Shown: positions 1 through 64,000, numbered from the stretch's first letter. The stretch is 64,000 nt of DNA from Gemmatimonadota bacterium (GCA_039592335.1 JBDHBX010000003.1:131056-195055); one strand, 5' to 3'. Made by a program: numbers and translations. The notes: a model not told the origin generated them from the sequence alone.

Positions 1-1352
1 TGCGCAAGCGCGAGATCTTCAAGTCGGTGCGCATCGACACGGCGACGATCGACGGCAAGTTCGCTCTCATCGTGAACACCCAGGACGGCTGGACCACCAA
101 ACCCAACCTCAAGTTCAGCGTGGCCACCGACGGAACCTGGACCGGCCGGTTCGGCCTCACCGAGGCGAACCTGCTGGGAACGGGCAACCTGGCGAGCATC
201 GCCTACGTGAAGGACGTGGACCGGCACGGTCCCGAGCTGGCCGCCAACTTCCGCCGCATCGGTGGGAGCCAGATACGGGCCAAGGGCCTGGTGAGCTTCT
301 GGAACGACGGCACCAGCGGGTGGTGGCGCGGCGGCGACCCGTTCTACTCGGACCAGGACCGGCTCTCCCTCGACTACCACGGCGACGCCGCCGGGGGACG
401 CGTGCTGCAGTTTCGGGTCGATAGCGCCGGCACCGACACCACGCAGTACCGTCGCGATGCGCTCATCAACCGGGCATGGGGCGGCTGGGCCACGTGGGCG
501 ACGCCGACCGGCTACTTCCGGCTGGGCGGGCTGGCGGAGCTCCGCCAGGACAAGTACGTGCTCTTCCAGGACACGGGCATGAGCGTGCCCGACAGCGTGT
601 ACGGCGTCGTCGGCCTGTGGGCCGAGTGGCGCCGTACCCGCTTCGCCGAGATGCGCTATTTCAACGGATTCGTCACCGAGGACATCGACGTCAGCGCGCG
701 CATCAAGCTGGGTCTCAACCTGGCGCCCGGCGCGTGGGGCTACCAAAGCAACGGCCTGGGACCACAGCTCGAGGCCGCGTTCGGCGGCACTGGAAGGACG
801 GGCTTCTTCGTGGCCACGCTCAAGGCGAACGGGCTGTTCAACGACGCCGGCCTCGACTCGGGGCGCGTCATCTTCGAGCTGACGCTGGGCACGCAGTTCG
901 CCGAGCGCCATTCCACCGGCCTATTCATCCAGGGCGGCGTGATGAAGGACCCGCCCCCCGGTGAGCAGTTCGACCTCGGCTTCACCACGCCCCCGCGCAG
1001 CTGGGCAGCGCACTCGTTCGTGGGCGACCGGTCCATTTGGGGCACCCTCGAGCACCGCTGGTTCGCGCTCGAGGGGTTGTTCAACCTGCTCTCGCTTGGC
1101 TTCGCCGCGTTCCTCGACTACGGGGGCGCCTGGTACGCCGACCAGGAGGCCCGCTTCGGCGGGAACGTGGGCATCGGGCTGCGACCCGGCGGCGCGCTCG
1201 GCACGGCCGCGCGCACCGGACGGATCGACATCGGCTACCGCTTCGGCGAGGGCTCGGACGTGGGGAGCCGCCTGGTGCTCACCTTCGGCGGCTCAATCGT
1301 GTTCCCATGGGTCAAAGACCCGGGGGTCATCGTGAGGAAGGAAGGCCCGTAG
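1..1352 (+). CDS. Omp85/BamA-family outer-membrane beta-barrel protein (surface-antigen domain); 5' end lies outside the window
   Basis: The frame is open from nt 3 (RKREIFKSVRID precedes the listed GTG at 27), so the gene enters from upstream. It shows a Gly/aromatic alternating beta-strand pattern (GWATWATPTGYFRLGG, GIGLRPGGALG, IDIGYRFG). The family call is from memory of the fold, not from a search. Confidence 0.6.
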   Translation, partial: RKREIFKSVRIDTATIDGKFALIVNTQDGWTTKPNLKFSVATDGTWTGRFGLTEANLLGTGNLASIAYVKDVDRHGPELAANFRRIGGSQIRAKGLVSFWNDGTSGWWRGGDPFYSDQDRLSLDYHGDAAGGRVLQFRVDSAGTDTTQYRRDALINRAWGGWATWATPTGYFRLGGLAELRQDKYVLFQDTGMSVPDSVYGVVGLWAEWRRTRFAEMRYFNGFVTEDIDVSARIKLGLNLAPGAWGYQSNGLGPQLEAAFGGTGRTGFFVATLKANGLFNDAGLDSGRVIFELTLGTQFAERHSTGLFIQGGVMKDPPPGEQFDLGFTTPPRSWAAHSFVGDRSIWGTLEHRWFALEGLFNLLSLGFAAFLDYGGAWYADQEARFGGNVGIGLRPGGALGTAARTGRIDIGYRFGEGSDVGSRLVLTFGGSIVFPWVKDPGVIVRKEGP

Positions 1353-2183
1353 CTAGGGCTCCAGCGCCTCCTCGATGGCGGCTCGCCGCTCGGACGGAAG
1401 GTCCGCCAGGCGCAGCGCGGCCCGCGCCAACTCGCGATACAGATCCCGCACGTCCTCAGGCAGCGCCGCCAGGTGCCGGCGTACCGTGTCGGCGTCGCCC
1501 CGTGCCACGGGGCCGGTGAGTGCGCTCGTCGGTCCGTCGGCCAGCGCCTTCTCCAGCGCCGCCGACATCAAGGGGCCAAGCGCCGCACGTGCCTGCTCCG
1601 GGCTCATTCCCGCTTCCCCCAGGAGCCCCTCGGCCACCCCCACGAGCGTCACCAGGTAGTTGGACGCGAAGACCGCAGCCGCGTGGTACACGGCCCGCCG
1701 CTCCTCGGGCACTTCGACCGGCACGAGGTCCACCGAGCGTGCCAGCGTCGACGCGACGGCCACTGCCTCCGCCGTGCCACCCACCCCGGCCACCGCACCT
1801 GCGAGGCCGGCCGCGCCCTCGGCCGACGCCTCCAACGTCTGATACGGGTGCAGCGAACCCAGCGCCGCACCGCTCGCGCCGAGCAGCGCGAGCACGTCGA
1901 GGCCAAGCGCACCCGACAGGTGCAGTACGGTGTGGCTCCCGGTCACCGCGCCGCTCGCCGCCAGCGACGCGGCGACCTCGGCTACCACGTCATCCGGCAC
2001 TGCGAGCAGCACGATCTCCGCCTCCTCCAGCCAGGGCGGGACGTCGCCGACGGTCAGTGCGAGTGGGGGGGGAACTTCGCAGGAGTGCCGGCCATGCAGC
2101 AGCACGCGGTGGCCGGCCCGGGACAGCGCGAGGCCGAGCGCGACACCAGCGCGACCCGGCCCCACGATCCCAACGGTGCTCAC
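1353..2183 (-). CDS. Rossmann-fold NAD(P)-binding protein with DUF2520-type C-terminal domain (ProC-like)
   Basis: GTG at 2183 gives VSTVGIVGPGRAGVALGLAL (GxGxxG). The listed start at 2531 would overlap the upstream peptidase gene by about 350 nt. There is a GTGA start/stop overlap with that gene. Confidence 0.7.
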   Translation of the reverse strand: MSTVGIVGPGRAGVALGLALSRAGHRVLLHGRHSCEVPPPLALTVGDVPPWLEEAEIVLLAVPDDVVAEVAASLAASGAVTGSHTVLHLSGALGLDVLALLGASGAALGSLHPYQTLEASAEGAAGLAGAVAGVGGTAEAVAVASTLARSVDLVPVEVPEERRAVYHAAAVFASNYLVTLVGVAEGLLGEAGMSPEQARAALGPLMSAALEKALADGPTSALTGPVARGDADTVRRHLAALPEDVRDLYRELARAALRLADLPSERRAAIEEALEP

Positions 2184-3811
2184 GGCGTGCGGCTGACCTC
2201 CGTGCCCTCGCGCTCCGCGAGAGTCAAGAGCTCGGTCTGCGTGCGCGCCTCCTGCAGCAGATCCAACGCCTTCTGCACCTGGGGGTCGTCCGAGATGCGC
2301 CGGCGCGACTCGGATTCTCGCCCGAACACATAGCGTTGTACCTCGTAGGCAAACTGCTGGTCGATCAGCGCTGCGGCACCGCGGAACTGCTCGTCGGTCA
2401 CCTCGATCTCGCGCTCCTTGAGGCGCGTCAGCAGCTCGGCGCGCATCTGGCGGGTCACCGAGAAGTTGGGGTCGGTCACCGTGCCAGCCGCCTTGATCTC
2501 CAGTGCGTACGTCGTCATGACGTCGCGCCACATCGGGAGCTTGGACCCGAGCGCCCGCAGGAACTCCTGCTCGACCTCGCTCAGCGTGTCGATCGGTACC
2601 ACCAGGTCGGGGTGAATCCCACCGCCACCGATCACCACGCGCCCGCCAGCAGTGCGATGCACCTGGCTCGAGTCCACCGCCGCCGTGTCGCTGCCGGGGC
2701 CCTCGACCTGGGCCACGGCCAGCGCCTCGAGACCCTGCCGATCCATGGGCCGCTGGATGGTGCGGCCGCTCGGCGTGTACCAGCGCGCGGTCGTGAGGCG
2801 CAGCGCCTCCATGCGCCCCAGTCGGAACACGGTCTGGACCAAGCCCTTACCGAAGGTGGTCGTGCCCACGATGAGGGCGCGGTCGTGGTCCTGCAGCGCC
2901 CCGGCGATGATCTCGGAGGCGCTCGCGGTGCCGCCGTTCACCAGCACGACCATGGGCATGTCGGGCCAGCGCTGCTGCTGCCGCGCCCGGTAGGAATCGG
3001 AGCTGCCGCGGGCCCGCCCCTTGGTGTCCACGACCGACTCGCCCGGGTCGAGGAACAGGTCGGTCACATCGACGCCGGCGTCGAGCAGCCCGCCGGGGTT
3101 GTTGCGCACGTCGAGAATGAGCGACCGGGCACCCTCCTCGCGCAGCCGCACGACCTCGTCCTCCAACTCGCGGGCCAGCGTCTCGCTGACGCTGGAGTAC
3201 ACCAGGGAGACGTAACCGACATCGTCACCCAGGATCGTGGAGAGCTGGATCGCGTTGATGTGGATCAGCGCCCGCGCCACGGTGACCTGGAACGACTCGG
3301 GGAGCCCGGGGCGCGCGATGGTGATCTCGACCTCGCTGCCGGGCTTGCCCCGCAGGACGGACACCGCCTGGTCGCTCTTCCACCCGAAAGTGGACTCGCC
3401 CGCCACGGCGATGATGCGGTCGCCCGTCTCCAGCCCGGCCGCTTCGGCCGGTGTCCCAGCAATGGGCGCGATGATGGTGATCCAACCGTCGCGCACGTCG
3501 ATGCGGATACCGAGCCCGCCGTAGTTGCCGGTGGTGCTCTCGGTGAGCTCCTCGTAGTCCTCCCGCCGGAGGAACCGGGCGTAGGGGTCTTCCAGCCGGT
3601 CCAGCAGGCCGTCGATGGCCATGTCGTACAGCTCGTCGACGCCGACGGAGTCGACGTAGTAGTCGGCCACGTAGCCCACCACGTCGTCGAACAGCCTCGC
3701 CTGCTGGTAGATGTTGCCCGCCCGCGAAGTGCCCCGCTGGAGGAGCCATCCGCCCGACAGGAATGAGATGAACCCCACCAGAGCGAGCAACAGAACCCGC
3801 TGACCCCTCAT
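2180..3811 (-). CDS. S41-family C-terminal processing peptidase (PDZ plus tail-specific protease domain)
   Basis: N-terminal hydrophobic anchor. PDZ-like segment GLGIRIDVRDGWITIIAPIAGTPAEAAGLETGDRIIAV. S41 core VVLVNGGTASASEIIAGALQD...TFGKGLVQ. GGAGG lies upstream of ATG 3811. Confidence 0.9.
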   Translation of the reverse strand: MRGQRVLLLALVGFISFLSGGWLLQRGTSRAGNIYQQARLFDDVVGYVADYYVDSVGVDELYDMAIDGLLDRLEDPYARFLRREDYEELTESTTGNYGGLGIRIDVRDGWITIIAPIAGTPAEAAGLETGDRIIAVAGESTFGWKSDQAVSVLRGKPGSEVEITIARPGLPESFQVTVARALIHINAIQLSTILGDDVGYVSLVYSSVSETLARELEDEVVRLREEGARSLILDVRNNPGGLLDAGVDVTDLFLDPGESVVDTKGRARGSSDSYRARQQQRWPDMPMVVLVNGGTASASEIIAGALQDHDRALIVGTTTFGKGLVQTVFRLGRMEALRLTTARWYTPSGRTIQRPMDRQGLEALAVAQVEGPGSDTAAVDSSQVHRTAGGRVVIGGGGIHPDLVVPIDTLSEVEQEFLRALGSKLPMWRDVMTTYALEIKAAGTVTDPNFSVTRQMRAELLTRLKEREIEVTDEQFRGAAALIDQQFAYEVQRYVFGRESESRRRISDDPQVQKALDLLQEARTQTELLTLAEREGTEVSRTP

Positions 3812-3869
3812 GCGCCTACCTCCATCGTGTCCGTCTCGAAACTCCCGAGTGCTTCAACCCTGCCGCCCC

Positions 3870-4493
3870 CTACGGTGTTCCGACGAGCCGCTCCCGCACC
3901 GTGTTCCAGGCCACATTGGCCAGCTCGTCCGGCCCCAGCGTCCCGTCCAGATGGATGATGCCCGCTCCCGCGGCTTCCCGGAAGGCCTGCGCCACGCGGT
4001 CGTGCATGGCGGCGTCCTCCCGCTCCATCCGGTCGGGCTGCTTGCCCTCGGAGTCCTGGCGCCGCCGGCCCTCGGCCGGGTCCAGGTCCAACACAAGGGT
4101 AACGTCCGGGGCCAACCCATTGGTTGCGAGCCGATTGGCCGCCAGGACCGCCTCCCGGTCGAGCCCGCGCCCCACCACCTGATACGCCACAGTGGAGAGA
4201 TCGAACCGGTCGCTGATCACGACCCAACTCCCGTCGTCCAGATGGGGCCGGATCACCTTGGCCACCAGCTCCGCGCGGGCCGTGAGGATGAGGAATAACT
4301 CCCCTACCGGGGTCCATGCCCGGGCCGGGTCCAGCACCAGATCCCGGGCCGCCTCGGCCGTATCGGTGCCCCCCGGCTCCCGTACCTCCAGCACCTGATG
4401 GCCCGCCTCGCGCAGCCGGCCGGCCAGCCGGGCGACCAGCGTCGTCTTGCCTGCCCCCTCGGGCCCCTCCACGACCACGAACAACCCTGCCAC
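3870..4493 (-). CDS. tmk: dTMP (thymidylate) kinase
   Basis: N-terminus FVVVEGPEGAGKTT (P-loop) and DRF motif (ISDRFDLST). GTG start at 4493. Confidence 0.9.
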   Translation of the reverse strand: MAGLFVVVEGPEGAGKTTLVARLAGRLREAGHQVLEVREPGGTDTAEAARDLVLDPARAWTPVGELFLILTARAELVAKVIRPHLDDGSWVVISDRFDLSTVAYQVVGRGLDREAVLAANRLATNGLAPDVTLVLDLDPAEGRRRQDSEGKQPDRMEREDAAMHDRVAQAFREAAGAGIIHLDGTLGPDELANVAWNTVRERLVGTP

Positions 4494-4504
4494 GTCGGGT
4501 TCCC

Positions 4505-4858
4505 TCAGTCGAGGGTGATGATCACGCTCTCGGACCCCTTCTTGATGCCCTCCATGATCTGGTCCTGCACCCGGAGCATGAGCTTGTCGAAGTTGGCCTG
4601 GGCCGCCACCAGGCTCTGGTACCGGCTATCGGACTGCACCTCGCCCAGAAGCTGCTGGTACGCCTCGCCGTCGGCCTGCGCGGGCTCCGCGCCCTCCGCC
4701 ATCGCCTTCTCCAGGCGCGCCGCGACTTGCTGCAGCTCCTCGAACTTGGCGTCCAGCTCCTCGACTCCTTCGAGGCCGTCACGGGCACGCTTGAGCGCCT
4801 TGTAGTCGTCGCTCTGTCCGATCAGACGTCCCAGCTCCTGGGCCTTCTCTTCGATCAC
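4505..4858 (-). CDS. YlbF/YmcA-family (UPF0342) small helical regulator-like protein
   Basis: 117-aa helical protein with the pattern IGQSDDYKALKRA...EELQ...YQQLLGEVQSD..Y..L..AQ..F..LM typical of YlbF. GTG start, 3 nt after the prmC stop. Confidence 0.6.
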   Translation of the reverse strand: MIEEKAQELGRLIGQSDDYKALKRARDGLEGVEELDAKFEELQQVAARLEKAMAEGAEPAQADGEAYQQLLGEVQSDSRYQSLVAAQANFDKLMLRVQDQIMEGIKKGSESVIITLD

Positions 4859-4861
4859 AGC

Positions 4862-5710
4862 TCACTCCTTGGTCGCGACGAGATAGCGCAGGCGTCCGAA
4901 CAGGTCTCTCTCGAGGCGAGCCCCACGCCAACCGGCCTCTCGAGCGAGGCGAATGGTCGCCTCCGCCCTGGTAGAATCTACTTCCAGCGCGAGCAGGCCG
5001 CCCGACGCCAGGTGCCCCGTTGCGCCCTCCAGGATCCGGCGAGAGTGCTCCAGCCCGCCCTCCCCGCTCACCAGGGCCTCGCGTGGCTCGTACAGCCGCA
5101 CGCCGCCGTCCAGGGCGTCGAACTCCTCCGCCGTCACATAGGGGGGATTGGAGACGATGGCATCGAACGTCTCCCCGACCACCGCGTCCAGCAGGTCACC
5201 CTGGCGGAACTCCACCGGGGTCGGGGGCGCCACGCGGGCCGCGTTCTGCCGCGCCGCCTCGAGCGCCGCCGTCGAAGCATCGGTCGCCACGACACGGGTG
5301 AAGCCGCCCTCGGTCGCGAGACTCAGGGCGATGCACCCGCTCCCGGTGCCCACGTCGAGGGCGGCACCCAGCTCCCGGTCCGCGGCCCACGCCAGCACGC
5401 ACTCCACCAGCCCTTCGGTCTCGGGCCGCGGGATGAGTACCCGGGGATCGATCTGCAGCTCCAGCCACCGGAACCCTGCCGTCCCCGCCGCGTACGCCGC
5501 CGGCTCGCCCCGCAGCCGACGCTTCACCACGTCGCGGTAGCGGGCGCGACTCTCCTCCGCGGCCTCAGCGCGCTGCTCGAGCCACGCGTCGCCTACCGTT
5601 TGGCCCGAGAGCCGGGCCCACAGGCCCGCTGCCTCCCGGCGTGGCGCCTCACACCCCGCCTCGGCCAGCCGCTGCGCGGCGGCGCGCAGCTCCTCGCCCA
5701 CGGTCGGCAT
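4862..5710 (-). CDS. prmC: Release-factor glutamine N5-methyltransferase
   Basis: SAM motif [14 protein letters not shown] and catalytic IVSNPPYV. Sits immediately downstream of prfA, which is the classical arrangement. Confidence 0.9.
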
Positions 5711-5715
5711 ATGGC

Positions 5716-6774
5716 TCAGCTCTCGGTGCGCTCGTCGCGGTACGCGACGGCGAGTGCCTCGATGATCTCGTCCAGCTCGCCATCGAGTACCCCATCCAGC
5801 CGGTGCGTGGTGAAGTTGATGCGGTGGTCGGTGACCCGGCTCTGGGGGAAGTTGTAGGTGCGGATCTTGGCCGAGCGGTCGCCGGTGCTGACCATGGCGC
5901 GTCGCTCACAGGCCCGTTCGGCCTCCTGCTTGGCGACCATGCGGTCCAGCAGCCGGGCCCGCAGCACTTCCATGGCTCGCATCTTGTTCTGTAGCTGAGA
6001 CTTCTGGTCCTGGCACTGGACCACGAGTCCCGTGGGCACGTGGGTGATCCGCACGGCGCTGTCGGTGGTGTTCACGCTCTGTCCGCCGGGTCCCGAGGAG
6101 CGGAAGACGTCCACCTTGAGGTCCTTCTCCTCGATCTTCACGTCCACCTCCTCCGCCTCGGGCAGCACGGCGACCGTGGCGGCGGAGGTGTGGATGCGGC
6201 CCTGGGTCTCGGTCGCGGGGACCCGCTGCACCCGGTGGACGCCCGACTCGTAGCGCAACCGGCCGTAGGCCTTCTCCCCCGCGACCTTGAACACGGCTTC
6301 CTTCACGCCCCCCACGTTGCCCTCGGAGGCGCCGACCATGTCCACCTGCCAGCCGCGCCGCTCGGCATACCGGGTGTACATACGTAGCAGGTCCGCTGCG
6401 AACAGGGCCGCCTCGTCGCCCCCCGTGCCAGCCCTGATCTCCACGATGGTGTCGCGGTCGGCGAGCGGGTCGGGTGGGACCAGCAGCTGCAGCAGTTCTG
6501 CTTCCAGCGCGGCAACCTCGGGGCCGAGCCGCTCCAAGTCGGCTTGGGCCAGCTCCGCCAGCGCCGCATCGGAATCCCGCGCCAGCTCCTCAGCCTGCTC
6601 CAACTCATCCCGCAGCTTTTCGTGGCGGGCGGCAGTCTTCTGGATGGGCTCCAGGCGGGCATGCTCCCGCCCCAGCGCCTTCAGCTTTGCGGGATCGCGC
6701 GCAGTGGCGGGGTCGGCAAGCTCTCGTTCAACTTCGGCCGCGCGAGCAAGCGCGGCCGCGAGCCGCGCTTCCAT
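5716..6774 (-). CDS. prfA: Peptide chain release factor 1
   Basis: [23 protein letters not shown] (GGQ motif) and the PxT-type RF1 region ([14 protein letters not shown]). Confidence 0.95.
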
Positions 6775-6780
6775 GGCGAG

Positions 6781-6999
6781 CTACGCTCCGGTCTTCTTGG
6801 CCGTGCCCGAGTAGCGCTGGCGGAAACGCTCCACGCGACCAGCCGTGTCCACGAGCTTCTGCTTGCCGGTGAAGAACGGATGGCAGCGCGCGCAGATCTC
6901 CACGTGGATGTCGGCCAGGGTCGAGCGCGTCTCGAACGTGTTGCCGCAGGCGCACTGCACGACCGCGCGCTGATAGGTGGGATGGATATCCGCTTTCAC
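6781..6999 (-). CDS. rpmE: 50S ribosomal protein L31 (Zn-ribbon type)
   Basis: MKADIHPTY...CACGN...[14 protein letters not shown] prefer GTG at 6999 (GGGAG 6 nt upstream) over the listed TTG at 7002. Confidence 0.9.
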
Positions 7000-7079
7000 C
7001 AAGCACTCCCAGGGTTTCCGAAGAGGCGGAAATATAAACGTGGCACGGACTTGGGGGCAAGCGGCCCCACGGAATTCGA

Positions 7080-7108
7080 TTGACAGGCTCCCGGCCGGAA
7101 CGTAACCT
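7080..7108 (+). promoter_or_regulatory. Sigma-70-type promoter of the Crp-led operon (TTGACA-N17-TAACCT), very short leader
   Basis: TTGACA at 7080-7085, a 17-nt spacer, then TAACCT at 7103-7108. The ATG at 7119 is only 10 nt after the -10 element and has no SD sequence. Confidence 0.55.
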
Positions 7109-7118
7109 AGGCCTGTTT

Positions 7119-7817
7119 ATGGGCGAAGATTCACGTGACGACGCGTCCCTTTCGGTGGCCGAGCGGCTCCGCAACATCCCGCTCTTCACACAGCTCACCG
7201 AGGAAGAGGTCACGCGCATCACCGAGGTGGCCCGGGAGCGAACCTACCCCAAGAACAGTGTCATCCTGTTCGAGGACGACCCGGGCGACGCCCTCTACGT
7301 GGTGCTCGCCGGCGAGGTGAAAGTGGTGCTGATCGGTGAGGACGGCCGCGAGGTCATCCTTTCGATGCTGCGCTCCGGCGACTTCTTCGGGGAGATGTCC
7401 CTGATCGACGATCAGCCCCGCTCGGCGCACGTGATCGCCACCGAGGACTCCAATCTGCTGGTGCTCAGGCGGGACGAGTTCCGGCAGTGCCTGGAGCAGG
7501 CGCCCCGCATCGCTCTGGGGCTGCTGCAAGCGCTCTCACGCCGCCTGCGCCGCGCCGACGACACGATCGGCGGGCTGGTGCTGCTCGACGTGAGCGGGCG
7601 GGTGGCGCGGATCCTGGTGGAGTTGGCCGACGAGCACGACGGGACGCACATCCCGCGCAAGATCACCCACCACATGCTCGCCCAGATGATCGGGTCGAGC
7701 CGCGAGACGGTCTCGCGCACGATCCGGGACCTGGGAGAACGGGGCCTCATCGAGGTCTCCCGAAAGGACATCGCCATCCGCGACCGCCCGGGTCTCGAGG
7801 AGCTAGCCGGACTTTAG
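7119..7817 (+). CDS. Crp/Fnr-family transcriptional regulator (cNMP-binding domain plus HTH)
   Basis: cNMP-binding beta-roll (GDFFGEMSLIDDQPRSAHVIA) and C-terminal HTH (SRETVSRTIRDLGERGLI). The listed TTG at 7080 is itself the -35 hexamer, so I use ATG 7119. Confidence 0.85.
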   Translation: MGEDSRDDASLSVAERLRNIPLFTQLTEEEVTRITEVARERTYPKNSVILFEDDPGDALYVVLAGEVKVVLIGEDGREVILSMLRSGDFFGEMSLIDDQPRSAHVIATEDSNLLVLRRDEFRQCLEQAPRIALGLLQALSRRLRRADDTIGGLVLLDVSGRVARILVELADEHDGTHIPRKITHHMLAQMIGSSRETVSRTIRDLGERGLIEVSRKDIAIRDRPGLEELAGL

Positions 7818-7909
7818 TGAGCCATGTCACGGGACCGACGTGACTCCACACCTTGTGTGATCGTCACCGCCGCCGGTACGTTCGCCGGGATTGTGACTGA
7901 ACCGGCCCG

Positions 7910-8785
7910 ATGACACACACGGTGACGATCTGGGGCGCGCGGGGGTCCATCCCCACCCCCGGCGCGTTGACCACCCGGTACGGGGGCAACACGCCTTGTG
8001 TCGCGGTGGAGCACAGTGGCGACGCGGGCGACCGGCTGGTCATCCTGGACGCGGGCACCGGCATCCGGCTCCTGGGACAGGAGTTGGTGGAGCGCGGCAA
8101 CGGCCCGCTGCAGGTGGACCTGCTGCTGAGCCACACCCACTGGGACCACATCCAGGGCATCCCGTTCTTCGCACCGTTCTTCGACGACGGGAACGAGGTG
8201 CGGGTCTGGGGGTCCAAGCAGGGGGACGTGGATCTCGACGCCATCCTGCGACAGCAGATGCACCCGGTGGTGTTCCCGGTGCCGCTCGATCGCGTCGCCG
8301 CGGAGTTGTTCGTGGAGCACGTGGAGCCGGGCACGTTCGAGATCGACGGCTTCGAAGTGGACGCGATTCGGCTGCGTCACCCCGGCAATACCCTGGGATA
8401 TCGGCTGACGCCGATGGGAGGCGGGGCCAGCATGGCCTACGTCACCGACAACGAGCTCGGGCCGGGCGGAGAGTACGACGTCGGGCTGCGGTGGCGCCGG
8501 AAGCTGGTGCAGTTCCTGAAGGACGTAGACGTGCTGATCCACGACGCGATGTACACGCCCCACGATCTCGACCAGCACCGCGGCTGGGGACACTCGTCGT
8601 ATGCCGAGGCGGTGACGCTGGCGGCCGAGGCACGCGTGGCACGGCTGGTGCTGTTCCACCACCGACCGGAGCACGACGACGCGGCCATGGACAACGTGGT
8701 CGAGGCGGCACAAACGGCCGCGGAGGAGTCGGGGCAGACCTTCGAGGTCATCGCGGCCACCGAAGGGATGCAGCTCACCCTCTGA
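7910..8785 (+). CDS. MBL-fold metallo-hydrolase (Lactamase_B_2 type)
   Basis: LLLSHTHWDHIQG (HxHxDH) plus downstream His/Asp ligands (IHDAMY, LFHHRPEHDD). Confidence 0.8.
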   Translation: MTHTVTIWGARGSIPTPGALTTRYGGNTPCVAVEHSGDAGDRLVILDAGTGIRLLGQELVERGNGPLQVDLLLSHTHWDHIQGIPFFAPFFDDGNEVRVWGSKQGDVDLDAILRQQMHPVVFPVPLDRVAAELFVEHVEPGTFEIDGFEVDAIRLRHPGNTLGYRLTPMGGGASMAYVTDNELGPGGEYDVGLRWRRKLVQFLKDVDVLIHDAMYTPHDLDQHRGWGHSSYAEAVTLAAEARVARLVLFHHRPEHDDAAMDNVVEAAQTAAEESGQTFEVIAATEGMQLTL

Positions 8786-8799
8786 GGATGGAGGTACGC

Positions 8800-9501
8800 A
8801 TGCGCTGGCGTTCGGTAATGGCCCTGACCCTGGCGGCGGGGCTCGCAGCACCTCAGGTCCTCCTGGGGCAGGACAGCCGGCCGGGCGTCGCGGTGATGCC
8901 CTTTGAGGACGGCGGGTCCTACGGCCAGGACGCGGAGGATTTCGAGGCGCTCACCGTGGGGATGCAGCAGTTGCTGCTCACGGAGTTCGCCATCAATGAC
9001 GCGCTGCGGGTCGTGGAGCGCGGTCGCATCAACGACCTCCTTGCCGAGATGGAGCTGGGCGCCTCGGGCACGGTGGACGCCGGCACCGCAGCCCAAGTCG
9101 GCAAGCTCGTGGGCGCCAGGTACATGGTGTTCGGGAGCTTCATCGACTGGTACGGCGACTTCCGCGTGAACGCGCGGATCGTCAACGTGGAGACGGGCGA
9201 GATCGTGAAGGTGGAGCGGGGCCGCGAGAAGCGGGAGAACCTGTTCCCCATGGTCGTGGACCTGGCGAACAACATCACCAGGGGACTCGACCTCCCGGTG
9301 CTCTCGGAGCAGGCGTTCGAGGGCCGCCGCGACCGCTCGGAGAACATCCCGCAGGAGGCGCTGAGGCTCTACAGCAAGGCCCTGCTGTACCAGGACCGTG
9401 GCGACACCGAGCGAGCCGTGGAACTGTTCAGCCAGGTGACCCGGGACTTCCCTGAGTACACGGAAGCCCAGGAGGCCTTGAGACAGCTCCAGCAGGGGTA
9501 G
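8800..9501 (+). CDS. Secreted CsgG/LpoB/FlgO-like domain protein with C-terminal TPR-like helix pair
   Basis: GGAGG lies 6 nt upstream of ATG 8800. Signal peptide MRWRSVMALTLAAGLAAPQVLLGQ. VAVMPFED...RVVERGRINDLLAEMELG...GARYMVFGSF resembles the CsgG/LpoB fold family. Confidence 0.6.
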   Translation: MRWRSVMALTLAAGLAAPQVLLGQDSRPGVAVMPFEDGGSYGQDAEDFEALTVGMQQLLLTEFAINDALRVVERGRINDLLAEMELGASGTVDAGTAAQVGKLVGARYMVFGSFIDWYGDFRVNARIVNVETGEIVKVERGREKRENLFPMVVDLANNITRGLDLPVLSEQAFEGRRDRSENIPQEALRLYSKALLYQDRGDTERAVELFSQVTRDFPEYTEAQEALRQLQQG

Positions 9502-9513
9502 TAACATAGGCGC

Positions 9514-10296
9514 GTGACGGCGCCAGTCGCAGCACTCGGGCAAGGAGCAGCGCGCTCGATCGCCTTGTTGGGGGCGCTGGCGCGCTTCTCCTTCTTCACT
9601 CTGGAGGCGGTGCGGTGGCTTCCCCGGGCCGGCCGCCGCGTAGCCTTCCGGGTGCTGCTCCGGCAGGTGTGGTTCACAGCCCTCCAGGCCCTCCCGATCA
9701 TCCTTGTCCTCTCGTCGATCCTCAGCTTCCTGGTGATCTCACAGGCGGTCCGGGAGCTGGGGCGGCTCGGCGCGACGGAGCTGCTGGGGCGGCTCATGGT
9801 GGTAGTCATCGTGCGGGAGCTGGGACCGCTGATCACGGCCCTGGCGGTGGCGGGCCGATCGGGCACGGCCATCGCGGCGGAGCTGGCCACCAACAAGGTG
9901 ATGGGCGAGATCAATGCGCTGGAGGGCATGGGCATCGATCCCCTGCACTACCACGTGCTGCCGCGCTTCGGGGCCGCCATCCTCTCGATCGTGGGGCTGA
10001 TCATCGTGTTCGATTTGGTCGCGATCGTCTCGGGCTTGCTGGCGGCCACGGCCAACGGGATGATGCCGGAGCGCTACTTCGACATCGTGCTCGCCTCGGT
10101 GTCGGCGGGCGACGTGTGGGTGACCGTGATCAAGGGACTCGTCTTCGGGATCATCGTGGGCACCATCCCCAGCTTCCACGGCCTCCGCGTGCGGGGGTCG
10201 CCCACCGAGATCCCGGTGGCGGCCAGCCGGGCCGCCGTGGGCAGCATCATCGCGATCTTCCTCTGCTCCGGCCTCTTCGTGATTCTCCTAGCATGA
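9514..10296 (+). CDS. mlaE: MlaE-family ABC transporter permease
   Basis: Multi-pass membrane protein with the conserved MlaE stretch RELGPLITALAVAGRSGTAIAAELATNKV..EINALEGMGIDP. Confidence 0.85.
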   Translation: MTAPVAALGQGAARSIALLGALARFSFFTLEAVRWLPRAGRRVAFRVLLRQVWFTALQALPIILVLSSILSFLVISQAVRELGRLGATELLGRLMVVVIVRELGPLITALAVAGRSGTAIAAELATNKVMGEINALEGMGIDPLHYHVLPRFGAAILSIVGLIIVFDLVAIVSGLLAATANGMMPERYFDIVLASVSAGDVWVTVIKGLVFGIIVGTIPSFHGLRVRGSPTEIPVAASRAAVGSIIAIFLCSGLFVILLA

Positions 10297-10961
10297 CGGC
10301 GCCGCTCTGCTTCGAGGACGTGGCCCTGCCGGGACTCGGCTCCCGGATCACGCTGGAGGTACCGGAGCACCGGGCGGTCGTGGTCACCGGCCCCGAGGCA
10401 AGCGGGGTGGACGCTCTGCCCGGGTACGCCCTGGCCCTCAGGCCCCCAGCGGCCGGCCGCGTGCTGCTCTTCGGGGAGGACGTGGCCGGCCTGTCGCGCC
10501 GCGACGCGCTCGCCTTCCGGCGGCAAGTGGGGTATTTGCCCGCCGGTGACGGCCTGCTGCACAACCTCTCCCTGCGGGACAACGTCGCCCTGCCCCTGCG
10601 CTACGGCAGCGACCTCACCGAGCGCGAGATCGACGGCCGCATCCGGATCATGCTGACGATGGTCAAGCTGCCCGACGCGCCGGACCTCCGGCCCGCCGAG
10701 GCCACCGAGGAACAGCGCCGGCGGACGGCCCTCGCGCGGGCGCTGGCGTTCGACCCCCACCTGGTGATCCTGGCCGACCCGTTCGACGGCTTGCCCACCC
10801 GGGCCGCCGCCGAGCTGCTGGAGCTTGCGCGAGGTGGGGAGACCGGGACAGGTTCGAGGCGCACCGTGTTCATGACGGGGCAGTTCATCCCCCAGCTGCT
10901 CGAGTCGCGGGTCGAGGTGCGGTACCGCCTCGCCAAGGGCGCGCTCGTGCGCGACACGTGA
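10293..10961 (+). CDS. MlaF-like ABC nucleotide-binding-domain protein with degenerate catalytic motifs (predicted pseudo-ATPase)
   Basis: ATGA overlap with mlaE. ABC fold is alignable, but Walker A reads GPEASGVD, signature ATEEQ, Walker B VILADP and H-switch MTGQ. Confidence 0.75.
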   Translation: MTAPLCFEDVALPGLGSRITLEVPEHRAVVVTGPEASGVDALPGYALALRPPAAGRVLLFGEDVAGLSRRDALAFRRQVGYLPAGDGLLHNLSLRDNVALPLRYGSDLTEREIDGRIRIMLTMVKLPDAPDLRPAEATEEQRRRTALARALAFDPHLVILADPFDGLPTRAAAELLELARGGETGTGSRRTVFMTGQFIPQLLESRVEVRYRLAKGALVRDT

Positions 10962-11013
10962 GCGGGAGGTAGCCACGGGACGCACCGATTTCCTCGTCGG
11001 GCTCTTCATCCTC

Positions 11014-11892
11014 GTGACCATTGGGATCGTGGTGGGCGCCGTGGTGCTGTCAAGCGGCCTGCTGGAGGGGCGCTACCAGCTGCACATGCTTGCCGCGGAG
11101 GCCGAGGGCCTTACCCAGGACACGCGCGTGGAGCTCCAGGGCCTCGAGATCGGGCGGGTCACGGCCGTCAACCCGCACCTCGACTCCGCGAGCAACCGGC
11201 TCGACTTCATCGCCACGCTGTCGATCCGCGAGCGCTTCCCCGACGGGACACGCCTGCAGCTCCCGATCGGTACCCAGGCGATCATCGCGCCGCCGCCAAC
11301 GCTGGTCGGCGCCGCCATCATCGAGTTCGAGATGCCCCCGCCCTCTCCGGCCTCTGCCTATCTGCAGCCCGGCGACACCCTCGACTCGGAGCGGCGCAGC
11401 AATATGATGGAGGCGCTGCTCGAGATCGCCACCGGCATGAAGGGGGACATTCTCGAAGCCCTCACCGAGACGCGCGACCTCGTGGTGAAGACGACGGCGA
11501 CCGTGGATGAGACAGGTACCCTGCTCGCCAGCGCCCGCCCCCAAGTGGAGCAGGTGCTGGACCAGCTGTCGCAGGGCCTGGAGCGCACCAACAGCATCCT
11601 GGCGCAGGTGGAGCCACGGGTCGGGCCCGTCAGCGACAGCATCATGATCGCGCTCGAGACCACGAACCGGCTGCTGGTGGAGCTCGACAGCCTCGCGATC
11701 ACCGCGCACGACATGGCGAGTGAGAACCGTGAGGACATCGACTTCGCGATTGATCGGCTCACCCGCTCCGCGGTGGTCTTCGAGCACTTCGCCGAGCAGC
11801 TCAGCCGCCGGCCGCTGCGCATGCTGTGGGGCGTCACACCTCCACCGCCACCCGACTCGGCGGTCGCCGACACCACCACGCCGTCGCCATGA
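11014..11892 (+). CDS. MlaD/MCE-family periplasmic substrate-binding protein
   Basis: N-terminal TM followed by an MCE-like beta-barrel start (VELQGLEIGRVTAVNP). The first canonical start is GTG 11014, but the MlaD-like residues RTDFLVGLFILV are encoded in frame upstream. The true start is therefore uncertain. Confidence 0.75.
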   Translation: MTIGIVVGAVVLSSGLLEGRYQLHMLAAEAEGLTQDTRVELQGLEIGRVTAVNPHLDSASNRLDFIATLSIRERFPDGTRLQLPIGTQAIIAPPPTLVGAAIIEFEMPPPSPASAYLQPGDTLDSERRSNMMEALLEIATGMKGDILEALTETRDLVVKTTATVDETGTLLASARPQVEQVLDQLSQGLERTNSILAQVEPRVGPVSDSIMIALETTNRLLVELDSLAITAHDMASENREDIDFAIDRLTRSAVVFEHFAEQLSRRPLRMLWGVTPPPPPDSAVADTTTPSP

Positions 11893-13826
11893 AGTACGCC
11901 CTGCTCCACACCGGCACGTTCGAGCTCGATGCCGTCGCGGCAGCCCTGGAAACCGAGGGCATCACACCGCAGTTGGTCGAGCCGCACGGCGAGCTGGCGG
12001 TGACCGGTTCACCCACCGTGTTGGTGCTCTCCGCGGCGAGCCGTGAGCGCTTCCCGGCCGACCGGTTACGACGGTTCGTGGGCGAGGGTGGAGCGGTGGT
12101 GGCGACCGGCGCCCTCAACGAGCAGGACGTGCCCGACGGGCTGCCCGAGGATCTGATCGCCGCCTTCGTGCCGCACCCGTGGCAGCCGCGCCAGCTCCTG
12201 GTGGCGCTGCGGGGCGCCTACCGCGAGGCCGCGGCCCGCGCCGACTCCATACGCGCGCGGCAGGAGGCGGCGTTCCGCACGCGCGAAATCAAGGAGCTCA
12301 CGCGCATCGGGATGGCGCTCTCCACCGAGCGTGACTACCACGCGCTGCTCGAGCTCATCCTGTCGCAGGCGCTGCGCATCACGGGCTCCGACGGCGGCAG
12401 CCTGTACATCGTGGAGCAGCAGGAGGACGGAACGAGGCGGCTGCGCTTCACCCTGTCCCAGAACGTCTCCCGGCCGGACATCCCGTTTGTCGAGTTCACC
12501 ATGGCGATGGACACGACCAGCATTGCGGGGTACGCGGCGACGACGGGCGAGCCGCTGGTGATCGATGACGTGTACTTCCTGCCGCCCGACGTGGACTACA
12601 CGTTCAACCGTTCGTTCGACGAGAAGTACGGGTACCGCTCGAAGTCGATCCTGACCGTCCCGATGATGGACCACAAGGACGAGGTCATCGGGGTACTACA
12701 GCTCATCAACCGCAAGCGCCACGGCGACGCCGAGCTCGCCGAACCCGAGGACTTCGACGCGGAGGTCATCCCCTACACGCACCGGCTGGTGGAGCTGGTG
12801 TCTTCCATGGCAGGACAGGCGGCCGTATCCATCGAAAACAGCCAGCTGTACGAGGACATCGAGCGGCTGTTCGAGGGGTTCGTGTTGGCGTCCGTGACCG
12901 CCATCGAGCAGCGCGACCCCACCACGTTCGGCCACTCCGGCCGTGTCGCCACAATGACGGTAGGACTGGCGGAGACCGTGGACCGGAACGCCTATGGCCC
13001 CTATCGCCACGTGCGGTTCTCCAGGGAGGAGATCCGGGAGATCCGCTACGCCGGCCTGCTGCACGACTTCGGCAAGGTCGGCGTGCGGGAACAGGTGCTG
13101 GTGAAGGCCAAGAAGCTCTACCCGCCGGACCTCGCGCTGATCCGGCAACGATTCGCGTTCATCCGCCGCACGACCGAGGCCGAGTACCACCGGCAGCGCG
13201 CCGAGTACCTCGAAAAGCACGGAAGGGACGGATACGACAAGTTCCTGCGCACCCTCGAAGGAGAACATGGGGAGCAGTTGGAGGAGCTCGACCGGTTCAT
13301 GCACTTGGTCCTCGAATCAAATGAGCCCACCGTGCTTCCGGAGGGGAGTTTCGAGAACCTGATCCACTTCGCCGACCGGTACTTCGAAGACCTCGATGGC
13401 CGCAGGCAGCCCTATCTCACCGGCGACGAGGTGCGGTTCCTGAGTATTCGCAAGGGGAGCCTGGATGAGAGCGAGCGGTTGGAGATCGAGAGCCACGTGA
13501 CCCATACCTACCGCTTCCTGCTTCAGATTCCCTGGACCAAGGAGCTGCAGTCGATTCCGGCCATCGCCTACGGGCATCATGAGAAGCTGGACGGCACGGG
13601 CTACCCGCGGCGGGTCGCGGGCGGTCAGATCCCGATTCAGACCCGCATGATGACGATCGCCGACATCTTCGACGCGCTCACCGCCGCCGACCGGCCCTAC
13701 AAGCGCGCGGTCCCCGCCCCCAAGGCAGTCGACATCCTCGAGACCGAGACCGAAGCGGGAATGCTCGATCCCGATCTGCTGAAGCTGTTCGTGGAGGCGA
13801 AGGTGTTCGACAAGCGGGAGGAGTGA
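11889..13826 (+). CDS. GAF plus HD-GYP domain protein (predicted c-di-GMP phosphodiesterase) with N-terminal receiver-like domain
   Basis: ATGA overlap with the MlaD stop. HD (GLLHDFGK) and HHEKLDGTGYPR motifs are intact. The central region is GAF-like. Confidence 0.9.
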   Translation: MKYALLHTGTFELDAVAAALETEGITPQLVEPHGELAVTGSPTVLVLSAASRERFPADRLRRFVGEGGAVVATGALNEQDVPDGLPEDLIAAFVPHPWQPRQLLVALRGAYREAAARADSIRARQEAAFRTREIKELTRIGMALSTERDYHALLELILSQALRITGSDGGSLYIVEQQEDGTRRLRFTLSQNVSRPDIPFVEFTMAMDTTSIAGYAATTGEPLVIDDVYFLPPDVDYTFNRSFDEKYGYRSKSILTVPMMDHKDEVIGVLQLINRKRHGDAELAEPEDFDAEVIPYTHRLVELVSSMAGQAAVSIENSQLYEDIERLFEGFVLASVTAIEQRDPTTFGHSGRVATMTVGLAETVDRNAYGPYRHVRFSREEIREIRYAGLLHDFGKVGVREQVLVKAKKLYPPDLALIRQRFAFIRRTTEAEYHRQRAEYLEKHGRDGYDKFLRTLEGEHGEQLEELDRFMHLVLESNEPTVLPEGSFENLIHFADRYFEDLDGRRQPYLTGDEVRFLSIRKGSLDESERLEIESHVTHTYRFLLQIPWTKELQSIPAIAYGHHEKLDGTGYPRRVAGGQIPIQTRMMTIADIFDALTAADRPYKRAVPAPKAVDILETETEAGMLDPDLLKLFVEAKVFDKREE

Positions 13827-13829
13827 GCC

Positions 13830-15356
13830 TCAGGGAGTCCCCCAGCCCCCTCCCCCCGGCGTCTCGACCTGCAGCACGTCCCCAGACTTCATCGTGAGCG
13901 CCACGCGCCCTCCCAGCGGCTCGCCATTGAGCGTGTTGCGGCCTGGGGCTCCGGGCTCCCCTCCGGCGGCCCCCTGTGGCGCGCGGCGACGGCGCTCGCT
14001 GATCACGCTCACCTCCACCTCCGTGAGCGCCTGGTAGGCACGGATCACCCCTTCTCCGCCGCGACGCTGCCCGGCGCCGCCACTGGAGGAGCGGCGAGCG
14101 TACGTCACGATCCGCATGGGGTGTTCCAGCTCGAACACCTCCACCGGCGTGTTGCGGGTGTTGGACATGCCGACGTGCACGCCCGACGGCCCGGACGCTC
14201 CCGGTGAGGCACCCTGCCCCCCCCCGAGCGTCTCATAGTACGTCCACCCGTCGCCGCCGAGCACCACGTTGTTCATCGTGCCCTGCCCCTGGGCGGCGAG
14301 GTCGGCCGCCTCGGCGAGCGCGAGAAACAGCGTGTCAGTGATCCGCTGCGACGTCTCCACGTTCCCGGCGGCGACCGCCCGGGGCCACGGTGCGTTCACC
14401 AGGGATCCCTCGGGGGCCCACACCGTCACGGCGCGGTGCATCCCGCCGTTGGTTGGGATGTCCTCGTCCACCAGGCACCGCAGCACGAACAGCACGGCTG
14501 AGCGCGTGACCGAGAGCGGGCAGTTCACGTTGCCGGCGGCGGCCGCCGCGGTGCCGGCGAAGTCCACCTTCAAGCCGGCGTCGGTGACTTCCACCGTCAC
14601 ACGGATCGGGATGTCCTCTTCGGTGACGCCGTCGCCCTCGAGCCAATCCTCGGCACCGTAGCGACCCGGCCGGACACGCGCGGCGATGGCCGCCCCCGTG
14701 CGCCGCTCGGCGTAGTCGAGCAGATCGCGTACCGCACCCTCCACGTAACCACGACCGTGGCGCTCGATGAGCTCGCGGTAGCGCGCGGCGCCCCGTTCGC
14801 ACGCCGCGAGCTGCGCGGCGAGGTCGCCCCGACGCATGTCGGGCGTGCGCACATTGGCAAGGAGCAGCTGCTCCACGTCCCGTTGCACGGCCCCCCGCGC
14901 GGTCCACTTGACCGGCGGGATGACGAGGCCTTCCTGGAAGATCTCCGTCGAGTGGGGCGGCATGCTCCCCGGACGCGAGCCGCCGACATCGGAGTGGTGG
15001 GCCCGCACCACGGTGTAGGCGGCTACGGCTCCGTCCACCTCCACCGCATGGACCATCGTGATGTCGGGGAGGTGGGTGCCACCGGTGTACGGATCGTTCA
15101 ACACGAACGTGTCGCCGGGCTCGGGATTCAGTCTGCGTACCGCCGACACCGCTTCCGGCATCGCCCCTAGGTGCACCGGGATGTGCGCCGCCTGGGCGAT
15201 CATCTCGCCGTCGGCGCTGAACACGGCTGCCGAAGAGTCCCGCCGCTCGCGCACATTGGGGGAGAGCGCGGTGGCCACCAACACCGCGCCCATTTCCTCC
15301 GCGAGGCCGGAGAACGCGTGGGCCATGACCTCGAGGCCGATAGCGTCCAGCGTCAT
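13830..15356 (-). CDS. Hydantoinase B/oxoprolinase-family protein
   Basis: Length and conserved blocks (NDPYTGGTHLPD, GGGGWGTP at the C-terminus). ATGA overlap with the upstream HyuA-type gene. Confidence 0.85.
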   Translation of the reverse strand: MTLDAIGLEVMAHAFSGLAEEMGAVLVATALSPNVRERRDSSAAVFSADGEMIAQAAHIPVHLGAMPEAVSAVRRLNPEPGDTFVLNDPYTGGTHLPDITMVHAVEVDGAVAAYTVVRAHHSDVGGSRPGSMPPHSTEIFQEGLVIPPVKWTARGAVQRDVEQLLLANVRTPDMRRGDLAAQLAACERGAARYRELIERHGRGYVEGAVRDLLDYAERRTGAAIAARVRPGRYGAEDWLEGDGVTEEDIPIRVTVEVTDAGLKVDFAGTAAAAAGNVNCPLSVTRSAVLFVLRCLVDEDIPTNGGMHRAVTVWAPEGSLVNAPWPRAVAAGNVETSQRITDTLFLALAEAADLAAQGQGTMNNVVLGGDGWTYYETLGGGQGASPGASGPSGVHVGMSNTRNTPVEVFELEHPMRIVTYARRSSSGGAGQRRGGEGVIRAYQALTEVEVSVISERRRRAPQGAAGGEPGAPGRNTLNGEPLGGRVALTMKSGDVLQVETPGGGGWGTP

Positions 15357-17320
15357 GCGCGCTCCAGGACGACCGCGCCGGTGGCGTGGACGGTGCCGTG
15401 CCAGCCCGGCTCGATCCGAATCGTGCAGTCGATCACGTCGAGCATGAACGGTCCATCCACGACGGTCCCGGATCCGAGGGCGTCGAGCGGCGCGCGCCCA
15501 TCGCCGCCCGGCGGCTCCGGCGCGCCCACACGCTCGGCCAGCCGCACGTCGGCGCCCCGCCGGCTCGCGACCACGCGCAGGTTGACCAGCTCGACCGGAC
15601 GCGCCGCATCCGCGTGGCCGAACCGCTCGCGGTGCGTGTCGTGGAAGGCGGCGGCCGTATCATCGCCCGAAGCTCCCACGGGCACGGTGAGCTCATAGCC
15701 CTGCCCCGGGTAGCGGCAGTCGGCAAGGCGCAGCAGCTCCGCTCCCACGAGGGCGTCCCGTGCCTGGTCCTCCAGGTCGGTGAAGGCTGCCTGCGAGCGC
15801 TGAGCGTCGAGCTCGTGTGCGAGGGCATGCAGCGACGACGCGAACTCGAGCTTGTCCGGCGCCGAGGCCAGACCCAGTGCCGACAGGACCCCCGCGTGCG
15901 GTGGCACAAGCGCGCGCTCCATCCCCAGGCTGTCGGCCATGCGACAGGCAAACATGGGACCGGCTCCACCGAACGCGACCAGCGTCATGGAGCGAGGGTC
16001 GACGCCCCGCTCGACGCTCACGCGCCGGAGCGCCCGCACCATGGCGGCGTTGGCGACCTCGATGACGCCGTCCGCGCACCGCTCGAGGGAAAGTCCCGCC
16101 GCCTCCGCCACGTGTCCCACCGCATCTTCCGCCTTCGCCACATCGAGGCGCAGTCCGCCGGCCAACGGATGCGCGGCGTCGAGCCACCCCAGCACCGCGG
16201 CCGCGTCAGTCACGGTCGCTTCGGTCCCTCCGGTGCCGTAGCATGCCGGCCCGGGTATCGCACCCGCGCTGCGCGGTCCCACCCGCAATGCGCCACCTTC
16301 ATCCACCCATGCCACGCTGCCGCCGCCCGCCCCCACGGTCTCGATCAGTACGTGGGGCAGCGCCAACGGCACTCCTCCCACGGCCCCGGCGGCTTGCATC
16401 ATGGGCCGACCACCCAGCACGATGCTGGCGTCGGCGCTGGTGCCACCCATATCGAGCGTGAGAAGATCGTGCATCCCGAGCTGCGCACCGACGAGTCGCG
16501 CGCCCTCGACCCCACCGGCTGGACCCGAAAGCGCGAGCGCTGCCGCGCGCTCGCCCGCCTGGGCGACGCTCAGCGTCCCGCCGTTCGAGGCCATGATCCG
16601 CAGCTCCCCGATGCCGCGGTCCGTGGCGTCTGCGCCCATGCGGGCCAGATAGCCGCTCACCTTGGGACGGAGATACGCCTCGACCGTCGTGGTGCTGGTG
16701 CGCTCATACTCGCGAAACACCGGCAGCACCTCGCAACTGGCAGCGACGGGCGTGTCGGGGAGGGCTTGGCGCAGCGCGGCCGCGAGACGCCGCTCGTGCG
16801 TCGGGTCACGGAAGCTGAACAGGAGCGTCACGGCCACAGCATCGGGCCGGTGTCGCTCGACCTCGGCCACCACGCGTTCTACCTCGGCGTCGACCAACTC
16901 CCGCACCACACCCTCGGCCCCGACCCGCTCGTCGACCCCGACGACGTCGTCGCGCGCCGTGAGGGGCGGCGGGTGGTCACGCGAGAGATCGTAGAGGTGG
17001 GAGCGATCCTGCCGCCGGAGCCAGAGGAGGTCCTCGAAACCCGCCGTGGCAACGAGCACCACACGGCCACTGCTGCGCTCCAGCAGGGCGTTCGTGGCAA
17101 CGGTGGTGCCGTGAATCAGGGCCTGGGCCGCGGACTCCCCGGCCCGCAACCGGCTCACCTCGTCCCACACCTCGGCGGCAACGGTGCCGGGCGTCGATCT
17201 GACCTTGCCGACCGTGACATCGCCGTGGGATGAGAGCGCAACGACATCGGTGAACGTGCCACCGACATCGACGCCGAACCGTGCTACCGCCGACGCCACA
17301 GCGTGTACCCGACGAGGCAC
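15353..17320 (-). CDS. Hydantoinase A/oxoprolinase-family protein
   Basis: N-terminal FGVDVGGTFTDVV and central DMGGTSAD ATPase motifs. The start may instead be GTG 17299, because 17320 overlaps the lnt stop by 37 nt. Confidence 0.85.
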   Translation of the reverse strand: MPRRVHAVASAVARFGVDVGGTFTDVVALSSHGDVTVGKVRSTPGTVAAEVWDEVSRLRAGESAAQALIHGTTVATNALLERSSGRVVLVATAGFEDLLWLRRQDRSHLYDLSRDHPPPLTARDDVVGVDERVGAEGVVRELVDAEVERVVAEVERHRPDAVAVTLLFSFRDPTHERRLAAALRQALPDTPVAASCEVLPVFREYERTSTTTVEAYLRPKVSGYLARMGADATDRGIGELRIMASNGGTLSVAQAGERAAALALSGPAGGVEGARLVGAQLGMHDLLTLDMGGTSADASIVLGGRPMMQAAGAVGGVPLALPHVLIETVGAGGGSVAWVDEGGALRVGPRSAGAIPGPACYGTGGTEATVTDAAAVLGWLDAAHPLAGGLRLDVAKAEDAVGHVAEAAGLSLERCADGVIEVANAAMVRALRRVSVERGVDPRSMTLVAFGGAGPMFACRMADSLGMERALVPPHAGVLSALGLASAPDKLEFASSLHALAHELDAQRSQAAFTDLEDQARDALVGAELLRLADCRYPGQGYELTVPVGASGDDTAAAFHDTHRERFGHADAARPVELVNLRVVASRRGADVRLAERVGAPEPPGGDGRAPLDALGSGTVVDGPFMLDVIDCTIRIEPGWHGTVHATGAVVLERA

Positions 17321-18861
17321 ACCGTCGCCAGCAGGGACAGCGTCCCTACCCAGTCACCCAACCGGGCGTAGAGCGTCACCCCGTCGGTGGTGAGGATCTC
17401 GCGCGTCTCGAACGTGCGAACGTTGAGGGCGGTCCGCTGGTGCTCCCGCCCCAGGGGATCGACAAACTCCGAGATCCCCGAGTTGGCCGCCCTGGCAATG
17501 CCCACACGGTTCTCGATGGCGCGCATGACCAGGTGCGCGGCGTGCTGGTAGGGCCCAATGGTGCGGCCGAACCACGCGTCGTTCGTGATGTTGAGGAGGA
17601 ACTCCGCGCCGTTCCGCCGGTAGCCGCGCGCGAGGTTCTCGAACGCCGACTCGTAGCAGATCAGCGCCCCGAAACGCAGCACCGTGTCCGAGCCCCGCAG
17701 CCCGAGCTCGTACACCGGCAGCGCCGTGCCCGGTGTGAAGCCGCCGAAGAACCGCGAGTGGATCCAGCGCGGGCCGGCGATGGGCACGCGCTCCGTGATC
17801 GGCACCAGATACCGCTTGTGGTAGACGGGGTACCGGTCCGACAAGCCCCAGTCGTTGAACAGATACGCCGCGTTGTAGAACTCGACGCGACCCTCCTCCG
17901 TCTGCGCGAAGTCGAGAGCGCCGAGGAAGATCGAGGTCCGCGTGGCACCACCAAACTCCCTCACGTTCACCATCCATATCGGGTTCTGCCGGAAGTAACC
18001 CGGCACGGCGACCTCCGGCCACACGACCAGGTCGGGATCACGAGACCGCGCTTTCTCGAGCAGAGACTCATTCCCCCTCAGCGCCTCGGCGGTCAGGTGG
18101 AGCAGCCCGTTCACGATCGAGTCCTGCTGCGCCTGCTCCCACTTCTCCTCGTACCCGATGTTGGGCTGCACGACCGTCACCTTCCCCGCCGTCCGGAGAT
18201 CGACGGTGCGCTCGCGCACGACGCCGTACATCAGGGCCACCACGATGCCAATACCGACGCCGCCGGCGAGTACGCCGGCCTGCCGCCGCATGGCCCGGTG
18301 TCGCCAAGCGAGCGCGAGCGCGACGTTCGCGAGCACGAGGAGCCAGGTGACGCCCCGCGCGCCCACGATGTCGGCGAGCTGCACCACCGTGGGGTAGCCG
18401 GTGAGCGAGGTGCCCAGCCCCAGCCACGGGAAGCGGAAGTCACCCTGATGCCCCACGATCCACTCGAGCGCCGTCCACAGCAGCGGGAAAATGAGCAGCA
18501 CGGAGAGCCGCGTGGTCCGCATTACCCATCCGGTCACCGCGAACAGGACCGCACTGTAGAGCGCCAGGCCGATGACGGCGCCGGCGTATCCCAGGACGGA
18601 CAGCGGCGTGAAGTGCCACAGGGCAACGACCATCCAGTGGAGTAACAGACCGTTGGCCACCAGGCCGAACCAGAATCCCTGGGCCAGGTGCCGACGCACC
18701 GGCCGCGGGTCGTCGGCGCCTTCGAGGATCAGCCAGACGGCTGGGATGAGACAGAGAAACGAGGGGAGGAAGAGATGGAACGGCGGGTAGGCGGCGCAGG
18801 TGAGGAGGGCCCCACCAATCACCAGGCGCCAGTCCCCTGGCGGCAGCGCGAGCGCCTTCAC
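17284..18861 (-). CDS. lnt: Apolipoprotein N-acyltransferase
   Basis: Multi-TM N-terminal half plus a CN-hydrolase domain (VVWPE, ICYES). 525 aa. Confidence 0.9.
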   Translation of the reverse strand: MKALALPPGDWRLVIGGALLTCAAYPPFHLFLPSFLCLIPAVWLILEGADDPRPVRRHLAQGFWFGLVANGLLLHWMVVALWHFTPLSVLGYAGAVIGLALYSAVLFAVTGWVMRTTRLSVLLIFPLLWTALEWIVGHQGDFRFPWLGLGTSLTGYPTVVQLADIVGARGVTWLLVLANVALALAWRHRAMRRQAGVLAGGVGIGIVVALMYGVVRERTVDLRTAGKVTVVQPNIGYEEKWEQAQQDSIVNGLLHLTAEALRGNESLLEKARSRDPDLVVWPEVAVPGYFRQNPIWMVNVREFGGATRTSIFLGALDFAQTEEGRVEFYNAAYLFNDWGLSDRYPVYHKRYLVPITERVPIAGPRWIHSRFFGGFTPGTALPVYELGLRGSDTVLRFGALICYESAFENLARGYRRNGAEFLLNITNDAWFGRTIGPYQHAAHLVMRAIENRVGIARAANSGISEFVDPLGREHQRTALNVRTFETREILTTDGVTLYARLGDWVGTLSLLATVCLVGYTLWRRR

Positions 18862-18898
18862 AGGCCGACTTCGCAGCCGTCGGCCGCGGAGCGGTGGC

Positions 18899-19540
18899 TC
18901 ACGGACTCCCCTTACGAGGCAGACGATACGTCAGGCCGCCGCGCACCGATGCCGTCAGCAGCTCGGTCGTCGCCTCCCCGCGCGCGTCGGCCGTGAGCAC
19001 GAGCGATTTAGTGAGCCCGATCTCGAACCCGAGCGATCCGACGATGCCCACATCCACCATGTCCAGCGCCCGCTCCACGAAGGTCCCGTTGATCGCTTCG
19101 CCATCACCGTTGCGCAGATGCAACCCCAGACCCAGGCCCGTGTAGGGCCGCACGCGCCGCGCTGGCTCGAACAGGTAGTGGAAGTCGAGCGCGAGTCCGA
19201 AATCGGCCCAGCTGATCGTCCCCAAGTCGACCGCAACGGTGGGATCGTCGATGATGTCCTCGAGCTGGCGCTCGAACTCGTCGATCTCCTCCTGGCGGAA
19301 CTGGCCCTTGAAGTACGAAGCGCTGAGCAGCACTCGCACCTTGGGCGCGAAGTTGCCGAAGTCGATGCGCAGCGCACCGACGGGCTCGGTCGTCAGTCGA
19401 TTGGACCAGACCACACCGCCCTCGAGGCCGATGCCCGCGAGGCGAAGACCCTCATAGCTGAACTGATCCCAGAAGCCCTGGGCCCACACGGACCCCGGCA
19501 GGAGCAACATGGCGAGCCCGAGTCTAATACCAGCGCTCAA
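18899..19540 (-). CDS. Putative outer-membrane beta-barrel protein (hypothetical)
   Basis: Signal peptide ending VWAQG. Alternating hydrophobic strands and GLGLGLHL-type beta-barrel patterns. I recognised no specific family. Confidence 0.45.
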   Translation of the reverse strand: MSAGIRLGLAMLLLPGSVWAQGFWDQFSYEGLRLAGIGLEGGVVWSNRLTTEPVGALRIDFGNFAPKVRVLLSASYFKGQFRQEEIDEFERQLEDIIDDPTVAVDLGTISWADFGLALDFHYLFEPARRVRPYTGLGLGLHLRNGDGEAINGTFVERALDMVDVGIVGSLGFEIGLTKSLVLTADARGEATTELLTASVRGGLTYRLPRKGSP

Positions 19541-20747
19541 GAGTCGTTCCCGGGAAGTAGGTCGTCACGATCGTGTGCGCGTCCTGCCCGGCTCGCGCCC
19601 GGCCGACGGCTCCCCACTGGCACATCCCGACTCCGTGCCCCCACCCCGCGCCAGTTGCCGTGACGCGCTCGACTCGACCTTCACGCCGGTCGACGGCGAG
19701 CTGGAAGGCGCTGCTGCCCAGGGACCGCCCGTCCGGTCTGGTGAAGACGGCGCGAACGTCGGGACCGAACACGGGTATCTCACCGCGGCTCACCTCGATC
19801 CGCACTTCGGCAACCCTGCCCGACGGTCCCGTGCGCTGCACACGCACATCGCGCAACTCGTCGAGCATAGCGGTCTCCACACCGAGCCGTGAGGACACCG
19901 TTCGCCGTAATATACGCTCCAGCGTTGCCGCGTCCCACTCGACCGTCCAGCGGAAGTTGGGCGAGATATCGCAGTAGTGCCCGCCCGACCGCCGATCCGA
20001 CACGGGCGTCAGGTACGGCAGCCGCCGGCCGAAGCGGAACACCTCCTCGGGCGAGGCGGTGGAGTATCCGCAGGTCGAGTGGTAGAAGGTGCTGATAAGC
20101 TCCCCGCGGTAGGTGACCACCGTCCCCGAAGTCGAGCGTACGCCGGCCCACCCGCGATCGCTCTCGACCTCCACGCCCCCATACGCCTGATCCGTCACCG
20201 TCGCCCGGAGATCATAGCCTTCCGCCGCGAACCGGCCGCGGTTCTTGAGCGCGTAGGTCCGCGTCACGATAGCTTGGGCCTCGACTGCCGCCTGCTCGTT
20301 CGGGGCGCGTCGCCCCAGCTCGGCATTCACCACCCCAGCGACGTACGCCTCGAGCGACAGCTCGTTCACCGCGTTGAGGGCCCCATCGTGGACGAACACC
20401 TCGACGACCCCGCGGTAGGGCTTGCCGTTCACCTCTACGAACCGCGAGCGATCGAGGCTGACGAAGGTGATACGCTCGTACCGCCCGGCACCGGGTCCTG
20501 ACACCCGAATGGCGCGGCCGTCGGGAGCCACGCGCACCTCTGCGTCCGCAGAGACTCGGAAGGCCACGCTGCCGCTCACCACGCCGCCAACGGTTCCCTC
20601 CCCCGTGATGCGTACCTCGCTCGCACCTACCACCAGGCCGATGCGAACGTCGGGCTCGTCGGTCACGCCGGGCGAGGGAGTCGGCTTGCCGCACGCCGCG
20701 AGCAGCGTCGCGATCCCGACCCCGAGTAGCACCGAGGACGGCCTCAT
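19524..20747 (-). CDS. SpoIID/LytB-domain protein (amidase enhancer/lytic transglycosylase family)
   Basis: Conserved SpoIID blocks LEAYVAGVV..E, FYHSTCGYSTAS and GHGVGMCQWGA. Confidence 0.85.
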   Translation of the reverse strand: MRPSSVLLGVGIATLLAACGKPTPSPGVTDEPDVRIGLVVGASEVRITGEGTVGGVVSGSVAFRVSADAEVRVAPDGRAIRVSGPGAGRYERITFVSLDRSRFVEVNGKPYRGVVEVFVHDGALNAVNELSLEAYVAGVVNAELGRRAPNEQAAVEAQAIVTRTYALKNRGRFAAEGYDLRATVTDQAYGGVEVESDRGWAGVRSTSGTVVTYRGELISTFYHSTCGYSTASPEEVFRFGRRLPYLTPVSDRRSGGHYCDISPNFRWTVEWDAATLERILRRTVSSRLGVETAMLDELRDVRVQRTGPSGRVAEVRIEVSRGEIPVFGPDVRAVFTRPDGRSLGSSAFQLAVDRREGRVERVTATGAGWGHGVGMCQWGAVGRARAGQDAHTIVTTYFPGTTLERWY

Positions 20748-22069
20748 TCTCCCTCCGGCCTCGCCGTGGCGTGGAAGTCGTAGTCGACGTTGTCGTCGAG
20801 GGTGACGCGGAGAAGATCACCGGGCCGGGCCCAGCCACCCTGCGCCACAAAGGTCACCCCGTCCACATCGTCGGCCTGCCAGGGAGTGCGCCCCACGTGG
20901 GTCGCCCCCGCTTCGTCGGGGTCGGCGATGCGATCCACCAGCAGCGCAATCTCACGACCTACGTAGCGCCCGAGCCGCTCCTCGGAGATCGTCCGCTGCA
21001 GCTCCAGCAGCTCCTCCTGCCGCGCTCGCTTCACGTCGTCGGGCACGTCGTCGTCGAACTCGGCGGCGCGAGTGCCCTCCTGCTCGGAGTATGTGAACAC
21101 GCCGAGCCGCTCGAACGTCATCTCCTCGGCGAAATCCAACAGCGTCCTGAAGTCCGCGTCGGTCTCGCCCGGAAATCCTACGATCGTCGTGGTGCGGATC
21201 GTGATGTCGGGGATGCGCGACCGGAGCCGGGACACCTTCTCGCGAATCGAGTCGCGTCGCTCCGGACGGCGCATGCGCTCGAGCACCGAGTCCGATGCGT
21301 GCTGGATCGGGATGTCGAGGTAGGGCACGATGCGAGGCTCGCCGGCCATCAGCTCCACGAGCCGCTCGGTGAGACCCGCGGAGTACACGTAGAGCAGACG
21401 GAACCACGGCACGCTCGTCCCCTCCAGCAACGCCTCCAGGAGGTCCGGCAACTGGGGTCCGCCGCGCCCCAGATCACGACCGAAATGTCCCAAGTCCTGC
21501 GCCACCAGGTTGATCTCCTTCGCGCCCTGGGCCTCCAACTGGCGCGCCTCCCGCACCAGCCGCTCCACGGGCTCGGAGCGGTGCTTGCCCCGCATCAGCG
21601 GGATGGCACAGAAGGCGCAGCCGTGGTCGCACCCTTCGGAGATCTTGAGGTAGCGCACGTGCGGCGCGTCGCCGAGGTACTGGCGCACGCCGGGATGGCT
21701 CGCAGCCGGATCGTCGATCAGCCCCCGTTCCGCCAGTGCGGGCACGAGCGTGTGGAGGTCGTGGAACCCGAGGAGGAGATCCACGTCGGGCATCTCCTGT
21801 CGCAACTCGTCCTGGTAGCGTTGCACCAGGCAGCCGACGGCGACCACCGCCTTGACGTCGCCCGCCTGCTTCAGATCGGCGGCGTGCAGGATGGCCTCGA
21901 TCGATTCCCGCTTCGCGGCGTCGATGAAGCCGCACGTATTCACGAGCACGACATCGGCCGCACCCAGGTTCCCCACGACCTCGGCACCGTGTCCCACGAG
22001 GTCACCGACCAGACGCTCGGAGTCGACGGTCGCCTTGTCACAGCCGAGGGAGATGATGCCGAGTTTCAT
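20744..22069 (-). CDS. rimO: Ribosomal protein S12 methylthiotransferase (radical SAM MTTase)
   Basis: MKLGIISLGCDKATVDSE N-terminus. Radical-SAM CDHGCAFCAIP. TRAM-like C-terminus. ATG 22069 fits better than the listed start at 22117. Confidence 0.9.
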   Translation of the reverse strand: MKLGIISLGCDKATVDSERLVGDLVGHGAEVVGNLGAADVVLVNTCGFIDAAKRESIEAILHAADLKQAGDVKAVVAVGCLVQRYQDELRQEMPDVDLLLGFHDLHTLVPALAERGLIDDPAASHPGVRQYLGDAPHVRYLKISEGCDHGCAFCAIPLMRGKHRSEPVERLVREARQLEAQGAKEINLVAQDLGHFGRDLGRGGPQLPDLLEALLEGTSVPWFRLLYVYSAGLTERLVELMAGEPRIVPYLDIPIQHASDSVLERMRRPERRDSIREKVSRLRSRIPDITIRTTTIVGFPGETDADFRTLLDFAEEMTFERLGVFTYSEQEGTRAAEFDDDVPDDVKRARQEELLELQRTISEERLGRYVGREIALLVDRIADPDEAGATHVGRTPWQADDVDGVTFVAQGGWARPGDLLRVTLDDNVDYDFHATARPEGE

Positions 22070-22095
22070 CGAGACTGAATATAGGGGGGAATGGA

Positions 22096-22137
22096 AAACG
22101 GGGAACGGCGCGCCCATCCACTGTCCGTTCCCTGTTT
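22096..22137 (-). terminator. Intrinsic terminator downstream of the sigma-factor gene
   Basis: GGGGAACGG (22100-22108) pairs with CCGTTCCC (22125-22132) and is extended by A/T pairs. On the minus strand the stem is followed by CGUUUUCC. Confidence 0.6.
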
Positions 22138-22154
22138 CGAGCTTGCGCCTGCCG

Positions 22155-23012
22155 CTACGAGAGGAAGCTCTCCAGCGCCCTCGCCCGGCTCACGTGCCGC
22201 AGCCTGGCGAGGGCCTTCTCCTTGATCTGCCTTACCCGCTCGCGGGTGATGCCCATCATGCTGCCGATCTCCTCGAGCGTCATGGGCTCCTGTCCGTCGA
22301 GGCCGAAATAGAGCCGCAGGATCTTGGCTTCGCGCTCCTTGAGCGTGCTCAGCACCTCCTCGATGGAGTCCGACAACGCCCGCTCGAAAGTCTCCTGGTC
22401 GGGCCCGGCGTTCTGCGTGTCGGGCAGGTAGTCCAGCAGCTTGTTGTCTTCCCCGGGAGTGAGCGGCGCATCGAGGGAAAGGTGACTCTGGGAGATGGAC
22501 AGGGTCTTGGCGACCTCCTCCTCGGAGATGTCCATCCCCTCGGCAATCTCCTCCACCGTGGGCTCGCGTCCCAGTTCCTGTTGTAGCGCCGACGAGCGCT
22601 TGCCAATCCGGTGCAACGTGCCTGCGCGATTGAGCGGCACTCGAACGATACGGCTCTGCTCGGCGAGCGCCTGGAGAATCGCCTGTCGGATCCACCACAC
22701 GGCGTAGGAGATGAACTTGATACCCTTAGTCTCGTCGAACTTGTGGGCCGCCCGAATGAGACCGAGGTTGCCCTCATTGATGAGGTCGGAGAGGCTCACG
22801 CCCTGGTTCTGGTACTTCTTGGCGACCGAGACGACGAAGCGGAGGTTGCTTCGCACCAGCTTGTCGAGCGACTCCTCGTCGCTCTGCTTGATCTGCTTCG
22901 CCAGCTCGACCTCTTCCTCCCGGCTGATCAGCGGATACTGACTGATCTCCCGGAGGTACTGGTCCAGCGAGCCTTCGTCGACAGAAGTCTTCCGGGCGGG
23001 GCCGAGTCGCAT
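22155..23012 (-). CDS. RpoD/SigA-family sigma-70 factor (short, 285 aa; regions 1.2-4)
   Basis: YLREI..YPLISREEE, NLRFVVSVAKKY, GNLGLIRAAHKFD, ISYAVWWIRQAI and a region 4 HTH LEEIGSMMGITRERVRQI. GGAGGAA SD upstream of ATG 23012. Confidence 0.9.
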   Translation of the reverse strand: MRLGPARKTSVDEGSLDQYLREISQYPLISREEEVELAKQIKQSDEESLDKLVRSNLRFVVSVAKKYQNQGVSLSDLINEGNLGLIRAAHKFDETKGIKFISYAVWWIRQAILQALAEQSRIVRVPLNRAGTLHRIGKRSSALQQELGREPTVEEIAEGMDISEEEVAKTLSISQSHLSLDAPLTPGEDNKLLDYLPDTQNAGPDQETFERALSDSIEEVLSTLKEREAKILRLYFGLDGQEPMTLEEIGSMMGITRERVRQIKEKALARLRHVSRARALESFLS

Positions 23013-23281
23013 ACGAGCAGTTCCTCCGACGGGTCCTCTAGTGGGAACCTGCGCTATACGACAACGGGCAGCCAGTCGAAGCGGCGCCCGTATTCATCCC
23101 GGCACGATCAGCGTACGCGGCGGTGTCACAACAGACGGGGAGGTCAAGGATCCCGACCGATCGCAGCGATAGGTCGGAGCGAGGCGAACCTTGTGCACAG
23201 CGGAATGCGCAGTGTATCCCAACCGCTGCCAACCGGACGCGATCCTGCAGGGTCGATCTCCCCCCAAAGAGCTTTTTTACG

Positions 23282-23533
23282 TTAGTCAGGCCGAGCCAAC
23301 GGCGCAACTGCCACGGACCACCCGCGGGCCGCCGCCCAGGCACGCAGGGCCGTCGCCAGCTCGCCGACCTCGCACTCGTGCTCCAGCGTTGCACTCACAC
23401 ACGCCGCGCGCTCACCCGCTGCGAGCTCCGCCCGCACCACCCTGGCTCGCGGTACACCCCGGAGCGACTCGAGATCCAATGCCGCGCCACCCACACTCAA
23501 TATGACGGCGACGGACGCGCGCAGGTTCCGCAT
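23282..23533 (-). CDS. Hypothetical 83-aa protein (weakly supported)
   Basis: The only ORF with genome-like GC3 in a 650-bp gap. No family recognised and no clear SD. Confidence 0.25.
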   Translation of the reverse strand: MRNLRASVAVILSVGGAALDLESLRGVPRARVVRAELAAGERAACVSATLEHECEVGELATALRAWAAARGWSVAVAPLARPD

Positions 23534-23667
23534 GCCGCCATCATGTCACCATCGCCGATCCACCACCGAACGATTGCTGTGCCGTGAGTGGCCCTTCTTC
23601 GCCGCAGCCCGCTGCTCCAGCCCCGCCACCCAAAACAGAGGACGGGGAACAGGGAACGGTCGGACGC

Positions 23668-25023
23668 TCATGCGCGTTGCAGCCCGTACTTCTCGATCTT
23701 CTTGTACAGGTTGCTGCGCGGCATGTCGAGCTTGCGAGCCGTTTCGCTCACGTTCCAGCCGTTCTCCTCGAGTTTGGCCTCGAGGAAGGCACGCTCCGCC
23801 GTCTGCTTGAACGCCTCGAAGGTGTCGCAGTGGATCAGGTTGCCCACCGCGGCGTCCGCGGTGGCACCGGTGAGGCGGGCCACGTCTGCCGCGGTCACCT
23901 CCTCGCCGGCCGAGAGAATGACCAGGCGCTCGACGGCATTCCTGAGCTCCCGCACGTTCCCGGGCCAGTCGCGACCCTCCAGCGCCAGGACCGCGTCTTC
24001 CGCGAAGGTCTTGGGCTTCACCCCGCTGTCCCGTGCCAGGTCGGCCACGAACCGCTCGATGAGGAGCGGGATGTCCTCCCGGCGTCCGCGGAGCGGTGGC
24101 ACCTCGACCGGCACCACGTTCAGCCGGTAGTACAGGTCCTCCCGGAACCGACCCGCCGCGATCTCCTCGTCGATGTTCTTGTTCGTCGCGGCGATGACGC
24201 GCACATCGACCGAGACCGGCTTGGTGGCGCCAATGCGGGTGACCACACCTTCCTCCAGCGCGCGCAACACCTTGGCCTGCGCGGCGGCGCTCATGTCACC
24301 CACCTCGTCCAGGAACAGCGTGCCGCCGTCGGCCTGCTCGAACTTGCCCGCCCGGTCGGCAAACGCCCCGGTGAACGAGCCCTTCATGTGTCCGAACAGC
24401 TCGCTCTCGATGAGCTCGCTGGGGATGGCTGCGCAATTGACTTCCACGAACGGCTGGCCGGCCCGCGGCGACCCCCGGTGAACGCCGCGAGCGACCAGCT
24501 CCTTGCCGCTCCCGTTCTCGCCGGTGATGAGCACCCGCGCGGCCGTTGGGGCGACCTTGTCGATGATCTCGATGAGATGTCGGATCGCGGCGCTGTCACC
24601 CACGATGGCGTACTTGTCGCCGACCGACGCTCGCAAGCGCACGTTCTCCGACTCGAGCTCCGCCTGCTCGAGCGCGTGGCGCAGCGTGAGCAGGATGCGA
24701 TCGGTGTCGAGCGGCTTCTCGAGAAAATCATAGGCGCCGCGCTGCGTGGCCTCAACCGCCGTCTGGATGGTCCCGTGGCCCGAGATCATGACCACCTGCG
24801 CCGCCGGATCTTGCTCCCGCATCCGGGACAGCGTCTCGAGGCCATCCATGCCCGCCATCTTCACGTCAAGCAGCACCAGGTGCGGGAGGAACTCCGGGTA
24901 CGCGTTGAGCGCGGCGGCACCGGACTCCTCGGTGTGCACCTCGATACCTTCATACTCGAGGATCTGACGCAGCGCCTCGCGCACGCCCTTCTCGTCGTCC
25001 ACCACCAGAACCCGTTTCGCCAT
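23668..25023 (-). CDS. Sigma-54-dependent response regulator (REC, AAA+, Fis-type HTH; NtrC family)
   Basis: REC with VLVVDDE..LLDVKM..EKPL. AAA+ Walker A GENGSGKE. GSFTGA (GAFTGA-type) loop. C-terminal HTH. ATG 25023 shares a TGATG overlap with the upstream gene's stop. Confidence 0.9.
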   Translation of the reverse strand: MAKRVLVVDDEKGVREALRQILEYEGIEVHTEESGAAALNAYPEFLPHLVLLDVKMAGMDGLETLSRMREQDPAAQVVMISGHGTIQTAVEATQRGAYDFLEKPLDTDRILLTLRHALEQAELESENVRLRASVGDKYAIVGDSAAIRHLIEIIDKVAPTAARVLITGENGSGKELVARGVHRGSPRAGQPFVEVNCAAIPSELIESELFGHMKGSFTGAFADRAGKFEQADGGTLFLDEVGDMSAAAQAKVLRALEEGVVTRIGATKPVSVDVRVIAATNKNIDEEIAAGRFREDLYYRLNVVPVEVPPLRGRREDIPLLIERFVADLARDSGVKPKTFAEDAVLALEGRDWPGNVRELRNAVERLVILSAGEEVTAADVARLTGATADAAVGNLIHCDTFEAFKQTAERAFLEAKLEENGWNVSETARKLDMPRSNLYKKIEKYGLQRA

Positions 25024-25682
25024 CACTCGTCCCACCGGTAGAAGGTCACACCACTCGGACCGACCTCCACGTCACCTACCGTGCGTGGCACTGGCAGGAT
25101 GAATTGCCCCTCCGAACCGCCGGTAAGGTAATTCACCAGCCTCGGAATCGCGGAGTGCGGCAACGGGAATGCCATGACCGTCACCGCGTCGGGCGTCCAA
25201 CTTACCATCCCCGTGTCCCGCACGGCGACCGCCCCGCCGACCCGGATGGGCTGCCGCCCGTGGACATACCCCGCGAGCGGGCCGAGGAGTTCCCTGCTGA
25301 ACACTTCCATCAACACCTGTCCATCCAGCGTGACCCGCTCCTCCGTCAGGGTCAGCCGCAGCGAGTCCAGCGCCCGGCGCGCCACAGGATCCAGCCGGCT
25401 TTGAATGATCGACGCCATCTCGTCGGCGGTGAGGCGCACGCGCTCGGCGCCGCCGCGCCGCGCAATCAACTCCTCCTTGCGCAGCGCCGAACGCAGCGAC
25501 GCGTCGCTCGGCACCCCCACGGCCGGCTCTTGAGGAGGCGCATCCGCCGGCTCCTGGCCGGCCACCGAGCGAACACCTGTGACGATGGGTCGACGGTACT
25601 CCCAGGCGGCGAAGCCAGCCGCCACAAACACGGTCAGCGCTCCGATGAGCGCCAGCGCGTCGCGAAGGCACCCGCCCCTCAT
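25023..25682 (-). CDS. Hypothetical membrane-anchored protein
   Basis: ATG 25682 (ATGA overlap with the thpR stop) gives MRGGCLRDALALIGALTVFVAAGFAAW (TM). The listed start at 25967 would run through thpR. Confidence 0.5.
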   Translation of the reverse strand: MRGGCLRDALALIGALTVFVAAGFAAWEYRRPIVTGVRSVAGQEPADAPPQEPAVGVPSDASLRSALRKEELIARRGGAERVRLTADEMASIIQSRLDPVARRALDSLRLTLTEERVTLDGQVLMEVFSRELLGPLAGYVHGRQPIRVGGAVAVRDTGMVSWTPDAVTVMAFPLPHSAIPRLVNYLTGGSEGQFILPVPRTVGDVEVGPSGVTFYRWDE

Positions 25683-26236
25683 GCCAGCGCTACCACCCGC
25701 CGCCGCGTGTACCGCGCACCCTGCGGCGTCAGCGTGCTCTGCATCAGATCCACCGACTCCACGGACACCTCCGTCTCGTACACCAGCGAATCCAAATCGG
25801 TCGCGAGCCCGGCAAGCGCTGCCGGTCGGGCGTCCCGCTTCACGCGACCGAGCGTGAGGTGTGGGTGGAACGGACGCCCCTCGGTCGGAAACCCGAGACG
25901 CTCCATCTCCTGCTCCATACGATGCTGCAGCAGCTCGAGGGGTGGTACCGGCTCGAGGCCGGCCCATACCACGCGCGGACGCTGTGCCGACGGAAACGCC
26001 CCGAAGCCGCCCACGGGGAGCGGGAAGGGTTTGGCGCCGACCGCCGCCGCCGCGACACCGCTGGCAATCTCAGCTTCGCGCGTGGCGTCCACGTCCCCGA
26101 GGAACTTGAGCGTGAGGTGAATCGATTCGGCCGCGACCCAGCGGACCGGATACCGTGCCGCGCGCAGCGGCGCGGCCACTTCCCACAGCGTCTCTCGGAC
26201 GTCCGTGGGAAGATTGACCGCGATGAACAGTCGCAT
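25679..26236 (-). CDS. thpR: RNA 2',3'-cyclic phosphodiesterase (2H family, LigT/ThpR)
   Basis: Two HxT/S motifs: IHLTLKFLG and HPHLTLGR. Confidence 0.85.
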   Translation of the reverse strand: MRLFIAVNLPTDVRETLWEVAAPLRAARYPVRWVAAESIHLTLKFLGDVDATREAEIASGVAAAAVGAKPFPLPVGGFGAFPSAQRPRVVWAGLEPVPPLELLQHRMEQEMERLGFPTEGRPFHPHLTLGRVKRDARPAALAGLATDLDSLVYETEVSVESVDLMQSTLTPQGARYTRRRVVALA

Positions 26237-26242
26237 CGAGGA

Positions 26243-27070
26243 TCAGGTACGCTCGGTGAGTAACTCGAGCGGGGTCTCGCTCGCCGAGAGGAGGCTTCCC
26301 CGACGATAGCCGGTGAGGTCGAGCGTCACCCGATCGAAGCCGAGCGCGAGCAGGCGCTCGCCGATGACCTCCCGCTGTCTGCGCACGCGCGGGAACTCCG
26401 ACGCGGCTACCTCAATGCGCGCCTCGCGCCCGCGATGCCGCACCCGCAGATCACCCTCGACCCCCACCGCGCGCAGCGCCGCCTCACCCTGCTCGACCTG
26501 ACGCAGCCGGTCCGGCGTCACCGACAGCCCGTACAGCACACGGCTCGAGAGACACGGGGCGGCCGGCGCGTCCCAATTGGGCAATCCAAGCCCCCGCGCG
26601 GCGGCGCGTACGTCGGCTTTGGTATATCCCGCCTCTGCCAGTGGCGAGCGAATCTCGCGCTCGCGCGCGGCGGCGAGCCCAGGCCGATGCTCTCCCAGGT
26701 CATCGGCATTAGTGCCGTCGGCCACGACCGCGATGCCGCGGTCGGCAGCGAGCGCGGCGAGCTTCGTCCACAGCTCACGCTTACAGAAGTAGCAGCGATC
26801 GGTGGGGTTAGCGACGTAGTCGGGGTCGTCCATCTCGTCGGTCCGCACCTCCACGAGCTGGAGGTCGAACCGTCGCGCGAGGTCGCGCGCCCGGTCGCGC
26901 TGGTCGGCCGACAGGGAGGGGCTGAGCGCCAGGGCCGCCATCGAGAGTTCCTTGCCCAGCACTCGCCGCGACACCACCGCGAGCACCGAGGAGTCCACAC
27001 CACCCGAGTACCCCACGAGCAGCGACGGGACGGCGCCGATCAGCGCTTCGAGCTTCGACGCGTCGGACAT
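26243..27070 (-). CDS. PP-loop ATP pyrophosphatase, LarE/TIGR00268-like
   Basis: LVGYSGGVDSSVLA (SGGxDS PP-loop) and a conserved CYFCK. I prefer ATG 27070 over the listed 27154. Confidence 0.8.
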   Translation of the reverse strand: MSDASKLEALIGAVPSLLVGYSGGVDSSVLAVVSRRVLGKELSMAALALSPSLSADQRDRARDLARRFDLQLVEVRTDEMDDPDYVANPTDRCYFCKRELWTKLAALAADRGIAVVADGTNADDLGEHRPGLAAAREREIRSPLAEAGYTKADVRAAARGLGLPNWDAPAAPCLSSRVLYGLSVTPDRLRQVEQGEAALRAVGVEGDLRVRHRGREARIEVAASEFPRVRRQREVIGERLLALGFDRVTLDLTGYRRGSLLSASETPLELLTERT

Positions 27071-27119
27071 GCGCGAATTAATAACGGCGGAGGGAAGAGG
27101 ATGGAAGGCAGATCCTGCC

Positions 27120-27986
27120 TTACCGCCGGGTCGGTCCCTCCCTGGTCCAGACAATGATCACGGCGCAGGGCGGTTGACCAGAGGCGCCGGTCCGCATGAA
27201 CTCGTGCGGGATCTCGGTGCGGCGGCGGTAGACCTCGATCCCCTCGATCTCGGTGGGGCGGTAGGAGTCGAGAGAGCTGGGATTGAAGCTGCCGCTTTCG
27301 AGGTCTGAGGAAGAGAGGCGGCCGTTTACGTAGAAGTGCACCGGACACGCGGCAGGCACGCCGTCCCTCAGGGTCAGGGGAGTCTCGGCCGAGCGGATAC
27401 TCGTCTCCCAGTTGCCTCCCTGCCGCGTGACCTCGATGCCGGGTACTGCCATGAGGAGATCGCTGGTGGCAGCCGGCCTAATCCGCTGGACGTCCTCCCG
27501 CGTGACAAAATACCCGTGGCCACGGGCCACCCTCCGGTAGAAACCCTGCAGGCCCGCCGTGCGCATCACAGGCTGCGCCTCACCCTCCACCACCACCTCC
27601 GGCAGCACTACGCTGACCGCAGCGAGGCCGACTGCGAACTCCTCGACGGCGCCTTCAGCGAGGGTGGCCTCGAGCGTGGCCCCAGCGTACCCCACCGTCC
27701 GCACGTGCACCACGTAGCGACCGGCCGACAACCCGGGAAACTCGAAGTGTCCCTCCGAACTCGTGGACGCGGACAGGGCCGTCCCGAGGAGCGTCACCTG
27801 TACTCCGGCCAAGGGCAGCCCCGTCGCCGAATCCGTGACGGTGCCGACGATGCGGGCCGTCGGCTCCTGGGCGGCGGCGAGTCCGGCAGCGAGCACGAGG
27901 GGGAACAGCAGAAACGCCACACGCCGAAGCGCGGGGTTTCGTGCCCTTCGCTCGCCGATTCGGGACCCGGAAGATGTCAATGACAT
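27120..27986 (-). CDS. Secreted CarboxypepD_reg-like domain plus TonB-receptor plug-like domain protein (no beta-barrel)
   Basis: Signal peptide. RIVGTVTDSATGLPLAGVQVTL...GRYVVHVRTVGY (CarboxypepD_reg). Plug-like DLLMAVPGIEV and IEGIEVYRRRTEIP. Ends CAVIIVWT. Paralog of 29983-31044. Confidence 0.65.
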   Translation of the reverse strand: MSLTSSGSRIGERRARNPALRRVAFLLFPLVLAAGLAAAQEPTARIVGTVTDSATGLPLAGVQVTLLGTALSASTSSEGHFEFPGLSAGRYVVHVRTVGYAGATLEATLAEGAVEEFAVGLAAVSVVLPEVVVEGEAQPVMRTAGLQGFYRRVARGHGYFVTREDVQRIRPAATSDLLMAVPGIEVTRQGGNWETSIRSAETPLTLRDGVPAACPVHFYVNGRLSSSDLESGSFNPSSLDSYRPTEIEGIEVYRRRTEIPHEFMRTGASGQPPCAVIIVWTREGPTRR

Positions 27987-28171
27987 GGCGTGACCCACCC
28001 CGTATGAAACGTGGCAGCACACCCCTGGGTTGCTCAACCAGGCAGCATTTGAATGATACACCCCCCAGGCCCGCGGTGCCCCCCCTGACCCCGCTCCCAG
28101 CAGTGGAACTGGCTGCCCGCACGGGGTAGACTACATGTTGATACACCACACGTCCCGACAAGGATACGATC

Positions 28172-29860
28172 ATGCGCGGCGCCAGCACTGCCCTCGCGAC
28201 CGCATTGCTCTTGGCCGTTCACAGCACCCCCGTGACCGCGCAGGTCGTCCAGGGACGCCTGACGGGAGCCGGGACGGAGCGACCAGTGCCGGGGGCCCTG
28301 GTAGGCCTCATCGACGGACCTGGCAGGCGGCACGGAGTCGAGCTCAGCGACGCCCATGGCCGATTCGTGCTCCGGGCGCCCCAGCCAGGCATCTACCGGC
28401 TGGAAGTACGACGCGTCGGGTATCAGACAGAGGTCTCACCGTCGCTCCATCTCTTCCAAGGCGACACGCTGCGCTACACCATGGACGTGGCCGCGGAGAC
28501 GATCCAGCTGACGGCCGTCGTTGTGGAGGAAGAAAAGCGGTGCAGTCTCCTTCCCGAGCTCGGCCGCGAGACGGCCGCCACCTGGGAGGAGGCGCGCAAG
28601 GCCCTCGATATCACGGCGTGGACCGAGGCGCGTGCCGCACTGCGCTTCCACATGGTCCAGTGGGAACGAGAGCTCGACCCCGGGGACCTCGCGATCCGGT
28701 CGCAGCGGGAGTACGAGAACGTCAGCGTGGCTCGGCAGCCGTTTCGCTCCCTCCCCGCTGGGGAGCTGTCCGCAGGCGGCTACGTGCAGCCGGCGGGCAC
28801 GAACCTGAGCTACTATGCTCCCGACGCCGAGGTGCTGCTCTCGGACACGTTCCTCGAGGACCACTGCTTCCGCCTCGAGGCCGGGGACGAGGATCACGCG
28901 GAGTTGGTGGGGCTGTTCTTCGAGCCGGTGAGCGACCGTGAGCTCCCCGACGTCAGCGGCGTCCTGTGGCTGGACCGCGGCACGGCCGAGCTGCGTCACC
29001 TAGAGTTCCGCTACGCCAATCTCGACTACGACGTGTCGCCGCGAGCCGCGGGCGGCCACGTCGCGTTCGAGCGGCTGCGCACCGGTGCCTGGATCGTACG
29101 GCGCTGGTGGATTCGCATGCCGGTCATTCAGATCGAGCGCCGCCGCAGGAGCAGCATTGGCGGCGCGGGGACGCGCGACTTCTACTCCGTGGTCTCGATC
29201 CAGGAGGAAGGTGGCGAAGTGACCGCCACCTTCAGCCGGCGCGGGGAGCAGCTCGACGGCCAGCTCACCACGACCTTGCTCGGGGCCGTGTTCGACAGCA
29301 CGGCGTGGCAGCCACTCGCGGGAGCCTCGATACGATTGCGCGGCACCGATCTCGGCGCCCTTACCGATCGACGAGGGGCATTCCGCATCTACGACGTGCC
29401 CGAAGGTCGCTACGTGGTGGAGTTCACCCACCCCCAGCTCGAGGCCTGGAATCTCCCCCTCCCCTCCGAGGAAATCGTCCTCAGGAAGGGCTACGCTACG
29501 TCGGTGACCCTGTCGGTTCCCTCCGTCGCCGCCGTTGCCACAAGCCTGTGCCCGTCCCACCTCTATCGGTCCAGCGACGGCCTCGTCGTCGGGTTCGTGG
29601 CGGACAGCAGCAGCGGAGTCCACCTCCCCGACGCAACCGTGTTCTTCGAATGGACCCAGCCTGGCGCCCGGCCTGATGCGCCGCGGGCACACATGGAGGC
29701 GAAGACCGACGCGCAGGGGTCCTACCGGGCCTGCGGCCTCCCGCCCGACATCGCGATCACGGTGTGGGCCACGGTGCTCGACCGCTGGGCCGAGCCGGCG
29801 ATCCTCCGATTGCAGCAGGGCGCGATCGCCCAGCAAGATCTGCTGGTGGACCTGCGGTAG
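28172..29860 (+). CDS. Secreted protein with multiple CarboxypepD_reg-like domains (hypothetical)
   Basis: Signal peptide ending VTAQ. N-terminal VQGRLTG..PVPGALVGL..GRFVL..GIYRLEVRRVGY, plus two further similar Ig-like segments near the C-terminus. Confidence 0.6.
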   Translation: MRGASTALATALLLAVHSTPVTAQVVQGRLTGAGTERPVPGALVGLIDGPGRRHGVELSDAHGRFVLRAPQPGIYRLEVRRVGYQTEVSPSLHLFQGDTLRYTMDVAAETIQLTAVVVEEEKRCSLLPELGRETAATWEEARKALDITAWTEARAALRFHMVQWERELDPGDLAIRSQREYENVSVARQPFRSLPAGELSAGGYVQPAGTNLSYYAPDAEVLLSDTFLEDHCFRLEAGDEDHAELVGLFFEPVSDRELPDVSGVLWLDRGTAELRHLEFRYANLDYDVSPRAAGGHVAFERLRTGAWIVRRWWIRMPVIQIERRRRSSIGGAGTRDFYSVVSIQEEGGEVTATFSRRGEQLDGQLTTTLLGAVFDSTAWQPLAGASIRLRGTDLGALTDRRGAFRIYDVPEGRYVVEFTHPQLEAWNLPLPSEEIVLRKGYATSVTLSVPSVAAVATSLCPSHLYRSSDGLVVGFVADSSSGVHLPDATVFFEWTQPGARPDAPRAHMEAKTDAQGSYRACGLPPDIAITVWATVLDRWAEPAILRLQQGAIAQQDLLVDLR

Positions 29861-29919
29861 CGTAGCGAACGGGTGCGCCACCTCACGCCGCATGGCGGAG
29901 GCTCACGTGCTGTGAAAAG

Positions 29920-29947
29920 AAACGGGCCGGTGATCACCGGCCCGTTT
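29920..29947. terminator. Bidirectional intrinsic terminator (perfect 28-nt palindrome) between convergent genes
   Basis: AAACGGGCCGGTGATCACCGGCCCGTTT. An A-run lies on one side and a T-run on the other. Confidence 0.75.
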
Positions 29948-29982
29948 GGCTTGGGCACCTAGACGCCGCGCTGCCCGCTTGG

Positions 29983-31044
29983 CTAGCCCGTCCAGATCAG
30001 GATGGCGCCGCAGCCCGTCCCGAACAGCATCTCGCCGCCCCCGGTGCCCGCGCGGTTGAACTCAAGAGGGATCTCCGACGGCCCGCGGTAGACCTCGATG
30101 CCGAGGATCTCTTCGGGGTGCACCCAGGCATCCAGATCGAGATCCAGCACCACGTCGTCGATGCGGTGCCCGTCGAGGAAGATGACCGGGTTGGCACAGC
30201 GGCCTAGGCCGCGCGCGATCTGCACGCTCACCGCACCGAGGCGGCCACTTGGTCCGACCATTAAACCGGGCACCATCCGCAGAACGTCACTCAGGTACGT
30301 GGCGTTCATCGCCTCGACATCCTGCTTCGTGATGAAGTGGCCGAAGCCACCCCGCAGGCGCCGGTAGAACCCGGCGAGGCGCGGAGAGGCATACACGGTC
30401 CGCTCGCCCAGCACAACGACTTCGGGCAGCAGGATGGGGAGCGACTGAAGGGTGAACTGCTCGAACGCCATCTCCGCCTCTGACTCCACCACCCAGAAGC
30501 GTAGCGACCGGTGGAGGTATCCAATGCGGCTGAACTCCAGCTCATTCGCGCCCCAGAAGACCTCTGTGACACTCGCCCGGAAGGAGCCGTCCTCCCCGGT
30601 CTCGCCCAGGACACCCCCGTTCAGCCAGATGAGGACTCCGTCCACCGGTTCCCCGGACTGCGCGTCGGCGATCGTGCCCCCAAGGGTCAGCTGCGGCGGC
30701 GGGGCCGGCTGGAGGGGAACAGCCCCGACGTCGATCTCTCCGTGCTGGGCCTCGGTGAGATCGAAGCCGAGCGTCTGGGGATGGAACCCGGGCTTCTGGA
30801 GGCTGAGTGTGTGGTGGCCTGCCGGGATCTGCTCGAGGCGGAACTGGCCCGTCGAGTCGGTGCGGCTCGCCGCCTCTAGGTCCAGAAGTCGCACCACCAC
30901 GTCGGGGACCGGCTGGAGTACCGAATCCAGCACCGTGCCGCGGAGCGTCACGCCGAGCTGCTGCGCCTCGCTCCGATGTGGAGTCCCCACGACGACGGCA
31001 ATCGCAAGCAGCAGGATCAATCCAGGCACGCCACGCATCACCAC
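29983..31044 (-). CDS. Secreted protein with two CarboxypepD_reg-like domains plus a TonB-receptor plug-like domain (no barrel)
   Basis: Signal peptide. Two Ig-like repeats. Plug-like DVLRMVPGLMV and ILGIEVYRGPSEIP. Ends CGAILIWTG. The start could be ATG 31038. Confidence 0.65.
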   Translation of the reverse strand: MVMRGVPGLILLLAIAVVVGTPHRSEAQQLGVTLRGTVLDSVLQPVPDVVVRLLDLEAASRTDSTGQFRLEQIPAGHHTLSLQKPGFHPQTLGFDLTEAQHGEIDVGAVPLQPAPPPQLTLGGTIADAQSGEPVDGVLIWLNGGVLGETGEDGSFRASVTEVFWGANELEFSRIGYLHRSLRFWVVESEAEMAFEQFTLQSLPILLPEVVVLGERTVYASPRLAGFYRRLRGGFGHFITKQDVEAMNATYLSDVLRMVPGLMVGPSGRLGAVSVQIARGLGRCANPVIFLDGHRIDDVVLDLDLDAWVHPEEILGIEVYRGPSEIPLEFNRAGTGGGEMLFGTGCGAILIWTG

Positions 31045-31208
31045 ATCACCCCTTTCGCTCTCCTAGAACGGTGGCCGAGCGACCCTCCGGGGTCAAGCGC
31101 GCCCCCTGACACGCGACGGCTATAGCGGCTCCTGACAGTTTTCTGCAAGGCGAGCTCGGGCGACGGAAGACGTCAAGGCCAGCGCCTCGCGTCCATGTCT
31201 CGCGCCGC

Positions 31209-32771
31209 TCAGCTCACAGGCCGATCGAGACTGCGGTACTGCACCGCCTCGGCGACGTGCCGCGACTGGATGTCGCCGTCACCCTCTACGTCGGCGATGG
31301 TGCGGGCGATCTTGAGCACTCGGTGGTAGGCCCGAGCCGAGAGCTTGAGGCGCGCGATCGCGGTCCTGAGCAGGGCGTCGGCCCCCTGGCCGATGCGGCA
31401 GAGCCGCTTCAGGTGCTTGGGAGCCATGTGGGCGTTGGCGAACAGGCCCTCACTCGCCCCGAAGCGCTCGAGTTGGCGGAGGCGCGCCTGGTTCACCCGC
31501 TCCCGCACGGCCGCGCTGGACTCCCCGCTCCGCTCGCACGAGAGCTCCCGGTACGGCACCGCCGGGACCTCGATGTGAAGGTCGATGCGGTCGAGCAGTG
31601 GCCCGGAGACGCGCGACAGGTATCGCTCGACCAGAGGCAGGCCACAGGTACAGGCGCGACTGGGATTGCCGAAATACCCGCAGGGACACGGGTTCATCGC
31701 GGCGGCGAGCATGAATCTGGCGGGATAGCAGAGCGAGGCGGCGGCACGCGAGATGGTCACGAACCCGTCTTCCAGCGGCTGACGCAGCACCTCCAGCACG
31801 TTCCTGCGAAACTCGGGGAGCTCGTCGAGGAAGAGCACGCCACCGTTGGCGAGACTCACCTCACCGGGACGCGGGTGCGCACCTCCACCGATCATTCCCG
31901 CGTCGCTGATGGTGTGGTGCGGCGCCCGAAACGGCCGTAGCGTAACAAGCGCGGCTCCGGGCGACAGCGATCCGGCTACGCTGTGGATCTTCGTGGTTTC
32001 CAGCGCCTCCTCGAGCGTCGCTTCCGGGAGAATCGTCGGCAGCCGGCGGGCGAGCATCGTCTTGCCGGAGCCAGGCGGGCCGATCATGAGCAGGTTGTGC
32101 GCCCCCGCTGCGGCGATCTCCAACGCGCGCTTGGCGTGCTCCTGGCCGCGCACCTCGGCGAGATCGGCCGCGTCATTCGACGCGCTCCCGAACAGCGACC
32201 CCCGTTCCACGGCGGCCCGCGGGAGCGGCTTCCCCTCCCGGAAGTACGCTGCCACCTGCGCGAGCGCCTCGGCCCCCAGCACCTCGATGCCCTCCACCAC
32301 GCCTGCCTCCGCCACGTTCGCCGCGGGCACGATGACGCCTCTCAGCCTCTGCGCCTTCGCGGCCAGCGCAATGGACAGGACGCCGCGCACCGGGCGCAAC
32401 CCACCCTCGAGGGAGAGCTCACCTACGACGACGTACTCCCCGAGGGCGGGCGGCCCGCTCCGCTTCGCTCCACGGCCGTTGGGGTTGAGCTGCCCCGTGG
32501 CCGCGAGGATCCCCAGCGCGATAGGCAGATCGAACGCCGAGCCCTCCTTGCGTACGTCCGCCGGGGCCAAGTTGACGGTGATCCGCTTCAACGGGAATTC
32601 AAACTCCGAGTTCGCCACCGCCGCCCCGACGCGCTCCCGTCCCTCCTTCACCGCCCCATGCGGCAGCCCTACGGTCGTGAACGAGGGCAGACCTTTCGCG
32701 ATGTCGGTCTCGACATCGACCAGATACGCGTCGATGCCGAGCACCGCGGCCGAACGCACGCGGGCGAGCAT
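31209..32771 (-). CDS. comM: YifB/ComM-family Mg-chelatase-like AAA+ ATPase
   Basis: MLARVRSAAVLGIDAY N-terminus, Walker A GPPGSGKTMLA, and LFLDELPEF. ATG 32771. Confidence 0.9.
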   Translation of the reverse strand: MLARVRSAAVLGIDAYLVDVETDIAKGLPSFTTVGLPHGAVKEGRERVGAAVANSEFEFPLKRITVNLAPADVRKEGSAFDLPIALGILAATGQLNPNGRGAKRSGPPALGEYVVVGELSLEGGLRPVRGVLSIALAAKAQRLRGVIVPAANVAEAGVVEGIEVLGAEALAQVAAYFREGKPLPRAAVERGSLFGSASNDAADLAEVRGQEHAKRALEIAAAGAHNLLMIGPPGSGKTMLARRLPTILPEATLEEALETTKIHSVAGSLSPGAALVTLRPFRAPHHTISDAGMIGGGAHPRPGEVSLANGGVLFLDELPEFRRNVLEVLRQPLEDGFVTISRAAASLCYPARFMLAAAMNPCPCGYFGNPSRACTCGLPLVERYLSRVSGPLLDRIDLHIEVPAVPYRELSCERSGESSAAVRERVNQARLRQLERFGASEGLFANAHMAPKHLKRLCRIGQGADALLRTAIARLKLSARAYHRVLKIARTIADVEGDGDIQSRHVAEAVQYRSLDRPVS

Positions 32772-32902
32772 GGGAATCCTCGGGGCCAGGGTGCCCCATG
32801 GTAGAGCGACATGCGGGAATGGCGGGATCGATGCGATGCGGGATGGGATCAGAAAACTGCGACAGCTCCGCTTACGCCGAAGCGGCAGGCTCACAACGCC
32901 AA

Positions 32903-32924
32903 GGGCCCCACATCGGTGGGGCCC
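32903..32924 (-). terminator. Candidate intrinsic terminator after the STAS-ECF-SnoaL operon
   Basis: GGGCCCCAC-atcg-GTGGGGCCC (9-bp stem). On the minus strand it is followed by UUGGCGUUGUG. The U-tract is imperfect. Confidence 0.45.
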
Positions 32925-32985
32925 AGCGGCTTCGCTTCGCTTCTATTGGCCTGCCCGTCGGCAGGCGGTGCGGCGACCTTCCCCG

Positions 32986-33354
32986 CTACATCCGATCCAC
33001 GAACCGCTCACGTACGACCTTGCCGTCGCGCCAGTGGCGTGCCACGACCTGCGTGCCCGCCCGATGTCCGGGGCGCGGACGCCGATTCACGATCCACTCG
33101 GAGACCGACGTGTCGCGGGCGGTCACGCTGCGTACCGGGAACGCCCCGAGGAAGGTCTCCACCCAGCCGAAGAACGCGAGCGCCCGTGCATAATCGGAGC
33201 CGGCGTGGCGACCGCGCAGCCCCCTCCTGGGCTGCATGGCGTCCTCGCTGTAGAACTCCTCGTACGCCTCGAGAAACCGGCCCGCGAGGAGCTTGGCATT
33301 CAGCTCCTCCTCGAGCCTGTGCACGTCGGCGGGCACGGTGCTCAGGAGATGCAT
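32986..33354 (-). CDS. SnoaL/NTF2-like fold protein
   Basis: 122 aa with a pattern like SnoaL_2 proteins (L..F..YEEFYSEDA....; W....G.VV.ERF). Starts 4 nt after the ECF sigma stop. The family call is tentative. Confidence 0.55.
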   Translation of the reverse strand: MHLLSTVPADVHRLEEELNAKLLAGRFLEAYEEFYSEDAMQPRRGLRGRHAGSDYARALAFFGWVETFLGAFPVRSVTARDTSVSEWIVNRRPRPGHRAGTQVVARHWRDGKVVRERFVDRM

Positions 33355-33358
33355 CGTC

Positions 33359-33952
33359 CTACGCCGCCTGGAGGCCGATGTCGGGCTTCACGTAGCCCAT
33401 CTCGATCGCGTAGCCGAACAGCTTCTTCTGGAGGAACTGCCGCGCCCGGTGGATCCGTGACTTCACGGTGCCCAGCGGCGCCCCCGTCTCCCGAGCGATC
33501 ACCGCGTAAGGCAGCCCGTCCATGTCGCTCATCAGGAGCGCCTGCTTGTACTCCGCCGGCAGCTCGTCCATGGCCTGAACGATCTCGTCGTCCACCAACC
33601 CATTGAAGAAGTCACGCTCCGGGTCAGGAGCGTCCCCCCGGTTCAGGATCATGAACGACTCCATGTCCTCCACGCTCATGCGGTCCACCTCGCGCTTGCG
33701 CCGGCGGTACTCGTTGATGAACGAGTTGCGGAGGATCGTGGCCAGCCACGCCCGTACGTTCGAGCCGGCATCGAAGCGGTGCCAGTTGCTGTGCGCCCGC
33801 AGCATCGTCTCCTGCACCAGGTCTTCGGCCATGGCGGGCTCACCGCTCAGGCGCAAGGCAAACCGGTAGAGGAACTCCGAGTGCGGCATCGCCAGGTCCT
33901 CGAAGATCGGCGGTGCGACCGCCATGGGAATCTCCGTGGCAACAGCGGTCAT
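33359..33952 (-). CDS. ECF-type sigma-70 family factor
   Basis: Region 2 LVQETMLRAHSNWHRFD..RAWLATILRN.FINEYRR and region 4 LPAEYKQALLMSDMDGLPYAVIARETGAPLGTVKSRIHRAR. ATG 33952 overlaps the STAS stop (ATGA). Confidence 0.85.
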   Translation of the reverse strand: MTAVATEIPMAVAPPIFEDLAMPHSEFLYRFALRLSGEPAMAEDLVQETMLRAHSNWHRFDAGSNVRAWLATILRNSFINEYRRRKREVDRMSVEDMESFMILNRGDAPDPERDFFNGLVDDEIVQAMDELPAEYKQALLMSDMDGLPYAVIARETGAPLGTVKSRIHRARQFLQKKLFGYAIEMGYVKPDIGLQAA

Positions 33953-34218
33953 AACGGCTCCTTCTGTCCCAGGAGGGCGCCAAGAAAGGGTGCGGCGTGC
34001 ACGACCTCGAACTGATCGCTCGGCAGCTCGCGGAGCATCGCGATGCCGTGCCGGTCGATCGCGGCCACGTCGGCGAAGTCGAGCTGCACCCGGCGCCCAA
34101 CGTCGATCTGCTCGCGGCACTCCTGCTCGAGCAGGCTGACGGCGTCGCCTTGAATTCGCCCCTCCACCTTGAGAGTGATCTGCGGGGGCAGTTCGGCGAG
34201 TCGGGTAATGCGCAGCAC
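33949..34218 (-). CDS. STAS-domain protein (anti-sigma-antagonist-like, lacks phosphorylatable Ser)
   Basis: 89 aa. LKVEGRI.GDAV..L......VQLDFADVAAIDRHGIAMLREL matches STAS topology. GTG start with AAGGA 7 nt upstream. Confidence 0.6.
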   Translation of the reverse strand: MLRITRLAELPPQITLKVEGRIQGDAVSLLEQECREQIDVGRRVQLDFADVAAIDRHGIAMLRELPSDQFEVVHAAPFLGALLGQKEPL

Positions 34219-34255
34219 GCTCCGGTCCTTGGCAGTGGGTTCGCTACTCCTTTAT

Positions 34256-34271
34256 AGCAGACCACGTGCCA
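34256..34271 (-). promoter_or_regulatory. Sigma-54 (-24/-12) promoter upstream of the STAS-ECF-SnoaL operon
   Basis: The minus strand reads TGGCACGTGGTCTGCT (GG-N10-GC, TGGCAC-N5-cTGCt), about 38 nt upstream of the STAS start and directly downstream of a sigma-54 EBP gene. Confidence 0.65.
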
Positions 34272-34333
34272 CACCGAGCCGGACGGTCACGATTCGTCTA
34301 AACAGTTGGAAAAGAAATACTTACAAGACATGA

Positions 34334-34357
34334 CGGCCGGGCAATCGGACCCGGCCG
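34334..34357 (-). terminator. Candidate terminator hairpin after the EBP gene
   Basis: CGGCCGGG-N8-CCCGGCCG. On the minus strand it is followed by UCAUGUCUUGUAAGUAUUUCUUUUCC (U-rich, but not immediately adjacent). Confidence 0.4.
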
Positions 34358-34372
34358 CGAACACAGTACTTA

Positions 34373-34400
34373 CGATATTTCGTCAGGCGACGAAATATCG
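34373..34400. promoter_or_regulatory. Perfect AT-rich inverted repeat, candidate enhancer (UAS) for the sigma-54 promoter
   Basis: CGATATTTCGTC-aggc-GACGAAATATCG. Arms are 12 bp. The centre lies about 120 bp upstream of the -24/-12 element. Confidence 0.45.
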
Positions 34401-34416
34401 GTGGCGCACCATCTCA

Positions 34417-36318
34417 TCAGGCGCCGCCGTTACGCACGATCCCCAGCTTCTTCATGCGCGCCTGGAGCGTCGTGGGCTTCATCCCCAGGATGCGGGCGGC
34501 GCCCTTGGGCCCGCTCACCCGCCAGCTGGTGTGCTCCAGCGCGCTCAGGATATGGCGCCGCTGCACCTCGTCCAGCGTCAGGAGCGCACCCTCGGCAGCC
34601 ACCGGTCCCGACTCCCGCAGCCACTCGCCCAGCTCCAGCTCGGTCTCCGGGCTCACGATCACGGCGCGCTCGATCACGTTCTCGAGTTCCCGTACGTTGC
34701 CCGGCCACACATAGCTCTTGAGCGCGTTCATCGCCCGCTGCGGCACGGTCTCGATTGTCTTCCCCATCCGCTTAGCGTACTTCTGCACGAAGTAGTTCAC
34801 CAGGACCGGGATGTCGCCCTTGCGGTTCCTGAGGGCCGGCACAGGGATCGGGTACACCTTGAGCCGGAAGTACAGGTCGGAGCGGAAACGCTGCTCCTCC
34901 ACGGCACGCTCGAGGTCCCGGTTGGTGGCCGCCATCACCCGCACGTCCACGGTGATCGACTTGCTGCCGCCCACGCGCTCGAACTCCCCGTCCTGCAGCA
35001 CTCGCAACAGCTTCACCTGGAGCTCCGCCGGTAGGTCGCCGATCTCGTCGAGGAAGATGCTGCCACCGTCGGCCAACTCGAAGCGCCCCTCCCGGCGCCG
35101 CGTCGCGCCGGTGAAGGCACCCTTTTCGTGCCCGAACAGCTCGCTCTCGATGAGGCCCGCGGAGAGCGCCGCACAGTTCACCTTCACGAGGACGCTGTCC
35201 TTGCGAGTGCTCGCCCCGTGGATCGCGCGCGCGACCAGTTCCTTGCCGGTGCCGGTCTCGCCCGTGATGAGCACGGTGGAGTCGGTCGCCGCCACCCGCT
35301 CGATGTCCCGGAACAGCTTCTTGATGTTGGTCGAGGCACCCACGATCTCCCCGAAGTTGTGCTCCATCTCGATCTCTTCCTGCAGGTACACCTTCTCGAG
35401 ACTGAGCTTGCGGCGCTGCTCCTCGCCCTGAACCCGCTCGGAGATGTCCCGGGCCAGGGCCAGCACCCGCTTCGTGCCCCCCTCCTCCAGCAGGCAGGTG
35501 CGCACCTCCACGGGGAATCGCGTGCCGTCCTTGCGGCGATGCAAGCCGGCGATCGTCGTGGGGCCGGACCGCTCGATCTCCTCCAGGTTGCGGCGCAGCC
35601 GCTCCGGCGAGAAACCCTCCCAGACGTCCCACACGCGCATCCTGCTCAACGCACCGCGGTGGTAGCCGCTGGAAACCACGGCGTGCTGGTTCACCTCCAC
35701 GATGCGGCCGTTCTGCTCGATGACGTAGATCGCGTCGGCGGCCCGCTCGACCAGGCGGCGGAAGCGCTCTTCACTCTCGCGCAGCTTCGCCTCCGCCTCC
35801 TTGCGTTGGGTCACGTCGCGCACCCAGGCGATGACCCGCCGCTCGCCCTCCATGTCCACCGCCGAGGCGGAGATCTCGGCCGCCAGCTTGGTGTGGTCCT
35901 TGGTGACGCAGCTGAGCTCATCAGTCCAGCCCATGCCGTCGCGCAGCACCCGGCGGGTGAAGTCCTGGAGCTGGCCCACCTCGTCGGGATGGATGGCGGA
36001 GACCGGCAGCCTCATGAGCTCCTCGCGCGTGTACCCGAGCAGCTCACAGGCCCGCGGATTGACGTCCAGGATCGCGCCACCCATTGGCTCGATGACGAAC
36101 AGGGCGTCATGCGAGTGCTCGAAGAAGCTGCGCAGGCGCTCCTCGCTCTTGCGCAATGCTTCCTCGGCCCGCTGCAGCACCTGGCGCGCTTCGCGCGACG
36201 CCTCGAACTGCACCTCGAGAACCTCGAGCTCCGAAAGGAGCTGCTCTCGGCTCTTGCGTCCGACCTTGGCCGGCTCGTCCGCGCGGACGGTGAATTCGCC
36301 GGTGTCGCCTGGGCTCAT
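34417..36318 (-). CDS. Sigma-54-dependent transcriptional activator with two PAS domains (PAS-PAS-AAA+-HTH), no receiver domain
   Basis: AAA+ [25 protein letters not shown]-terminal HTH ([21 protein letters not shown]). Two PAS-like segments. I prefer ATG 36318; the listed start is TTG 36345. Confidence 0.9.
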
Positions 36319-36607
36319 GGCTCGCTCATTCCCCCTCGGTCGCAATCTGACACGTCTGACAATATTTGGTAAGTTCCTCGCCGTTCAGGCAGGCTGCGCC
36401 GGTGTGGCGGCGCACGACGTAAGTCGTTACCCCATAGCACGTTTCGTCCATCAGCACCACCTGGGAACCCGACCGGACCCAGCCACGTTCTCGTATCCAA
36501 CCACGACGTGTTGGGCGGCCTCGCGGCCCTGTGAGGTTCTCGCTGGAGGGGTGAGCGAGCATCCACTGCTCGGCCTGACGCGTCGCGGCTTTTCCTCCCC
36601 GACCGAA

Positions 36608-36636
36608 AGAGGCGGCCTCCAACGGAGGCCGCCTCT
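36608..36636 (-). terminator. Intrinsic terminator after the MFS transporter gene
   Basis: AGAGGCGGCCTCC-aac-GGAGGCCGCCTCT (13-bp stem). On the minus strand it is followed by UUUCGG. Confidence 0.7.
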
Positions 36637-36668
36637 CGCGTTTGGATGCGCTCGGCGTGTCTCGCCGA

Positions 36669-38006
36669 TCACTCCTCCCGGGCCTTCGCCCGTGCCACCG
36701 CTTCCGCTTCCAGGGTCGACCTCACCGTGATGGTCTCCAGCCCGTGGGCCTTGGGACCGGTCTCCTGCTTGCGCAGCATCACCGCAAAGAGGAACCCGAG
36801 AACGCCCAACACCGAGAAGATCCACATGCCGGCGGCGTAGCCGCCCGGGTTGGCGGCGCTCGCCTCGAAGGCGTCGTTCGTCCTGCCGATGAGCCAGTTC
36901 ATCCCCGCAACACCGATCTGCTGCACCAGCGTCATCACGGCGTACCCGGTCCCGAGCCGGTTCTCGGGCACGATGTACGCGACGGCCGGCCACATCACCG
37001 CGGGAATGAGGGAGAATGCGAGGCCCATCATCACGACCGGCACGCCCAGCGGCACGAGCTGGTACGCCATCATCAAGTACACCGGCATGAGCAGGAACGA
37101 GCCCGCGGCCATGAACAGCGCACGCTTGCCGAACCGGTCCACCAGGAGGCCGAACAGCGGCGTCGCGATCATGGCGGAGAGCGGCAGGATGCTGTTCAAG
37201 CCACCGGCGCCCTCACGCGTGAGACCGTGGCCCTCGATGAAGAACTTGATGGCGAAGCTGCGGAACGGGAAGATCGCCGAGTAGAAGGTCACACAGAGCA
37301 GCACCACCAACCAGAACGACCGGTCGAAGCGGAACATGTCCTTCACGACGAGCCGGTCGATCTCGCCCCGCTCGCCCAGCGCGTAGCGCCGCCGGGCCCC
37401 CGTTTCCATCACGCCGTAGCCGATGGCCGGGACCACGCACAGCAGGCTCAGCACCGCAGCCACGATCAGCGGCCCCTGCCAGCCCGTGTAGGCGAAACCC
37501 GCCCAGCTGGGGGAGTTGTCGGCCGCGACCTGCCCCAGCCGCGCGAAGGTGAGGTTCAGCCCGAAGGCGAAACTCAGCTCCTTCCCCTTGAACCATTTGG
37601 CGAGCGCGGTCGTGATCGCCACGATGAGCGGCTCGGAGCCGATGCCGAGCAGGAAGCGGGCCGACAGCATGACCGACAGCTCGCCCGAGACGGCATTGAG
37701 AATCGCCGCGACGGTGCACAGGGCGCCGAAGAAGATGATGGAGATAACCGTACCGAACCGGTCGATCACGACACCGCCGATGAGCAGCACGATCACCGCG
37801 GCGATGCTGTACACCGAGTAGAGCTGGCCGATGTTCTCGTCGCTGAACCCCAGGTCGGCCTTGAGAATGTCGGCGATGGGCGCAACGGAATCGTAGACGT
37901 AGTAATTCCCGAACATCGCAAGGCTGACGACGACCAGCACCGCCCAGCGATAGAGCGTCGGCGGCGGTGGGCGCACCACGTCTGCGGCGGCTCGAGGTTC
38001 GGTCAT
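36669..38006 (-). CDS. MFS transporter
   Basis: 445 aa with about 12 predicted TM segments and MFS-type loop motifs (GGVVIDRFG, LVDRFGKR). Confidence 0.8.
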   Translation of the reverse strand: MTEPRAAADVVRPPPPTLYRWAVLVVVSLAMFGNYYVYDSVAPIADILKADLGFSDENIGQLYSVYSIAAVIVLLIGGVVIDRFGTVISIIFFGALCTVAAILNAVSGELSVMLSARFLLGIGSEPLIVAITTALAKWFKGKELSFAFGLNLTFARLGQVAADNSPSWAGFAYTGWQGPLIVAAVLSLLCVVPAIGYGVMETGARRRYALGERGEIDRLVVKDMFRFDRSFWLVVLLCVTFYSAIFPFRSFAIKFFIEGHGLTREGAGGLNSILPLSAMIATPLFGLLVDRFGKRALFMAAGSFLLMPVYLMMAYQLVPLGVPVVMMGLAFSLIPAVMWPAVAYIVPENRLGTGYAVMTLVQQIGVAGMNWLIGRTNDAFEASAANPGGYAAGMWIFSVLGVLGFLFAVMLRKQETGPKAHGLETITVRSTLEAEAVARAKAREE

Positions 38007-38122
38007 GCGCGCGATCCTTTGGGCGTCGACACCGGTTTCTGACAGACGAGAAGTGTTGGGAGGTGATGCGGGCCCAAGTATGGGCCGGCGGCCGCGCGAG
38101 CGCCAGCCGCGGGCCAGCTCCC

Positions 38123-39613
38123 TCAGACCGTGACGGGGAGACCCTGCTCTCGCGCGTACCGCATCAGTTGGCGCACCCCGCCCTTGAACGAATAGGCCTC
38201 GTAGCCCTCCCGCTGCATGACTTCGGCGACGTAGGCGGTCTGCACGCCAAAGCTGCAGTAGAGTACGTAGGTCCTGGTCTTGTCCAGGCTCTTGAAGTGC
38301 GCCGCCAGATCGGTGATGTCGCGCTGTTCGGCGCCGGGATAGTGCCAGTGCTGGAAGTGGTGGGGCTCGCGACAGTCAAAGACCACGGCACCGTCGAGGA
38401 TCTCCGCGGCGAAGAGGTAGGGCTGGACCAGATCCACATCCTGAAGCGCCCGTAGATCCAGCGTCTTCCGCTCAGCGACCGCATGCTGCAGCAAGGAGAG
38501 GTCGACGTGTGATTCCTCGTCGCGCGCCGCGGCCGGCTTCGCATGCGTCACCGGCCGGTCGGGCAGAATGGCGCAGTACTCCCGCACGTGCGCGCTCAGC
38601 ACGGCCGTGCCGATCCGCTCGGCCAGCGCGATGATCTCGAGCTTGTCGAGCCCGAGCAACGGCCGGAACACGGGCAGCGAGGCCACCTCATCGATGGCGC
38701 GCAGGTTTCCCAGGGTCTGCGAGGAGACCTGCCCCACCGCCTCCCCGGTGATCACGGCCTCGCCTCGGATGTCCTGCGCGACCGCCTCACCGGCGCGATA
38801 CATGAGCCGTTTGAGCACGACCTGCCAGTACTTCGGCTGGACCTCCTCTTTGAGGTCGTCCACCACGGGCACGAATTCCACCACGTGGATGCGCGGCTGA
38901 TCCCCGAAGCTCCACTCGTCGGCCAGGATCTTGGCCACCGACACCACGGCGCGCTCGTACGCCTCCCCACCGAGGTTGCAGAACACGTAGTCGAGGGAGA
39001 TGCCGCGTTTGAGCATGAGCCACGCAGCCACCGCCGAGTCGAACCCGCCGGAAATGAGGCACACGGCCTTCCCCTCGACGCCGAGCGGAAGCCCCCCGGC
39101 CCCTGGCTCCCGGCCACTGTAGAGGAAGGCCTCCTCGTCGCGCACTTCCACCGCAACGGTAACGTCGGGATGATCGAGGTCGACCGACGCGGCATGGCGG
39201 TCCAGCGCGGCGCCGAGCCGCACCTTGATGTCTTGCGCGGTGAACGGATGCGTACCGACGCGGCGCGCGCGCACCGCGAATTTCCGGTCCCGCACCCGAT
39301 CGGCGAACAGCGACTCGCCGGCGCGCACGATCTCGTCGAGGTCGGCGGCCAGCCGCGCCTCGACCTCGGACACGCTGCTCACCCCGAACACCGCCGCTAG
39401 GCGCTTGAGCGCGGAGCGATCGGACGCCTCCACCAGAATGCGGCTCCAGCGCGCGTCGATTCGGGAATCGATGTTGGCGGCGGCGAGCGCATCGCGCATG
39501 TTGTGCACGAGCCGCTGCTGAAAGCGTCGGCGGGTCCTGCGCGCCTTGGTGGCGACTTCGGGCGCCACGCGAACCAGGAAGAGCGTGTAGTCAGGCGTCG
39601 CCTTCGACGTCAT
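38123..39613 (-). CDS. thiI: tRNA 4-thiouridine(8) synthase ThiI with C-terminal rhodanese domain
   Basis: THUMP-like N-terminal region, PP-loop CLISGGFDSAVAAW, and rhodanese with catalytic Cys (LYCSFGVQT). Confidence 0.9.
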   Translation of the reverse strand: MTSKATPDYTLFLVRVAPEVATKARRTRRRFQQRLVHNMRDALAAANIDSRIDARWSRILVEASDRSALKRLAAVFGVSSVSEVEARLAADLDEIVRAGESLFADRVRDRKFAVRARRVGTHPFTAQDIKVRLGAALDRHAASVDLDHPDVTVAVEVRDEEAFLYSGREPGAGGLPLGVEGKAVCLISGGFDSAVAAWLMLKRGISLDYVFCNLGGEAYERAVVSVAKILADEWSFGDQPRIHVVEFVPVVDDLKEEVQPKYWQVVLKRLMYRAGEAVAQDIRGEAVITGEAVGQVSSQTLGNLRAIDEVASLPVFRPLLGLDKLEIIALAERIGTAVLSAHVREYCAILPDRPVTHAKPAAARDEESHVDLSLLQHAVAERKTLDLRALQDVDLVQPYLFAAEILDGAVVFDCREPHHFQHWHYPGAEQRDITDLAAHFKSLDKTRTYVLYCSFGVQTAYVAEVMQREGYEAYSFKGGVRQLMRYAREQGLPVTV

Positions 39614-39664
39614 GTACCGAAGGTACGCTGCGTCTGGGGGGATTCCAAGCGAGGTGCGAAGGGC

Positions 39665-40132
39665 TTACGGGCCCGCGAAGATCGCGCTGATCCGCCGCGC
39701 TCGATAGTCGAAGATCGCGTCGAGCTGCCGCCGCACCATGATGGCGTGTGCCGCCAGCCCCATCGGCCCGAGCGGCAGCGCGTACTCGACGCGGTCCGAC
39801 ACCTGGACGCCTTCGACCACGGGGCGGAAGGTGTGCAGGTGATACCACGACTTGTACGGCCCCACCACCATTTCGTCGGCGAAGCACACGTTCGAAACGA
39901 AGCGGTCGATGCGCGACTCCCACCGCATCGGGAGACCGAGCCAGCGGATGCGGTAGCGAATGCGTGTGCCCTCGCGAACGGCCGCATCGGACGCCCACTG
40001 CACCTGGAAGTTGAGCCACGAGGGGGTGATCTCGGCGAGGTTACGCGGGTTCTGGAAGAACGCGAAGACATCGTCGAGGTCGGCCGGCACGATCTGGGTG
40101 CGCGACAGCACGAACCGCTTGCCGTTCTTCAT
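39665..40132 (-). CDS. SRPBCC (START/Bet v1-like) family protein
   Basis: 155 aa. VFAFFQNPRNLAEITP...W.H.H.F pattern. ATG 40132 overlaps the photolyase stop (ATGA). The listed 351-aa version is a spurious extension. Confidence 0.7.
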   Translation of the reverse strand: MKNGKRFVLSRTQIVPADLDDVFAFFQNPRNLAEITPSWLNFQVQWASDAAVREGTRIRYRIRWLGLPMRWESRIDRFVSNVCFADEMVVGPYKSWYHLHTFRPVVEGVQVSDRVEYALPLGPMGLAAHAIMVRRQLDAIFDYRARRISAIFAGP

Positions 40133-41607
40133 GGCGCCAGCGCCTCTGCGCCGTAGCGCTCGAGATACGGCCGCACACGCAGCTTGCGCGCCGTGTTCTG
40201 CGAGCTCATGTAGCGCACATTGCCGAACACCGGCCGCTCCGGCCCCCAGGCGCGATCGTAGCGGCCCAGCACCCAGAAGATCCCCGAGTACGAGTTCGGA
40301 TCGCGACCGTCCAGCGCATACTTGTTGTTGAGCTCGACCATGAAGTGCAGCGCCTCCTCGGGCGAGGCCGACCACTCCAGGATCTTCTTGCCCCACAGCA
40401 TGCGCAGGTAGTTGTGCACCTGCCCCTCGCGCAGCAGCTGGCGCTGCGCCGCGTTCCACAACTCGTCGTGCGTGGCCGCCGTTTCGAACGCGGCGAGGTC
40501 GTAGCGGTATTCCCGCGGATCGCTGGCGTGGTCCGCCAGCGTCCGCCGAGCCCACTCCGGCAAGGAGTCGTAGCGGTCGTAGTCGGAGCGAAACGCGCAC
40601 ATGTTGTATCCCAGCTCGCGCCACGTGACCAGCTGATCCACGAAGGCGGTGGCGCTCTCTCGCATGCCCCACCCGGCACGGCCGCCCCTCGCCTCCGGCC
40701 TCAGCTCGTCGGGTGTCCACCCCTCGGTGTCCGCCACCCGCGCGAACAGCTCGTGGACGCCCAGGTGACCGAAGTGGAGGTACGGCGAGAGACCGCTGGT
40801 GCCCGGCTCACCGAGCTCGTTACGGCACTCCGCATAGTGCGGGAGCCGCTCGACGAGAAACCGGTCGACGGCCTCGAACGCGGCGCGGGGACCGCCCCGC
40901 AGCGCGGCCGGCGGCACGGCGTGATCGACCGGCAGCGCCGTCAGGGCCGCGGGCTCAACCGCCAGCAGCGCGGGAGGGGCCGCTGGCCAGCAATCGGTCA
41001 CGGCCCGATCGACACCGCCGAAGCGCGGTGCGTCGAGCGCCGCCACCGGATCCTCGAGCGGCCAATCCACGAGATGCTCTGAAAGCTCGCGGTGCAGAAA
41101 GCGGCGGAACTGATGCGCGGTCCCGAAGGCCCGGGGCGCTGCCCCGAGGGGGAGGAGCCCGTTGGCGTCCACGGCCTCGAGTTGGACAGGCACCCGCAAG
41201 GCAGCGGTGTCGAGCATGCGCGGGAGGAAGAACGCCGGGTTATCGTCGGTCACGATCACGGCGGCCGACCGCGCCAGGGTCTCCAACAGGCCCTTCCCCG
41301 CTCCCGGCTCCGGCTCGACGTAGGGAAGATAGCCGACCGGCCGCCCCGCGAGGGAAGCGGCGTGGTCCGCCATGCCCTGCAGTGCGAACGCGTGGAAGCG
41401 CTCGCTGGCCCAGGGGTAGTCCGCACGGAGCGCTTCCAGCACGAGCAGCGGCTGGCGAAGCTCGTTGGCCCACTCCACCGCCCGCTCGAGAGCGTAGTTC
41501 GCGGTGAGCCGCCGGTGTGCGGTCATCCAGTACAGCACAAACCGGCCTGCGCGGCGCGGCGATGCGTCGTTGGCAGCTCGGATGCGGATACCGGGAACGG
41601 GGCTCAT
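40129..41607 (-). CDS. phr: Class II CPD deoxyribodipyrimidine photolyase
   Basis: N-terminal FVLYWMTAHRRLTANYAL and C-terminal FAD-binding block WNAAQRQL..EG.VHNYLRMLWGKKILEW, typical of class II enzymes. The alternative start is GTG 41643. Confidence 0.9.
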   Translation of the reverse strand: MSPVPGIRIRAANDASPRRAGRFVLYWMTAHRRLTANYALERAVEWANELRQPLLVLEALRADYPWASERFHAFALQGMADHAASLAGRPVGYLPYVEPEPGAGKGLLETLARSAAVIVTDDNPAFFLPRMLDTAALRVPVQLEAVDANGLLPLGAAPRAFGTAHQFRRFLHRELSEHLVDWPLEDPVAALDAPRFGGVDRAVTDCWPAAPPALLAVEPAALTALPVDHAVPPAALRGGPRAAFEAVDRFLVERLPHYAECRNELGEPGTSGLSPYLHFGHLGVHELFARVADTEGWTPDELRPEARGGRAGWGMRESATAFVDQLVTWRELGYNMCAFRSDYDRYDSLPEWARRTLADHASDPREYRYDLAAFETAATHDELWNAAQRQLLREGQVHNYLRMLWGKKILEWSASPEEALHFMVELNNKYALDGRDPNSYSGIFWVLGRYDRAWGPERPVFGNVRYMSSQNTARKLRVRPYLERYGAEALAP

Positions 41608-41663
41608 GGACCTTTCGGGGGCGCCGCCGGAGGGCGACGCCACGAGACGAGTGCAGGTGAAAC

Positions 41664-41693
41664 GAGGGGCCGGCGGATCAGCGCCGACCCCTC
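41664..41693 (-). terminator. Hairpin after the fasciclin gene (weak or leaky terminator candidate)
   Basis: GAGGGGCCGGCG-gatca-GCGCCGACCCCTC (one mismatch). On the minus strand it is followed by GUUUCACC. The U-tract is short, so read-through into phr is plausible. Confidence 0.4.
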
Positions 41694-41706
41694 CTCAACC
41701 ATCAGG

Positions 41707-42216
41707 CTACCACTCGGGCAAGATCACCGTGTCGATCACGTGAATCACGCCGTTCGAGGCCTCCACGTCGGCCTTTACCACCTTGGCATCGTTCACGTAG
41801 ACCGAGCCGTACTTTACCTTGATCTTCACGTCGTGGCCATTCACCGTCGTCGCGCGGTCGAGCTCCACCGCCTGATCGGAGGTGACGCGGCCGGCCACCA
41901 CGTGGTACGTCAAGATTGCGGTCAACTTCTCCTTGTCCTCGAGCAACGCCTCGACGGTGCCCGCGGGCAGCTTAGCGAAGGCCTCGTCCGTCGGCGCAAA
42001 TACCGTGAACGGGCCCTCGCCCTTGAGCGTCTCGACCAGGCCCGCGGCCTGAAGCGCTGCCGCCAGCGTGTTGAACGAGCCGGTGGCGACCGCCACGTCT
42101 ACGATGTCGTCCGATGTGTAGCCGGCCGAGCTGCTCGAGTGCTTCATCTGGGCCTGGGCCGAGCCGGCGACCAAGAGGCCGGCGGCGACCAGGGTAGTGA
42201 GGGTGCGGAACTGCAT
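41707..42216 (-). CDS. Secreted fasciclin (FAS1) domain protein
   Basis: Signal peptide [25 protein letters not shown]1 motifs [10 protein letters not shown] and [16 protein letters not shown] lies 8 nt upstream of ATG 42216. Confidence 0.85.
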
Positions 42217-42276
42217 GATGGGTGCCTCCAAGAAGTGATGGGTAATGCGACTTGATCTATACGGAAGCCCGGCCAC

Positions 42277-42372
42277 CTAGCCGCGCGCTGGGGCGGAGAG
42301 CCGGCGGCGCTGGATCGCCCGCCACTGCAGGGCCTTGTACAGCACTGCGGCGACGATGTCCAGCTTGTTCAT
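42277..42372 (-). CDS. 31-aa mini-ORF (MNKLDIVAAVLYKALQWRAIQRRRLSAPARG), first cistron of the light-locus operon
   Basis: Strong SD GAGGAGG 5 nt upstream of ATG 42372. It lies downstream of the predicted minus-strand promoter. The 61-aa listed version would start inside the promoter/operator. Confidence 0.4.
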   Translation of the reverse strand: MNKLDIVAAVLYKALQWRAIQRRRLSAPARG

Positions 42373-42415
42373 TCTGACCTCCTCGAAACGCTTGACTGTC
42401 CAACCGACGTCCAAG

Positions 42416-42444
42416 AATGTATGTGATAGTCTAGGGTTTGTCAA
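42416..42444 (-). promoter_or_regulatory. Sigma-70-type promoter for the mini-ORF/fasciclin/photolyase transcription unit
   Basis: The minus strand reads TTGACA (42444-42439), a 17-nt spacer, then TACATT (42421-42416). Confidence 0.6.
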
Positions 42445-42482
42445 GTGAATGTCTAACGTCATATGTTGACAAGACTTAGACA
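42428..42482. promoter_or_regulatory. Candidate CarH/LitR operator: five TWGACW hexamers at 11-bp phasing, diverging from a centre near 42460
   Basis: Minus strand: TAGACT (42433-42428), TTGACA (42444-42439), TAGACA (42455-42450). Plus strand: TTGACA (42466-42471), TAGACA (42477-42482). Two of the five are the -35 hexamers of the divergent promoters. Confidence 0.55.
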
Positions 42483-42494
42483 GAATGATACTTT
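42466..42494 (+). promoter_or_regulatory. Sigma-70-type promoter of the CarH/LitR-like gene, predicting a leaderless mRNA
   Basis: TTGACA (42466-42471), a 17-nt spacer, then TACTTT (42489-42494). ATG 42502 is 7 nt after the -10 element and has no SD. Confidence 0.55.
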
Positions 42495-42501
42495 ATCGGC
42501 C

Positions 42502-43446
42502 ATGAGCGCACCGACTGGAAACCGCGAGCCACGCCATCCGATCCGGGTGGTCTCCCTGCGAACCGGCCTGTCCCCGGATGTCCTGCGGGTCTGGGAGCGG
42601 CGCTACGGCGTGGTCACCCCGCAGCGCAGCGAGGGCGGACAGCGACTGTATTCGGACGCCGACATCGAGCGCCTCGGCTTGCTGAATCGCGCCACCCAGG
42701 CCGGCCGAGCCATTCGGCAGGTGGCCGAGCTCCGCAACGAGGAGCTGGTCGCGCTGCTGGAGGAGGACGCCGCCGCCCGTGCCTCGGGCGCTTCGACGGC
42801 CCCCGGGACCCTCGGCGCAGCGCAGGACTACCTGGCCGGCGCGCTCACCGCGGTGGAGGCCCTGGACTCTGGACGGCTGCAGTTCGTGCTGAGGCAGGCC
42901 GTGTTCGGCCTGGGAGCCACGGACTTCGTGGATCACGTGCTCGCCCCCCTGCTCCGTCAGATCGGGGACCGTTGGCACCACGGCACGCTCACCCCAGCGC
43001 ATGAGCACGCCGCGTCCGTCATCGTCAGGCGCACGCTCCAATGGATGGAGGAGATCCTGGAGGTCCCCGGCTCGGCGCCGTTGATACTGGTGACGACGCC
43101 CGCCGGTGAGCGGCACGAGATGGGTGCCATTCTGGTGGGGGTGGTGGCTGGCACCGAGGGATGGCGCACGGTCCAGCTGGGACCCGACCTGCCTGCGGCC
43201 GACATCGCGGAGGCCGCGAGACAGGCCGGCGCCCACGCGGTGGCCGTGAGCAGCATCCGGGCAGACGATGCCGCGCGACTCCTGGCGGAACTCGAAGGAC
43301 TACGAGCGGCGCTGCCCGACGGGGTGGAGCTGCTGGTCGGGGGAGCGGCGACCGCGCCGCTGAGCCGCCGGATCGAGGCGATGGGAGCGCGGTACCTGGC
43401 CGGCTTCGACGAGCTCAGGCAGTACCTGCAGGACCTGCAGCGCTAG
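42502..43446 (+). CDS. CarH/LitR-family MerR-type regulator with C-terminal cobalamin-binding photoreceptor module
   Basis: MerR HTH (IRVVSLRTGLSPDVLRVWERRYG). Wx9EH motif (WHHGTLTPAHEH). B12-binding ExHxxG (GERHEMG) with downstream SS and VGG. The alternative start is ATG 42463. Confidence 0.85.
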   Translation: MSAPTGNREPRHPIRVVSLRTGLSPDVLRVWERRYGVVTPQRSEGGQRLYSDADIERLGLLNRATQAGRAIRQVAELRNEELVALLEEDAAARASGASTAPGTLGAAQDYLAGALTAVEALDSGRLQFVLRQAVFGLGATDFVDHVLAPLLRQIGDRWHHGTLTPAHEHAASVIVRRTLQWMEEILEVPGSAPLILVTTPAGERHEMGAILVGVVAGTEGWRTVQLGPDLPAADIAEAARQAGAHAVAVSSIRADDAARLLAELEGLRAALPDGVELLVGGAATAPLSRRIEAMGARYLAGFDELRQYLQDLQR

Positions 43447-43478
43447 CTACCCACCCCCCGTGGGCACAGCTCGTCCTG

Positions 43479-45341
43479 CTACAGATCCCGCGGCGACCGC
43501 ACACCCCCACCGGGCACCGATTCCACCTCTTCCGGCTGCGGTGTGTGGTCTTCCCCGGGGTTGATGAAGCGGTCGTGCTCGATGAGGTACTGCTTGTCGT
43601 ACAGCTGGCGGTAGCGGCCGCGCCTGGCGAGCAGTTCGTCGTGCGTGCCGCGCTCCACAATCTCCCCCTCCTCGAGCACCAGGATCTGATCGGCGCTGCG
43701 GATGGTGGAAAGACGGTGTGCGATCACGAACGAGGTTCGGCCATGCCGCAATGTGCGCAGGCCGTCCTGGATCATCGCCTCGCTCTCGCTGTCGAGGCTG
43801 GACGTCGCTTCGTCCAGAATCAGGATCCGGGGATCGGCGAGAATGGCCCGCGCGATGGCAATCCGCTGGCGCTGGCCACCCGACAGCTTGATGCCGCGCT
43901 CGCCCACGATCGTGTCGTAGCCGTCCTCGAACTCATCGATGAACACGTTCGCATGTGCGATGCACGCAACTTCCTTGATCTCGTCGAGCGTGGCGTGCGG
44001 CCGCGCAAACGCGATGTTCTCGGCGATGGTGCCGTCGAACAGGAAGTTGTCCTGTAGCACCACGCCGAGCAGGCCACGGTAGTCGCGCAGGGGAACCGTG
44101 CCGAGGTCGCGCCCGTCCACCGTGATCGTCCCGGCGTTCGGCTGGTTGAAGGCCATCGCCAGGGAGATCAGCGTGCTCTTGCCCGAGCCGCTCGATCCCA
44201 CCAGCGCGGTGGTGGAGCCGGCCGGCGCGCTGAACGACACGTTCTTGAGCACGGGGACGTCGGGGTTGTACTCGAACCACACGTCCTGAAAGCCGATCTC
44301 TCCGGCGATCTCCCCGAGCGGTTCCTTGTCCCAGTCCTTTTCCTCCTCGGTGGCCATACGCCGGATCTCGCGAATGCGGTCGAGGCCGGCGAAAGCCTCG
44401 CTGATCTGGGTACCGATCTCGGCGATGGATACGAGGGGCGCGGCCACCAGGCCGGTGAAGAAGATGAACATCACGAAATCGCCGAGCGTCATCGTGCCGT
44501 CGAGGATCGCCCGGCCACCCACCACGATCATGATCACACTGATCGCACCCACGATCGCCGTGGTGAACGCGCCGATCCCCGAGATCCCGGTGATCGCCTT
44601 GGCGATGTTGCGGAACAGGCGGTGCACCCCGCGGGCAAACACGAGCTGCTCTCCCCGCTCGGCGACGTAGGCCTTCACGACGCGCACGCCGCCCAGGGAC
44701 TCGGCCAGCCGGCCCGTGACCTCGGCGTTGATCTTCCCCCGCTGGCGGAAGATGGGCCGCAGCCTGTTGAACGCGACCGCCATCGCCCCACCGAACGTGA
44801 CAAGCACAATGAGGATGACCGCCGTGAGCTTCCAGTTGAGCACGAACAACACGGCAAGCGCGATGGCGGCCGTCACCAGGCCGCCGGTAAGCCGGACCAA
44901 GCCGGTGCCGACCAGGTTCCGGATTCCCTCGGCATCAGTCATGATGCGGGAGATGAGCACGCCGGTCTTAGTGGAGTCGAAGTAGCTCACGGGCAGCCGG
45001 CTCACGTGCGCCTGCACCGCCTTGCGCATATCGGCGATGGCGCGCTGAGCGGTCACCCCGAGCACCTGGGCCAGTGCGAACGAGGTCGTCGCCTGCACCA
45101 GGGTGGCGCCGCCCACGGCGGCGGCCAGCGGAATGAGCAGCTCCGCCTTGCCCTGCCCGACCACGTCGTCAATCATGAATTTGGATGAGCCGGGAAGCAC
45201 GAGGCCCGCCAGCCGGTTCACGATCATGATCACCGCACCAAGGGCTAGACGGCGGCGGCGCGTCCAGATGACCTCACGCGCCTCGCGCCACACCTGTCCG
45301 AGGTCGAGCCTCTTCTTCTGTTGCGTCTTCTCGTCGGTCAC
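43479..45341 (-). CDS. ABC exporter, fused permease/ATPase (MsbA/multidrug type)
   Basis: Six-TM N-terminal half. Intact Walker A GSSGSGKST, signature LSGGQRQR, Walker B ILILDEATS and H-loop IAHRL. Confidence 0.9.
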   Translation of the reverse strand: MTDEKTQQKKRLDLGQVWREAREVIWTRRRRLALGAVIMIVNRLAGLVLPGSSKFMIDDVVGQGKAELLIPLAAAVGGATLVQATTSFALAQVLGVTAQRAIADMRKAVQAHVSRLPVSYFDSTKTGVLISRIMTDAEGIRNLVGTGLVRLTGGLVTAAIALAVLFVLNWKLTAVILIVLVTFGGAMAVAFNRLRPIFRQRGKINAEVTGRLAESLGGVRVVKAYVAERGEQLVFARGVHRLFRNIAKAITGISGIGAFTTAIVGAISVIMIVVGGRAILDGTMTLGDFVMFIFFTGLVAAPLVSIAEIGTQISEAFAGLDRIREIRRMATEEEKDWDKEPLGEIAGEIGFQDVWFEYNPDVPVLKNVSFSAPAGSTTALVGSSGSGKSTLISLAMAFNQPNAGTITVDGRDLGTVPLRDYRGLLGVVLQDNFLFDGTIAENIAFARPHATLDEIKEVACIAHANVFIDEFEDGYDTIVGERGIKLSGGQRQRIAIARAILADPRILILDEATSSLDSESEAMIQDGLRTLRHGRTSFVIAHRLSTIRSADQILVLEEGEIVERGTHDELLARRGRYRQLYDKQYLIEHDRFINPGEDHTPQPEEVESVPGGGVRSPRDL

Positions 45342-45366
45342 GGTCTAGAACTACTCACGGGGTGCC

Positions 45367-45561
45367 GTGCCTGAGTCAAGTGGCGGCCTCCGCAACGTCG
45401 ACTGTTTCCCGGGATCGTACAACGAGTACGACGGTCTCGCAGAAGCGTACATGGTGAATGGTGACCGGGAGCTGGCGATCGAGAACTACCGACGCTCGCT
45501 GGAGCTCAACCCCGCCAACCAGAACGCCGTCGACACGCTGCGCCGTTTGGGAGCGCCCTAG
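45367..45561 (+). pseudogene. 3' remnant of a TPR-tailed gene (or a tiny stand-alone TPR peptide)
   Basis: YDGLAEAYMVNGDRELAIENYRRSLELNPANQNAVDTLRRL is a single TPR of the kind found at the C-terminus of larger hydrolases. No N-terminal domain and no SD are present. It abuts the ABC exporter's promoter region. Confidence 0.35.
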
Positions 45562-45624
45562 CCGCCCGCGGACACACGGTCGGGCCACCCTAACGTCCCC
45601 GCGGCCCGACCTGTACCTTCTCGC

Positions 45625-46302
45625 ATGGTCTACGCCCTCATGACGAGCGGCGGGAAGGATTCCATTCTCGCCCTCGACCGCGCGCGCGACGCCGGGCTCG
45701 AGGTTCGGTACCTCGTCAGCTTCCACGACGGGGCGACCGGGCGCGTGCGGTTTCATGGGGTGCGCCACGAGCTGATCGGGCGGCAGGCGGAAGCGCTGGG
45801 CCTGGAGTGCCTCAGCATGCCGACCCTCCCCACCACCTTCGAGTCCACTTTCACCCAGTCGCTGCGCGAGCTCAAGGGCCTCGGCGTCAGGGGCGTCGTG
45901 TTCGGCAACGTGAGCCTGGCCGACGTCCGGTCCTGGTACGAGGAACGCGTACAGGCGGCGGGGCTGGAGCACGTGGAGCCGCTGTGGGGCGGCCCGGCCG
46001 TCGAGGTGGCGTGGGCCGTGGTAGAGCGCGGCTACCGCGCTATCATCGTGAGCGCCGATCTCGCGCGCGGGGCCGCGTCGTTCCTGGGACGTGAGTTCGA
46101 TGCCGATCTCGTCACGGAGATCAGCACGCGGGACGACCTGGACCCGTGCGGCGAGCGCGGGGAATTCCACACCTTCGTGTTCGACGGGCCGGAATTCCGC
46201 TCACCGGTGGGATTCTCGCGCGGCGAAACGGTGGAGTTCGAGGGGCACCGCTTCATGGATCTGGTGCCGGCCGGCGCGGCCCGCACCTCCAAGTGGGATT
46301 AG
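45625..46302 (+). CDS. Dph6/MJ0570-related PP-loop ATP pyrophosphatase (DUF71)
   Basis: MVYALMTSGGKDSILAL (SGGKDS PP-loop) and the C-terminal DPCGE.GEFHTFV block. Confidence 0.75.
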   Translation: MVYALMTSGGKDSILALDRARDAGLEVRYLVSFHDGATGRVRFHGVRHELIGRQAEALGLECLSMPTLPTTFESTFTQSLRELKGLGVRGVVFGNVSLADVRSWYEERVQAAGLEHVEPLWGGPAVEVAWAVVERGYRAIIVSADLARGAASFLGREFDADLVTEISTRDDLDPCGERGEFHTFVFDGPEFRSPVGFSRGETVEFEGHRFMDLVPAGAARTSKWD

Positions 46303-46919
46303 GCCTTCACTGCTCTCGCCTCGCGGGCGTCCAGCGCCTCGATGAACGCCTCACCGAAGTAGTACTTCAACTCGTCCCGCCCACCATGGTAGATCGTGGG
46401 GCCGGTGTCGAGACACACCAGCTCGTCTTCGCCTACCTCGTCTGCCACGCACAGCGTGGCGTCGTAAAAGGTGAGCGGGAAGAGACAGTCAACCATCGAT
46501 TTCAGCTCGCGGTGGTCGAGTCCCTCCTCCAGGCAGTAGGCGTGCAATAGGCAGCCGCGGCCCTCACGGTTGCGGAACACGCACGAGCCGTCCACCACCC
46601 GTGTGCGGTGGGAGCCGCCGCCGGGGACCTCGGGATCCTTCTCGAACTCGCCCGTGAACCACCGCTGCCGCGGAATCTTCGTGTAGCGCTCGATCCCGGC
46701 GGCGTGGCCCTGAATGCGCCCGTAATGGTACAGGTCCACGTCCACTCCGTACTGGCAGCACCAGTCGTCACAGAACGTGCACTGCAGGCAGTGGGTGAAG
46801 TAGGTGCGGCGAAAAATGTCGGTGTCGATGTGCGTGATCACGGGCGCGCCGTAGCGGCTCGCGAACGCTTCGGGAAGGGCTACGACGCCCTGCACCGTCG
46901 AGGAGTTCGATATGGTCAT
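46299..46919 (-). CDS. YkgJ-like Cys-rich (CxxCxxCC) Fe-S/Zn-binding protein (UPF0153-like)
   Basis: HCLQCTFCDDWCC and further Cys (GSCVF, GCLLHAYC). ATG 46919. The listed 393-aa version has an implausible N-terminal extension. Confidence 0.65.
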   Translation of the reverse strand: MTISNSSTVQGVVALPEAFASRYGAPVITHIDTDIFRRTYFTHCLQCTFCDDWCCQYGVDVDLYHYGRIQGHAAGIERYTKIPRQRWFTGEFEKDPEVPGGGSHRTRVVDGSCVFRNREGRGCLLHAYCLEEGLDHRELKSMVDCLFPLTFYDATLCVADEVGEDELVCLDTGPTIYHGGRDELKYYFGEAFIEALDAREARAVKA

Positions 46920-47033
46920 TGGGGAAACAATGTAATCAAGTGCGTAACGAGACGGTCGCGCCCTCGCCTGAGACCCTCCCAGGCGGTACACTTGTAGGTA
47001 CACCTGTCGATGCAGTCCGGCGGAAGGACAACC

Positions 47034-48443
47034 ATGCCCAGTGGTCGCGCCAAGAAGCGCCACGAGGTCGCACTGGTGACCGTGAGCCACCGCCTGCCGG
47101 TTACACTGCGCCGCGGACCGAACGGACCCGAGCGCGTGCGCTCCAGCGGTGGCCTCGTCGCGGCGTTCGCGCCAATCCTGGAAGATCGCGGCGGCGTGTG
47201 GATCGGCTGGCCGGGACTCGAATTGCGCCCCGGCGAGAGTGTCTCGGCGATCAACGACCCTTACCACCTCGAGCCGGTCGGCATCCCACGCCAGGACTTC
47301 AAGCCCTACTATCAAGGCTTCTCCAACCGCACGCTCTGGCCCCTGTTTCACACGCTTCCCGGGCAAGCCGTCTTCGAAACGAGCGAGTGGGAGGCATACG
47401 GGCGCGTGAACGAGCGGTTCGCCGAGGCAACCGCCGCCGTGATCGGACCCGACGACCACGTAGTGGTGAACGACTACCAACTGATGCTGGCGCCGGGCAG
47501 GCTACGGAAGCTGGCGCCCTCAACGGCCGTCGCGTTCTTCCTGCACATCCCCTTCCCGCCGTTCGATGTCTACCGCGTGCTGCCGTGGGCACGGCCGCTG
47601 CTGCGGGGCGTGCTCGCCGCGGACCTCGTCGGATTCCACGTCTCCGGGTACGCGCGCAACTTCCTCGACTGCGCGCACCGGCTGCTGGGACTCAAGGTCG
47701 ACCAGCGGCGCGGCATCGTGCAGATGGATGGGCGCACGGTGCGGGTGATCGCGCTGCCGTTGGGGATCGACTTCAAGCACTACGAGGAGCTGGCCAAGGA
47801 GGCACCCGACTCCGGCTTCCGAGAGGACGAGCACGTGGTGCTGGGGGTGGACCGGCTCGACTACACCAAGGGCATCCCGCAGCGGCTCCACGCCTTCGCG
47901 CGACTGTTCCAGACCTACTCGGACCACCGGGGGAAGGTCACCCTGCTGCAGATTGCGGTCCCAAGCCGCTCGGAGGTCACGGAGTACAAGGAGCTCAAGC
48001 GGGAGATCGACGAGCTGGTGGGCCAGGTGAACGGGCGCTTCGGCACCGCAAACTGGACACCGATCAGGTATCTCTATCGCTCGGTGTCACCCGAGAAGCT
48101 CACCGCCATGTACCGCGACGCCGACGTGGGCTCCGTCACGCCGCTGAGGGACGGCATGAACTTGGTGGCCAAGGAATTCGTGGCCTGCCAGGTGGGCAAC
48201 CCCGGCGTGCTGGTGCTGTCACACACGGCCGGGGCTGCCGAGACCATGACAGAGGCCATCATGGTCAACCCCTACGACATCGACGACACCGCCGCCAAAC
48301 TGCACCAGGCGCTCACGATGCCCAAGAAGGAACGCCACGCACGCATGCAGGCCCTGAGGAAGCGCGAGGCCAAGCACGACGTGCACGAGTGGGCCAGAAA
48401 GCTGGTGCAGAAGTTGGGGAGGGCGGCAAGAGAGAACCCGTAG
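47034..48443 (+). CDS. otsA: Alpha,alpha-trehalose-phosphate synthase (GT20)
   Basis: LVTVSHRLP, FSNRTLWPLFH, NDYQLML, LGVDRLDYTKGI, PLRDGMNLVAKEF. GGAAGGA lies 5 nt upstream of ATG 47034. Confidence 0.9.
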   Translation: MPSGRAKKRHEVALVTVSHRLPVTLRRGPNGPERVRSSGGLVAAFAPILEDRGGVWIGWPGLELRPGESVSAINDPYHLEPVGIPRQDFKPYYQGFSNRTLWPLFHTLPGQAVFETSEWEAYGRVNERFAEATAAVIGPDDHVVVNDYQLMLAPGRLRKLAPSTAVAFFLHIPFPPFDVYRVLPWARPLLRGVLAADLVGFHVSGYARNFLDCAHRLLGLKVDQRRGIVQMDGRTVRVIALPLGIDFKHYEELAKEAPDSGFREDEHVVLGVDRLDYTKGIPQRLHAFARLFQTYSDHRGKVTLLQIAVPSRSEVTEYKELKREIDELVGQVNGRFGTANWTPIRYLYRSVSPEKLTAMYRDADVGSVTPLRDGMNLVAKEFVACQVGNPGVLVLSHTAGAAETMTEAIMVNPYDIDDTAAKLHQALTMPKKERHARMQALRKREAKHDVHEWARKLVQKLGRAARENP

Positions 48444-48484
48444 AGAGGCGAGCGGCGCCGCCGCGCAGCTGCGAGCCCACGGTG

Positions 48485-48509
48485 CAAGCCCCGCTCATTG
48501 CGGGGCTTG
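48485..48509 (+). terminator. Intrinsic terminator after otsA
   Basis: CAAGCCCCGC-tcatt-GCGGGGCTTG followed by TCGTATATT. Confidence 0.7.
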
Positions 48510-48524
48510 TCGTATATTGGCGCC

Positions 48525-49739
48525 ATGATCACGTCCGCTCGCGGAAAGTGGTTCACACTGGGGCTGCTCGCCCTGGCCGAGTTGCTCGGCATGAGCCTCT
48601 GGTTCTCGGCGAGCGCCGTATCCGAGGAGCTACAGCAGCTCTGGGGCTTGAGCCAGGCCGAGGCCGGCTGGCTCACGGCGATCGTGCAGCTGGGATTCGT
48701 GGTCGGGACGGCCGTGGCTGCGGTGCTGAACCTCGCCGACGTCGTGCCGGCGCGGTTCTACTTCGCCGCCGCTGCGGTGCTGGGAGCGCTCGCCAACGCG
48801 TTGCTCGTGATCGCACCACAGTACGAGCTCGCGCTGGTGCTGCGGTTCGCAACCGGGTTCTTCCTGGCCGGGGTCTACCCGCCTGCGATGAAGATGGCGG
48901 CCACCTGGTTCCGCCAGGGCCGCGGCCTCGCGATCGGCACGGTGGTCGGCGCGCTGACCGTGGGCAAAGCGGGGCCTTACCTCATGCGCGCCTGGGTGCC
49001 GAGCGGCATCGCGTTCGTCGTCCTCTCCGTGTCCGCCGGTGCGGTGCTGGCAGCGCTGCTCGTTGCCACGGAGTACCGCGACGGGCCGCACGCGTTCGAG
49101 CGCCGGCCGTTCTCGTGGAAGCTCGTGAGTACTGTGCTGCGGCGCCGGGAGTGGCGCCTCGCCACCGGTGGGTATCTGGGACACATGTGGGAGTTGTACG
49201 CTTTCTGGACCTGGATCCCGGCGTTCCTCGCCGCCAGTGCCGCGGCGCTGGCCGCATCCGGGCACCCAGCACCAACAACTCCACAGGTGAGCTTTGTCGC
49301 ATTCCTCGCGATCGCCGTGGGCGGCGCCGGATGTCTCTGGGGCGGCTGGATGGCCGACCGCATCGGCTACGAGCGGCTGGTCACTCGGGCCATGGCCGCG
49401 AGCGGCACGTGCGCCCTGCTGATCGGCGTGGTGTTCGGCGCGAGCTTCTGGTTACTGGTGCCGCTCACGCTGGCGTGGGGCTTCTTCGTCATCGCCGACT
49501 CGGCCCAGTTCAGCGCGCTGGTCACGGAGGTGAGCCCGCCGCACGCCGTGGGCACCGCGCTCACGCTGCAGACGTCGCTCGGTTTCCTGCTCACCATGGT
49601 CACCATTCAGCTGGTGCCGAACGTGGCCGAGCTGATCGGGTGGCGCTGGGCCTTTGCGTTCCTGGCGCTCGGGCCGGCGGCTGGGATTTGGGCGATTGGG
49701 AGGTTGAGGGTGGGGGGGGAGAGACTGCGCGCGCGCTAG
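48525..49739 (+). CDS. MFS transporter
   Basis: About 12 TM segments. ATG 48525 lies just after the otsA terminator. The listed TTG 48498 falls inside the terminator stem. Confidence 0.8.
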   Translation: MITSARGKWFTLGLLALAELLGMSLWFSASAVSEELQQLWGLSQAEAGWLTAIVQLGFVVGTAVAAVLNLADVVPARFYFAAAAVLGALANALLVIAPQYELALVLRFATGFFLAGVYPPAMKMAATWFRQGRGLAIGTVVGALTVGKAGPYLMRAWVPSGIAFVVLSVSAGAVLAALLVATEYRDGPHAFERRPFSWKLVSTVLRRREWRLATGGYLGHMWELYAFWTWIPAFLAASAAALAASGHPAPTTPQVSFVAFLAIAVGGAGCLWGGWMADRIGYERLVTRAMAASGTCALLIGVVFGASFWLLVPLTLAWGFFVIADSAQFSALVTEVSPPHAVGTALTLQTSLGFLLTMVTIQLVPNVAELIGWRWAFAFLALGPAAGIWAIGRLRVGGERLRAR

Positions 49740-49761
49740 TGTCGCAGGCGGCCAGGCACGG

Positions 49762-49793
49762 AACGGCTCGCCGGAGAGTTCCGGCGAGCCGTT
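49762..49793. terminator. Bidirectional terminator between the convergent MFS and S8 peptidase genes
   Basis: AACGGCTCGCCGG-agagtt-CCGGCGAGCCGTT (perfect 13-bp stem) followed by TGGCGTT. Confidence 0.7.
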
Positions 49794-49817
49794 TGGCGTT
49801 CCAGGTCTTTGAGGAAC

Positions 49818-51266
49818 CTAGTTGGCGCCTACCGCGCTGGCGGCATTGAGACGGCCCTTGCCATAGTAGGGGTCGTTCCCCTTCTTGCCGAGGTCGTCCG
49901 CGGTTCGTTGGATGATGGTCTTGATGCGACCGGGCCTCCTGCCAACGTCCTCAACGAGTAGGCTCGCCACGCCGGAAACGTGCGGCGCGGCCATGGAAGT
50001 GCCACTCGCCCCCACAACCCAAGTGGGCGAGGACCAACAGCCAATCACCAAGCTCGTCTGTGAGCACGCCGCCCAAACCCAGCCAGCGTCGTTGGTTATC
50101 GCATCCCCGCCGGGCGCGGCAACACTGATCGCGGAGTTCCCAAAGTTCGTATACGGGGCGATGGCGTCGATTCCGATCCAAGGGCCAGCGTAGCCAGCGC
50201 CGGCTTCCGGGGCGGTAGCCGATACACAGATCGTGTTGGGTACATCGCAGTAGGTCGCGAAAGCATTGCCGTTATGATCCAGATCCCAAGCTGCGTTGCC
50301 TGCGGATACGACAACCGTTACTCCCCTGTTGTTTGCGTAGTTGAATACCCTGTTGATGAAGCCAACGAACCATCCGTTGTGCGCCTTCGTGAACCCACCG
50401 CCGAGGCTCATGTTGATGACGTCGGCACCGTTGTCCACCGCGTGAAGCACGCCGTCTATGACTGCACTGAACGGGCAGCTAACATAAACCACACCTATGG
50501 CAAGAGAGTCTGGATCGTACCCGCAGACTTTCACGCCGATGAGAGTCGTCTGGGTCGTGACGCCAGCCGCGACATACGAATTGCTCACTGCCGTGGCTGC
50601 CACGTGAGTGCCGTGGAAGTACAGATCCGTCACGTAGTCGCGACCCGCAAAGTAGAGATCGGTCAAGTAATCATCGAACGGCATAAACGAAACGGATCGT
50701 GACAGATCCACGCGCCCCTCAAGATCGGCGTGCAGATAGTCAATGCCGGTATCGAGAATCGCGACAGTAACATCCGAGGAGCCCGTCCTCTGCGCACCCC
50801 AAACATCGTCTGCTTGAATCGCCCGCATGTTCCACTGCCACAGATAGAAGTCTGCAGTTGTCGGATCGCCGGGACTCATTACTGCGTCGGCTTCAACGGC
50901 CTCGTCATTCACGATCGGATTGAGCTCAAATGCATTATCCTCGTACAGCTTTCTGACGTACTTCTTCCTACCGAGCGCACTGGCGGCGGTCTCGTCCAGC
51001 CCACTGACCGCCGCGACGCCAATGTCATGCGAAAAGACCACGCTGCCGCCCAGCCTCTCGACATCGGCGGTGAACCCGGCGGGGACGCCCTTTCTCCTGA
51101 ACATGATCAAGTGCCGGTCACTGATTTCGAAATCCCCGGTACCGACCACGGAGAAGTCCGGCTGCTCGATCGGCGCTTCCGCCGGCCCATCCGCGCACGC
51201 AAACGCAAACACCGCCAGCGCAGCCACGGCCGTCAGCCGCAACCCAATTCGTGATGCAGTGCTCAT
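49818..51266 (-). CDS. S8 (subtilisin-family) serine peptidase, probable lipoprotein with I9-like propeptide
   Basis: Catalytic Asp (VAILDTGID), His (HGTHVAAT) and Ser (SGTSMAAPHVSG). Lipobox-like VFAFAC. GGAGG SD upstream of ATG 51266. GC content is markedly lower than in the neighbouring genes. Confidence 0.9.
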   Translation of the reverse strand: MSTASRIGLRLTAVAALAVFAFACADGPAEAPIEQPDFSVVGTGDFEISDRHLIMFRRKGVPAGFTADVERLGGSVVFSHDIGVAAVSGLDETAASALGRKKYVRKLYEDNAFELNPIVNDEAVEADAVMSPGDPTTADFYLWQWNMRAIQADDVWGAQRTGSSDVTVAILDTGIDYLHADLEGRVDLSRSVSFMPFDDYLTDLYFAGRDYVTDLYFHGTHVAATAVSNSYVAAGVTTQTTLIGVKVCGYDPDSLAIGVVYVSCPFSAVIDGVLHAVDNGADVINMSLGGGFTKAHNGWFVGFINRVFNYANNRGVTVVVSAGNAAWDLDHNGNAFATYCDVPNTICVSATAPEAGAGYAGPWIGIDAIAPYTNFGNSAISVAAPGGDAITNDAGWVWAACSQTSLVIGCWSSPTWVVGASGTSMAAPHVSGVASLLVEDVGRRPGRIKTIIQRTADDLGKKGNDPYYGKGRLNAASAVGAN

Positions 51267-51363
51267 GTAGTTACCTCCATCGAGAGGGGTGACAAGGAAC
51301 CACGCCGATTCACGCCGGCGCCTCCTCCGTCGGCTCGTCACGCTACAATCCCAAATACAGAAA

Positions 51364-51392
51364 AGGCGTGCGGCCAAACGGCCGACACGCCT
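51364..51392 (-). terminator. Orphan intrinsic terminator (no upstream CDS on its strand)
   Basis: AGGCGTGCGGCC-aaac-GGCCGaCACGCCT. On the minus strand it is followed by UUUUCUGUAUUUGG. It lies about 100 nt upstream of the S8 start. Confidence 0.6.
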
Positions 51393-51669
51393 GTGTCACT
51401 CGTAATACCAGTTGGGCGGCACACACACACGCGCTGCCCGGCTGCCGTAGTCATACGCCAGGTGGCACCCACAAAGCGTGTGAATCCCAATACCCATGCA
51501 CTAACCCGTCCCGAGAGGCCTGCGGAGGGCGCAGCCACGGCCTCAACCCAGTCTCCTCGCGAAGATACCGGGGGGACGAGCGCCCGCAAGGAGCCGGCGG
51601 GCTCACTGCCCAGGCCTGGCGACCGGCCTGCTTCCAGTCCAGAATTGGCTCTATTAGACCCCGAGTCAG

Positions 51670-52278
51670 ATGGGAGGGGACCGGGTCGTGACACGACAGA
51701 CGCCGAAGCAGTCCCGCTTACACTTCCACCCCCTCACCCCTGCCCGCTGGGCCGATTTCGAGCAGCTGTTCGGCGAGCGCGGGGCCTGCGGGGGCTGCTG
51801 GTGCATGTGGTGGCGGCTCAAGCGCTCGGAGTTCGAGAAGCGAAAGGGCGCCGGCAACAAGCGGGCGATGAAGGCGATCGTGCGGAAGGGCGACGTCCCA
51901 GGAATAATCGCGTACGCGGGGAAGCAACCGGTCGGCTGGTGCGCCGTCGCCCCCCGCGAGAACTACGGCACGCTGGAGCGCTCCCGCATCCTCAAGCCGG
52001 TGGACGACCACCCGGTCTGGTCGGTGGTCTGCTTCTTCGTGGAGAAGGCCCACCGCGGTACCGGCGTATCGGTGGAGCTGCTGCGCGCCGCGGTCGCCCA
52101 CGCCAAGCGGCACGGGGCCCGGATTGTAGAGGGCTACCCCGTGGAGCCGAAGCAGGACCGCATGCCCGACGCCTTCGCCTGGTTCGGCCTAGCCTCGGCC
52201 TTCGAGCGGGCCGGCTTCGAGGAGGTGGCGCGGCGGTCGCCCACCCGTCCCATCATGCGGTTACACATCAAGAAGTGA
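51670..52278 (+). CDS. GNAT-family N-acetyltransferase (CGGCWCMWWR-motif subgroup)
   Basis: FEQLFGERGACGGCWCMWWR N-terminal motif and acetyl-CoA region HRGTGVSVELLRAAVAHAK. Confidence 0.75.
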   Translation: MGGDRVVTRQTPKQSRLHFHPLTPARWADFEQLFGERGACGGCWCMWWRLKRSEFEKRKGAGNKRAMKAIVRKGDVPGIIAYAGKQPVGWCAVAPRENYGTLERSRILKPVDDHPVWSVVCFFVEKAHRGTGVSVELLRAAVAHAKRHGARIVEGYPVEPKQDRMPDAFAWFGLASAFERAGFEEVARRSPTRPIMRLHIKK

Positions 52279-52291
52279 TGGCTCACTTACC

Positions 52292-52981
52292 GTGACACGC
52301 ACCGCTCGTGACTACTACGCCGAGTTCAGCACCGGGTACGCCGAGAAGATCCGGCAGCTCGTGCCGCGGTACGACGAGATGCTGGAGACAATCCTGGACC
52401 TCCTGCAGCTGGCCCTTCCCCGCGCTGTCCTGGATATCGGCGCCGGCACCGGCAACGTGTCGGACCAGGTGCTCAGGGGGTTCCCGGAAGCCCGCGTGAC
52501 GGCCCTCGATGCTTCGCCCGAGATGCTGCAGCAGGCGCGCACGCTGCTGGCACCCCACGGGACGCGCGTCACCGTCGTTCGGCACGACATCGCGGGCTAT
52601 GCGCCAGAGCGCTCCTTCGACGCCGTGTTCTCGAACCTGGTGCTGCACAACCTGCCCCCCGACACGAGGCGGGAGACGCTCGGCGCCATCCGGCGCTGGC
52701 TCAACCCCGGCGGCGGCGTCTTCATCTGGGGCGAGATGATCATGCATCCCGATCCGGCGGTGCAGCAGCACTTCGCCCGGCAACGCGCCGAGCACGCCCT
52801 CGCCGCGGGCTGCGCGCAGGACTTCGTGGACTGGAACTTCGAGAAGGAAAGCAGGCAGGATCATCCCTGGACCGCGGCGCAGACGCTCGAGGAGCTCGCC
52901 GCGGCCGGATTCGAGAACCCCGAGGTCGTGTGGGCGCACGATGCCTTCGCGGTCTTCTTCGCAGCTGTGAACGAGCCATGA
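52292..52981 (+). CDS. Class I SAM-dependent methyltransferase
   Basis: VLDIGAGTGNVS (motif I), ALDASPEM, and FDAVFSNLVLHNL. GTG start. Confidence 0.75.
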   Translation: MTRTARDYYAEFSTGYAEKIRQLVPRYDEMLETILDLLQLALPRAVLDIGAGTGNVSDQVLRGFPEARVTALDASPEMLQQARTLLAPHGTRVTVVRHDIAGYAPERSFDAVFSNLVLHNLPPDTRRETLGAIRRWLNPGGGVFIWGEMIMHPDPAVQQHFARQRAEHALAAGCAQDFVDWNFEKESRQDHPWTAAQTLEELAAAGFENPEVVWAHDAFAVFFAAVNEP

Positions 52982-54423
52982 CCACCATATCCGACATCCA
53001 CATGACCCCTGACCAGTTCCGCCGCGCCGGACACGCCGTAGTGGACTGGGTGGCGCAATACATGGAGCAGGTGGAGCAGTACCCCGTACTCTCCCAGGTC
53101 AAACCCGGTGAGATCCGCGGGCAGCTCCCCGACACCGCGCCCCAGCAGGGCGAGCCGCTGGAGGCGGTGCTACACGACCTGAACGAGGTAATCCTGCCGG
53201 GCATCACACACTGGCAGTCGCCCAACTTCTACGCGTTCTTCCCTGCCAACGCGTCGGGCCCGGCCATTCTGGGCGACCTGGTGTCCTCGGGTCTCGGCGT
53301 GCAGGGAATGGCGTGGGCCACGAGCCCGGCGTGCACCGAGCTGGAGACGCACGTGCTGGACTGGCTGGTGGACATGCTCGCCCTGCCCGAGTCGTTCAAG
53401 TCGACCGGCGCGGGCGGCGGCGTCATTCAGGACACGGCCTCCAGCGCCTCGCTCTGCGCGCTCTTGGCCGCGCGGGAGCGGGCGACGATCGGCCGCGCCA
53501 ACGCCGAGGGAGTGACGCGGACGCTGACAGCCTACATATCGAGCCAGGGACACTCGTCAATCACCAAGGCGGCGGGCATCGCCGGCGTCGGGCGCGACCA
53601 CCTGCGCCTGATCGACGTGGATGAGACCTATGCGATGCGGCCGGACGCGCTGGAGCGGGCGATCACCCAGGACCGCGAGGCCGGTCACCTGCCCTTCTTC
53701 GTGGCGGCGACCGTCGGCACGACCCCGTCCACCGCGATGGATCCGCTGCAGCCGATCGGTGAGATCTGCCGGCGCCACGGCCTCTGGCTCCACACGGACG
53801 CCGCCCTGGCCGGGACGGCCGCCCTCTGCCCCGAGTTCCGCTGGATCCACGACGGGCTGGAGCTGGCCGACAGCTACTGCTTCAACCCGCACAAGTGGAT
53901 GCTCACCAACTTCGACTGCGACGCCTTCTACGTGACCGATCGTAGCGCGCTGATCGACGCTCTGAGCATCCTGCCCGAGTACCTGCGCACGAAGTCCTCG
54001 GAGTCGGGCGCAGTGATCGACTACCGCGACTGGCACGTGCCGCTGGGTCGGCGCTTCCGGGCCCTCAAGCTGTGGTTCGTGATCAGGCACTACGGCGTGG
54101 AGGGCTTGCAGCTCCACGTGCGCGAGCACGTGAAGCTCGCCCAGAAGTTCGCGGCATGGATCGAGGCGGACGACCGCTTCCAGCTCGCCGCGCCCACTCC
54201 GCTCAATCTCGTATGCTTCCGCCACGTGGGTGGGGACGAGGTGAACCAGCGCCTGATGGACGAGCTGAACGCGTCGGGAAGGCTCTACCTGTCACACGCC
54301 AGGTTGGACGACCGGCTGGTGCTGCGCCTGGCCATCGGCGCCGCGGGCACGCGGCGGCGCCACGTAGAGCGGACCTGGGAGCAGATTCGCGAGACGGCGG
54401 ACGCGATCGTGCGCCGAGCATAG
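52978..54423 (+). CDS. Pyridoxal-dependent aromatic-L-amino-acid/tyrosine decarboxylase (group II)
   Basis: ILPGITHWQSPNFYAFFPAN and PLP-Lys motif FNPHKWMLTNFDC. ATGA overlap with the upstream methyltransferase. Confidence 0.9.
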   Translation: MTTISDIHMTPDQFRRAGHAVVDWVAQYMEQVEQYPVLSQVKPGEIRGQLPDTAPQQGEPLEAVLHDLNEVILPGITHWQSPNFYAFFPANASGPAILGDLVSSGLGVQGMAWATSPACTELETHVLDWLVDMLALPESFKSTGAGGGVIQDTASSASLCALLAARERATIGRANAEGVTRTLTAYISSQGHSSITKAAGIAGVGRDHLRLIDVDETYAMRPDALERAITQDREAGHLPFFVAATVGTTPSTAMDPLQPIGEICRRHGLWLHTDAALAGTAALCPEFRWIHDGLELADSYCFNPHKWMLTNFDCDAFYVTDRSALIDALSILPEYLRTKSSESGAVIDYRDWHVPLGRRFRALKLWFVIRHYGVEGLQLHVREHVKLAQKFAAWIEADDRFQLAAPTPLNLVCFRHVGGDEVNQRLMDELNASGRLYLSHARLDDRLVLRLAIGAAGTRRRHVERTWEQIRETADAIVRRA

Positions 54424-54450
54424 CGCGAGGCAGGAGGATCGAAAGGGAGC

Positions 54451-55065
54451 ATGGGCCGCAAGACACACTGGGAGCGCGTCTTCGTGACGCAGTCGCCGGA
54501 CGAGGTGGGCTGGTTTCAGCCGCGGCCGACTCTGTCGCTGCAACTCATGGACTCAGCCGGCGTGCCGCGCGACGCCGGTATCATCGACGTTGGCGCCGGC
54601 GCCTCCACACTGGTGGACGAGCTGCTCGAGCGCGGCTGCGCTGACGTCAGTGTGCTGGACGTGTCGAGCTCAGGGATGCAGCACATCAAGCAGCGGCTGG
54701 GCGAGCGGGCCGAGCAGGTGCAGTGGATCGAAGCCGACGTCACCGGATTCCACCCCGAGCGACGGTGGGACCTGTGGCACGACCGCGCCGTGCTGCATTT
54801 CCTCACCGATCCATCGGACCGCAAGGGCTACCGCCGCGCGCTGGAGGAGGGGGTGGTGCCCGGCGGGCACGTCATCATCGCGACGTTCGGCCTCGAGGGA
54901 CCCACGCGGTGTAGCGGACTGGAGGTGCGGCGATACAGTCCCGCCATGCTGTCCGCCGAGCTGGGCGATGCCTTCGAGCTGCGCGAAGCCCGCGGCGAGG
55001 ATCACCTCACCCCCACGGGCGTCGTGCAGCCGTTCGTCTTCTGTCTCTTCCGCCGGCACGGGTAG
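54451..55065 (+). CDS. Class I SAM-dependent methyltransferase (second, unrelated in sequence to 52292-52981)
   Basis: IIDVGAGASTLVDELL (motif I), VLDVSSSG, and WHDRAVLHFL. Confidence 0.75.
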   Translation: MGRKTHWERVFVTQSPDEVGWFQPRPTLSLQLMDSAGVPRDAGIIDVGAGASTLVDELLERGCADVSVLDVSSSGMQHIKQRLGERAEQVQWIEADVTGFHPERRWDLWHDRAVLHFLTDPSDRKGYRRALEEGVVPGGHVIIATFGLEGPTRCSGLEVRRYSPAMLSAELGDAFELREARGEDHLTPTGVVQPFVFCLFRRHG

Positions 55066-55123
55066 CGGCAAACCCAGGCGCATCCGCTGGCGGCCCCGTC
55101 GGTGGCACGTCATTATCAGCGCT

Positions 55124-55618
55124 ATGCCCGTGACCATCCGCCCCATGACCCCCGACGACTGGGAGGCGGTCCGCGCCATCTACCAGGAAGGCATTGCCAC
55201 GGGGATCGCCACGCTGGAGACCGAGCCGCCTGACTGGGAGCAGTGGGACCAGACGCACAAGCCCGAGTGCCGGCTGGTCGCTGAGGATGATGGACGGGTC
55301 GTGGCGTGGGCGGCCCTCACCTCGGTGTCCCACCGTCCCTGCTACCGCGGCGTGGCCGATGAGACGATCTACGTGGCCGACGACGCGCAGGGTCGCGGGA
55401 TCGGCCGGATCCTCATACAGCAGCTGGTCGAGCAATCGGAGCGCGCGGAGTACTGGACCCTGCAGGCCGCCATCTTCCCCCAGAACGAGGCGAGCGTCGC
55501 GCTACACGAGGCCTGTGGCTTCCGGACGGTGGGCGTGCGGCAACGCATCGGCGAACGAGATGGGAAGTTCCACGACGTTCTCCTGATGGAGCGCCGCAGT
55601 CTCGTCGTAGGGCGATGA
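55124..55618 (+). CDS. GNAT acetyltransferase of the phosphinothricin/L-amino-acid N-acetyltransferase (PAT/MnaT) type
   Basis: IRPMTPDDWEAVRAIYQEGIATGIATLETEPP..W and QGRGIGRILIQQL. 164 aa. Confidence 0.8.
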   Translation: MPVTIRPMTPDDWEAVRAIYQEGIATGIATLETEPPDWEQWDQTHKPECRLVAEDDGRVVAWAALTSVSHRPCYRGVADETIYVADDAQGRGIGRILIQQLVEQSERAEYWTLQAAIFPQNEASVALHEACGFRTVGVRQRIGERDGKFHDVLLMERRSLVVGR

Positions 55619-56181
55619 AGGCCCGCTCGTATTCCCACGTCGTGGGGTTCGACGACGCGCCGTTCGCGCGCGAGCACCGGGGCGATGTGCCCGTGGTGGG
55701 CGCCGTGTTCGCCGGCCTCCGCCTGGAGGGCGTGCTCAGCGGCAAGGTGCGGCGCGACGGCGCCAACGCGGCCCGCAACCTCGCCGCCCTCGTGAGCGGA
55801 TCGAAGTACGCCCCGCAACTCCAACTGGTGCTACTCCAGGGCATCGCGCTGGCGGGGTTCAACGTCGTGGACCTGCACGACCTGCATGAGCGGCTCAACG
55901 TCCCGGTGATGGTCGTGGCCCGCAAGCAGCCTCGGCTACACAAGGTGCGGCGCGCTCTGCTGCTCTTGCCGGGTGGCGAGCGCAAATGGCAGATCATTGA
56001 GCAGCTGGGGCCGCCCGAGCCGTTGGCCGGCGTCCACGTGCAGCGGGTGGGCATCCCCAGACGGGACGCCGAGCGGGTGATCCGGCGGCTCGCCGTGCAC
56101 GGCAGCATTCCCGAGCCGTTGCGCGCGGCCCACCTCATCGCGGGCGGCCTCACGGCCGGTCAGAGTCGGGGACGCACCTAA
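55615..56181 (+). CDS. DUF99 (endonuclease-V-like, mostly archaeal) family protein
   Basis: HVVGFDDAPF....VVGAV..G.R.EGVL...V..DG.....L and LVLLQGIALAGFNVVD. ATGA overlap with the PAT gene. The family call is from memory. Confidence 0.65.
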   Translation: MKARSYSHVVGFDDAPFAREHRGDVPVVGAVFAGLRLEGVLSGKVRRDGANAARNLAALVSGSKYAPQLQLVLLQGIALAGFNVVDLHDLHERLNVPVMVVARKQPRLHKVRRALLLLPGGERKWQIIEQLGPPEPLAGVHVQRVGIPRRDAERVIRRLAVHGSIPEPLRAAHLIAGGLTAGQSRGRT

Positions 56182-56205
56182 GCACGAAACACGAGGAGCC
56201 ACACG

Positions 56206-56306
56206 ATGCAGTGGGAATACAAGATGCTCTCGATGAAGACCGGGAGCTTCGTCGGCGGGAAATTGGACGACGCGACGTGATCGCGGTGTTCAAGCGGCAA
56301 CGCTAG
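56206..56306 (+). pseudogene. Decayed DUF4177-like gene (internal deletion plus frameshift)
   Basis: GAGGAG SD, then MQWEYKMLSMKTGSFVGGKLDDAT-stop (24 aa). The +2 frame immediately continues VIAVFKRQR-stop. These match the N- and C-terminal ends of about 60-aa DUF4177 proteins, with the middle missing. Confidence 0.45.
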
Positions 56307-56358
56307 CGCCGACCCGTTAGTATCCGAACCGACTGACGAACCCGAACGAGGAGCCGAC

Positions 56359-56802
56359 ATGCATCAGGCGATCCTGCTGCTGCACGTGCTTGGCGCCACC
56401 ATCTGGACGGGCGGCCATCTGGTCCTGGCCATCACCGTGCTGCCGCGCGCCCTGCGCGCAAAGGATCCCTCGATCGTGGAGCAGTTCGAAGGGGGCTACG
56501 AGAAGCTCGGGATGCCGGCGCTCGTGCTCCAGCTGCTCACTGGCCTGTGGCTCGCCCACCGGCTCCTGCCCGACCCGGGGGCGTGGTTTGCCTTCGGCTC
56601 GCCGGCGGCCGCCAACATCTTCGCCAAGCTGTGCCTGCTCGTGCTCACGCTCGCACTGGCACTCCACGCCCGGTTGCGTGTCATTCCCCGCCTCAACGCA
56701 GAGCGGCTCCCGACCCTCGCGGTACACGTCGTTCTCGTCACGATTCTGTCGGTGCTGTTCGTGGTAGTGGGCGTCGGCTTCCGAACGGGCGGGATCCTGT
56801 AG
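56359..56802 (+). CDS. CopD-like integral membrane protein
   Basis: Four TM helices. LLHVLGATIWTGGHLVL resembles the CopD/YcnJ C-terminal domain. GAGGAG SD. Confidence 0.6.
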   Translation: MHQAILLLHVLGATIWTGGHLVLAITVLPRALRAKDPSIVEQFEGGYEKLGMPALVLQLLTGLWLAHRLLPDPGAWFAFGSPAAANIFAKLCLLVLTLALALHARLRVIPRLNAERLPTLAVHVVLVTILSVLFVVVGVGFRTGGIL

Positions 56803-56902
56803 CGCGAGCGCGCCTCCTGGTGACCGCCCCGAACCCACCACGCCGCGTTGTCCCGGCCGCGCCACCTGGGTAAACTCCGACCTGCGAACGGGCGGTGACG
56901 AC

Positions 56903-57754
56903 GTGGAGCTTCCCCGAGCCATCCTGGCAGCACTCCTCATCACGGTGGTGGTCTCCGCCGTCGCCCCTGGCGCCGCCGGGGCCCAGGACGTTGATCGTTT
57001 CCTGCCGCGGCGCGCGTACCTGCCCCGGCTCTACGCGGGCTACCGCGAGCCGATCACCGCAGCCAAGCTCGTGTTCGTCACCCAAAGCCCGCACCTCTTC
57101 GGCGAGCTGCTGGAGGGCGAGGCGGACTTCGGTGCGTCATTCCCCATCTACCTGCTGGCGGGGAACAGCCTGGCGGACGGCTTCGTGTTTGGGGTCGAGG
57201 CCGGGATCTTCAGCCGCTGGAACATGGAGACGCGGGAGAAGGACCTGATTGCGACGGACTGGATCCTCGCGATCCCGTTCGTGCTGCACCGCGGCAACCA
57301 CTGGCTGCGCTTCCGCTACTTTCACACCAGCGCCCACATGGGCGACGAGTACATCAAGGTCTTCGAGGTGCCGCGCGTGGACTTCACGCGCGATGAGCTG
57401 GAGCTGGTGGGCCTGCTGCAGGCGCACGAGTTGCTCGGCGTGTATGCCGGCGGGAGCTGGGTGCTCCGCCGCGATCCCCCCGACATGAAGCGCTGGAACC
57501 TGCGCGGGGGCCTGCAGTTCGAGGCGCAGCCGCTGAACGGGGGCCGGCCCTATGCAGCGGTGGACGTGCAGCTCGACGAGGACGACGACTGGAAGCCGCA
57601 GCTCACGATTCACGCAGGGTTCCACTTCTTCAGCGCCGACCGGGCGCGCGGCATCCGCCTGATCTCGGAGTTCTTTACGGGGCCGACGTGGCAGGGGCAG
57701 TTCTACACCGACAACACGACGTACTTCACCCTCGGGGTGGTGATCGATCTCTAG
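56903..57754 (+). CDS. DUF1207 domain protein (secreted)
   Basis: Signal peptide. F.YFHTSAHMGDEY and the overall pattern recall DUF1207. GTG start. Confidence 0.65.
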   Translation: MELPRAILAALLITVVVSAVAPGAAGAQDVDRFLPRRAYLPRLYAGYREPITAAKLVFVTQSPHLFGELLEGEADFGASFPIYLLAGNSLADGFVFGVEAGIFSRWNMETREKDLIATDWILAIPFVLHRGNHWLRFRYFHTSAHMGDEYIKVFEVPRVDFTRDELELVGLLQAHELLGVYAGGSWVLRRDPPDMKRWNLRGGLQFEAQPLNGGRPYAAVDVQLDEDDDWKPQLTIHAGFHFFSADRARGIRLISEFFTGPTWQGQFYTDNTTYFTLGVVIDL

Positions 57755-57843
57755 CCTGGCCGGTCGTTCCTGAGACCGGCCCCGGACGATAGCTTTGTCG
57801 ACAATCCGATTCGATGCGGTGGGACTCACCGGGGAGGGGTTTG

Positions 57844-60800
57844 ATGAAAAGGACATGGGTTTTCCTGCTGGCGCTCGCCATCCTGCTGCCCGCGCCGCCG
57901 GCGCTCGCGCAGAGAGAAGACGAGGACAAGCCACCCGAGCTGGATAGCAGCCTCGTCTCGGGGCTCAAGCTGCGTAACATCGGCCCCGCGCTCATGTCGG
58001 GACGGGTCATCGACATCGCTGTGGACCCGGTGAGACGGAGCACGTGGTACGTGGCCATGGCCTCCGGCAACGTCTGGAAGACGGAGAATGCCGGCACCAC
58101 GTGGAGCCCGATCTTCGACAAGTACGGCTCCTACTCCATCGGCGACGTCACGGTCGATCCCAACAACCGCTTCGTGGTGTGGGTCGGCACGGGCGAGAAC
58201 AACAGCCAACGGAGCGTCGGCTACGGCGACGGCGTGTACAAGTCGCTGGACGGGGGCCGCAGTTTCAAGAACGTGGGGCTCGAGAATTCCGAGCACATCG
58301 GCAGGATCCTCGTCGATCCGCGCAACTCGGACGTCGTCTACGTGGCAGCGCAGGGTCCGCTGTGGGCGCCCGCCGGCGACCGCGGCTTGTACAAGACCAC
58401 CGACGGCGGCGAGACGTGGACCAAGGTGCTGGAGATCAGTGAGAACACCGGCGTCACCGAAGTGCTGTTCGACCCGCGCAACCCGGACGTGATCTACGCC
58501 GCCTCCTACCAGCGGCGGCGCCACGTCTGGACGCTGCTCAACGGCGGGCCGGAGTCCGGCCTCTACAAGTCCACCGACGCGGGCGCGACCTGGCGCAAGA
58601 TCAACAAGGACCTACCGCGCGGCGACAAGGGCCGCATCGGGCTCACCATCTCGCCCATCGACCCCGACGTGCTCTACACCATCGTCGAGGCGACGGGGGA
58701 CAAGGGCGGCTTCTACCGCTCCGCCGACGGCGGGGAGAACTGGAAGCGGATGAGCGACTACATGAGCTCGAGCCCACAGTACTACAACGAGATCTACGCC
58801 GATCCCCACAAGTTCGACCGCGTCTACTCCCTGGACACCCGCATGATGGTGTCGGAGGACGGCGGCAAGACGTTCGAGCGGCTGGGCGAGCAGTGGAAGC
58901 ACGTGGACAACCACGCGCTGGAGTTCGACCCCGACGATCCCGATCACCTGCTCATCGGGTGTGACGGCGGGCTATACGAGACCTGGGATCGCGGCAAGAG
59001 CTATCACTTCTACGCCAACCTGCCGGCCACACAGTTCTACAAGGTGGCGGTCAGCAACGATACGCCGTTCTACTACGTATACGGCGGCACACAGGACAAC
59101 AACACCCAGGGCGGACCGTCCCGCACCACGAACGTGCACGGCATCCGCAACAGCGACTGGTTCATCACGGTGGGCGGCGACGGTTTCGATCCGGCGGTCG
59201 ACCCCGAGGATCCCAACATCGTGTACTCGCAGTGGCAGTACGGCGGCCTGGTCCGGTACGACCGTCGCACCGGCGAGATGATCGACGTCAAGCCGCAGCC
59301 CGAGACGCAAGGCCCGCCGCTGCGCTGGAACTGGGACTCGGCGCTGCTGATCAGTCCGCACTCGGCGTCGCGCATCTACTTCAGCGCGCAGATCCTGTTC
59401 CAGAGCGACGACCGCGGCGACACGTGGCGCGCGATCAGCCCCGACCTCACGCGCAACATGGACCGCAACCGCCTCGAGATCATGGGGCGGGTGTGGAGCG
59501 TGGACGCGGTGGCCAAGAACCGCTCCACGTCGTTCTACGGCACCGTCGTCGCCCTGACCGAGTCCCCGCTCGTCGGGGGACTGCTGTACGTCGGGACCGA
59601 TGACGGCCTGGTCCAGGTCACGGAGGACGGCGGCGCCAACTGGCGGCGCATCGACAAGGTCGGCGACGTGCCCGAGATGACCTACGTCAACGACATCGAG
59701 GCCTCGGTGCACGACCCCAACACGGTCTTCGCCGTGTTCAACAACCACAAGATGGGCGACTTCAAACCCTACGTGTACAAGAGCACCAACCGCGGCGGCT
59801 CGTGGTCATCGATCACGGGCGACCTGCCCGAGCGCGGATCGGTGTACACGATCGCGCAGGACCACGTGAACCCGAACCTGCTGTTCGTGGGTACCGAGTT
59901 CGGCATCTTCTTCACCGTGGACGGCGGCCGCAAGTGGGTCCAGCTCAAGGGCGGCATGCCGACCATCGCGGTGCGAGACCTCGAGATCCAACGGCGGGAG
60001 AACGACCTCGTGGCCGCGTCGTTCGGTCGCAGCTTCTACATCCTGGACGACTACACGCCGCTGCGGGAGGTGAGCGACGCCTTCGCGCAGGCCCACGAGG
60101 CGCACATCTTCCCGATCAAGCGCTCGCTGATGTACATCCAGCGACGCACCCTGGGCGGTGGAGAGAAGGCCAGCCAGGGGGCGAGCTTCTACACCGCGCC
60201 CAACCCGGCGTTCGGCGCCACCTTCACCTACTACCTGCGCGAATCCCTCAAGACGCAGCGCGCGCAGCGGCAGCAGCGCGAGGGCAAGCTCGCCAAGGCG
60301 GGGCAGGACACACCCTACCCCGCGTGGGACGCGTTGAAGGCCGAGGACCGCGAGGAAGACCCAGCGGTGACGCTGATCGTGAGGGACGAGATGGGCGACG
60401 TGGTGCGGCGCATCACCGGCAAGACCGGCAAGGGCATCCACCGCGTAACCTGGGACTTCCGCTATCCGGCCTATACGCCGACCCGTCTCGAGGGCGGCGG
60501 GGGTGGCGGCTTCTTCGGTGGTGGCTTCGGTCCCATGGCACTGCCGGGCACCTACACGGTGAGCCTGGAGAAGCGCGTGAACGGGGTGAGCACCGAGCTC
60601 GTGGGTCCCACGACCTTCGAGGTCGAGCCGCTCGGCATGGCGAGCCTCGGCGAGGTCGACCGCGCGGCGCTGCTCGCCTTCCAGAGGCAAACCGGCGAGC
60701 TGCAGCGCGCCGTCATGGGCGCCAGCCGGGCAGCAAGCGAGGCCGCCAACCGGCTCAAGTTCATCAAGCGCGCCATCGAGGAGTCACCCAACGTGGATCT

Positions 60801-61134
60801 CACGGTGCGCGACGAAGCCAGGGCACTGGAGATCCGGCTCATGGACCTCCAGGAAGCGCTGAGCGGCGACCGGACCATGCCGCGTCGCAACGAGCCCGGG
60901 ATGCCGGGTATCCAGAGCCGTGTTCAGCAGATCGTGCGCGGGCACTGGAGCACGACGTCGGCGCCGACTGCCACACATCGGCGCAACTACGAGATCGCGT
61001 CGGAGCAGTTCGGCGAGATCGTGGATGACCTGCGACAGCTGATCGAGGTGGACCTCGTGGCATTCGAGGGCCGGCTCGAGGCTGCCGGCGTGCCGTGGAC
61101 GCCGGGACGTGGCGTGCCGCGCTGGCCGCGGTAG
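57844..61134 (+). CDS. Large secreted BNR/Asp-box, sortilin(VPS10)-like beta-propeller protein
   Basis: Signal peptide MKRTWVFLLALAILLPAPPALAQ. Repeated SxDxGxTW Asp-boxes (TENAGTTW, SLDGGRSF, TTDGGETW, STDAGATW, SADGGENW, SEDGGKTF, TEDGGANW, STNRGGSW, TVDGGRKW). Confidence 0.8.
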   Translation: MKRTWVFLLALAILLPAPPALAQREDEDKPPELDSSLVSGLKLRNIGPALMSGRVIDIAVDPVRRSTWYVAMASGNVWKTENAGTTWSPIFDKYGSYSIGDVTVDPNNRFVVWVGTGENNSQRSVGYGDGVYKSLDGGRSFKNVGLENSEHIGRILVDPRNSDVVYVAAQGPLWAPAGDRGLYKTTDGGETWTKVLEISENTGVTEVLFDPRNPDVIYAASYQRRRHVWTLLNGGPESGLYKSTDAGATWRKINKDLPRGDKGRIGLTISPIDPDVLYTIVEATGDKGGFYRSADGGENWKRMSDYMSSSPQYYNEIYADPHKFDRVYSLDTRMMVSEDGGKTFERLGEQWKHVDNHALEFDPDDPDHLLIGCDGGLYETWDRGKSYHFYANLPATQFYKVAVSNDTPFYYVYGGTQDNNTQGGPSRTTNVHGIRNSDWFITVGGDGFDPAVDPEDPNIVYSQWQYGGLVRYDRRTGEMIDVKPQPETQGPPLRWNWDSALLISPHSASRIYFSAQILFQSDDRGDTWRAISPDLTRNMDRNRLEIMGRVWSVDAVAKNRSTSFYGTVVALTESPLVGGLLYVGTDDGLVQVTEDGGANWRRIDKVGDVPEMTYVNDIEASVHDPNTVFAVFNNHKMGDFKPYVYKSTNRGGSWSSITGDLPERGSVYTIAQDHVNPNLLFVGTEFGIFFTVDGGRKWVQLKGGMPTIAVRDLEIQRRENDLVAASFGRSFYILDDYTPLREVSDAFAQAHEAHIFPIKRSLMYIQRRTLGGGEKASQGASFYTAPNPAFGATFTYYLRESLKTQRAQRQQREGKLAKAGQDTPYPAWDALKAEDREEDPAVTLIVRDEMGDVVRRITGKTGKGIHRVTWDFRYPAYTPTRLEGGGGGGFFGGGFGPMALPGTYTVSLEKRVNGVSTELVGPTTFEVEPLGMASLGEVDRAALLAFQRQTGELQRAVMGASRAASEAANRLKFIKRAIEESPNVDLTVRDEARALEIRLMDLQEALSGDRTMPRRNEPGMPGIQSRVQQIVRGHWSTTSAPTATHRRNYEIASEQFGEIVDDLRQLIEVDLVAFEGRLEAAGVPWTPGRGVPRWPR

Positions 61135-61164
61135 TCGCTACGCCATCCTGAGACACGCGGCATC

Positions 61165-61192
61165 GAGGCGGCGGGCGGGTGCCCGCCGCCTC
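61165..61192 (+). terminator. Intrinsic terminator after the BNR protein gene
   Basis: GAGGCGGCGGGC-gggt-GCCCGCCGCCTC followed by TTGTACTTAGATT. Confidence 0.7.
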
Positions 61193-61212
61193 TTGTACTT
61201 AGATTGGGTGCT

Positions 61213-61743
61213 ATGAGCCAGCCGACCGTTCTCATCAGTGAAACCGACATCCAGCGCCGCGTGGACGAGCTGGCCGCGGAGATCTCCCGCGATTACGCCG
61301 GGAAGGGCGAGATCACGCTCATCGCGGTGCTCAAGGGCGCGTTCATCTTTCTCGCCGACCTGTCCCGCCGGCTCACTGTTCCCCGGCGCATCGAGTTCAT
61401 GGGGCTGTCCAGCTATGAGGAGGGCAGCACGCACAGTGGGGCCGTGCGGCTGGTGATGGACCTGCGCGAGAGCATCGAGGACCGGCACGTGCTCGTCGTG
61501 GAGGACATCGTCGACACGGGCCGGACCCTGCACTACCTGATCGAGCTGCTGAAGACCCGGGACCCCGCCTCGGTACGCGCCTGTGCCATCGTACGCAAGA
61601 AGGACCGCCACGAGGTAGAGGTGAACATCGACTACCTGGGATTCGACATCCCCGACGCGTGGGTGGTGGGTTACGGGCTAGACTACGACGAGCAGCACCG
61701 CACCCTGCCGTACATCGGGTTCGTGGAACCCGACGAGGGTTAA
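61213..61743 (+). CDS. hpt: Hypoxanthine phosphoribosyltransferase
   Basis: VLKGAFIFLADL, PRPP motif VLVVEDIVDTGRTL, and GYGLDY. Confidence 0.9.
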   Translation: MSQPTVLISETDIQRRVDELAAEISRDYAGKGEITLIAVLKGAFIFLADLSRRLTVPRRIEFMGLSSYEEGSTHSGAVRLVMDLRESIEDRHVLVVEDIVDTGRTLHYLIELLKTRDPASVRACAIVRKKDRHEVEVNIDYLGFDIPDAWVVGYGLDYDEQHRTLPYIGFVEPDEG

Positions 61744-61771
61744 CCGCCGAGCGTGCCCGCCCTTTGGCGAA

Positions 61772-61801
61772 CGGCCGGCCCCGGAGACCCGGAGCCGGCC
61801 G
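61772..61801 (+). terminator. Terminator hairpin between convergent hpt and the M28 peptidase gene
   Basis: CGGCCGGCCCCGG-agac-CCGGAGCCGGCCG (one mismatch) followed by CTCTGCTTTCGG. Confidence 0.55.
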
Positions 61802-61827
61802 CTCTGCTTTCGGACGAGGGCGGTCGC

Positions 61828-63492
61828 CTACTCGCCGCCCGCCATCACCGAATCACGCTTCGCCTTGAAGGCCACGCCTTCCCGCCAGTTGGGGAAAGTG
61901 TCCTCGTTGGCCAGCCGGAAGCCCACACGGAACAGCAGCTGCAGGTCGTCCACCGCACCGCTGAGATCCCAGTTCACGTCGTACTCGTCGGACGGCTTAT
62001 GGTAGTTCTCCGCGGTGTACTCGGCCTTGCGCTCCACCGTCCACGACTCGCCGTGCTCCACGTGGTCGATCCCCTGATCGGTGTACAGCGCCGGAACGCC
62101 TTCCTTGGCGAAGTTGAAGTGGTCGGAGCGGAAGTAGAAGCCCTTCTCCGCCTCTGGATCGGGCCGCACGCGCCGCTTCTGCTTGCGGGCCGCGTCGGTC
62201 AGGTAGTCGTCCAACTCGGAGTTGCCCAGGCCGATCACCGTGACGTCGTTCATCGGTCCGTAGATGTTGAGCCCGTCCATGTTTATCGCCGCCACCGTCT
62301 TGGCGAGTGGGACCGTCGGGTTCACGGCATAATGCGCCGAGCCCAGCAATCCCTGCTCCTCGGCCGTCACGGCGAGGAACATCACGGAGCGCAGCGGCCG
62401 CGTCTCCAATGACGCATACACCCTGGCGAGCTCCAGCAGGCCCGCTGTGCCGGTCGCATTGTCGAGCGCCCCGTTGTAGATCTGGTCGCCCTCGAGCGAG
62501 GCGTCCATTCCCAGGTGATCCCAGTGCGCCATGTACACCACGTACTCGTCGGCGCGCTCGCTGCCCAGCAGCATGCCCAGCACGTTGTTCGACGTGGAGC
62601 GGCGCACCGTGTTGCGCAGCGTGACCGACGCCGTCACCGGCATCGGCACGGGATTGAAGTTGCGCGTCCTCGCGAGCTGCGCGAAGGAGTCACAGTTGAG
62701 CCCCGCCTGCGTGAAGATGTCGCGCGCGGCGTCGAGCGTGAGCCAGCCCTCCACGGCGACGCGCGACATGTTGTTGTCTTCGCGCACCAGGTCGAACTGC
62801 GGCCCACTCCAGCTGCTCTCCACCACGGCCCAGGGGTACCCCGCCGCTTCGGTCTCGTGGATGATGAGCGCGGCCGCCGCACCCTGCCGCGCCGCTTCCT
62901 CGTACTTGTAGGTCCAGCGACCATAGTAGGTCATCGCGTTGCCATTGAACAACGCGGCGTCCTTGGTGGGAAAGCCCGGGTCATTGACCAGGATCACCAC
63001 GGTCTTGCCGGTGACGTCCACACCCTCGTAGTCGTTCCAGCCGTACTCCGGCGCCACAATGCCATATCCCACGAAGATCATTTCTGACGCGTTGATGCTC
63101 GACCGGTTGACCACGCGGGTAGTCCAGGCCATGAAGTCGCGTCCGTAGCGCCAGCGCGTGGTGCGGCCGTTCCCCGTAATCGTGAGTTGGGCACTCGGCC
63201 TCGCCGCAATAGAGACCAACGGCACCTCCTGCAGGTAGCTGTCGCCGTTCCCCGGCTCGAGCCCGATCGCCCGGAACTGTTCCTGGAGGTACGCGAGGGT
63301 ACGCTCCTCACCGACCGAGGAGGGCCCCCGGCCCTCGAAAGAGTCGGCGGACAGAATCTCCACGTGCGCCGCGAGCTCTTCCGCCGTCATGAGATCGAGT
63401 GCCGCTGTCAGCACGGGGTCCTCACCACAGCTCGCGGCGAGCAGGACCATCGCGGCCGTCGCGGTAATGCCGACAAACCTGTTCGCTTTCAT
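61828..63492 (-). CDS. M28-family aminopeptidase with PA domain, probable lipoprotein
   Basis: Lipobox LLAASC. Metal-ligand blocks YMAHWDHLG, NGALDNATG, FLAVTAEEQGLLGS and FRSDHFNF. ATG 63492. Confidence 0.85.
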   Translation of the reverse strand: MKANRFVGITATAAMVLLAASCGEDPVLTAALDLMTAEELAAHVEILSADSFEGRGPSSVGEERTLAYLQEQFRAIGLEPGNGDSYLQEVPLVSIAARPSAQLTITGNGRTTRWRYGRDFMAWTTRVVNRSSINASEMIFVGYGIVAPEYGWNDYEGVDVTGKTVVILVNDPGFPTKDAALFNGNAMTYYGRWTYKYEEAARQGAAAALIIHETEAAGYPWAVVESSWSGPQFDLVREDNNMSRVAVEGWLTLDAARDIFTQAGLNCDSFAQLARTRNFNPVPMPVTASVTLRNTVRRSTSNNVLGMLLGSERADEYVVYMAHWDHLGMDASLEGDQIYNGALDNATGTAGLLELARVYASLETRPLRSVMFLAVTAEEQGLLGSAHYAVNPTVPLAKTVAAINMDGLNIYGPMNDVTVIGLGNSELDDYLTDAARKQKRRVRPDPEAEKGFYFRSDHFNFAKEGVPALYTDQGIDHVEHGESWTVERKAEYTAENYHKPSDEYDVNWDLSGAVDDLQLLFRVGFRLANEDTFPNWREGVAFKAKRDSVMAGGE

Positions 63493-63622
63493 GAGACCGA
63501 CCTTCCTCCCCTGTTTCCACTTCAACCGTCGGCGAGTGGGGTCACACCACCACTCGCCAGCCCGACGTAGCCTAATGCCTTTGGCGCGAAACGGAAACGG
63601 GGAGGGGCCGCGGCTCGGGCGC

Positions 63623-64000
63623 TCAGCGCGACAGGGCGGACTCGCGGGACTCGGCGGAGGAGGGATCGCGCCGAGCGGGCTGCCGCCGCCTCACTCGGCG
63701 GTGCACCAGCCGGTACCCCAAGAGCAGGACCAGGGCGAGCCCGTACAGGGCCGGCCGACGCGTATCGGCCTTGACCAGCCAAAGGAAGTGGAGCACGGCA
63801 CCGGCGCCGGCCAGGTACACCAGTCGGTGCAGTCGCTGCCAGCGTTTGCCGCCGAGGCGCTTCACCCACCCGCGCGTCGACGTCACCGCGAGCGGGGCCA
63901 GGAGCAGGAACGTGGCGAAGCCCACGGTGACGTAGGGCCGCTCCGCCACGTCCTCGACCACGACGGCCAGCGAGAGCCCCTCGCCCGTGAGCCAGGTCTG
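63623..64000 (-). CDS. msrQ: MsrQ/YedZ-type heme-binding membrane subunit (ferric-reductase-like TM domain), 5' end outside the window
   Basis: The frame stays open to nt 64000 (..TWLTGEGLSLAVVVEDVAERPYVTVG). RLGGKRWQRLHRLVYLAGAGAVLHFLW is the conserved MsrQ His-containing helix. Confidence 0.7.
   Translation of the reverse strand, partial: QTWLTGEGLSLAVVVEDVAERPYVTVGFATFLLLAPLAVTSTRGWVKRLGGKRWQRLHRLVYLAGAGAVLHFLWLVKADTRRPALYGLALVLLLGYRLVHRRVRRRQPARRDPSSAESRESALSR

Follow-up and report, generated by a model that had tools for sequence, protein, structure and literature searches.

How might a CarH-type repressor be laid out on DNA so as to silence two promoters that point away from each other? 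The question is posed by a gap of 129 bp between oppositely oriented genes in a Gemmatimonadota bacterium (GCA_039592335.1 JBDHBX010000003.1:131056-195055), within a stretch of 64,000 nucleotides, termed here the window, that was analysed at its full length. Among B12-based photoreceptors CarH serves as the model, and optogenetics makes wide use of it as a part; to our knowledge, its operators have been characterised in three lineages only, always as one-directional arrays at carotenoid or carH promoters. The host organism is known from metagenome-assembled genomes (MAGs) alone, and nothing relevant on CarH in Gemmatimonadota was found in the literature searched. An earlier note on this DNA had described the divergent region as AT-rich, and so it is, with a GC content of 0.40 against about 0.70 in the flanks. 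Neither in this region nor in the window as a whole did an Rfam search at gathering thresholds reveal a riboswitch or other structured RNA. We consider it probable, from comparison of sequences, that positions 42396-42494 form a composite operator for the adjacent AdoCbl-dependent, light-sensing CarH-type repressor. The genes concerned are these:

42502..43446, plus strand: carH-like gene, class I LitR/CarH, 314 aa (Pfam domains, motifs, Thermus CarH match)
42277..42384, minus strand: first cistron of the divergent operon, with Shine-Dalgarno (SD) sequence GAGGAGG (42384..42378) and a 31-aa ORF (42372..42277), read from sequence
42216..41707, minus strand: secreted fasciclin-domain protein with signal peptide (Pfam)
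41643..40129, minus strand: class II photolyase (Pfam; NCBIfam phr2)
~40120..39665, minus strand: SRPBCC/polyketide-cyclase-like protein (Pfam)
39613..38123, minus strand: ThiI, 51 nt past the SRPBCC gene

What the 31-aa ORF encodes is a remnant, shortened by an in-frame deletion, of a small membrane protein of the DUF378 family: the window version has no match to PF04070, and intact versions of 73-75 aa in four related loci (L001, L002, L026 and L047) match that family at E 4e-21. Synteny of the divergent operon is kept in L001-L005. The 51-nt junction suggests that ThiI may be co-transcribed with it; neither terminator-like nor promoter-like sites were found within 37900-42400.

The protein on the other side of the gap has an N-terminal MerR-type DNA-binding domain followed by four-helix-bundle and Rossmann B12-binding domains (Pfam MerR_1, E 3e-14, residues 14-79; B12-binding_2, E 1.5e-8; B12-binding), and since both B12 domains are present it is assigned to class I. 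Its DNA-binding domain aligns to those of Thermus CarH and M. xanthus CarA (2jml), and its best PDB match, over the full length, is Thermus CarH (5c8d, E 5e-35). The Wx9EH motif is present as W-HHGTLTPAH-EH, with W171, E181 and H182 (alignment numbering) invariant in 23 sequences; the Rossmann motif E/DxHxxG-x41-SxT/V-x22-27-GG reads ERHEMG-x41-SSI-x27-GG, Ile standing in place of T/V (V or I in relatives), and the B12 lower-ligand His, the Ser and the GG are invariant in the same 23 aligned sequences. The signature of light-responsive cobalamin domains, GxxW, EH, GxxH and GxxxP (PMC11796333), is complete, as GDRW, EH, GERH and GPDLP. The best NCBIfam family is the CarH equivalog NF052513, matched at full length with 146 bits, below its cutoff of 400; the family is a narrow equivalog, so the shortfall limits the description "orthologue of Thermus CarH" rather than "CarH-type photoreceptor". 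We therefore class the protein as a CarH-type (class I LitR) photoreceptor and stop short of calling it a strict Thermus orthologue. Its relatives number thousands, the nearest being from Gemmatimonadota MAGs; within the family it is new but ordinary, and its phylum is unstudied.

Between the two transcription units lie the elements of two promoters, set back to back:

42444..42439, minus strand: -35 box TTGACA of the divergent promoter, inside the 11-mer 42438..42448 (read from sequence)
42416..42421, minus strand: -10 box TACATT of the divergent promoter, after a 17-nt spacer (promoter scan)
42466-42471, plus strand: -35 box TTGACA of the carH promoter, inside the 11-mer 42462..42472 (read from sequence)
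42486..42494, plus strand: carH -10 region, consisting of TG (42486-87), one base and TACTTT (42489-94) (sequence)

These had been proposed to be two near-consensus promoters, and the proposal holds, with one main qualification. Both boxes at -35 are perfect TTGACA and both spacers are of 17 nt, and the divergent promoter scores 10/12 to consensus in the promoter scan; the carH -10 is weak against consensus, as TACTTT matches TATAAT at 3/6 positions only, for which reason the carH promoter is missing from the output of the consensus scan. The TG at 42486-87 provides it with an extended -10 that is specific to the window, being without conservation in orthologues. What is kept among the 27 aligned loci of the window type is the TAnnnT core (A in 25/27, last T in 25/27), and the divergent -10 is kept likewise (plus-strand A at 42416 in 26/27, T at 42420 in 25/27). 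Two further "promoters" returned by the scan, at 42438-42467 (plus) and 42455-42428 (minus), were set aside, since they arise from hexamers that happen to look like -35 and -10 boxes.

The carH promoter ends close to its gene: the ATG at 42502..42504 (plus strand) follows the -10 by 7 nt (42495-42501), and no purine-rich SD precedes it. The distance from TTGACA to ATG is held within narrow bounds, at 35-36 nt in 46 of the 66 genomic loci included in this count and 34-38 nt in 57 of them, at 34-38 nt in 50/53 metagenomic loci, and at 35 nt in Thermus; this fixed distance strongly supports a leaderless carH mRNA, as had been predicted from the position of the -10 and the missing SD. The transcript is very likely leaderless, judging by these spacings, with its start predicted at or within 1 nt of ATG 42502. 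An upstream ATG at 42463, at which translation might have begun instead, was examined and rejected. The Met of 42502 is the first residue of all 22 relatives in the 23-sequence alignment. At 42463 the two closest loci have ATA instead, and the G at 42465 is found in 3/27 loci only, so that ATG 42463 is unconserved as a start; the 13 extra codons that it would add are operator DNA itself.

The two promoters are embedded in an array of hexamers. On the minus strand are TAGACT (AGTCTA, 42428-33), TTGACA (TGTCAA, 42439-44) and TAGACA (TGTCTA, 42450-55), and on the plus strand TTGACA (42466-71) and TAGACA (42477-82). Five T(A/T)GAC(A/T) hexamers in 11-bp phase, two of them serving as the -35 boxes of back-to-back promoters, are just what the earlier note had reported, and both points were confirmed: measured at each hexamer's own 5' T (42433, 42444, 42455, 42466, 42477) the ladder of 11-bp steps is exact, and each -35 box is a TTGACA of the ladder. 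Its polarity flips at 42460.5, which is also the dyad of four of the hexamers. A repeat finder reports the same region as a 16-nt inverted repeat (42429-44 against 42466-81, 81% complementary).

The repeat known from Thermus CarH is an 11-bp direct repeat, nAnnTnnACAn (PMC8156234), since relaxed to nnnnTnnACAn, with tandem copies overlapping a -35 or -10 box (PMC9304148). This agrees with the consensus, and with the overlap of the -35, given in the earlier note. Read in this register, the DNA resolves into the following units, which we group as pairs P3, P2 and O2:

42462..42472, plus strand: P3 unit tAtgTtgACAa (TTGACA 42466-71), fitting nAnnTnnACAn, in the position of the Thermus central repeat
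42473..42483, plus strand: P3 unit gActTagACAg (TAGACA 42477-82), in the carH promoter spacer
42449..42459, minus strand: P2 unit aCgtTagACAt (TAGACA 42455..42450), one repeat upstream of the divergent -35
42438..42448, minus strand: P2 unit tCacTtgACAa (TTGACA 42444..42439), the divergent -35
42427..42437, minus strand: pseudo-repeat aCccTagACTa (TAGACT 42433..42428), in the divergent promoter spacer, with ACT replacing ACA
42396..42417, minus strand: O2 pair ttctTggACGt and cggtTggACAg (TGGACG 42413..42408, TGGACA 42402..42397)

Exact fits to nnnnTnnACAn are given by 42462-72 and 42473-83 on the plus strand, both with the A at position 2 and so both fitting the stricter form as had been claimed of them, and by 42459-49, 42448-38 and 42406-396 on the minus strand; units 42437-27 (ACT) and 42417-07 (ACG) are pseudo-repeats. 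The minus set around the -35 is thus DR-DR-dr with a weakly conserved third unit, and the plus set two repeats. The O2 pair (42397-42413) is absent from the earlier note, and with it the operator reaches leftward to 42396; the pair begins 2 nt past the divergent -10 and spans the predicted start site (~42409).

To learn which of these units matter, we retrieved 80 genomic loci encoding relatives of the protein. In the 27 aligned loci the hexamer in the carH spacer is strongly conserved (T 27/27, G 22/27, A 26/27, C 27/27, A 21/27), and a repeat lies at +11 from the carH -35 in 24 of the 30 loci that have the divergent gene. The minus hexamer at -16..-11 (42450-55) is kept as TGTC.A in about 22/27. 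O2 retains at least 7/8 core letters in 22/30 fasciclin loci, when a shift of the offset by 1 nt is allowed, and in 15 of these it is perfect with the offset unchanged; the core match is 0.71 for one of its units and 0.67 for the other, where the background is 0.24. The pseudo-repeat at 42428, at 0.42 against ~0.24, is weakly conserved and of low information content. Two longer arrays were considered and dropped. A third plus-strand repeat over the -10 (42484-94) would need a T at +22 that occurs in 1/27 loci, TAnnnT alone being conserved there; and one continuous minus array of six repeats, with CATACA (42423-18) as fourth unit and steps of 10-11 bp allowed, was discarded because the ACA of 42423-18 is not conserved in orthologues. 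Repeats in the aligned loci occur robustly as pairs, not triplets, and the conserved unit is three pairs of 11-bp direct repeats with a T-D-G-A-C-A core and nearly fixed spacing.

These positions suggest how the switch could work, and it is from them that we infer binding and repression, dependence on light and B12, start sites and stoichiometry. P3 (42462-42483, plus) covers the carH -35 and spacer, and P2 (42438-42459, minus) the divergent -35 together with the repeat upstream of it, with the weak third repeat at 42427-42437 beyond. O2 (42396-42417, minus), just past the divergent -10 and over the predicted start, would act as a start-site block; such a layout, with one site at the -35 and one after the start, has a precedent within the family in the class II LitR protein PmlR2 (PMC9758184). 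In the dark the CarH-type protein would thus repress, by promoter occlusion, both its own gene and the operon of DUF378 remnant, fasciclin, photolyase and SRPBCC genes. Light relieves repression in characterised CarH proteins by photolysis of AdoCbl (PMC8156234); here, too, photolysis would make the oligomer fall apart and let both promoters fire, carH being transcribed from ~42501-42502 as a leaderless mRNA that starts at AUG. Several features count against the operator reading. Characterised CarH operators are single arrays in one orientation, with 3-5 repeats, and here there are two strong repeats each way; the plus set has no third repeat, its -10 is the 3/6 match, and the protein scores 146 bits where the equivalog demands 400.

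How many oligomers such an operator would hold is a separate matter. The layout is compatible with two abutting oligomers and, more speculatively, with one tetramer that takes two repeats in each orientation. On the latter arrangement P2 and P3 would make one unit operator: a single tetramer, built of two head-to-tail dimers, would close both -35 boxes by contacting two repeats per orientation, and O2 would take a second unit or be reached through cooperative extension. This is a binding mode undescribed for CarH, and we hold it to be unlikely, though several observations speak for it. In 30/30 anchored fasciclin loci a minus-orientation hexamer is found 27 nt (25/30) or 26 nt (5/30) from the carH -35, so that the distance from -35 to -35 is nearly invariant among regulators that are ~45-80% identical, while the bases between the hexamers have been randomised; the distance to the first divergent gene, by contrast, ranges from 89 to >180 nt. 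The pairing of the repeats and the dyad of four hexamers also favour it, and in Cystobacter each CarH dimer needs two tandem repeats (PMC9304148). The Thermus complex speaks otherwise, for in it the engaged DNA-binding domains all face in one direction, alternating between the two dimers (PMC9304148), and cooperation between two oligomers in contact with each other would explain a fixed spacing just as well. We would voice with similar reserve, as a doubtful proposal, that the three rigidly spaced pairs make up one ~100-bp nucleoprotein switch in which a CarH oligomer engages both orientations (2+2, dyad 42460.5). A 2+2 binding geometry is unseen in the Thermus, Bacillus or myxobacterial systems. 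On the same proposal the core target of this CarH clade would from its ancestry be not carotenoid synthesis but a secreted protein with a fasciclin (FAS1) domain, and FAS1 proteins would have an unrecognised role in the bacterial light response.

The composite-operator reading, whatever the oligomer, assigns the repeats to the product of the adjacent gene. Another factor, for instance a MerR or LitR paralogue encoded elsewhere, might bind them instead: since there are several related regulators in Gemmatimonadota genomes and their upstream layouts differ, cross-talk is conceivable. We regard this as quite improbable, since the motif tracks carH itself in both directions. Going from gene to motif, tandem pairs are ~340-fold denser within 220 bp upstream of carH than in the rest of the loci (615 kb of loci, ~600 kb for the rest). 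Going from motif to gene, the pattern TGTCAA-N5-TGTCYA-N10-TTGACA-N5-TRGACA was used as a reverse test on a metagenome collection and gave 65 loci; a carH homologue lies at the predicted start in 52 of the 61 with enough sequence, and 38 of these 52 have a divergent fasciclin gene. The repeats, moreover, agree both in sequence and in register with the Thermus site, whose complex with CarH is known from a crystal structure (PDB 5c8e), and the recognition helix is nearly identical, TGLSPDVLRVWERRYG in the window protein and TGLSAEVLRQWERRYG in Thermus CarH.

The same loci bear on what the inverted half of the operator is for. In ~40 of the 80 loci, several proteobacterial MAGs among them, carH has a fasciclin gene as its divergent neighbour. 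Where no divergent fasciclin gene was detected the minus hexamers are absent, except in three loci of the window type (L044, L046, L061). The Longimicrobiaceae loci, without a divergent gene, have three tandem repeats of Thermus kind (TGGACA-N5-TTGACA-N5-TGGACG), and a Gemmatimonas group has TTGACA-N11-YGTCCA abutting the -10. Away from carH upstream regions tandem pairs are few, and they stand in front of other fasciclin genes (L033, L045, L058 and L066), whose promoters run repeat, -35 repeat, N17, -10, N2, repeat, N5, repeat: the design of the window's divergent promoter. Operator architecture, on this comparison, follows gene context, namely the presence of a divergent fasciclin gene.

A more radical objection is that there is no operator at all, only two -35 boxes and chance look-alikes in AT-rich intergenic DNA. 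TWGACW does resemble a -35 box, and the scan does make spurious "promoters" out of the repeats. Within the 64-kb window, TWGACW-N5-TWGACW matches three times where 0.01 matches are expected, and TDGACA-N5-TDGACA with one mismatch four times against 0.35, in each case entirely in this region, which also has the window's sole cluster of at least 4 such hexamers within 90 bp; pattern and cluster scans of the window found no other operators. With pair counts so far above expectation and all at one region, a chance origin of the phased repeats was rejected. Hexamers in the spacer and past the start have no sigma-70 role, yet these non-promoter hexamers are conserved at fixed offsets in 27-30 diverged loci, with the bases between them randomised; and enrichment and shuffle controls oppose chance, as does the success of the motif-to-gene test (52/61). 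The comparative data already leave this objection strongly disfavoured, and we give it very little credence.

MerR-type activation needs over-long spacers of 19-20 bp, with the site centred between -35 and -10. That this CarH is an activator of that type, remodelling its promoters rather than repressing them, is suggested by its MerR-family DNA-binding domain but seems to us barely plausible, as both spacers have the optimal 17 bp, suited to occlusion and arguing against activation, the TTGACA boxes are perfect and overlapped by the repeats, and characterised CarH/LitR proteins are all dark repressors (PMC8156234; PMC9758184).

The composite operator so arrived at is a known kind of switch, and the known mechanism is not overturned by it; the bidirectional layout of paired repeats and the fasciclin-centred set of targets are undescribed in the literature searched. 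This locus and about a hundred relatives point to a compact bidirectional design in which two consensus promoters would be silenced and one start covered, and its strongly conserved geometry constrains how the oligomer must sit on DNA. CarH-type regulation would be extended to Gemmatimonadota and linked consistently to fasciclin-domain, SRPBCC and photolyase genes, and the leaderless mRNA of the regulator makes a clean comparative case of conservation. If the reading is confirmed, this 68-100-bp element would offer, without further construction, a bidirectional promoter that light can switch.

Among known systems the closest is that of Thermus thermophilus CarH (LitR, TT_P0056; PDB 5c8d/5c8e/5c8f), with which the window protein shares its architecture and signature motifs. 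We read the Thermus operator directly from the carH-crtB intergenic region of pTT27, contact details being taken otherwise from reviews. It consists of gAgaTgtACAa, aAgcTtgACAa and aAccTatACAt in immediate succession, then TACCCT, 6 nt and ATG, giving a core of TGTACA-N5-TTGACA-N5-TATACA in which the central repeat is the -35. A comparison with published CarH operators, which the earlier note had called for, thus finds agreement in repeat and register: 11-bp repeats, a TnnACA core and one repeat that is itself the TTGACA -35. The plus half of the operator in the window and the Thermus site have an identical register, with the -35 repeat, a repeat at +11, the -10 at +23 and the ATG 35-36 nt from TTGACA (+36 in the window), and by this last distance the carH genes of both look leaderless. 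Orthologues throughout Gemmatimonadota keep this layout in their upstream DNA, as TTGACA-N5-TRGACA, then the -10, 6/7 nt and the ATG. In both, carH is divergent from a light-protection operon with a photolyase. Thermus differs in that its three tandem repeats all point the same way, the opposite strand having no repeat, and in controlling crtB-phr indirectly, via LdrP encoded downstream of carH. The window has no ldrP after carH and no upstream same-strand repeat; it has instead an inverted pair at the divergent promoter and an extra pair over the start of that promoter, and its core is T(A/G/T)GACA rather than TnTACA.

The CarH and CarA operators of Bacillus megaterium and the myxobacteria resemble the present one in their plasticity, being mixtures of DR and dr with sites over -35 or -10 and footprints of ~44-55 bp (PMC9304148; PMC8156234). 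Tandem copies number three in Thermus and four in B. megaterium, myxobacteria mix full repeats and pseudo-repeats, and binding of CarH has been reported for operators that combine one or two DRs with drs; the CarH of Cystobacter binds as dimers (PMC9304148). Unlike ours, each of the Bacillus and myxobacterial operators is a single array that runs in one direction, with 4-5 repeats, and the promoters they serve are those of carotenoid genes. A back-to-back inverted layout closing two divergent -35 boxes, or a separate pair at a start site, was not found in the CarH literature searched.

For the start-site pair the nearest likeness is in the class II LitR proteins of Pseudomonas (PplR1/PmlR2), which are dark repressors of light regulons that contain photolyase. 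PmlR2 has a two-site design in which Site 1 lies over the -35 and Site 2 comes after the transcription start but ahead of the start codon (PMC9758184), resembling P2 and O2 at the divergent promoter of the window. Class II proteins differ in having the four-helix bundle only and sensing light through a partner LOV protein, and their sites are TGTACA-N12-TGTACA; the window has N5 spacing, and its protein keeps the Rossmann B12-binding domain.

The commonest neighbour of this CarH clade is a gene for a secreted fasciclin (FAS1)-domain protein, present at about 40 of the 80 retrieved loci that encode carH relatives (within the range L001-L078), which include several MAGs of proteobacteria (L009, L011, L038, L055 and L072) besides those of Gemmatimonadota; such a gene is the most consistent predicted target of the clade. 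The operator-promoter design of the window's divergent promoter (repeat, -35 repeat, N17, -10, N2, repeat, N5, repeat) is found also at separate multi-FAS1 genes, with SRPBCC genes next downstream. In Mycobacterium kansasii, fasciclin genes whose function is unknown are reported to be induced by light (PMC9861118).

41707-42216, window: secreted fasciclin (FAS1)-domain gene
L033 6606, L045 6449, L058 6592, L066 5085: separate multi-FAS1 genes with the window-type design

The first cistron of the divergent operon, still preceded by a strong SD, encodes only 31 residues. Both termini of a DUF378 membrane protein, 73-75 aa long where intact (L001, L002, L026 and L047), are retained in it; it appears to have lost about 43 codons by in-frame internal deletion, and is therefore likely to be a non-functional remnant.

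42277-42372, minus strand: 31-aa first cistron, MNKLDIVAAVL followed by YKALQWRAIQRRRLSAPARG

At the edge of O2, the repeat pair just after the divergent -10, a further hexamer shares one base with the last O2 hexamer, the two forming the near-palindrome TTGACTGTCCAA (42392-42403). As neither L001 nor L002 conserves it, it probably arose by chance.

42392-42397, plus strand: TTGACT

At its far end the operon is followed by ThiI, whose product, tRNA 4-thiouridine, is a near-UV-sensitive base. Only 51 nt separate the two genes in this SRPBCC-ThiI arrangement, which is syntenic across L001-L005, and no terminator-like site was found between them. RudS, which removes s4U, is frequent in published LitR-controlled light operons (PMC11417400), whereas ThiI is the synthase; if co-transcribed with the light operon, it would be a putative member working in the opposite direction.

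38123-39613, minus strand: ThiI gene

The upstream layout of the Gemmatimonas-type regulators (about 45-47% identity) differs from that of the window: 11 nt downstream of TTGACA comes YGTCCA, a hexamer in inverted orientation that lies directly against the -10. Of the 27 loci that lack a divergent fasciclin gene, 14 show this layout. Despite this difference the 35-36-nt leaderless spacing is retained.

L015, L021, L022, L023, L030, L035, L040, L048, L050, L054, L057, L063, L064, L069, L080: Gemmatimonas-type subgroup

The carH of Thermus thermophilus HB27 pTT27 (L081 1445-1482) has TTGACA-N17-TACCCT, then 6 nt and ATG, with no SD on inspection of the sequence, and so looks leaderless as well; no statement to that effect was found in the literature searched. 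Four Longimicrobiaceae loci without a divergent gene (L014, L025, L059 and L062) carry TGGACA-N5-TTGACA-N5-TGGACG upstream of carH, a three-tandem-repeat layout identical, register included, to that of the T. thermophilus operator.

Follow-up and report, generated by a model that had tools for sequence, protein, structure and literature searches.

The six co-oriented genes at 51670–56181 of the window (the whole 64,000-nucleotide stretch of DNA analysed here) probably do not constitute one pathway, but rather a series of small-enzyme genes that function independently on a Gemmatimonadota (Gemmatimonadaceae-like) chromosome. This reading starts from gene identities, catalytic residues and a pattern of gene presence and absence across genomes, all observed directly. 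The central gene product, an aromatic-L-amino-acid decarboxylase (AADC), would convert an aromatic L-amino acid to the arylalkylamine and CO2 by way of the Schiff-base lysine K306 and the loop tyrosine Y335, and would act on its own, its gene being one of a syntenic series that codes for small, unrelated enzymes. Around it, three units can be proposed. Two SAM methyltransferase genes, MT1 and MT2, appear to have travelled with AADC inside one Gemmatimonadota clade and would be the only candidates for functional coupling; the acetyltransferase gene GNAT1 would be a recent addition, confined to the closest relatives; and a second acetyltransferase gene, of the PAT/ArsN1 type, together with Endo_dU would form a detoxification/DNA-repair-type pair belonging to the CopD–DUF1207–sortilin backbone. 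We infer that the genes are adjacent mostly because their order was inherited in a densely packed genome, and not because they share a pathway. As only MT1 and MT2 stay beside AADC, and this in one Gemmatimonadota lineage, a dedicated pathway to a modified neurotransmitter-like amine is a weakly supported possibility.

Gene content and packing of the array

All six genes lie on the + strand. GNAT1 (51670..52278, 202 aa) encodes a generic GNAT acetyltransferase (PF00583, E 1.4e-8) and is followed by MT1 (52292..52981, 229 aa), a class I SAM methyltransferase of the MM_2633/BelI/CysG-like group (Methyltransf_25, 1.3e-22). Next come AADC, a group II PLP-dependent enzyme (52978..54423, 481 aa from its ATG; PF00282, Pyridoxal_deC, E 1.4e-119), and MT2 (54451..55065, 204 aa), a small class I SAM methyltransferase of a NodS-like family (Methyltransf_25, 2.9e-8; NodS, 1.4e-4). 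The array ends with the PAT/ArsN1-type GNAT (55124..55618, 164 aa; NCBIfam ArsN1 family A 150 bits, PAT 72 bits) and Endo_dU (55615..56181, 188 aa), an endonuclease-family protein of the DUF99/UPF0215 group (PF01949, E 1.7e-53). The Pfam and NCBIfam matches agree with the enzyme classes assigned in an earlier sequence-only reading of this DNA, and the reading frames and gaps are as it had described them. NCBI/JGI gene calls already contain all six proteins exactly, and GC3 is of coding type (0.87–0.91) in every one of the six ORFs.

The intergenic gaps are, in order, 13, -4, 27, 58 and -4 nt. The first overlap is an ATGA shared by the MT1 stop and the AADC start, which bears out the proposed start-stop coupling of the decarboxylase to a class I methyltransferase, and the second is a 4 nt overlap between the genes for the PAT-type GNAT and Endo_dU. 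A consensus scan, itself weak for this phylum, gave neither a sigma-70-like promoter nor a + strand terminator-like site inside 51200–56500, and none of the genes between 48498 and 57754 encodes a hydroxylase, an enzyme whose absence from the cluster had been noted earlier. The array had also been called compact, yet co-orientation applies to 39 of the 50 adjacent gene pairs in the whole window, same-strand gaps have a median of 59 nt (20 of 39 measuring 60 nt or less), and further tight runs of five to seven genes occur at 3870–7002 and 13830–23012. Dense packing of co-oriented genes is usual in the window, and the compactness of the six genes is not above this background.

The decarboxylase and its orthologues

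The longest AADC ORF begins with a GTG at 52930; the ATG form (52978) was preferred because homologues are 473–482 aa long and cover 97–100% of it. The Pyridoxal_deC match spans profile positions 1–373 of 375, and the protein carries the motifs HWQSPNFYAFFP and NPHKW. It matches eukaryote-type AADCs (human and pig DOPA decarboxylase, plant TDC/TyDC; PF00282) over their full length, its best solved relatives being plant and animal AADC/TyrDC enzymes (E 1e-151 to 1e-139), among them AtPAAS (6eei, E 1e-151) and human DDC (3rbf, E 6e-142). K306, in the NPHK motif that holds the PLP-lysine, H192 and D274 align with K303, H192 and D271 of DDC; the Schiff-base lysine and the pyridine-N-binding aspartate are invariant in 88 of 88 orthologues, and the PLP-stacking histidine is found in 87. 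Y335 corresponds to the loop Y332 of DDC, where AtPAAS has Phe, which points to a decarboxylase and not an aldehyde synthase, and this tyrosine is present in 84 of the 88; an equivalent of DDC G354 is also found. The typing as an AADC is upheld by the catalytic lysine, histidine and loop tyrosine. There are differences from DDC: at two pocket positions Q109 and M111 replace I101 and F103, without exception in the 88 bacterial orthologues compared, and the position of DDC T82 is occupied by Ala, Ser or Gly. More than 8000 homologues exist, and the best 120 are all at least 69% identical. AADC is predicted to be a bona fide PLP-dependent aromatic-L-amino-acid decarboxylase, from a bacterial family that is very widespread and conserved to an unusual degree, with a substrate that can be given only as presumably aromatic. 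A literature search found no characterised member of this bacterial clade.

Eighty AADC orthologue loci from GTDB species genomes (67–83% identical, about ten phyla) were compared, and 79 contained none of the five neighbours; the sole exception, L001 (83% AADC identity), also has the flanking CopD and DUF1207 genes in common with the window. The bacterial family is normally encoded without a fixed partner. When the 109 immediate neighbours at 58 other AADC loci were scanned against Pfam, 122 different families were obtained, and no methyltransferase or acetyltransferase family was among the 25 listed with at least two members each. The sole methyltransferase gene at these loci lies on the opposite strand in L073 and encodes the tRNA enzyme CmoA. 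The full six-gene set recurs in L001 and L083. L081, which has the closest AADC found (88%), lacks GNAT1, MT1 and MT2 and keeps the PAT-type GNAT, Endo_dU, CopD and sortilin genes; L165/166 and L176 (73–74%) have MT1–AADC–MT2 and lack any GNAT as well as Endo_dU, with an esterase gene in their place; and L164 has AADC without the window's neighbour set. With L082 also incomplete, the co-conservation of the six genes on which the sequence-only reading had staked its pathway does not hold.

The methyltransferases and a possible methylated amine

MT1–AADC–MT2 is kept in the window, L001, L082, L083, L165–167 and L176, staying contiguous, with short spacings, in no fewer than six distinct genomes while the surrounding genes are replaced. 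The MT1–AADC and AADC–MT2 spacings are -4 and 27 nt in the window, -4 and 9 nt in L082 and -1 and 3 nt in L165, the overlap in L082 again being ATGA. In L176 a third, TehB-like methyltransferase gene is inserted between MT1 and AADC, and a 49% homologue of it lies one gene from AADC in L164, in the quite different context of TehB, DNA-alkylation repair, DinB_2, rhodanese and beta-lactamase-family genes. In 21 Terriglobia loci, the gene directly upstream of AADC, and co-oriented with it, encodes a class I methyltransferase of another kind. These recurrences are a hint that methyltransferases and AADC may cooperate in some lineages.

It is conceivable, though we think it rather unlikely, that MT1–AADC–MT2 (52292–55065) is a true operon, in which an arylalkylamine of the tryptamine, phenethylamine or tyramine type is subsequently N- or O-methylated by one or both methyltransferases, perhaps stepwise, with the GNATs and Endo_dU as bystanders. 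The short spacings argue for this, as do the lack of a terminator-like site inside the block, the persistence of the trio over an AADC identity range of 100% to 73% despite turnover of flanking genes, and the additional TehB-like gene; the unrelated Terriglobia methyltransferase lends some support to a methylated-amine module. However, every trio-bearing genome shares an outer frame, with GT20 upstream and CopD, DUF1207 and sortilin downstream, and common descent can therefore explain the adjacency. Moreover, L081 retains AADC without either methyltransferase, and no methyltransferase neighbour recurs in about 58 AADC loci from other phyla. The coupling of methyltransferase and decarboxylase is kept in one Gemmatimonadota clade, in the same frame, and lost in L081. 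Since the core is retained in that clade together with its flanking synteny, the methylated-amine half of the pathway first proposed survives as a hypothesis, and its N-acetyl (melatonin-like) half is unsupported; the logic of decarboxylase plus methyltransferase is the only part with any comparative support.

The similarity of the methyltransferases to known enzymes does little to favour an amine substrate. Among solved proteins, the carboxyl O-methyltransferases BelI/CysG (E 3e-21) and Methanosarcina MM_2633 come closest to MT1, with full-length similarity (E 3e-21 to 5e-15), and the nearest characterised relatives methylate carboxylates, not amines. MT1 His119 aligns with the first residue of the BelI/CysG-type metal-binding motif, but H-H in CysG is H-N in MT1, and MT1 is not located in a beta-lactone cluster; the resemblance is low, and transfer of substrate is therefore unsafe. 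MT1 has 129 matches, every named one from Gemmatimonadota. MT2 has 4199 homologues, those listed being mostly 52–60% identical and spread across phyla, and comes from a widespread NodS-like family. Its predicted structure (pLDDT 94) has Ecm18, Rv0560c, toxoflavin N-MT and NodS as best Foldseek matches, at 13–20% identity, with TehB and halide methyltransferases also among the best, and these fold matches of the model are best regarded as non-specific. MT1 and MT2 had been called unrelated, yet 109 aa of their SAM-binding cores align at 33% identity (E 2e-11), and they are related in part.

Homologues of MT1 (51%) occur in unrelated contexts, not adjacent to AADC, in two Gemmatimonadota (L172 and L173), and homologues of MT2 (55–59%) occur without an adjacent AADC in Dyella subtropica, another Gemmatimonadetes MAG and a third genome. 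The AADC-linked copies are 49–50% (MT1) and 57–62% (MT2) identical to the window proteins; that unlinked homologues are as similar as linked ones counts for AADC acting independently.

Plant and fungal routes to N-methylated arylalkylamines (hordenine, DMT, psilocybin) follow a logic of decarboxylase plus SAM methyltransferase, which MT1–AADC–MT2 shares by analogy only, and in domain, solved-structure and fold comparisons neither MT1 nor MT2 was seen to be related in sequence to INMT/PNMT-type or PsiM-type enzymes. It is nevertheless interesting to speculate, at somewhat longer odds than for the operon as such, that a Gemmatimonadota-specific MT1–AADC–MT2, sometimes with the TehB-like methyltransferase, makes N-methylated arylalkylamines, possibly di- or tri-methylated in steps and hordenine-, DMT- or candicine-like, and that Terriglobia paired a different methyltransferase with AADC independently. 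If true, soil bacteria would have a route to methylated biogenic amines that has not been described in bacteria before.

Acetyltransferases, Endo_dU and the downstream backbone

GNAT1 gave no specific NCBIfam match and has one weak solved relative (1q2y, E 2e-4). It occurs in L001, L082 and L083, is absent from L081, L165/166 and L176, and adjoins MT1 only in the nearest relatives (AADC at least 83% identical). The PAT-type GNAT matches solved phosphinothricin N-acetyltransferases over its full length, these making up almost all of its top-scoring solved relatives (E 4e-23), yet it stays below the NCBIfam equivalog cut-offs (150.1 against 170 bits for ArsN1 family A, 72 against 300 bits for PAT); in known members of the PAT/ArsN1/MddA family the acetyl group goes to the alpha-amino group of glutamate analogues and not to arylalkylamines. 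Endo_dU matches PF01949 over its full length with 181 bits against a gathering cut-off of 32.7, and has AF_1433 (2qh9, E 6e-28) as a solved relative. It occurs in L001, L081 and L083 and was lost in L082, and both it and the PAT-type GNAT are absent from L165/166 and L176. An opposite-strand YgaP-like gene separates the PAT-type GNAT from the AADC/MT2 side in L082 and L081. The PAT-type GNAT and Endo_dU are a separate pair, outside the AADC core.

There is a slim chance that the region is a loose stress and detoxification neighbourhood, where separate xenobiotics or kinds of damage would be dealt with by the small-molecule methyltransferases, the acetyltransferases, the dU endonuclease and CopD, with AADC as an unrelated resident. 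The PAT/ArsN1-type GNAT is a member of a resistance family, the MT2 fold matches include the toxin-detoxifying Rv0560c as well as TehB and halide methyltransferases, CopD adjoins the region and the AADC of L164 lies among genes of this kind; but family names are all that the detoxification functions are drawn from, a shared regulator is lacking, and relatives differ in gene content.

Least credible of all, and very improbable, is a single six-gene pathway in which an aromatic amino acid is decarboxylated and the amine N-acetylated and methylated: co-orientation and short gaps throughout, the presence of all enzyme classes needed for N-acetyl or N-methyl arylalkylamines and the complete sets in L001 and L083 speak for it, but the set is found only in relatives with at least 83% AADC identity and shared wider synteny, has been disrupted in L081 and L082 through loss of genes and an opposite-strand insertion, is absent at 73–74% AADC identity, and includes an acetyltransferase of the phosphinothricin/methionine-sulfoximine/arsinothricin type and an Endo_dU without a plausible role in an amine pathway. 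Decarboxylase, GNAT and SAM methyltransferase classes stand side by side here as in the melatonin/N-acetylserotonin pathway (AADC, SNAT/AANAT and ASMT/COMT). Unlike that pathway, the array has no hydroxylase, no ASMT/COMT-type or AANAT-type signature was found, GNAT1 has only generic matches and the second acetyltransferase is of the PAT type, both methyltransferases are short, single-domain proteins lacking the dimerisation domain of ASMT/COMT-type enzymes, and the genes are not co-conserved.

Returning to the preferred reading of independently functioning genes, the CopD-family membrane protein gene (56359..56802, + strand; PF05425, E 3e-12) is the first of a conserved downstream backbone of CopD, DUF1207 and sortilin/BNR genes. 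CopD lies downstream in L001, L081, L082, L083, L165/166 and L176, and with this backbone conserved the whole region is therefore syntenic in this lineage. Between Endo_dU and CopD, at 56206..56289 on the + strand, lies the remnant of a DUF4177 gene, detected by tblastn with the DUF4177 protein of L081 as query (28 of 63 residues aligned, 61% identity, E 9e-9); the gene is intact (63–69 aa) at the same position in L081, L082 and L083.

Packing of the six genes

The six genes of the block at 51670–56181, all on the + strand, occupy exactly the positions proposed in the sequence-only reading, and the gaps between them (13, −4, 27, 58 and −4 nt) are as it claimed. They encode a GNAT acetyltransferase (GNAT1; 51670–52278, 202 aa), a methyltransferase (MT1; 52292–52981, 229 aa), an aromatic-L-amino-acid decarboxylase (AADC; 52978–54423, 481 aa), a second methyltransferase (MT2; 54451–55065, 204 aa), a phosphinothricin-acetyltransferase-type GNAT (PAT-GNAT; 55124–55618, 164 aa) and Endo_dU (formerly DUF99/UPF0215; 55615–56181, 188 aa; PF01949, E 1.7e-53). 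Third-position GC is of the coding type in each (0.87–0.91), and the exact proteins are already included in the NCBI/JGI gene calls; all six are new, automatically annotated members of known families. The longest AADC ORF starts at GTG 52930; the form starting at ATG 52978, which gives an ATGA overlap with MT1, is covered to 97–100% by homologues of 473–482 aa, and the closest of these relatives are named as Gemmatimonadota or Gemmatimonadaceae.

The compactness of the block is not special within the window. A GC3-guided gene call gave 51 genes, with 39 of the 50 adjacent pairs co-oriented, a median same-strand gap of 59 nt and 20 of the 39 same-strand gaps no longer than 60 nt, and similarly tight runs of 5–7 genes are found at 3870–7002 and 13830–23012. 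Moreover, the co-oriented array extends beyond the block, upstream to GT20 and then MFS (gap 54 nt), and downstream from Endo_dU to CopD, DUF1207 and sortilin (gaps 177, 100 and 59 nt). A + strand scan inside the block for promoter and terminator consensus sequences, uninformative for this phylum, found none.

Two features of the surroundings vary among relatives. An S8 subtilase gene (49818–51377, − strand) lies between the MFS gene and GNAT1, in the stretch of lowest GC in the window (50001–52000; 0.618 versus about 0.68); it is missing in L083, whose MFS gene directly adjoins GNAT1, and has three paralogues in L082. Its appearance is that of an insertion or expansion that varies between genomes. 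A DUF4177 remnant of about 24–28 codons (56206–56289) corresponds to a gene that is intact at this place in L081, L082 and L083, a sign of the recent decay of a gene lying between Endo_dU and CopD.

Conservation of the neighbourhood

The block had been read as an arylalkylamine-modifying pathway combining decarboxylation, N-acetylation and methylation, but its genes are not conserved together, an outcome that the sequence-only reading had itself named as refuting: the neighbours of AADC are absent from nearly all orthologous loci, and among relatives the block splits in three. Scanning the GTDB species, each represented by a single genome, gave at least 586 relatives of AADC, and the best 80 loci (67–83% identity) were taken, from Gemmatimonadota, Acidobacteriota/Terriglobia, Planctomycetota, Chloroflexota, Gammaproteobacteria, Verrucomicrobiota, Nitrospinota, Krumholzibacteriia and others. 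When ten window proteins were compared by tblastn with these loci (±8 kb), the five neighbours of AADC were recovered in only one locus of the 80, L001, a Gemmatimonadaceae MAG with 83% AADC identity; CopD and DUF1207 are also common to L001 and the window, and L001 is no more than a close relative with shared synteny. An iterative GNAT profile, with 8 matches, was too insensitive, and a Pfam scan of immediate neighbours was used instead. In the 58 loci left after L001 and 21 Terriglobia loci were set aside, 109 immediate neighbours matched 122 Pfam families, the commonest being ABC_tran (7 members) and TPR, and no methyltransferase or acetyltransferase family was among the 25 neighbour families listed with at least two members each. 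The one methyltransferase detected beside AADC in these loci, in L073, was rejected as support for a link, as it is the tRNA enzyme CmoA (235 bits versus a cut-off of 193) encoded on the opposite strand. AADC is thus without a fixed partner in most lineages.

Closer relatives show how the block divides. The order in L083 (AADC 86% identical) is GT20, MFS, GNAT1, MT1, AADC, MT2, PAT-GNAT, Endo_dU, DUF4177 and CopD; MT1 of this genome (4082–4678) is apparently truncated and has no Pfam match, and gene decay was considered and rejected because the X residues mark an assembly gap. In L082 (87%) GT20 is followed by three S8 proteases (− strand), GNAT1, MT1, AADC, MT2, a YgaP-like gene (− strand), PAT-GNAT, DUF4177, CopD and sortilin, Endo_dU having been lost. 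The closest relative found, L081 (88%), has two PPDK_N genes (− strand), AADC, a YgaP-like gene (− strand), PAT-GNAT, Endo_dU, DUF4177, CopD and sortilin, and is without GNAT1, MT1 and MT2. More distantly, L165/L166 (74%) carry GT20, creatininase, an unknown gene (− strand), MT1, AADC, MT2, esterase, CopD, DUF1207 and sortilin, with a 1-nt MT1/AADC overlap, a 3-nt AADC–MT2 gap, no GNAT and no Endo_dU; L176 (73%) has GT20, MT1, a 162-aa TehB-like methyltransferase, AADC, MT2, esterase, CopD, DUF1207 and sortilin; and L164 (74%) presents a different context, with a TehB-like methyltransferase, NAGPA, AADC, an unknown gene and DinB_2. GNAT1 is thus restricted to the subclade with at least 83% AADC identity. 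PAT-GNAT and Endo_dU form a separate pair, which persists where the methyltransferases are gone. In two genomes an opposite-strand gene lies between this pair and the AADC/MT2 side, and in the 73–74% clade the esterase takes its place.

The most probable reading, and one that we favour with reasonable though not strong confidence, is that AADC would be a stand-alone aromatic amino-acid decarboxylase lying among unrelated small enzymes in a tightly packed, syntenic run. The N-acetylation part of the proposed pathway has essentially no support, GNAT1 being a recent neighbour and the PAT-GNAT family acting on glutamate analogues. GNAT1 itself gave generic GNAT matches only (PF00583, E 1.4e-8) and one weak solved relative, and its single-sequence structure prediction (mean pLDDT 33) was unusable; PAT-GNAT is of the phosphinothricin-N-acetyltransferase/ArsN1 type, nearly all of its top-scoring solved relatives being PATs, and scores 150 bits against the NCBIfam ArsN1 family A cut-off of 170. 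Endo_dU is unrelated. For now the result is mainly of negative value: in a genome this dense and high in GC, co-orientation and short gaps are not enough to mark out a pathway, and neither the acetyltransferases nor the DUF99 gene should be counted within one.

The methyltransferase–decarboxylase link

We rank second, and consider rather unlikely, the reading in which MT1, AADC and MT2 form a three-gene module giving methylated amines. Among relatives, MT1–AADC–MT2 is the sole sub-block retained over 73–100% AADC identity, its genes staying side by side with short gaps as the surroundings reshuffle, yet it is missing in L081. Other methyltransferases also occur beside AADC. A TehB-like third enzyme is inserted exactly at the MT1/AADC junction in L176 (5065–5553), and a 49% homologue (4433–5041) lies one gene from AADC in the otherwise different context of L164. 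In 21 Terriglobia loci (L005, L008, L009, L014, L020, L024, L031, L032, L034, L037–L040, L043, L048, L049, L051, L054, L057, L061 and L067) a co-oriented methyltransferase lies directly upstream of AADC; no similarity to MT1 or MT2 could be detected in this Acidobacteriota protein (255 aa, Methyltransf_11), whose ORF ends 18–155 nt away (median 88 nt). However, the independent events number at most three or four, one of them (the CmoA gene in L073) being clearly fortuitous, and since wider synteny is also conserved in both lineages, common descent is a sufficient explanation for the adjacency. The TehB-like protein of L176 is about 40 aa shorter than that of L164 and may be decaying.

Nor do the methyltransferase families point to a dedicated partner. 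That of MT2 is large (4199 matches at E ≤ 1e-10, mostly 52–60% identical beyond close relatives among the matches listed), and three homologues (55–59%), from Dyella subtropica, another Gemmatimonadetes MAG and a third genome, have unrelated surroundings that include no AADC. That of MT1 is small (129 matches, all named ones from Gemmatimonadota), and a complete Gemmatimonadota chromosome of 4.7 Mb and Gemmatimonas sp. SM23_52-like contigs both carry 51% homologues with no AADC next to them. The copies linked to AADC in L165/L176 (MT1 49–50%, MT2 57–62%) are no closer to the window's proteins than these unlinked ones, so nothing indicates a subfamily specialised for AADC. In metagenomes, a scan for MT1 found distant class I methyltransferases only (≤45% over fragments, 23–28% over most of the length), none with AADC nearby, a result uninformative on orthologues.

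MT1 belongs to the class I SAM methyltransferases (Methyltransf_25, E 1.3e-22). Closest to it among solved proteins are two carboxyl O-methyltransferases, BelI (E 3e-21) and CysG (about 2e-19; a further chain at 4e-20 is a point variant of CysG), and Methanosarcina MM_2633. In BelI and CysG a His-His-Asp metal site serves to methylate alkylmalates at the C1 carboxylate (PMC11408123), whereas the aligned MT1 positions for His-His are His-Asn. MT2 is a small class I enzyme (Methyltransf_25, 2.9e-8; NodS match weak); the two belong to different families but are not wholly unrelated, sharing 33% identity over the SAM-binding core. The predicted MT2 model is confident (pLDDT 94), and with it Foldseek gave over 1300 matches to class I methyltransferases, with 13–20% identity, including Ecm18, Rv0560c, toxoflavin N-MT, METTL6, MtfA, halide MTs and NodS; because these mix N-, S-, O- and halide-methylating enzymes, the substrate is not inferable from the fold. 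Residues strongly conserved in the MT2 family outside the SAM motif, among them W109-H110-D111-R112, H116-F117, C154-S155 and H185/T187/P188, and identity above 50% between Gemmatimonadota and Gammaproteobacteria, suggest a single conserved substrate. Literature searches found no known bacterial cluster of AADC with a methyltransferase, and to our knowledge little is known of the genetics of methylated arylalkylamine chemistry in bacteria. If functional, MT1–AADC–MT2 would be a concrete candidate, easily cloned at 2.8 kb, for how bacteria make methylated compounds of the tryptamine, tyramine or phenethylamine type.

The decarboxylase and its clade

The assignment of AADC to the aromatic group II PLP decarboxylases was borne out by a full-length match to PF00282 (E 1.4e-119) and by its best solved relatives, Arabidopsis PAAS, human and pig DOPA decarboxylase (DDC) and plant TDC/TyDC (E 1e-151 to 1e-139). 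In alignment, equivalents of human DDC K303 (NPHK), H192, D271, the catalytic-loop Y332 and G354 are all retained, the Y332 position being Phe in AtPAAS, an aldehyde synthase. As the DDC catalytic residues including the loop Tyr are kept, AADC is probably a true aromatic-type decarboxylase.

More than 8000 homologues were found at E ≤ 1e-30, the best 120 all at least 69% identical. The bacterial AADC clade (88 sequences, about ten phyla) has a median pairwise identity of 72%, a minimum of 62% and 102 invariant positions. The protein encoded in the window shares 74% identity with another Gemmatimonadota clade and 70–72% with proteins of Gammaproteobacteria, Planctomycetota and Chloroflexota. 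The equivalent of DDC Gly354 (Gly357) is invariant, whereas Ile101/Phe103 of the DOPA decarboxylase pocket are replaced in all 88 sequences by Gln109/Met111. This strikingly conserved clade is a better object for follow-up than the cluster, its conservation across about ten phyla being coupled with an altered, invariant substrate pocket. Literature searches found no characterised member of the clade and no paper on it in Gemmatimonadota. One member comes from a MAG labelled Bathyarchaeia (L064). In plant and insect enzymes, replacement of the loop Tyr by Phe converts a decarboxylase to an aldehyde synthase; Phe replaces this Tyr (residue 335 of the window AADC) in L056, L060, L065 and L080, and in L075 the PLP-stacking His (residue 192) is replaced by Asn.
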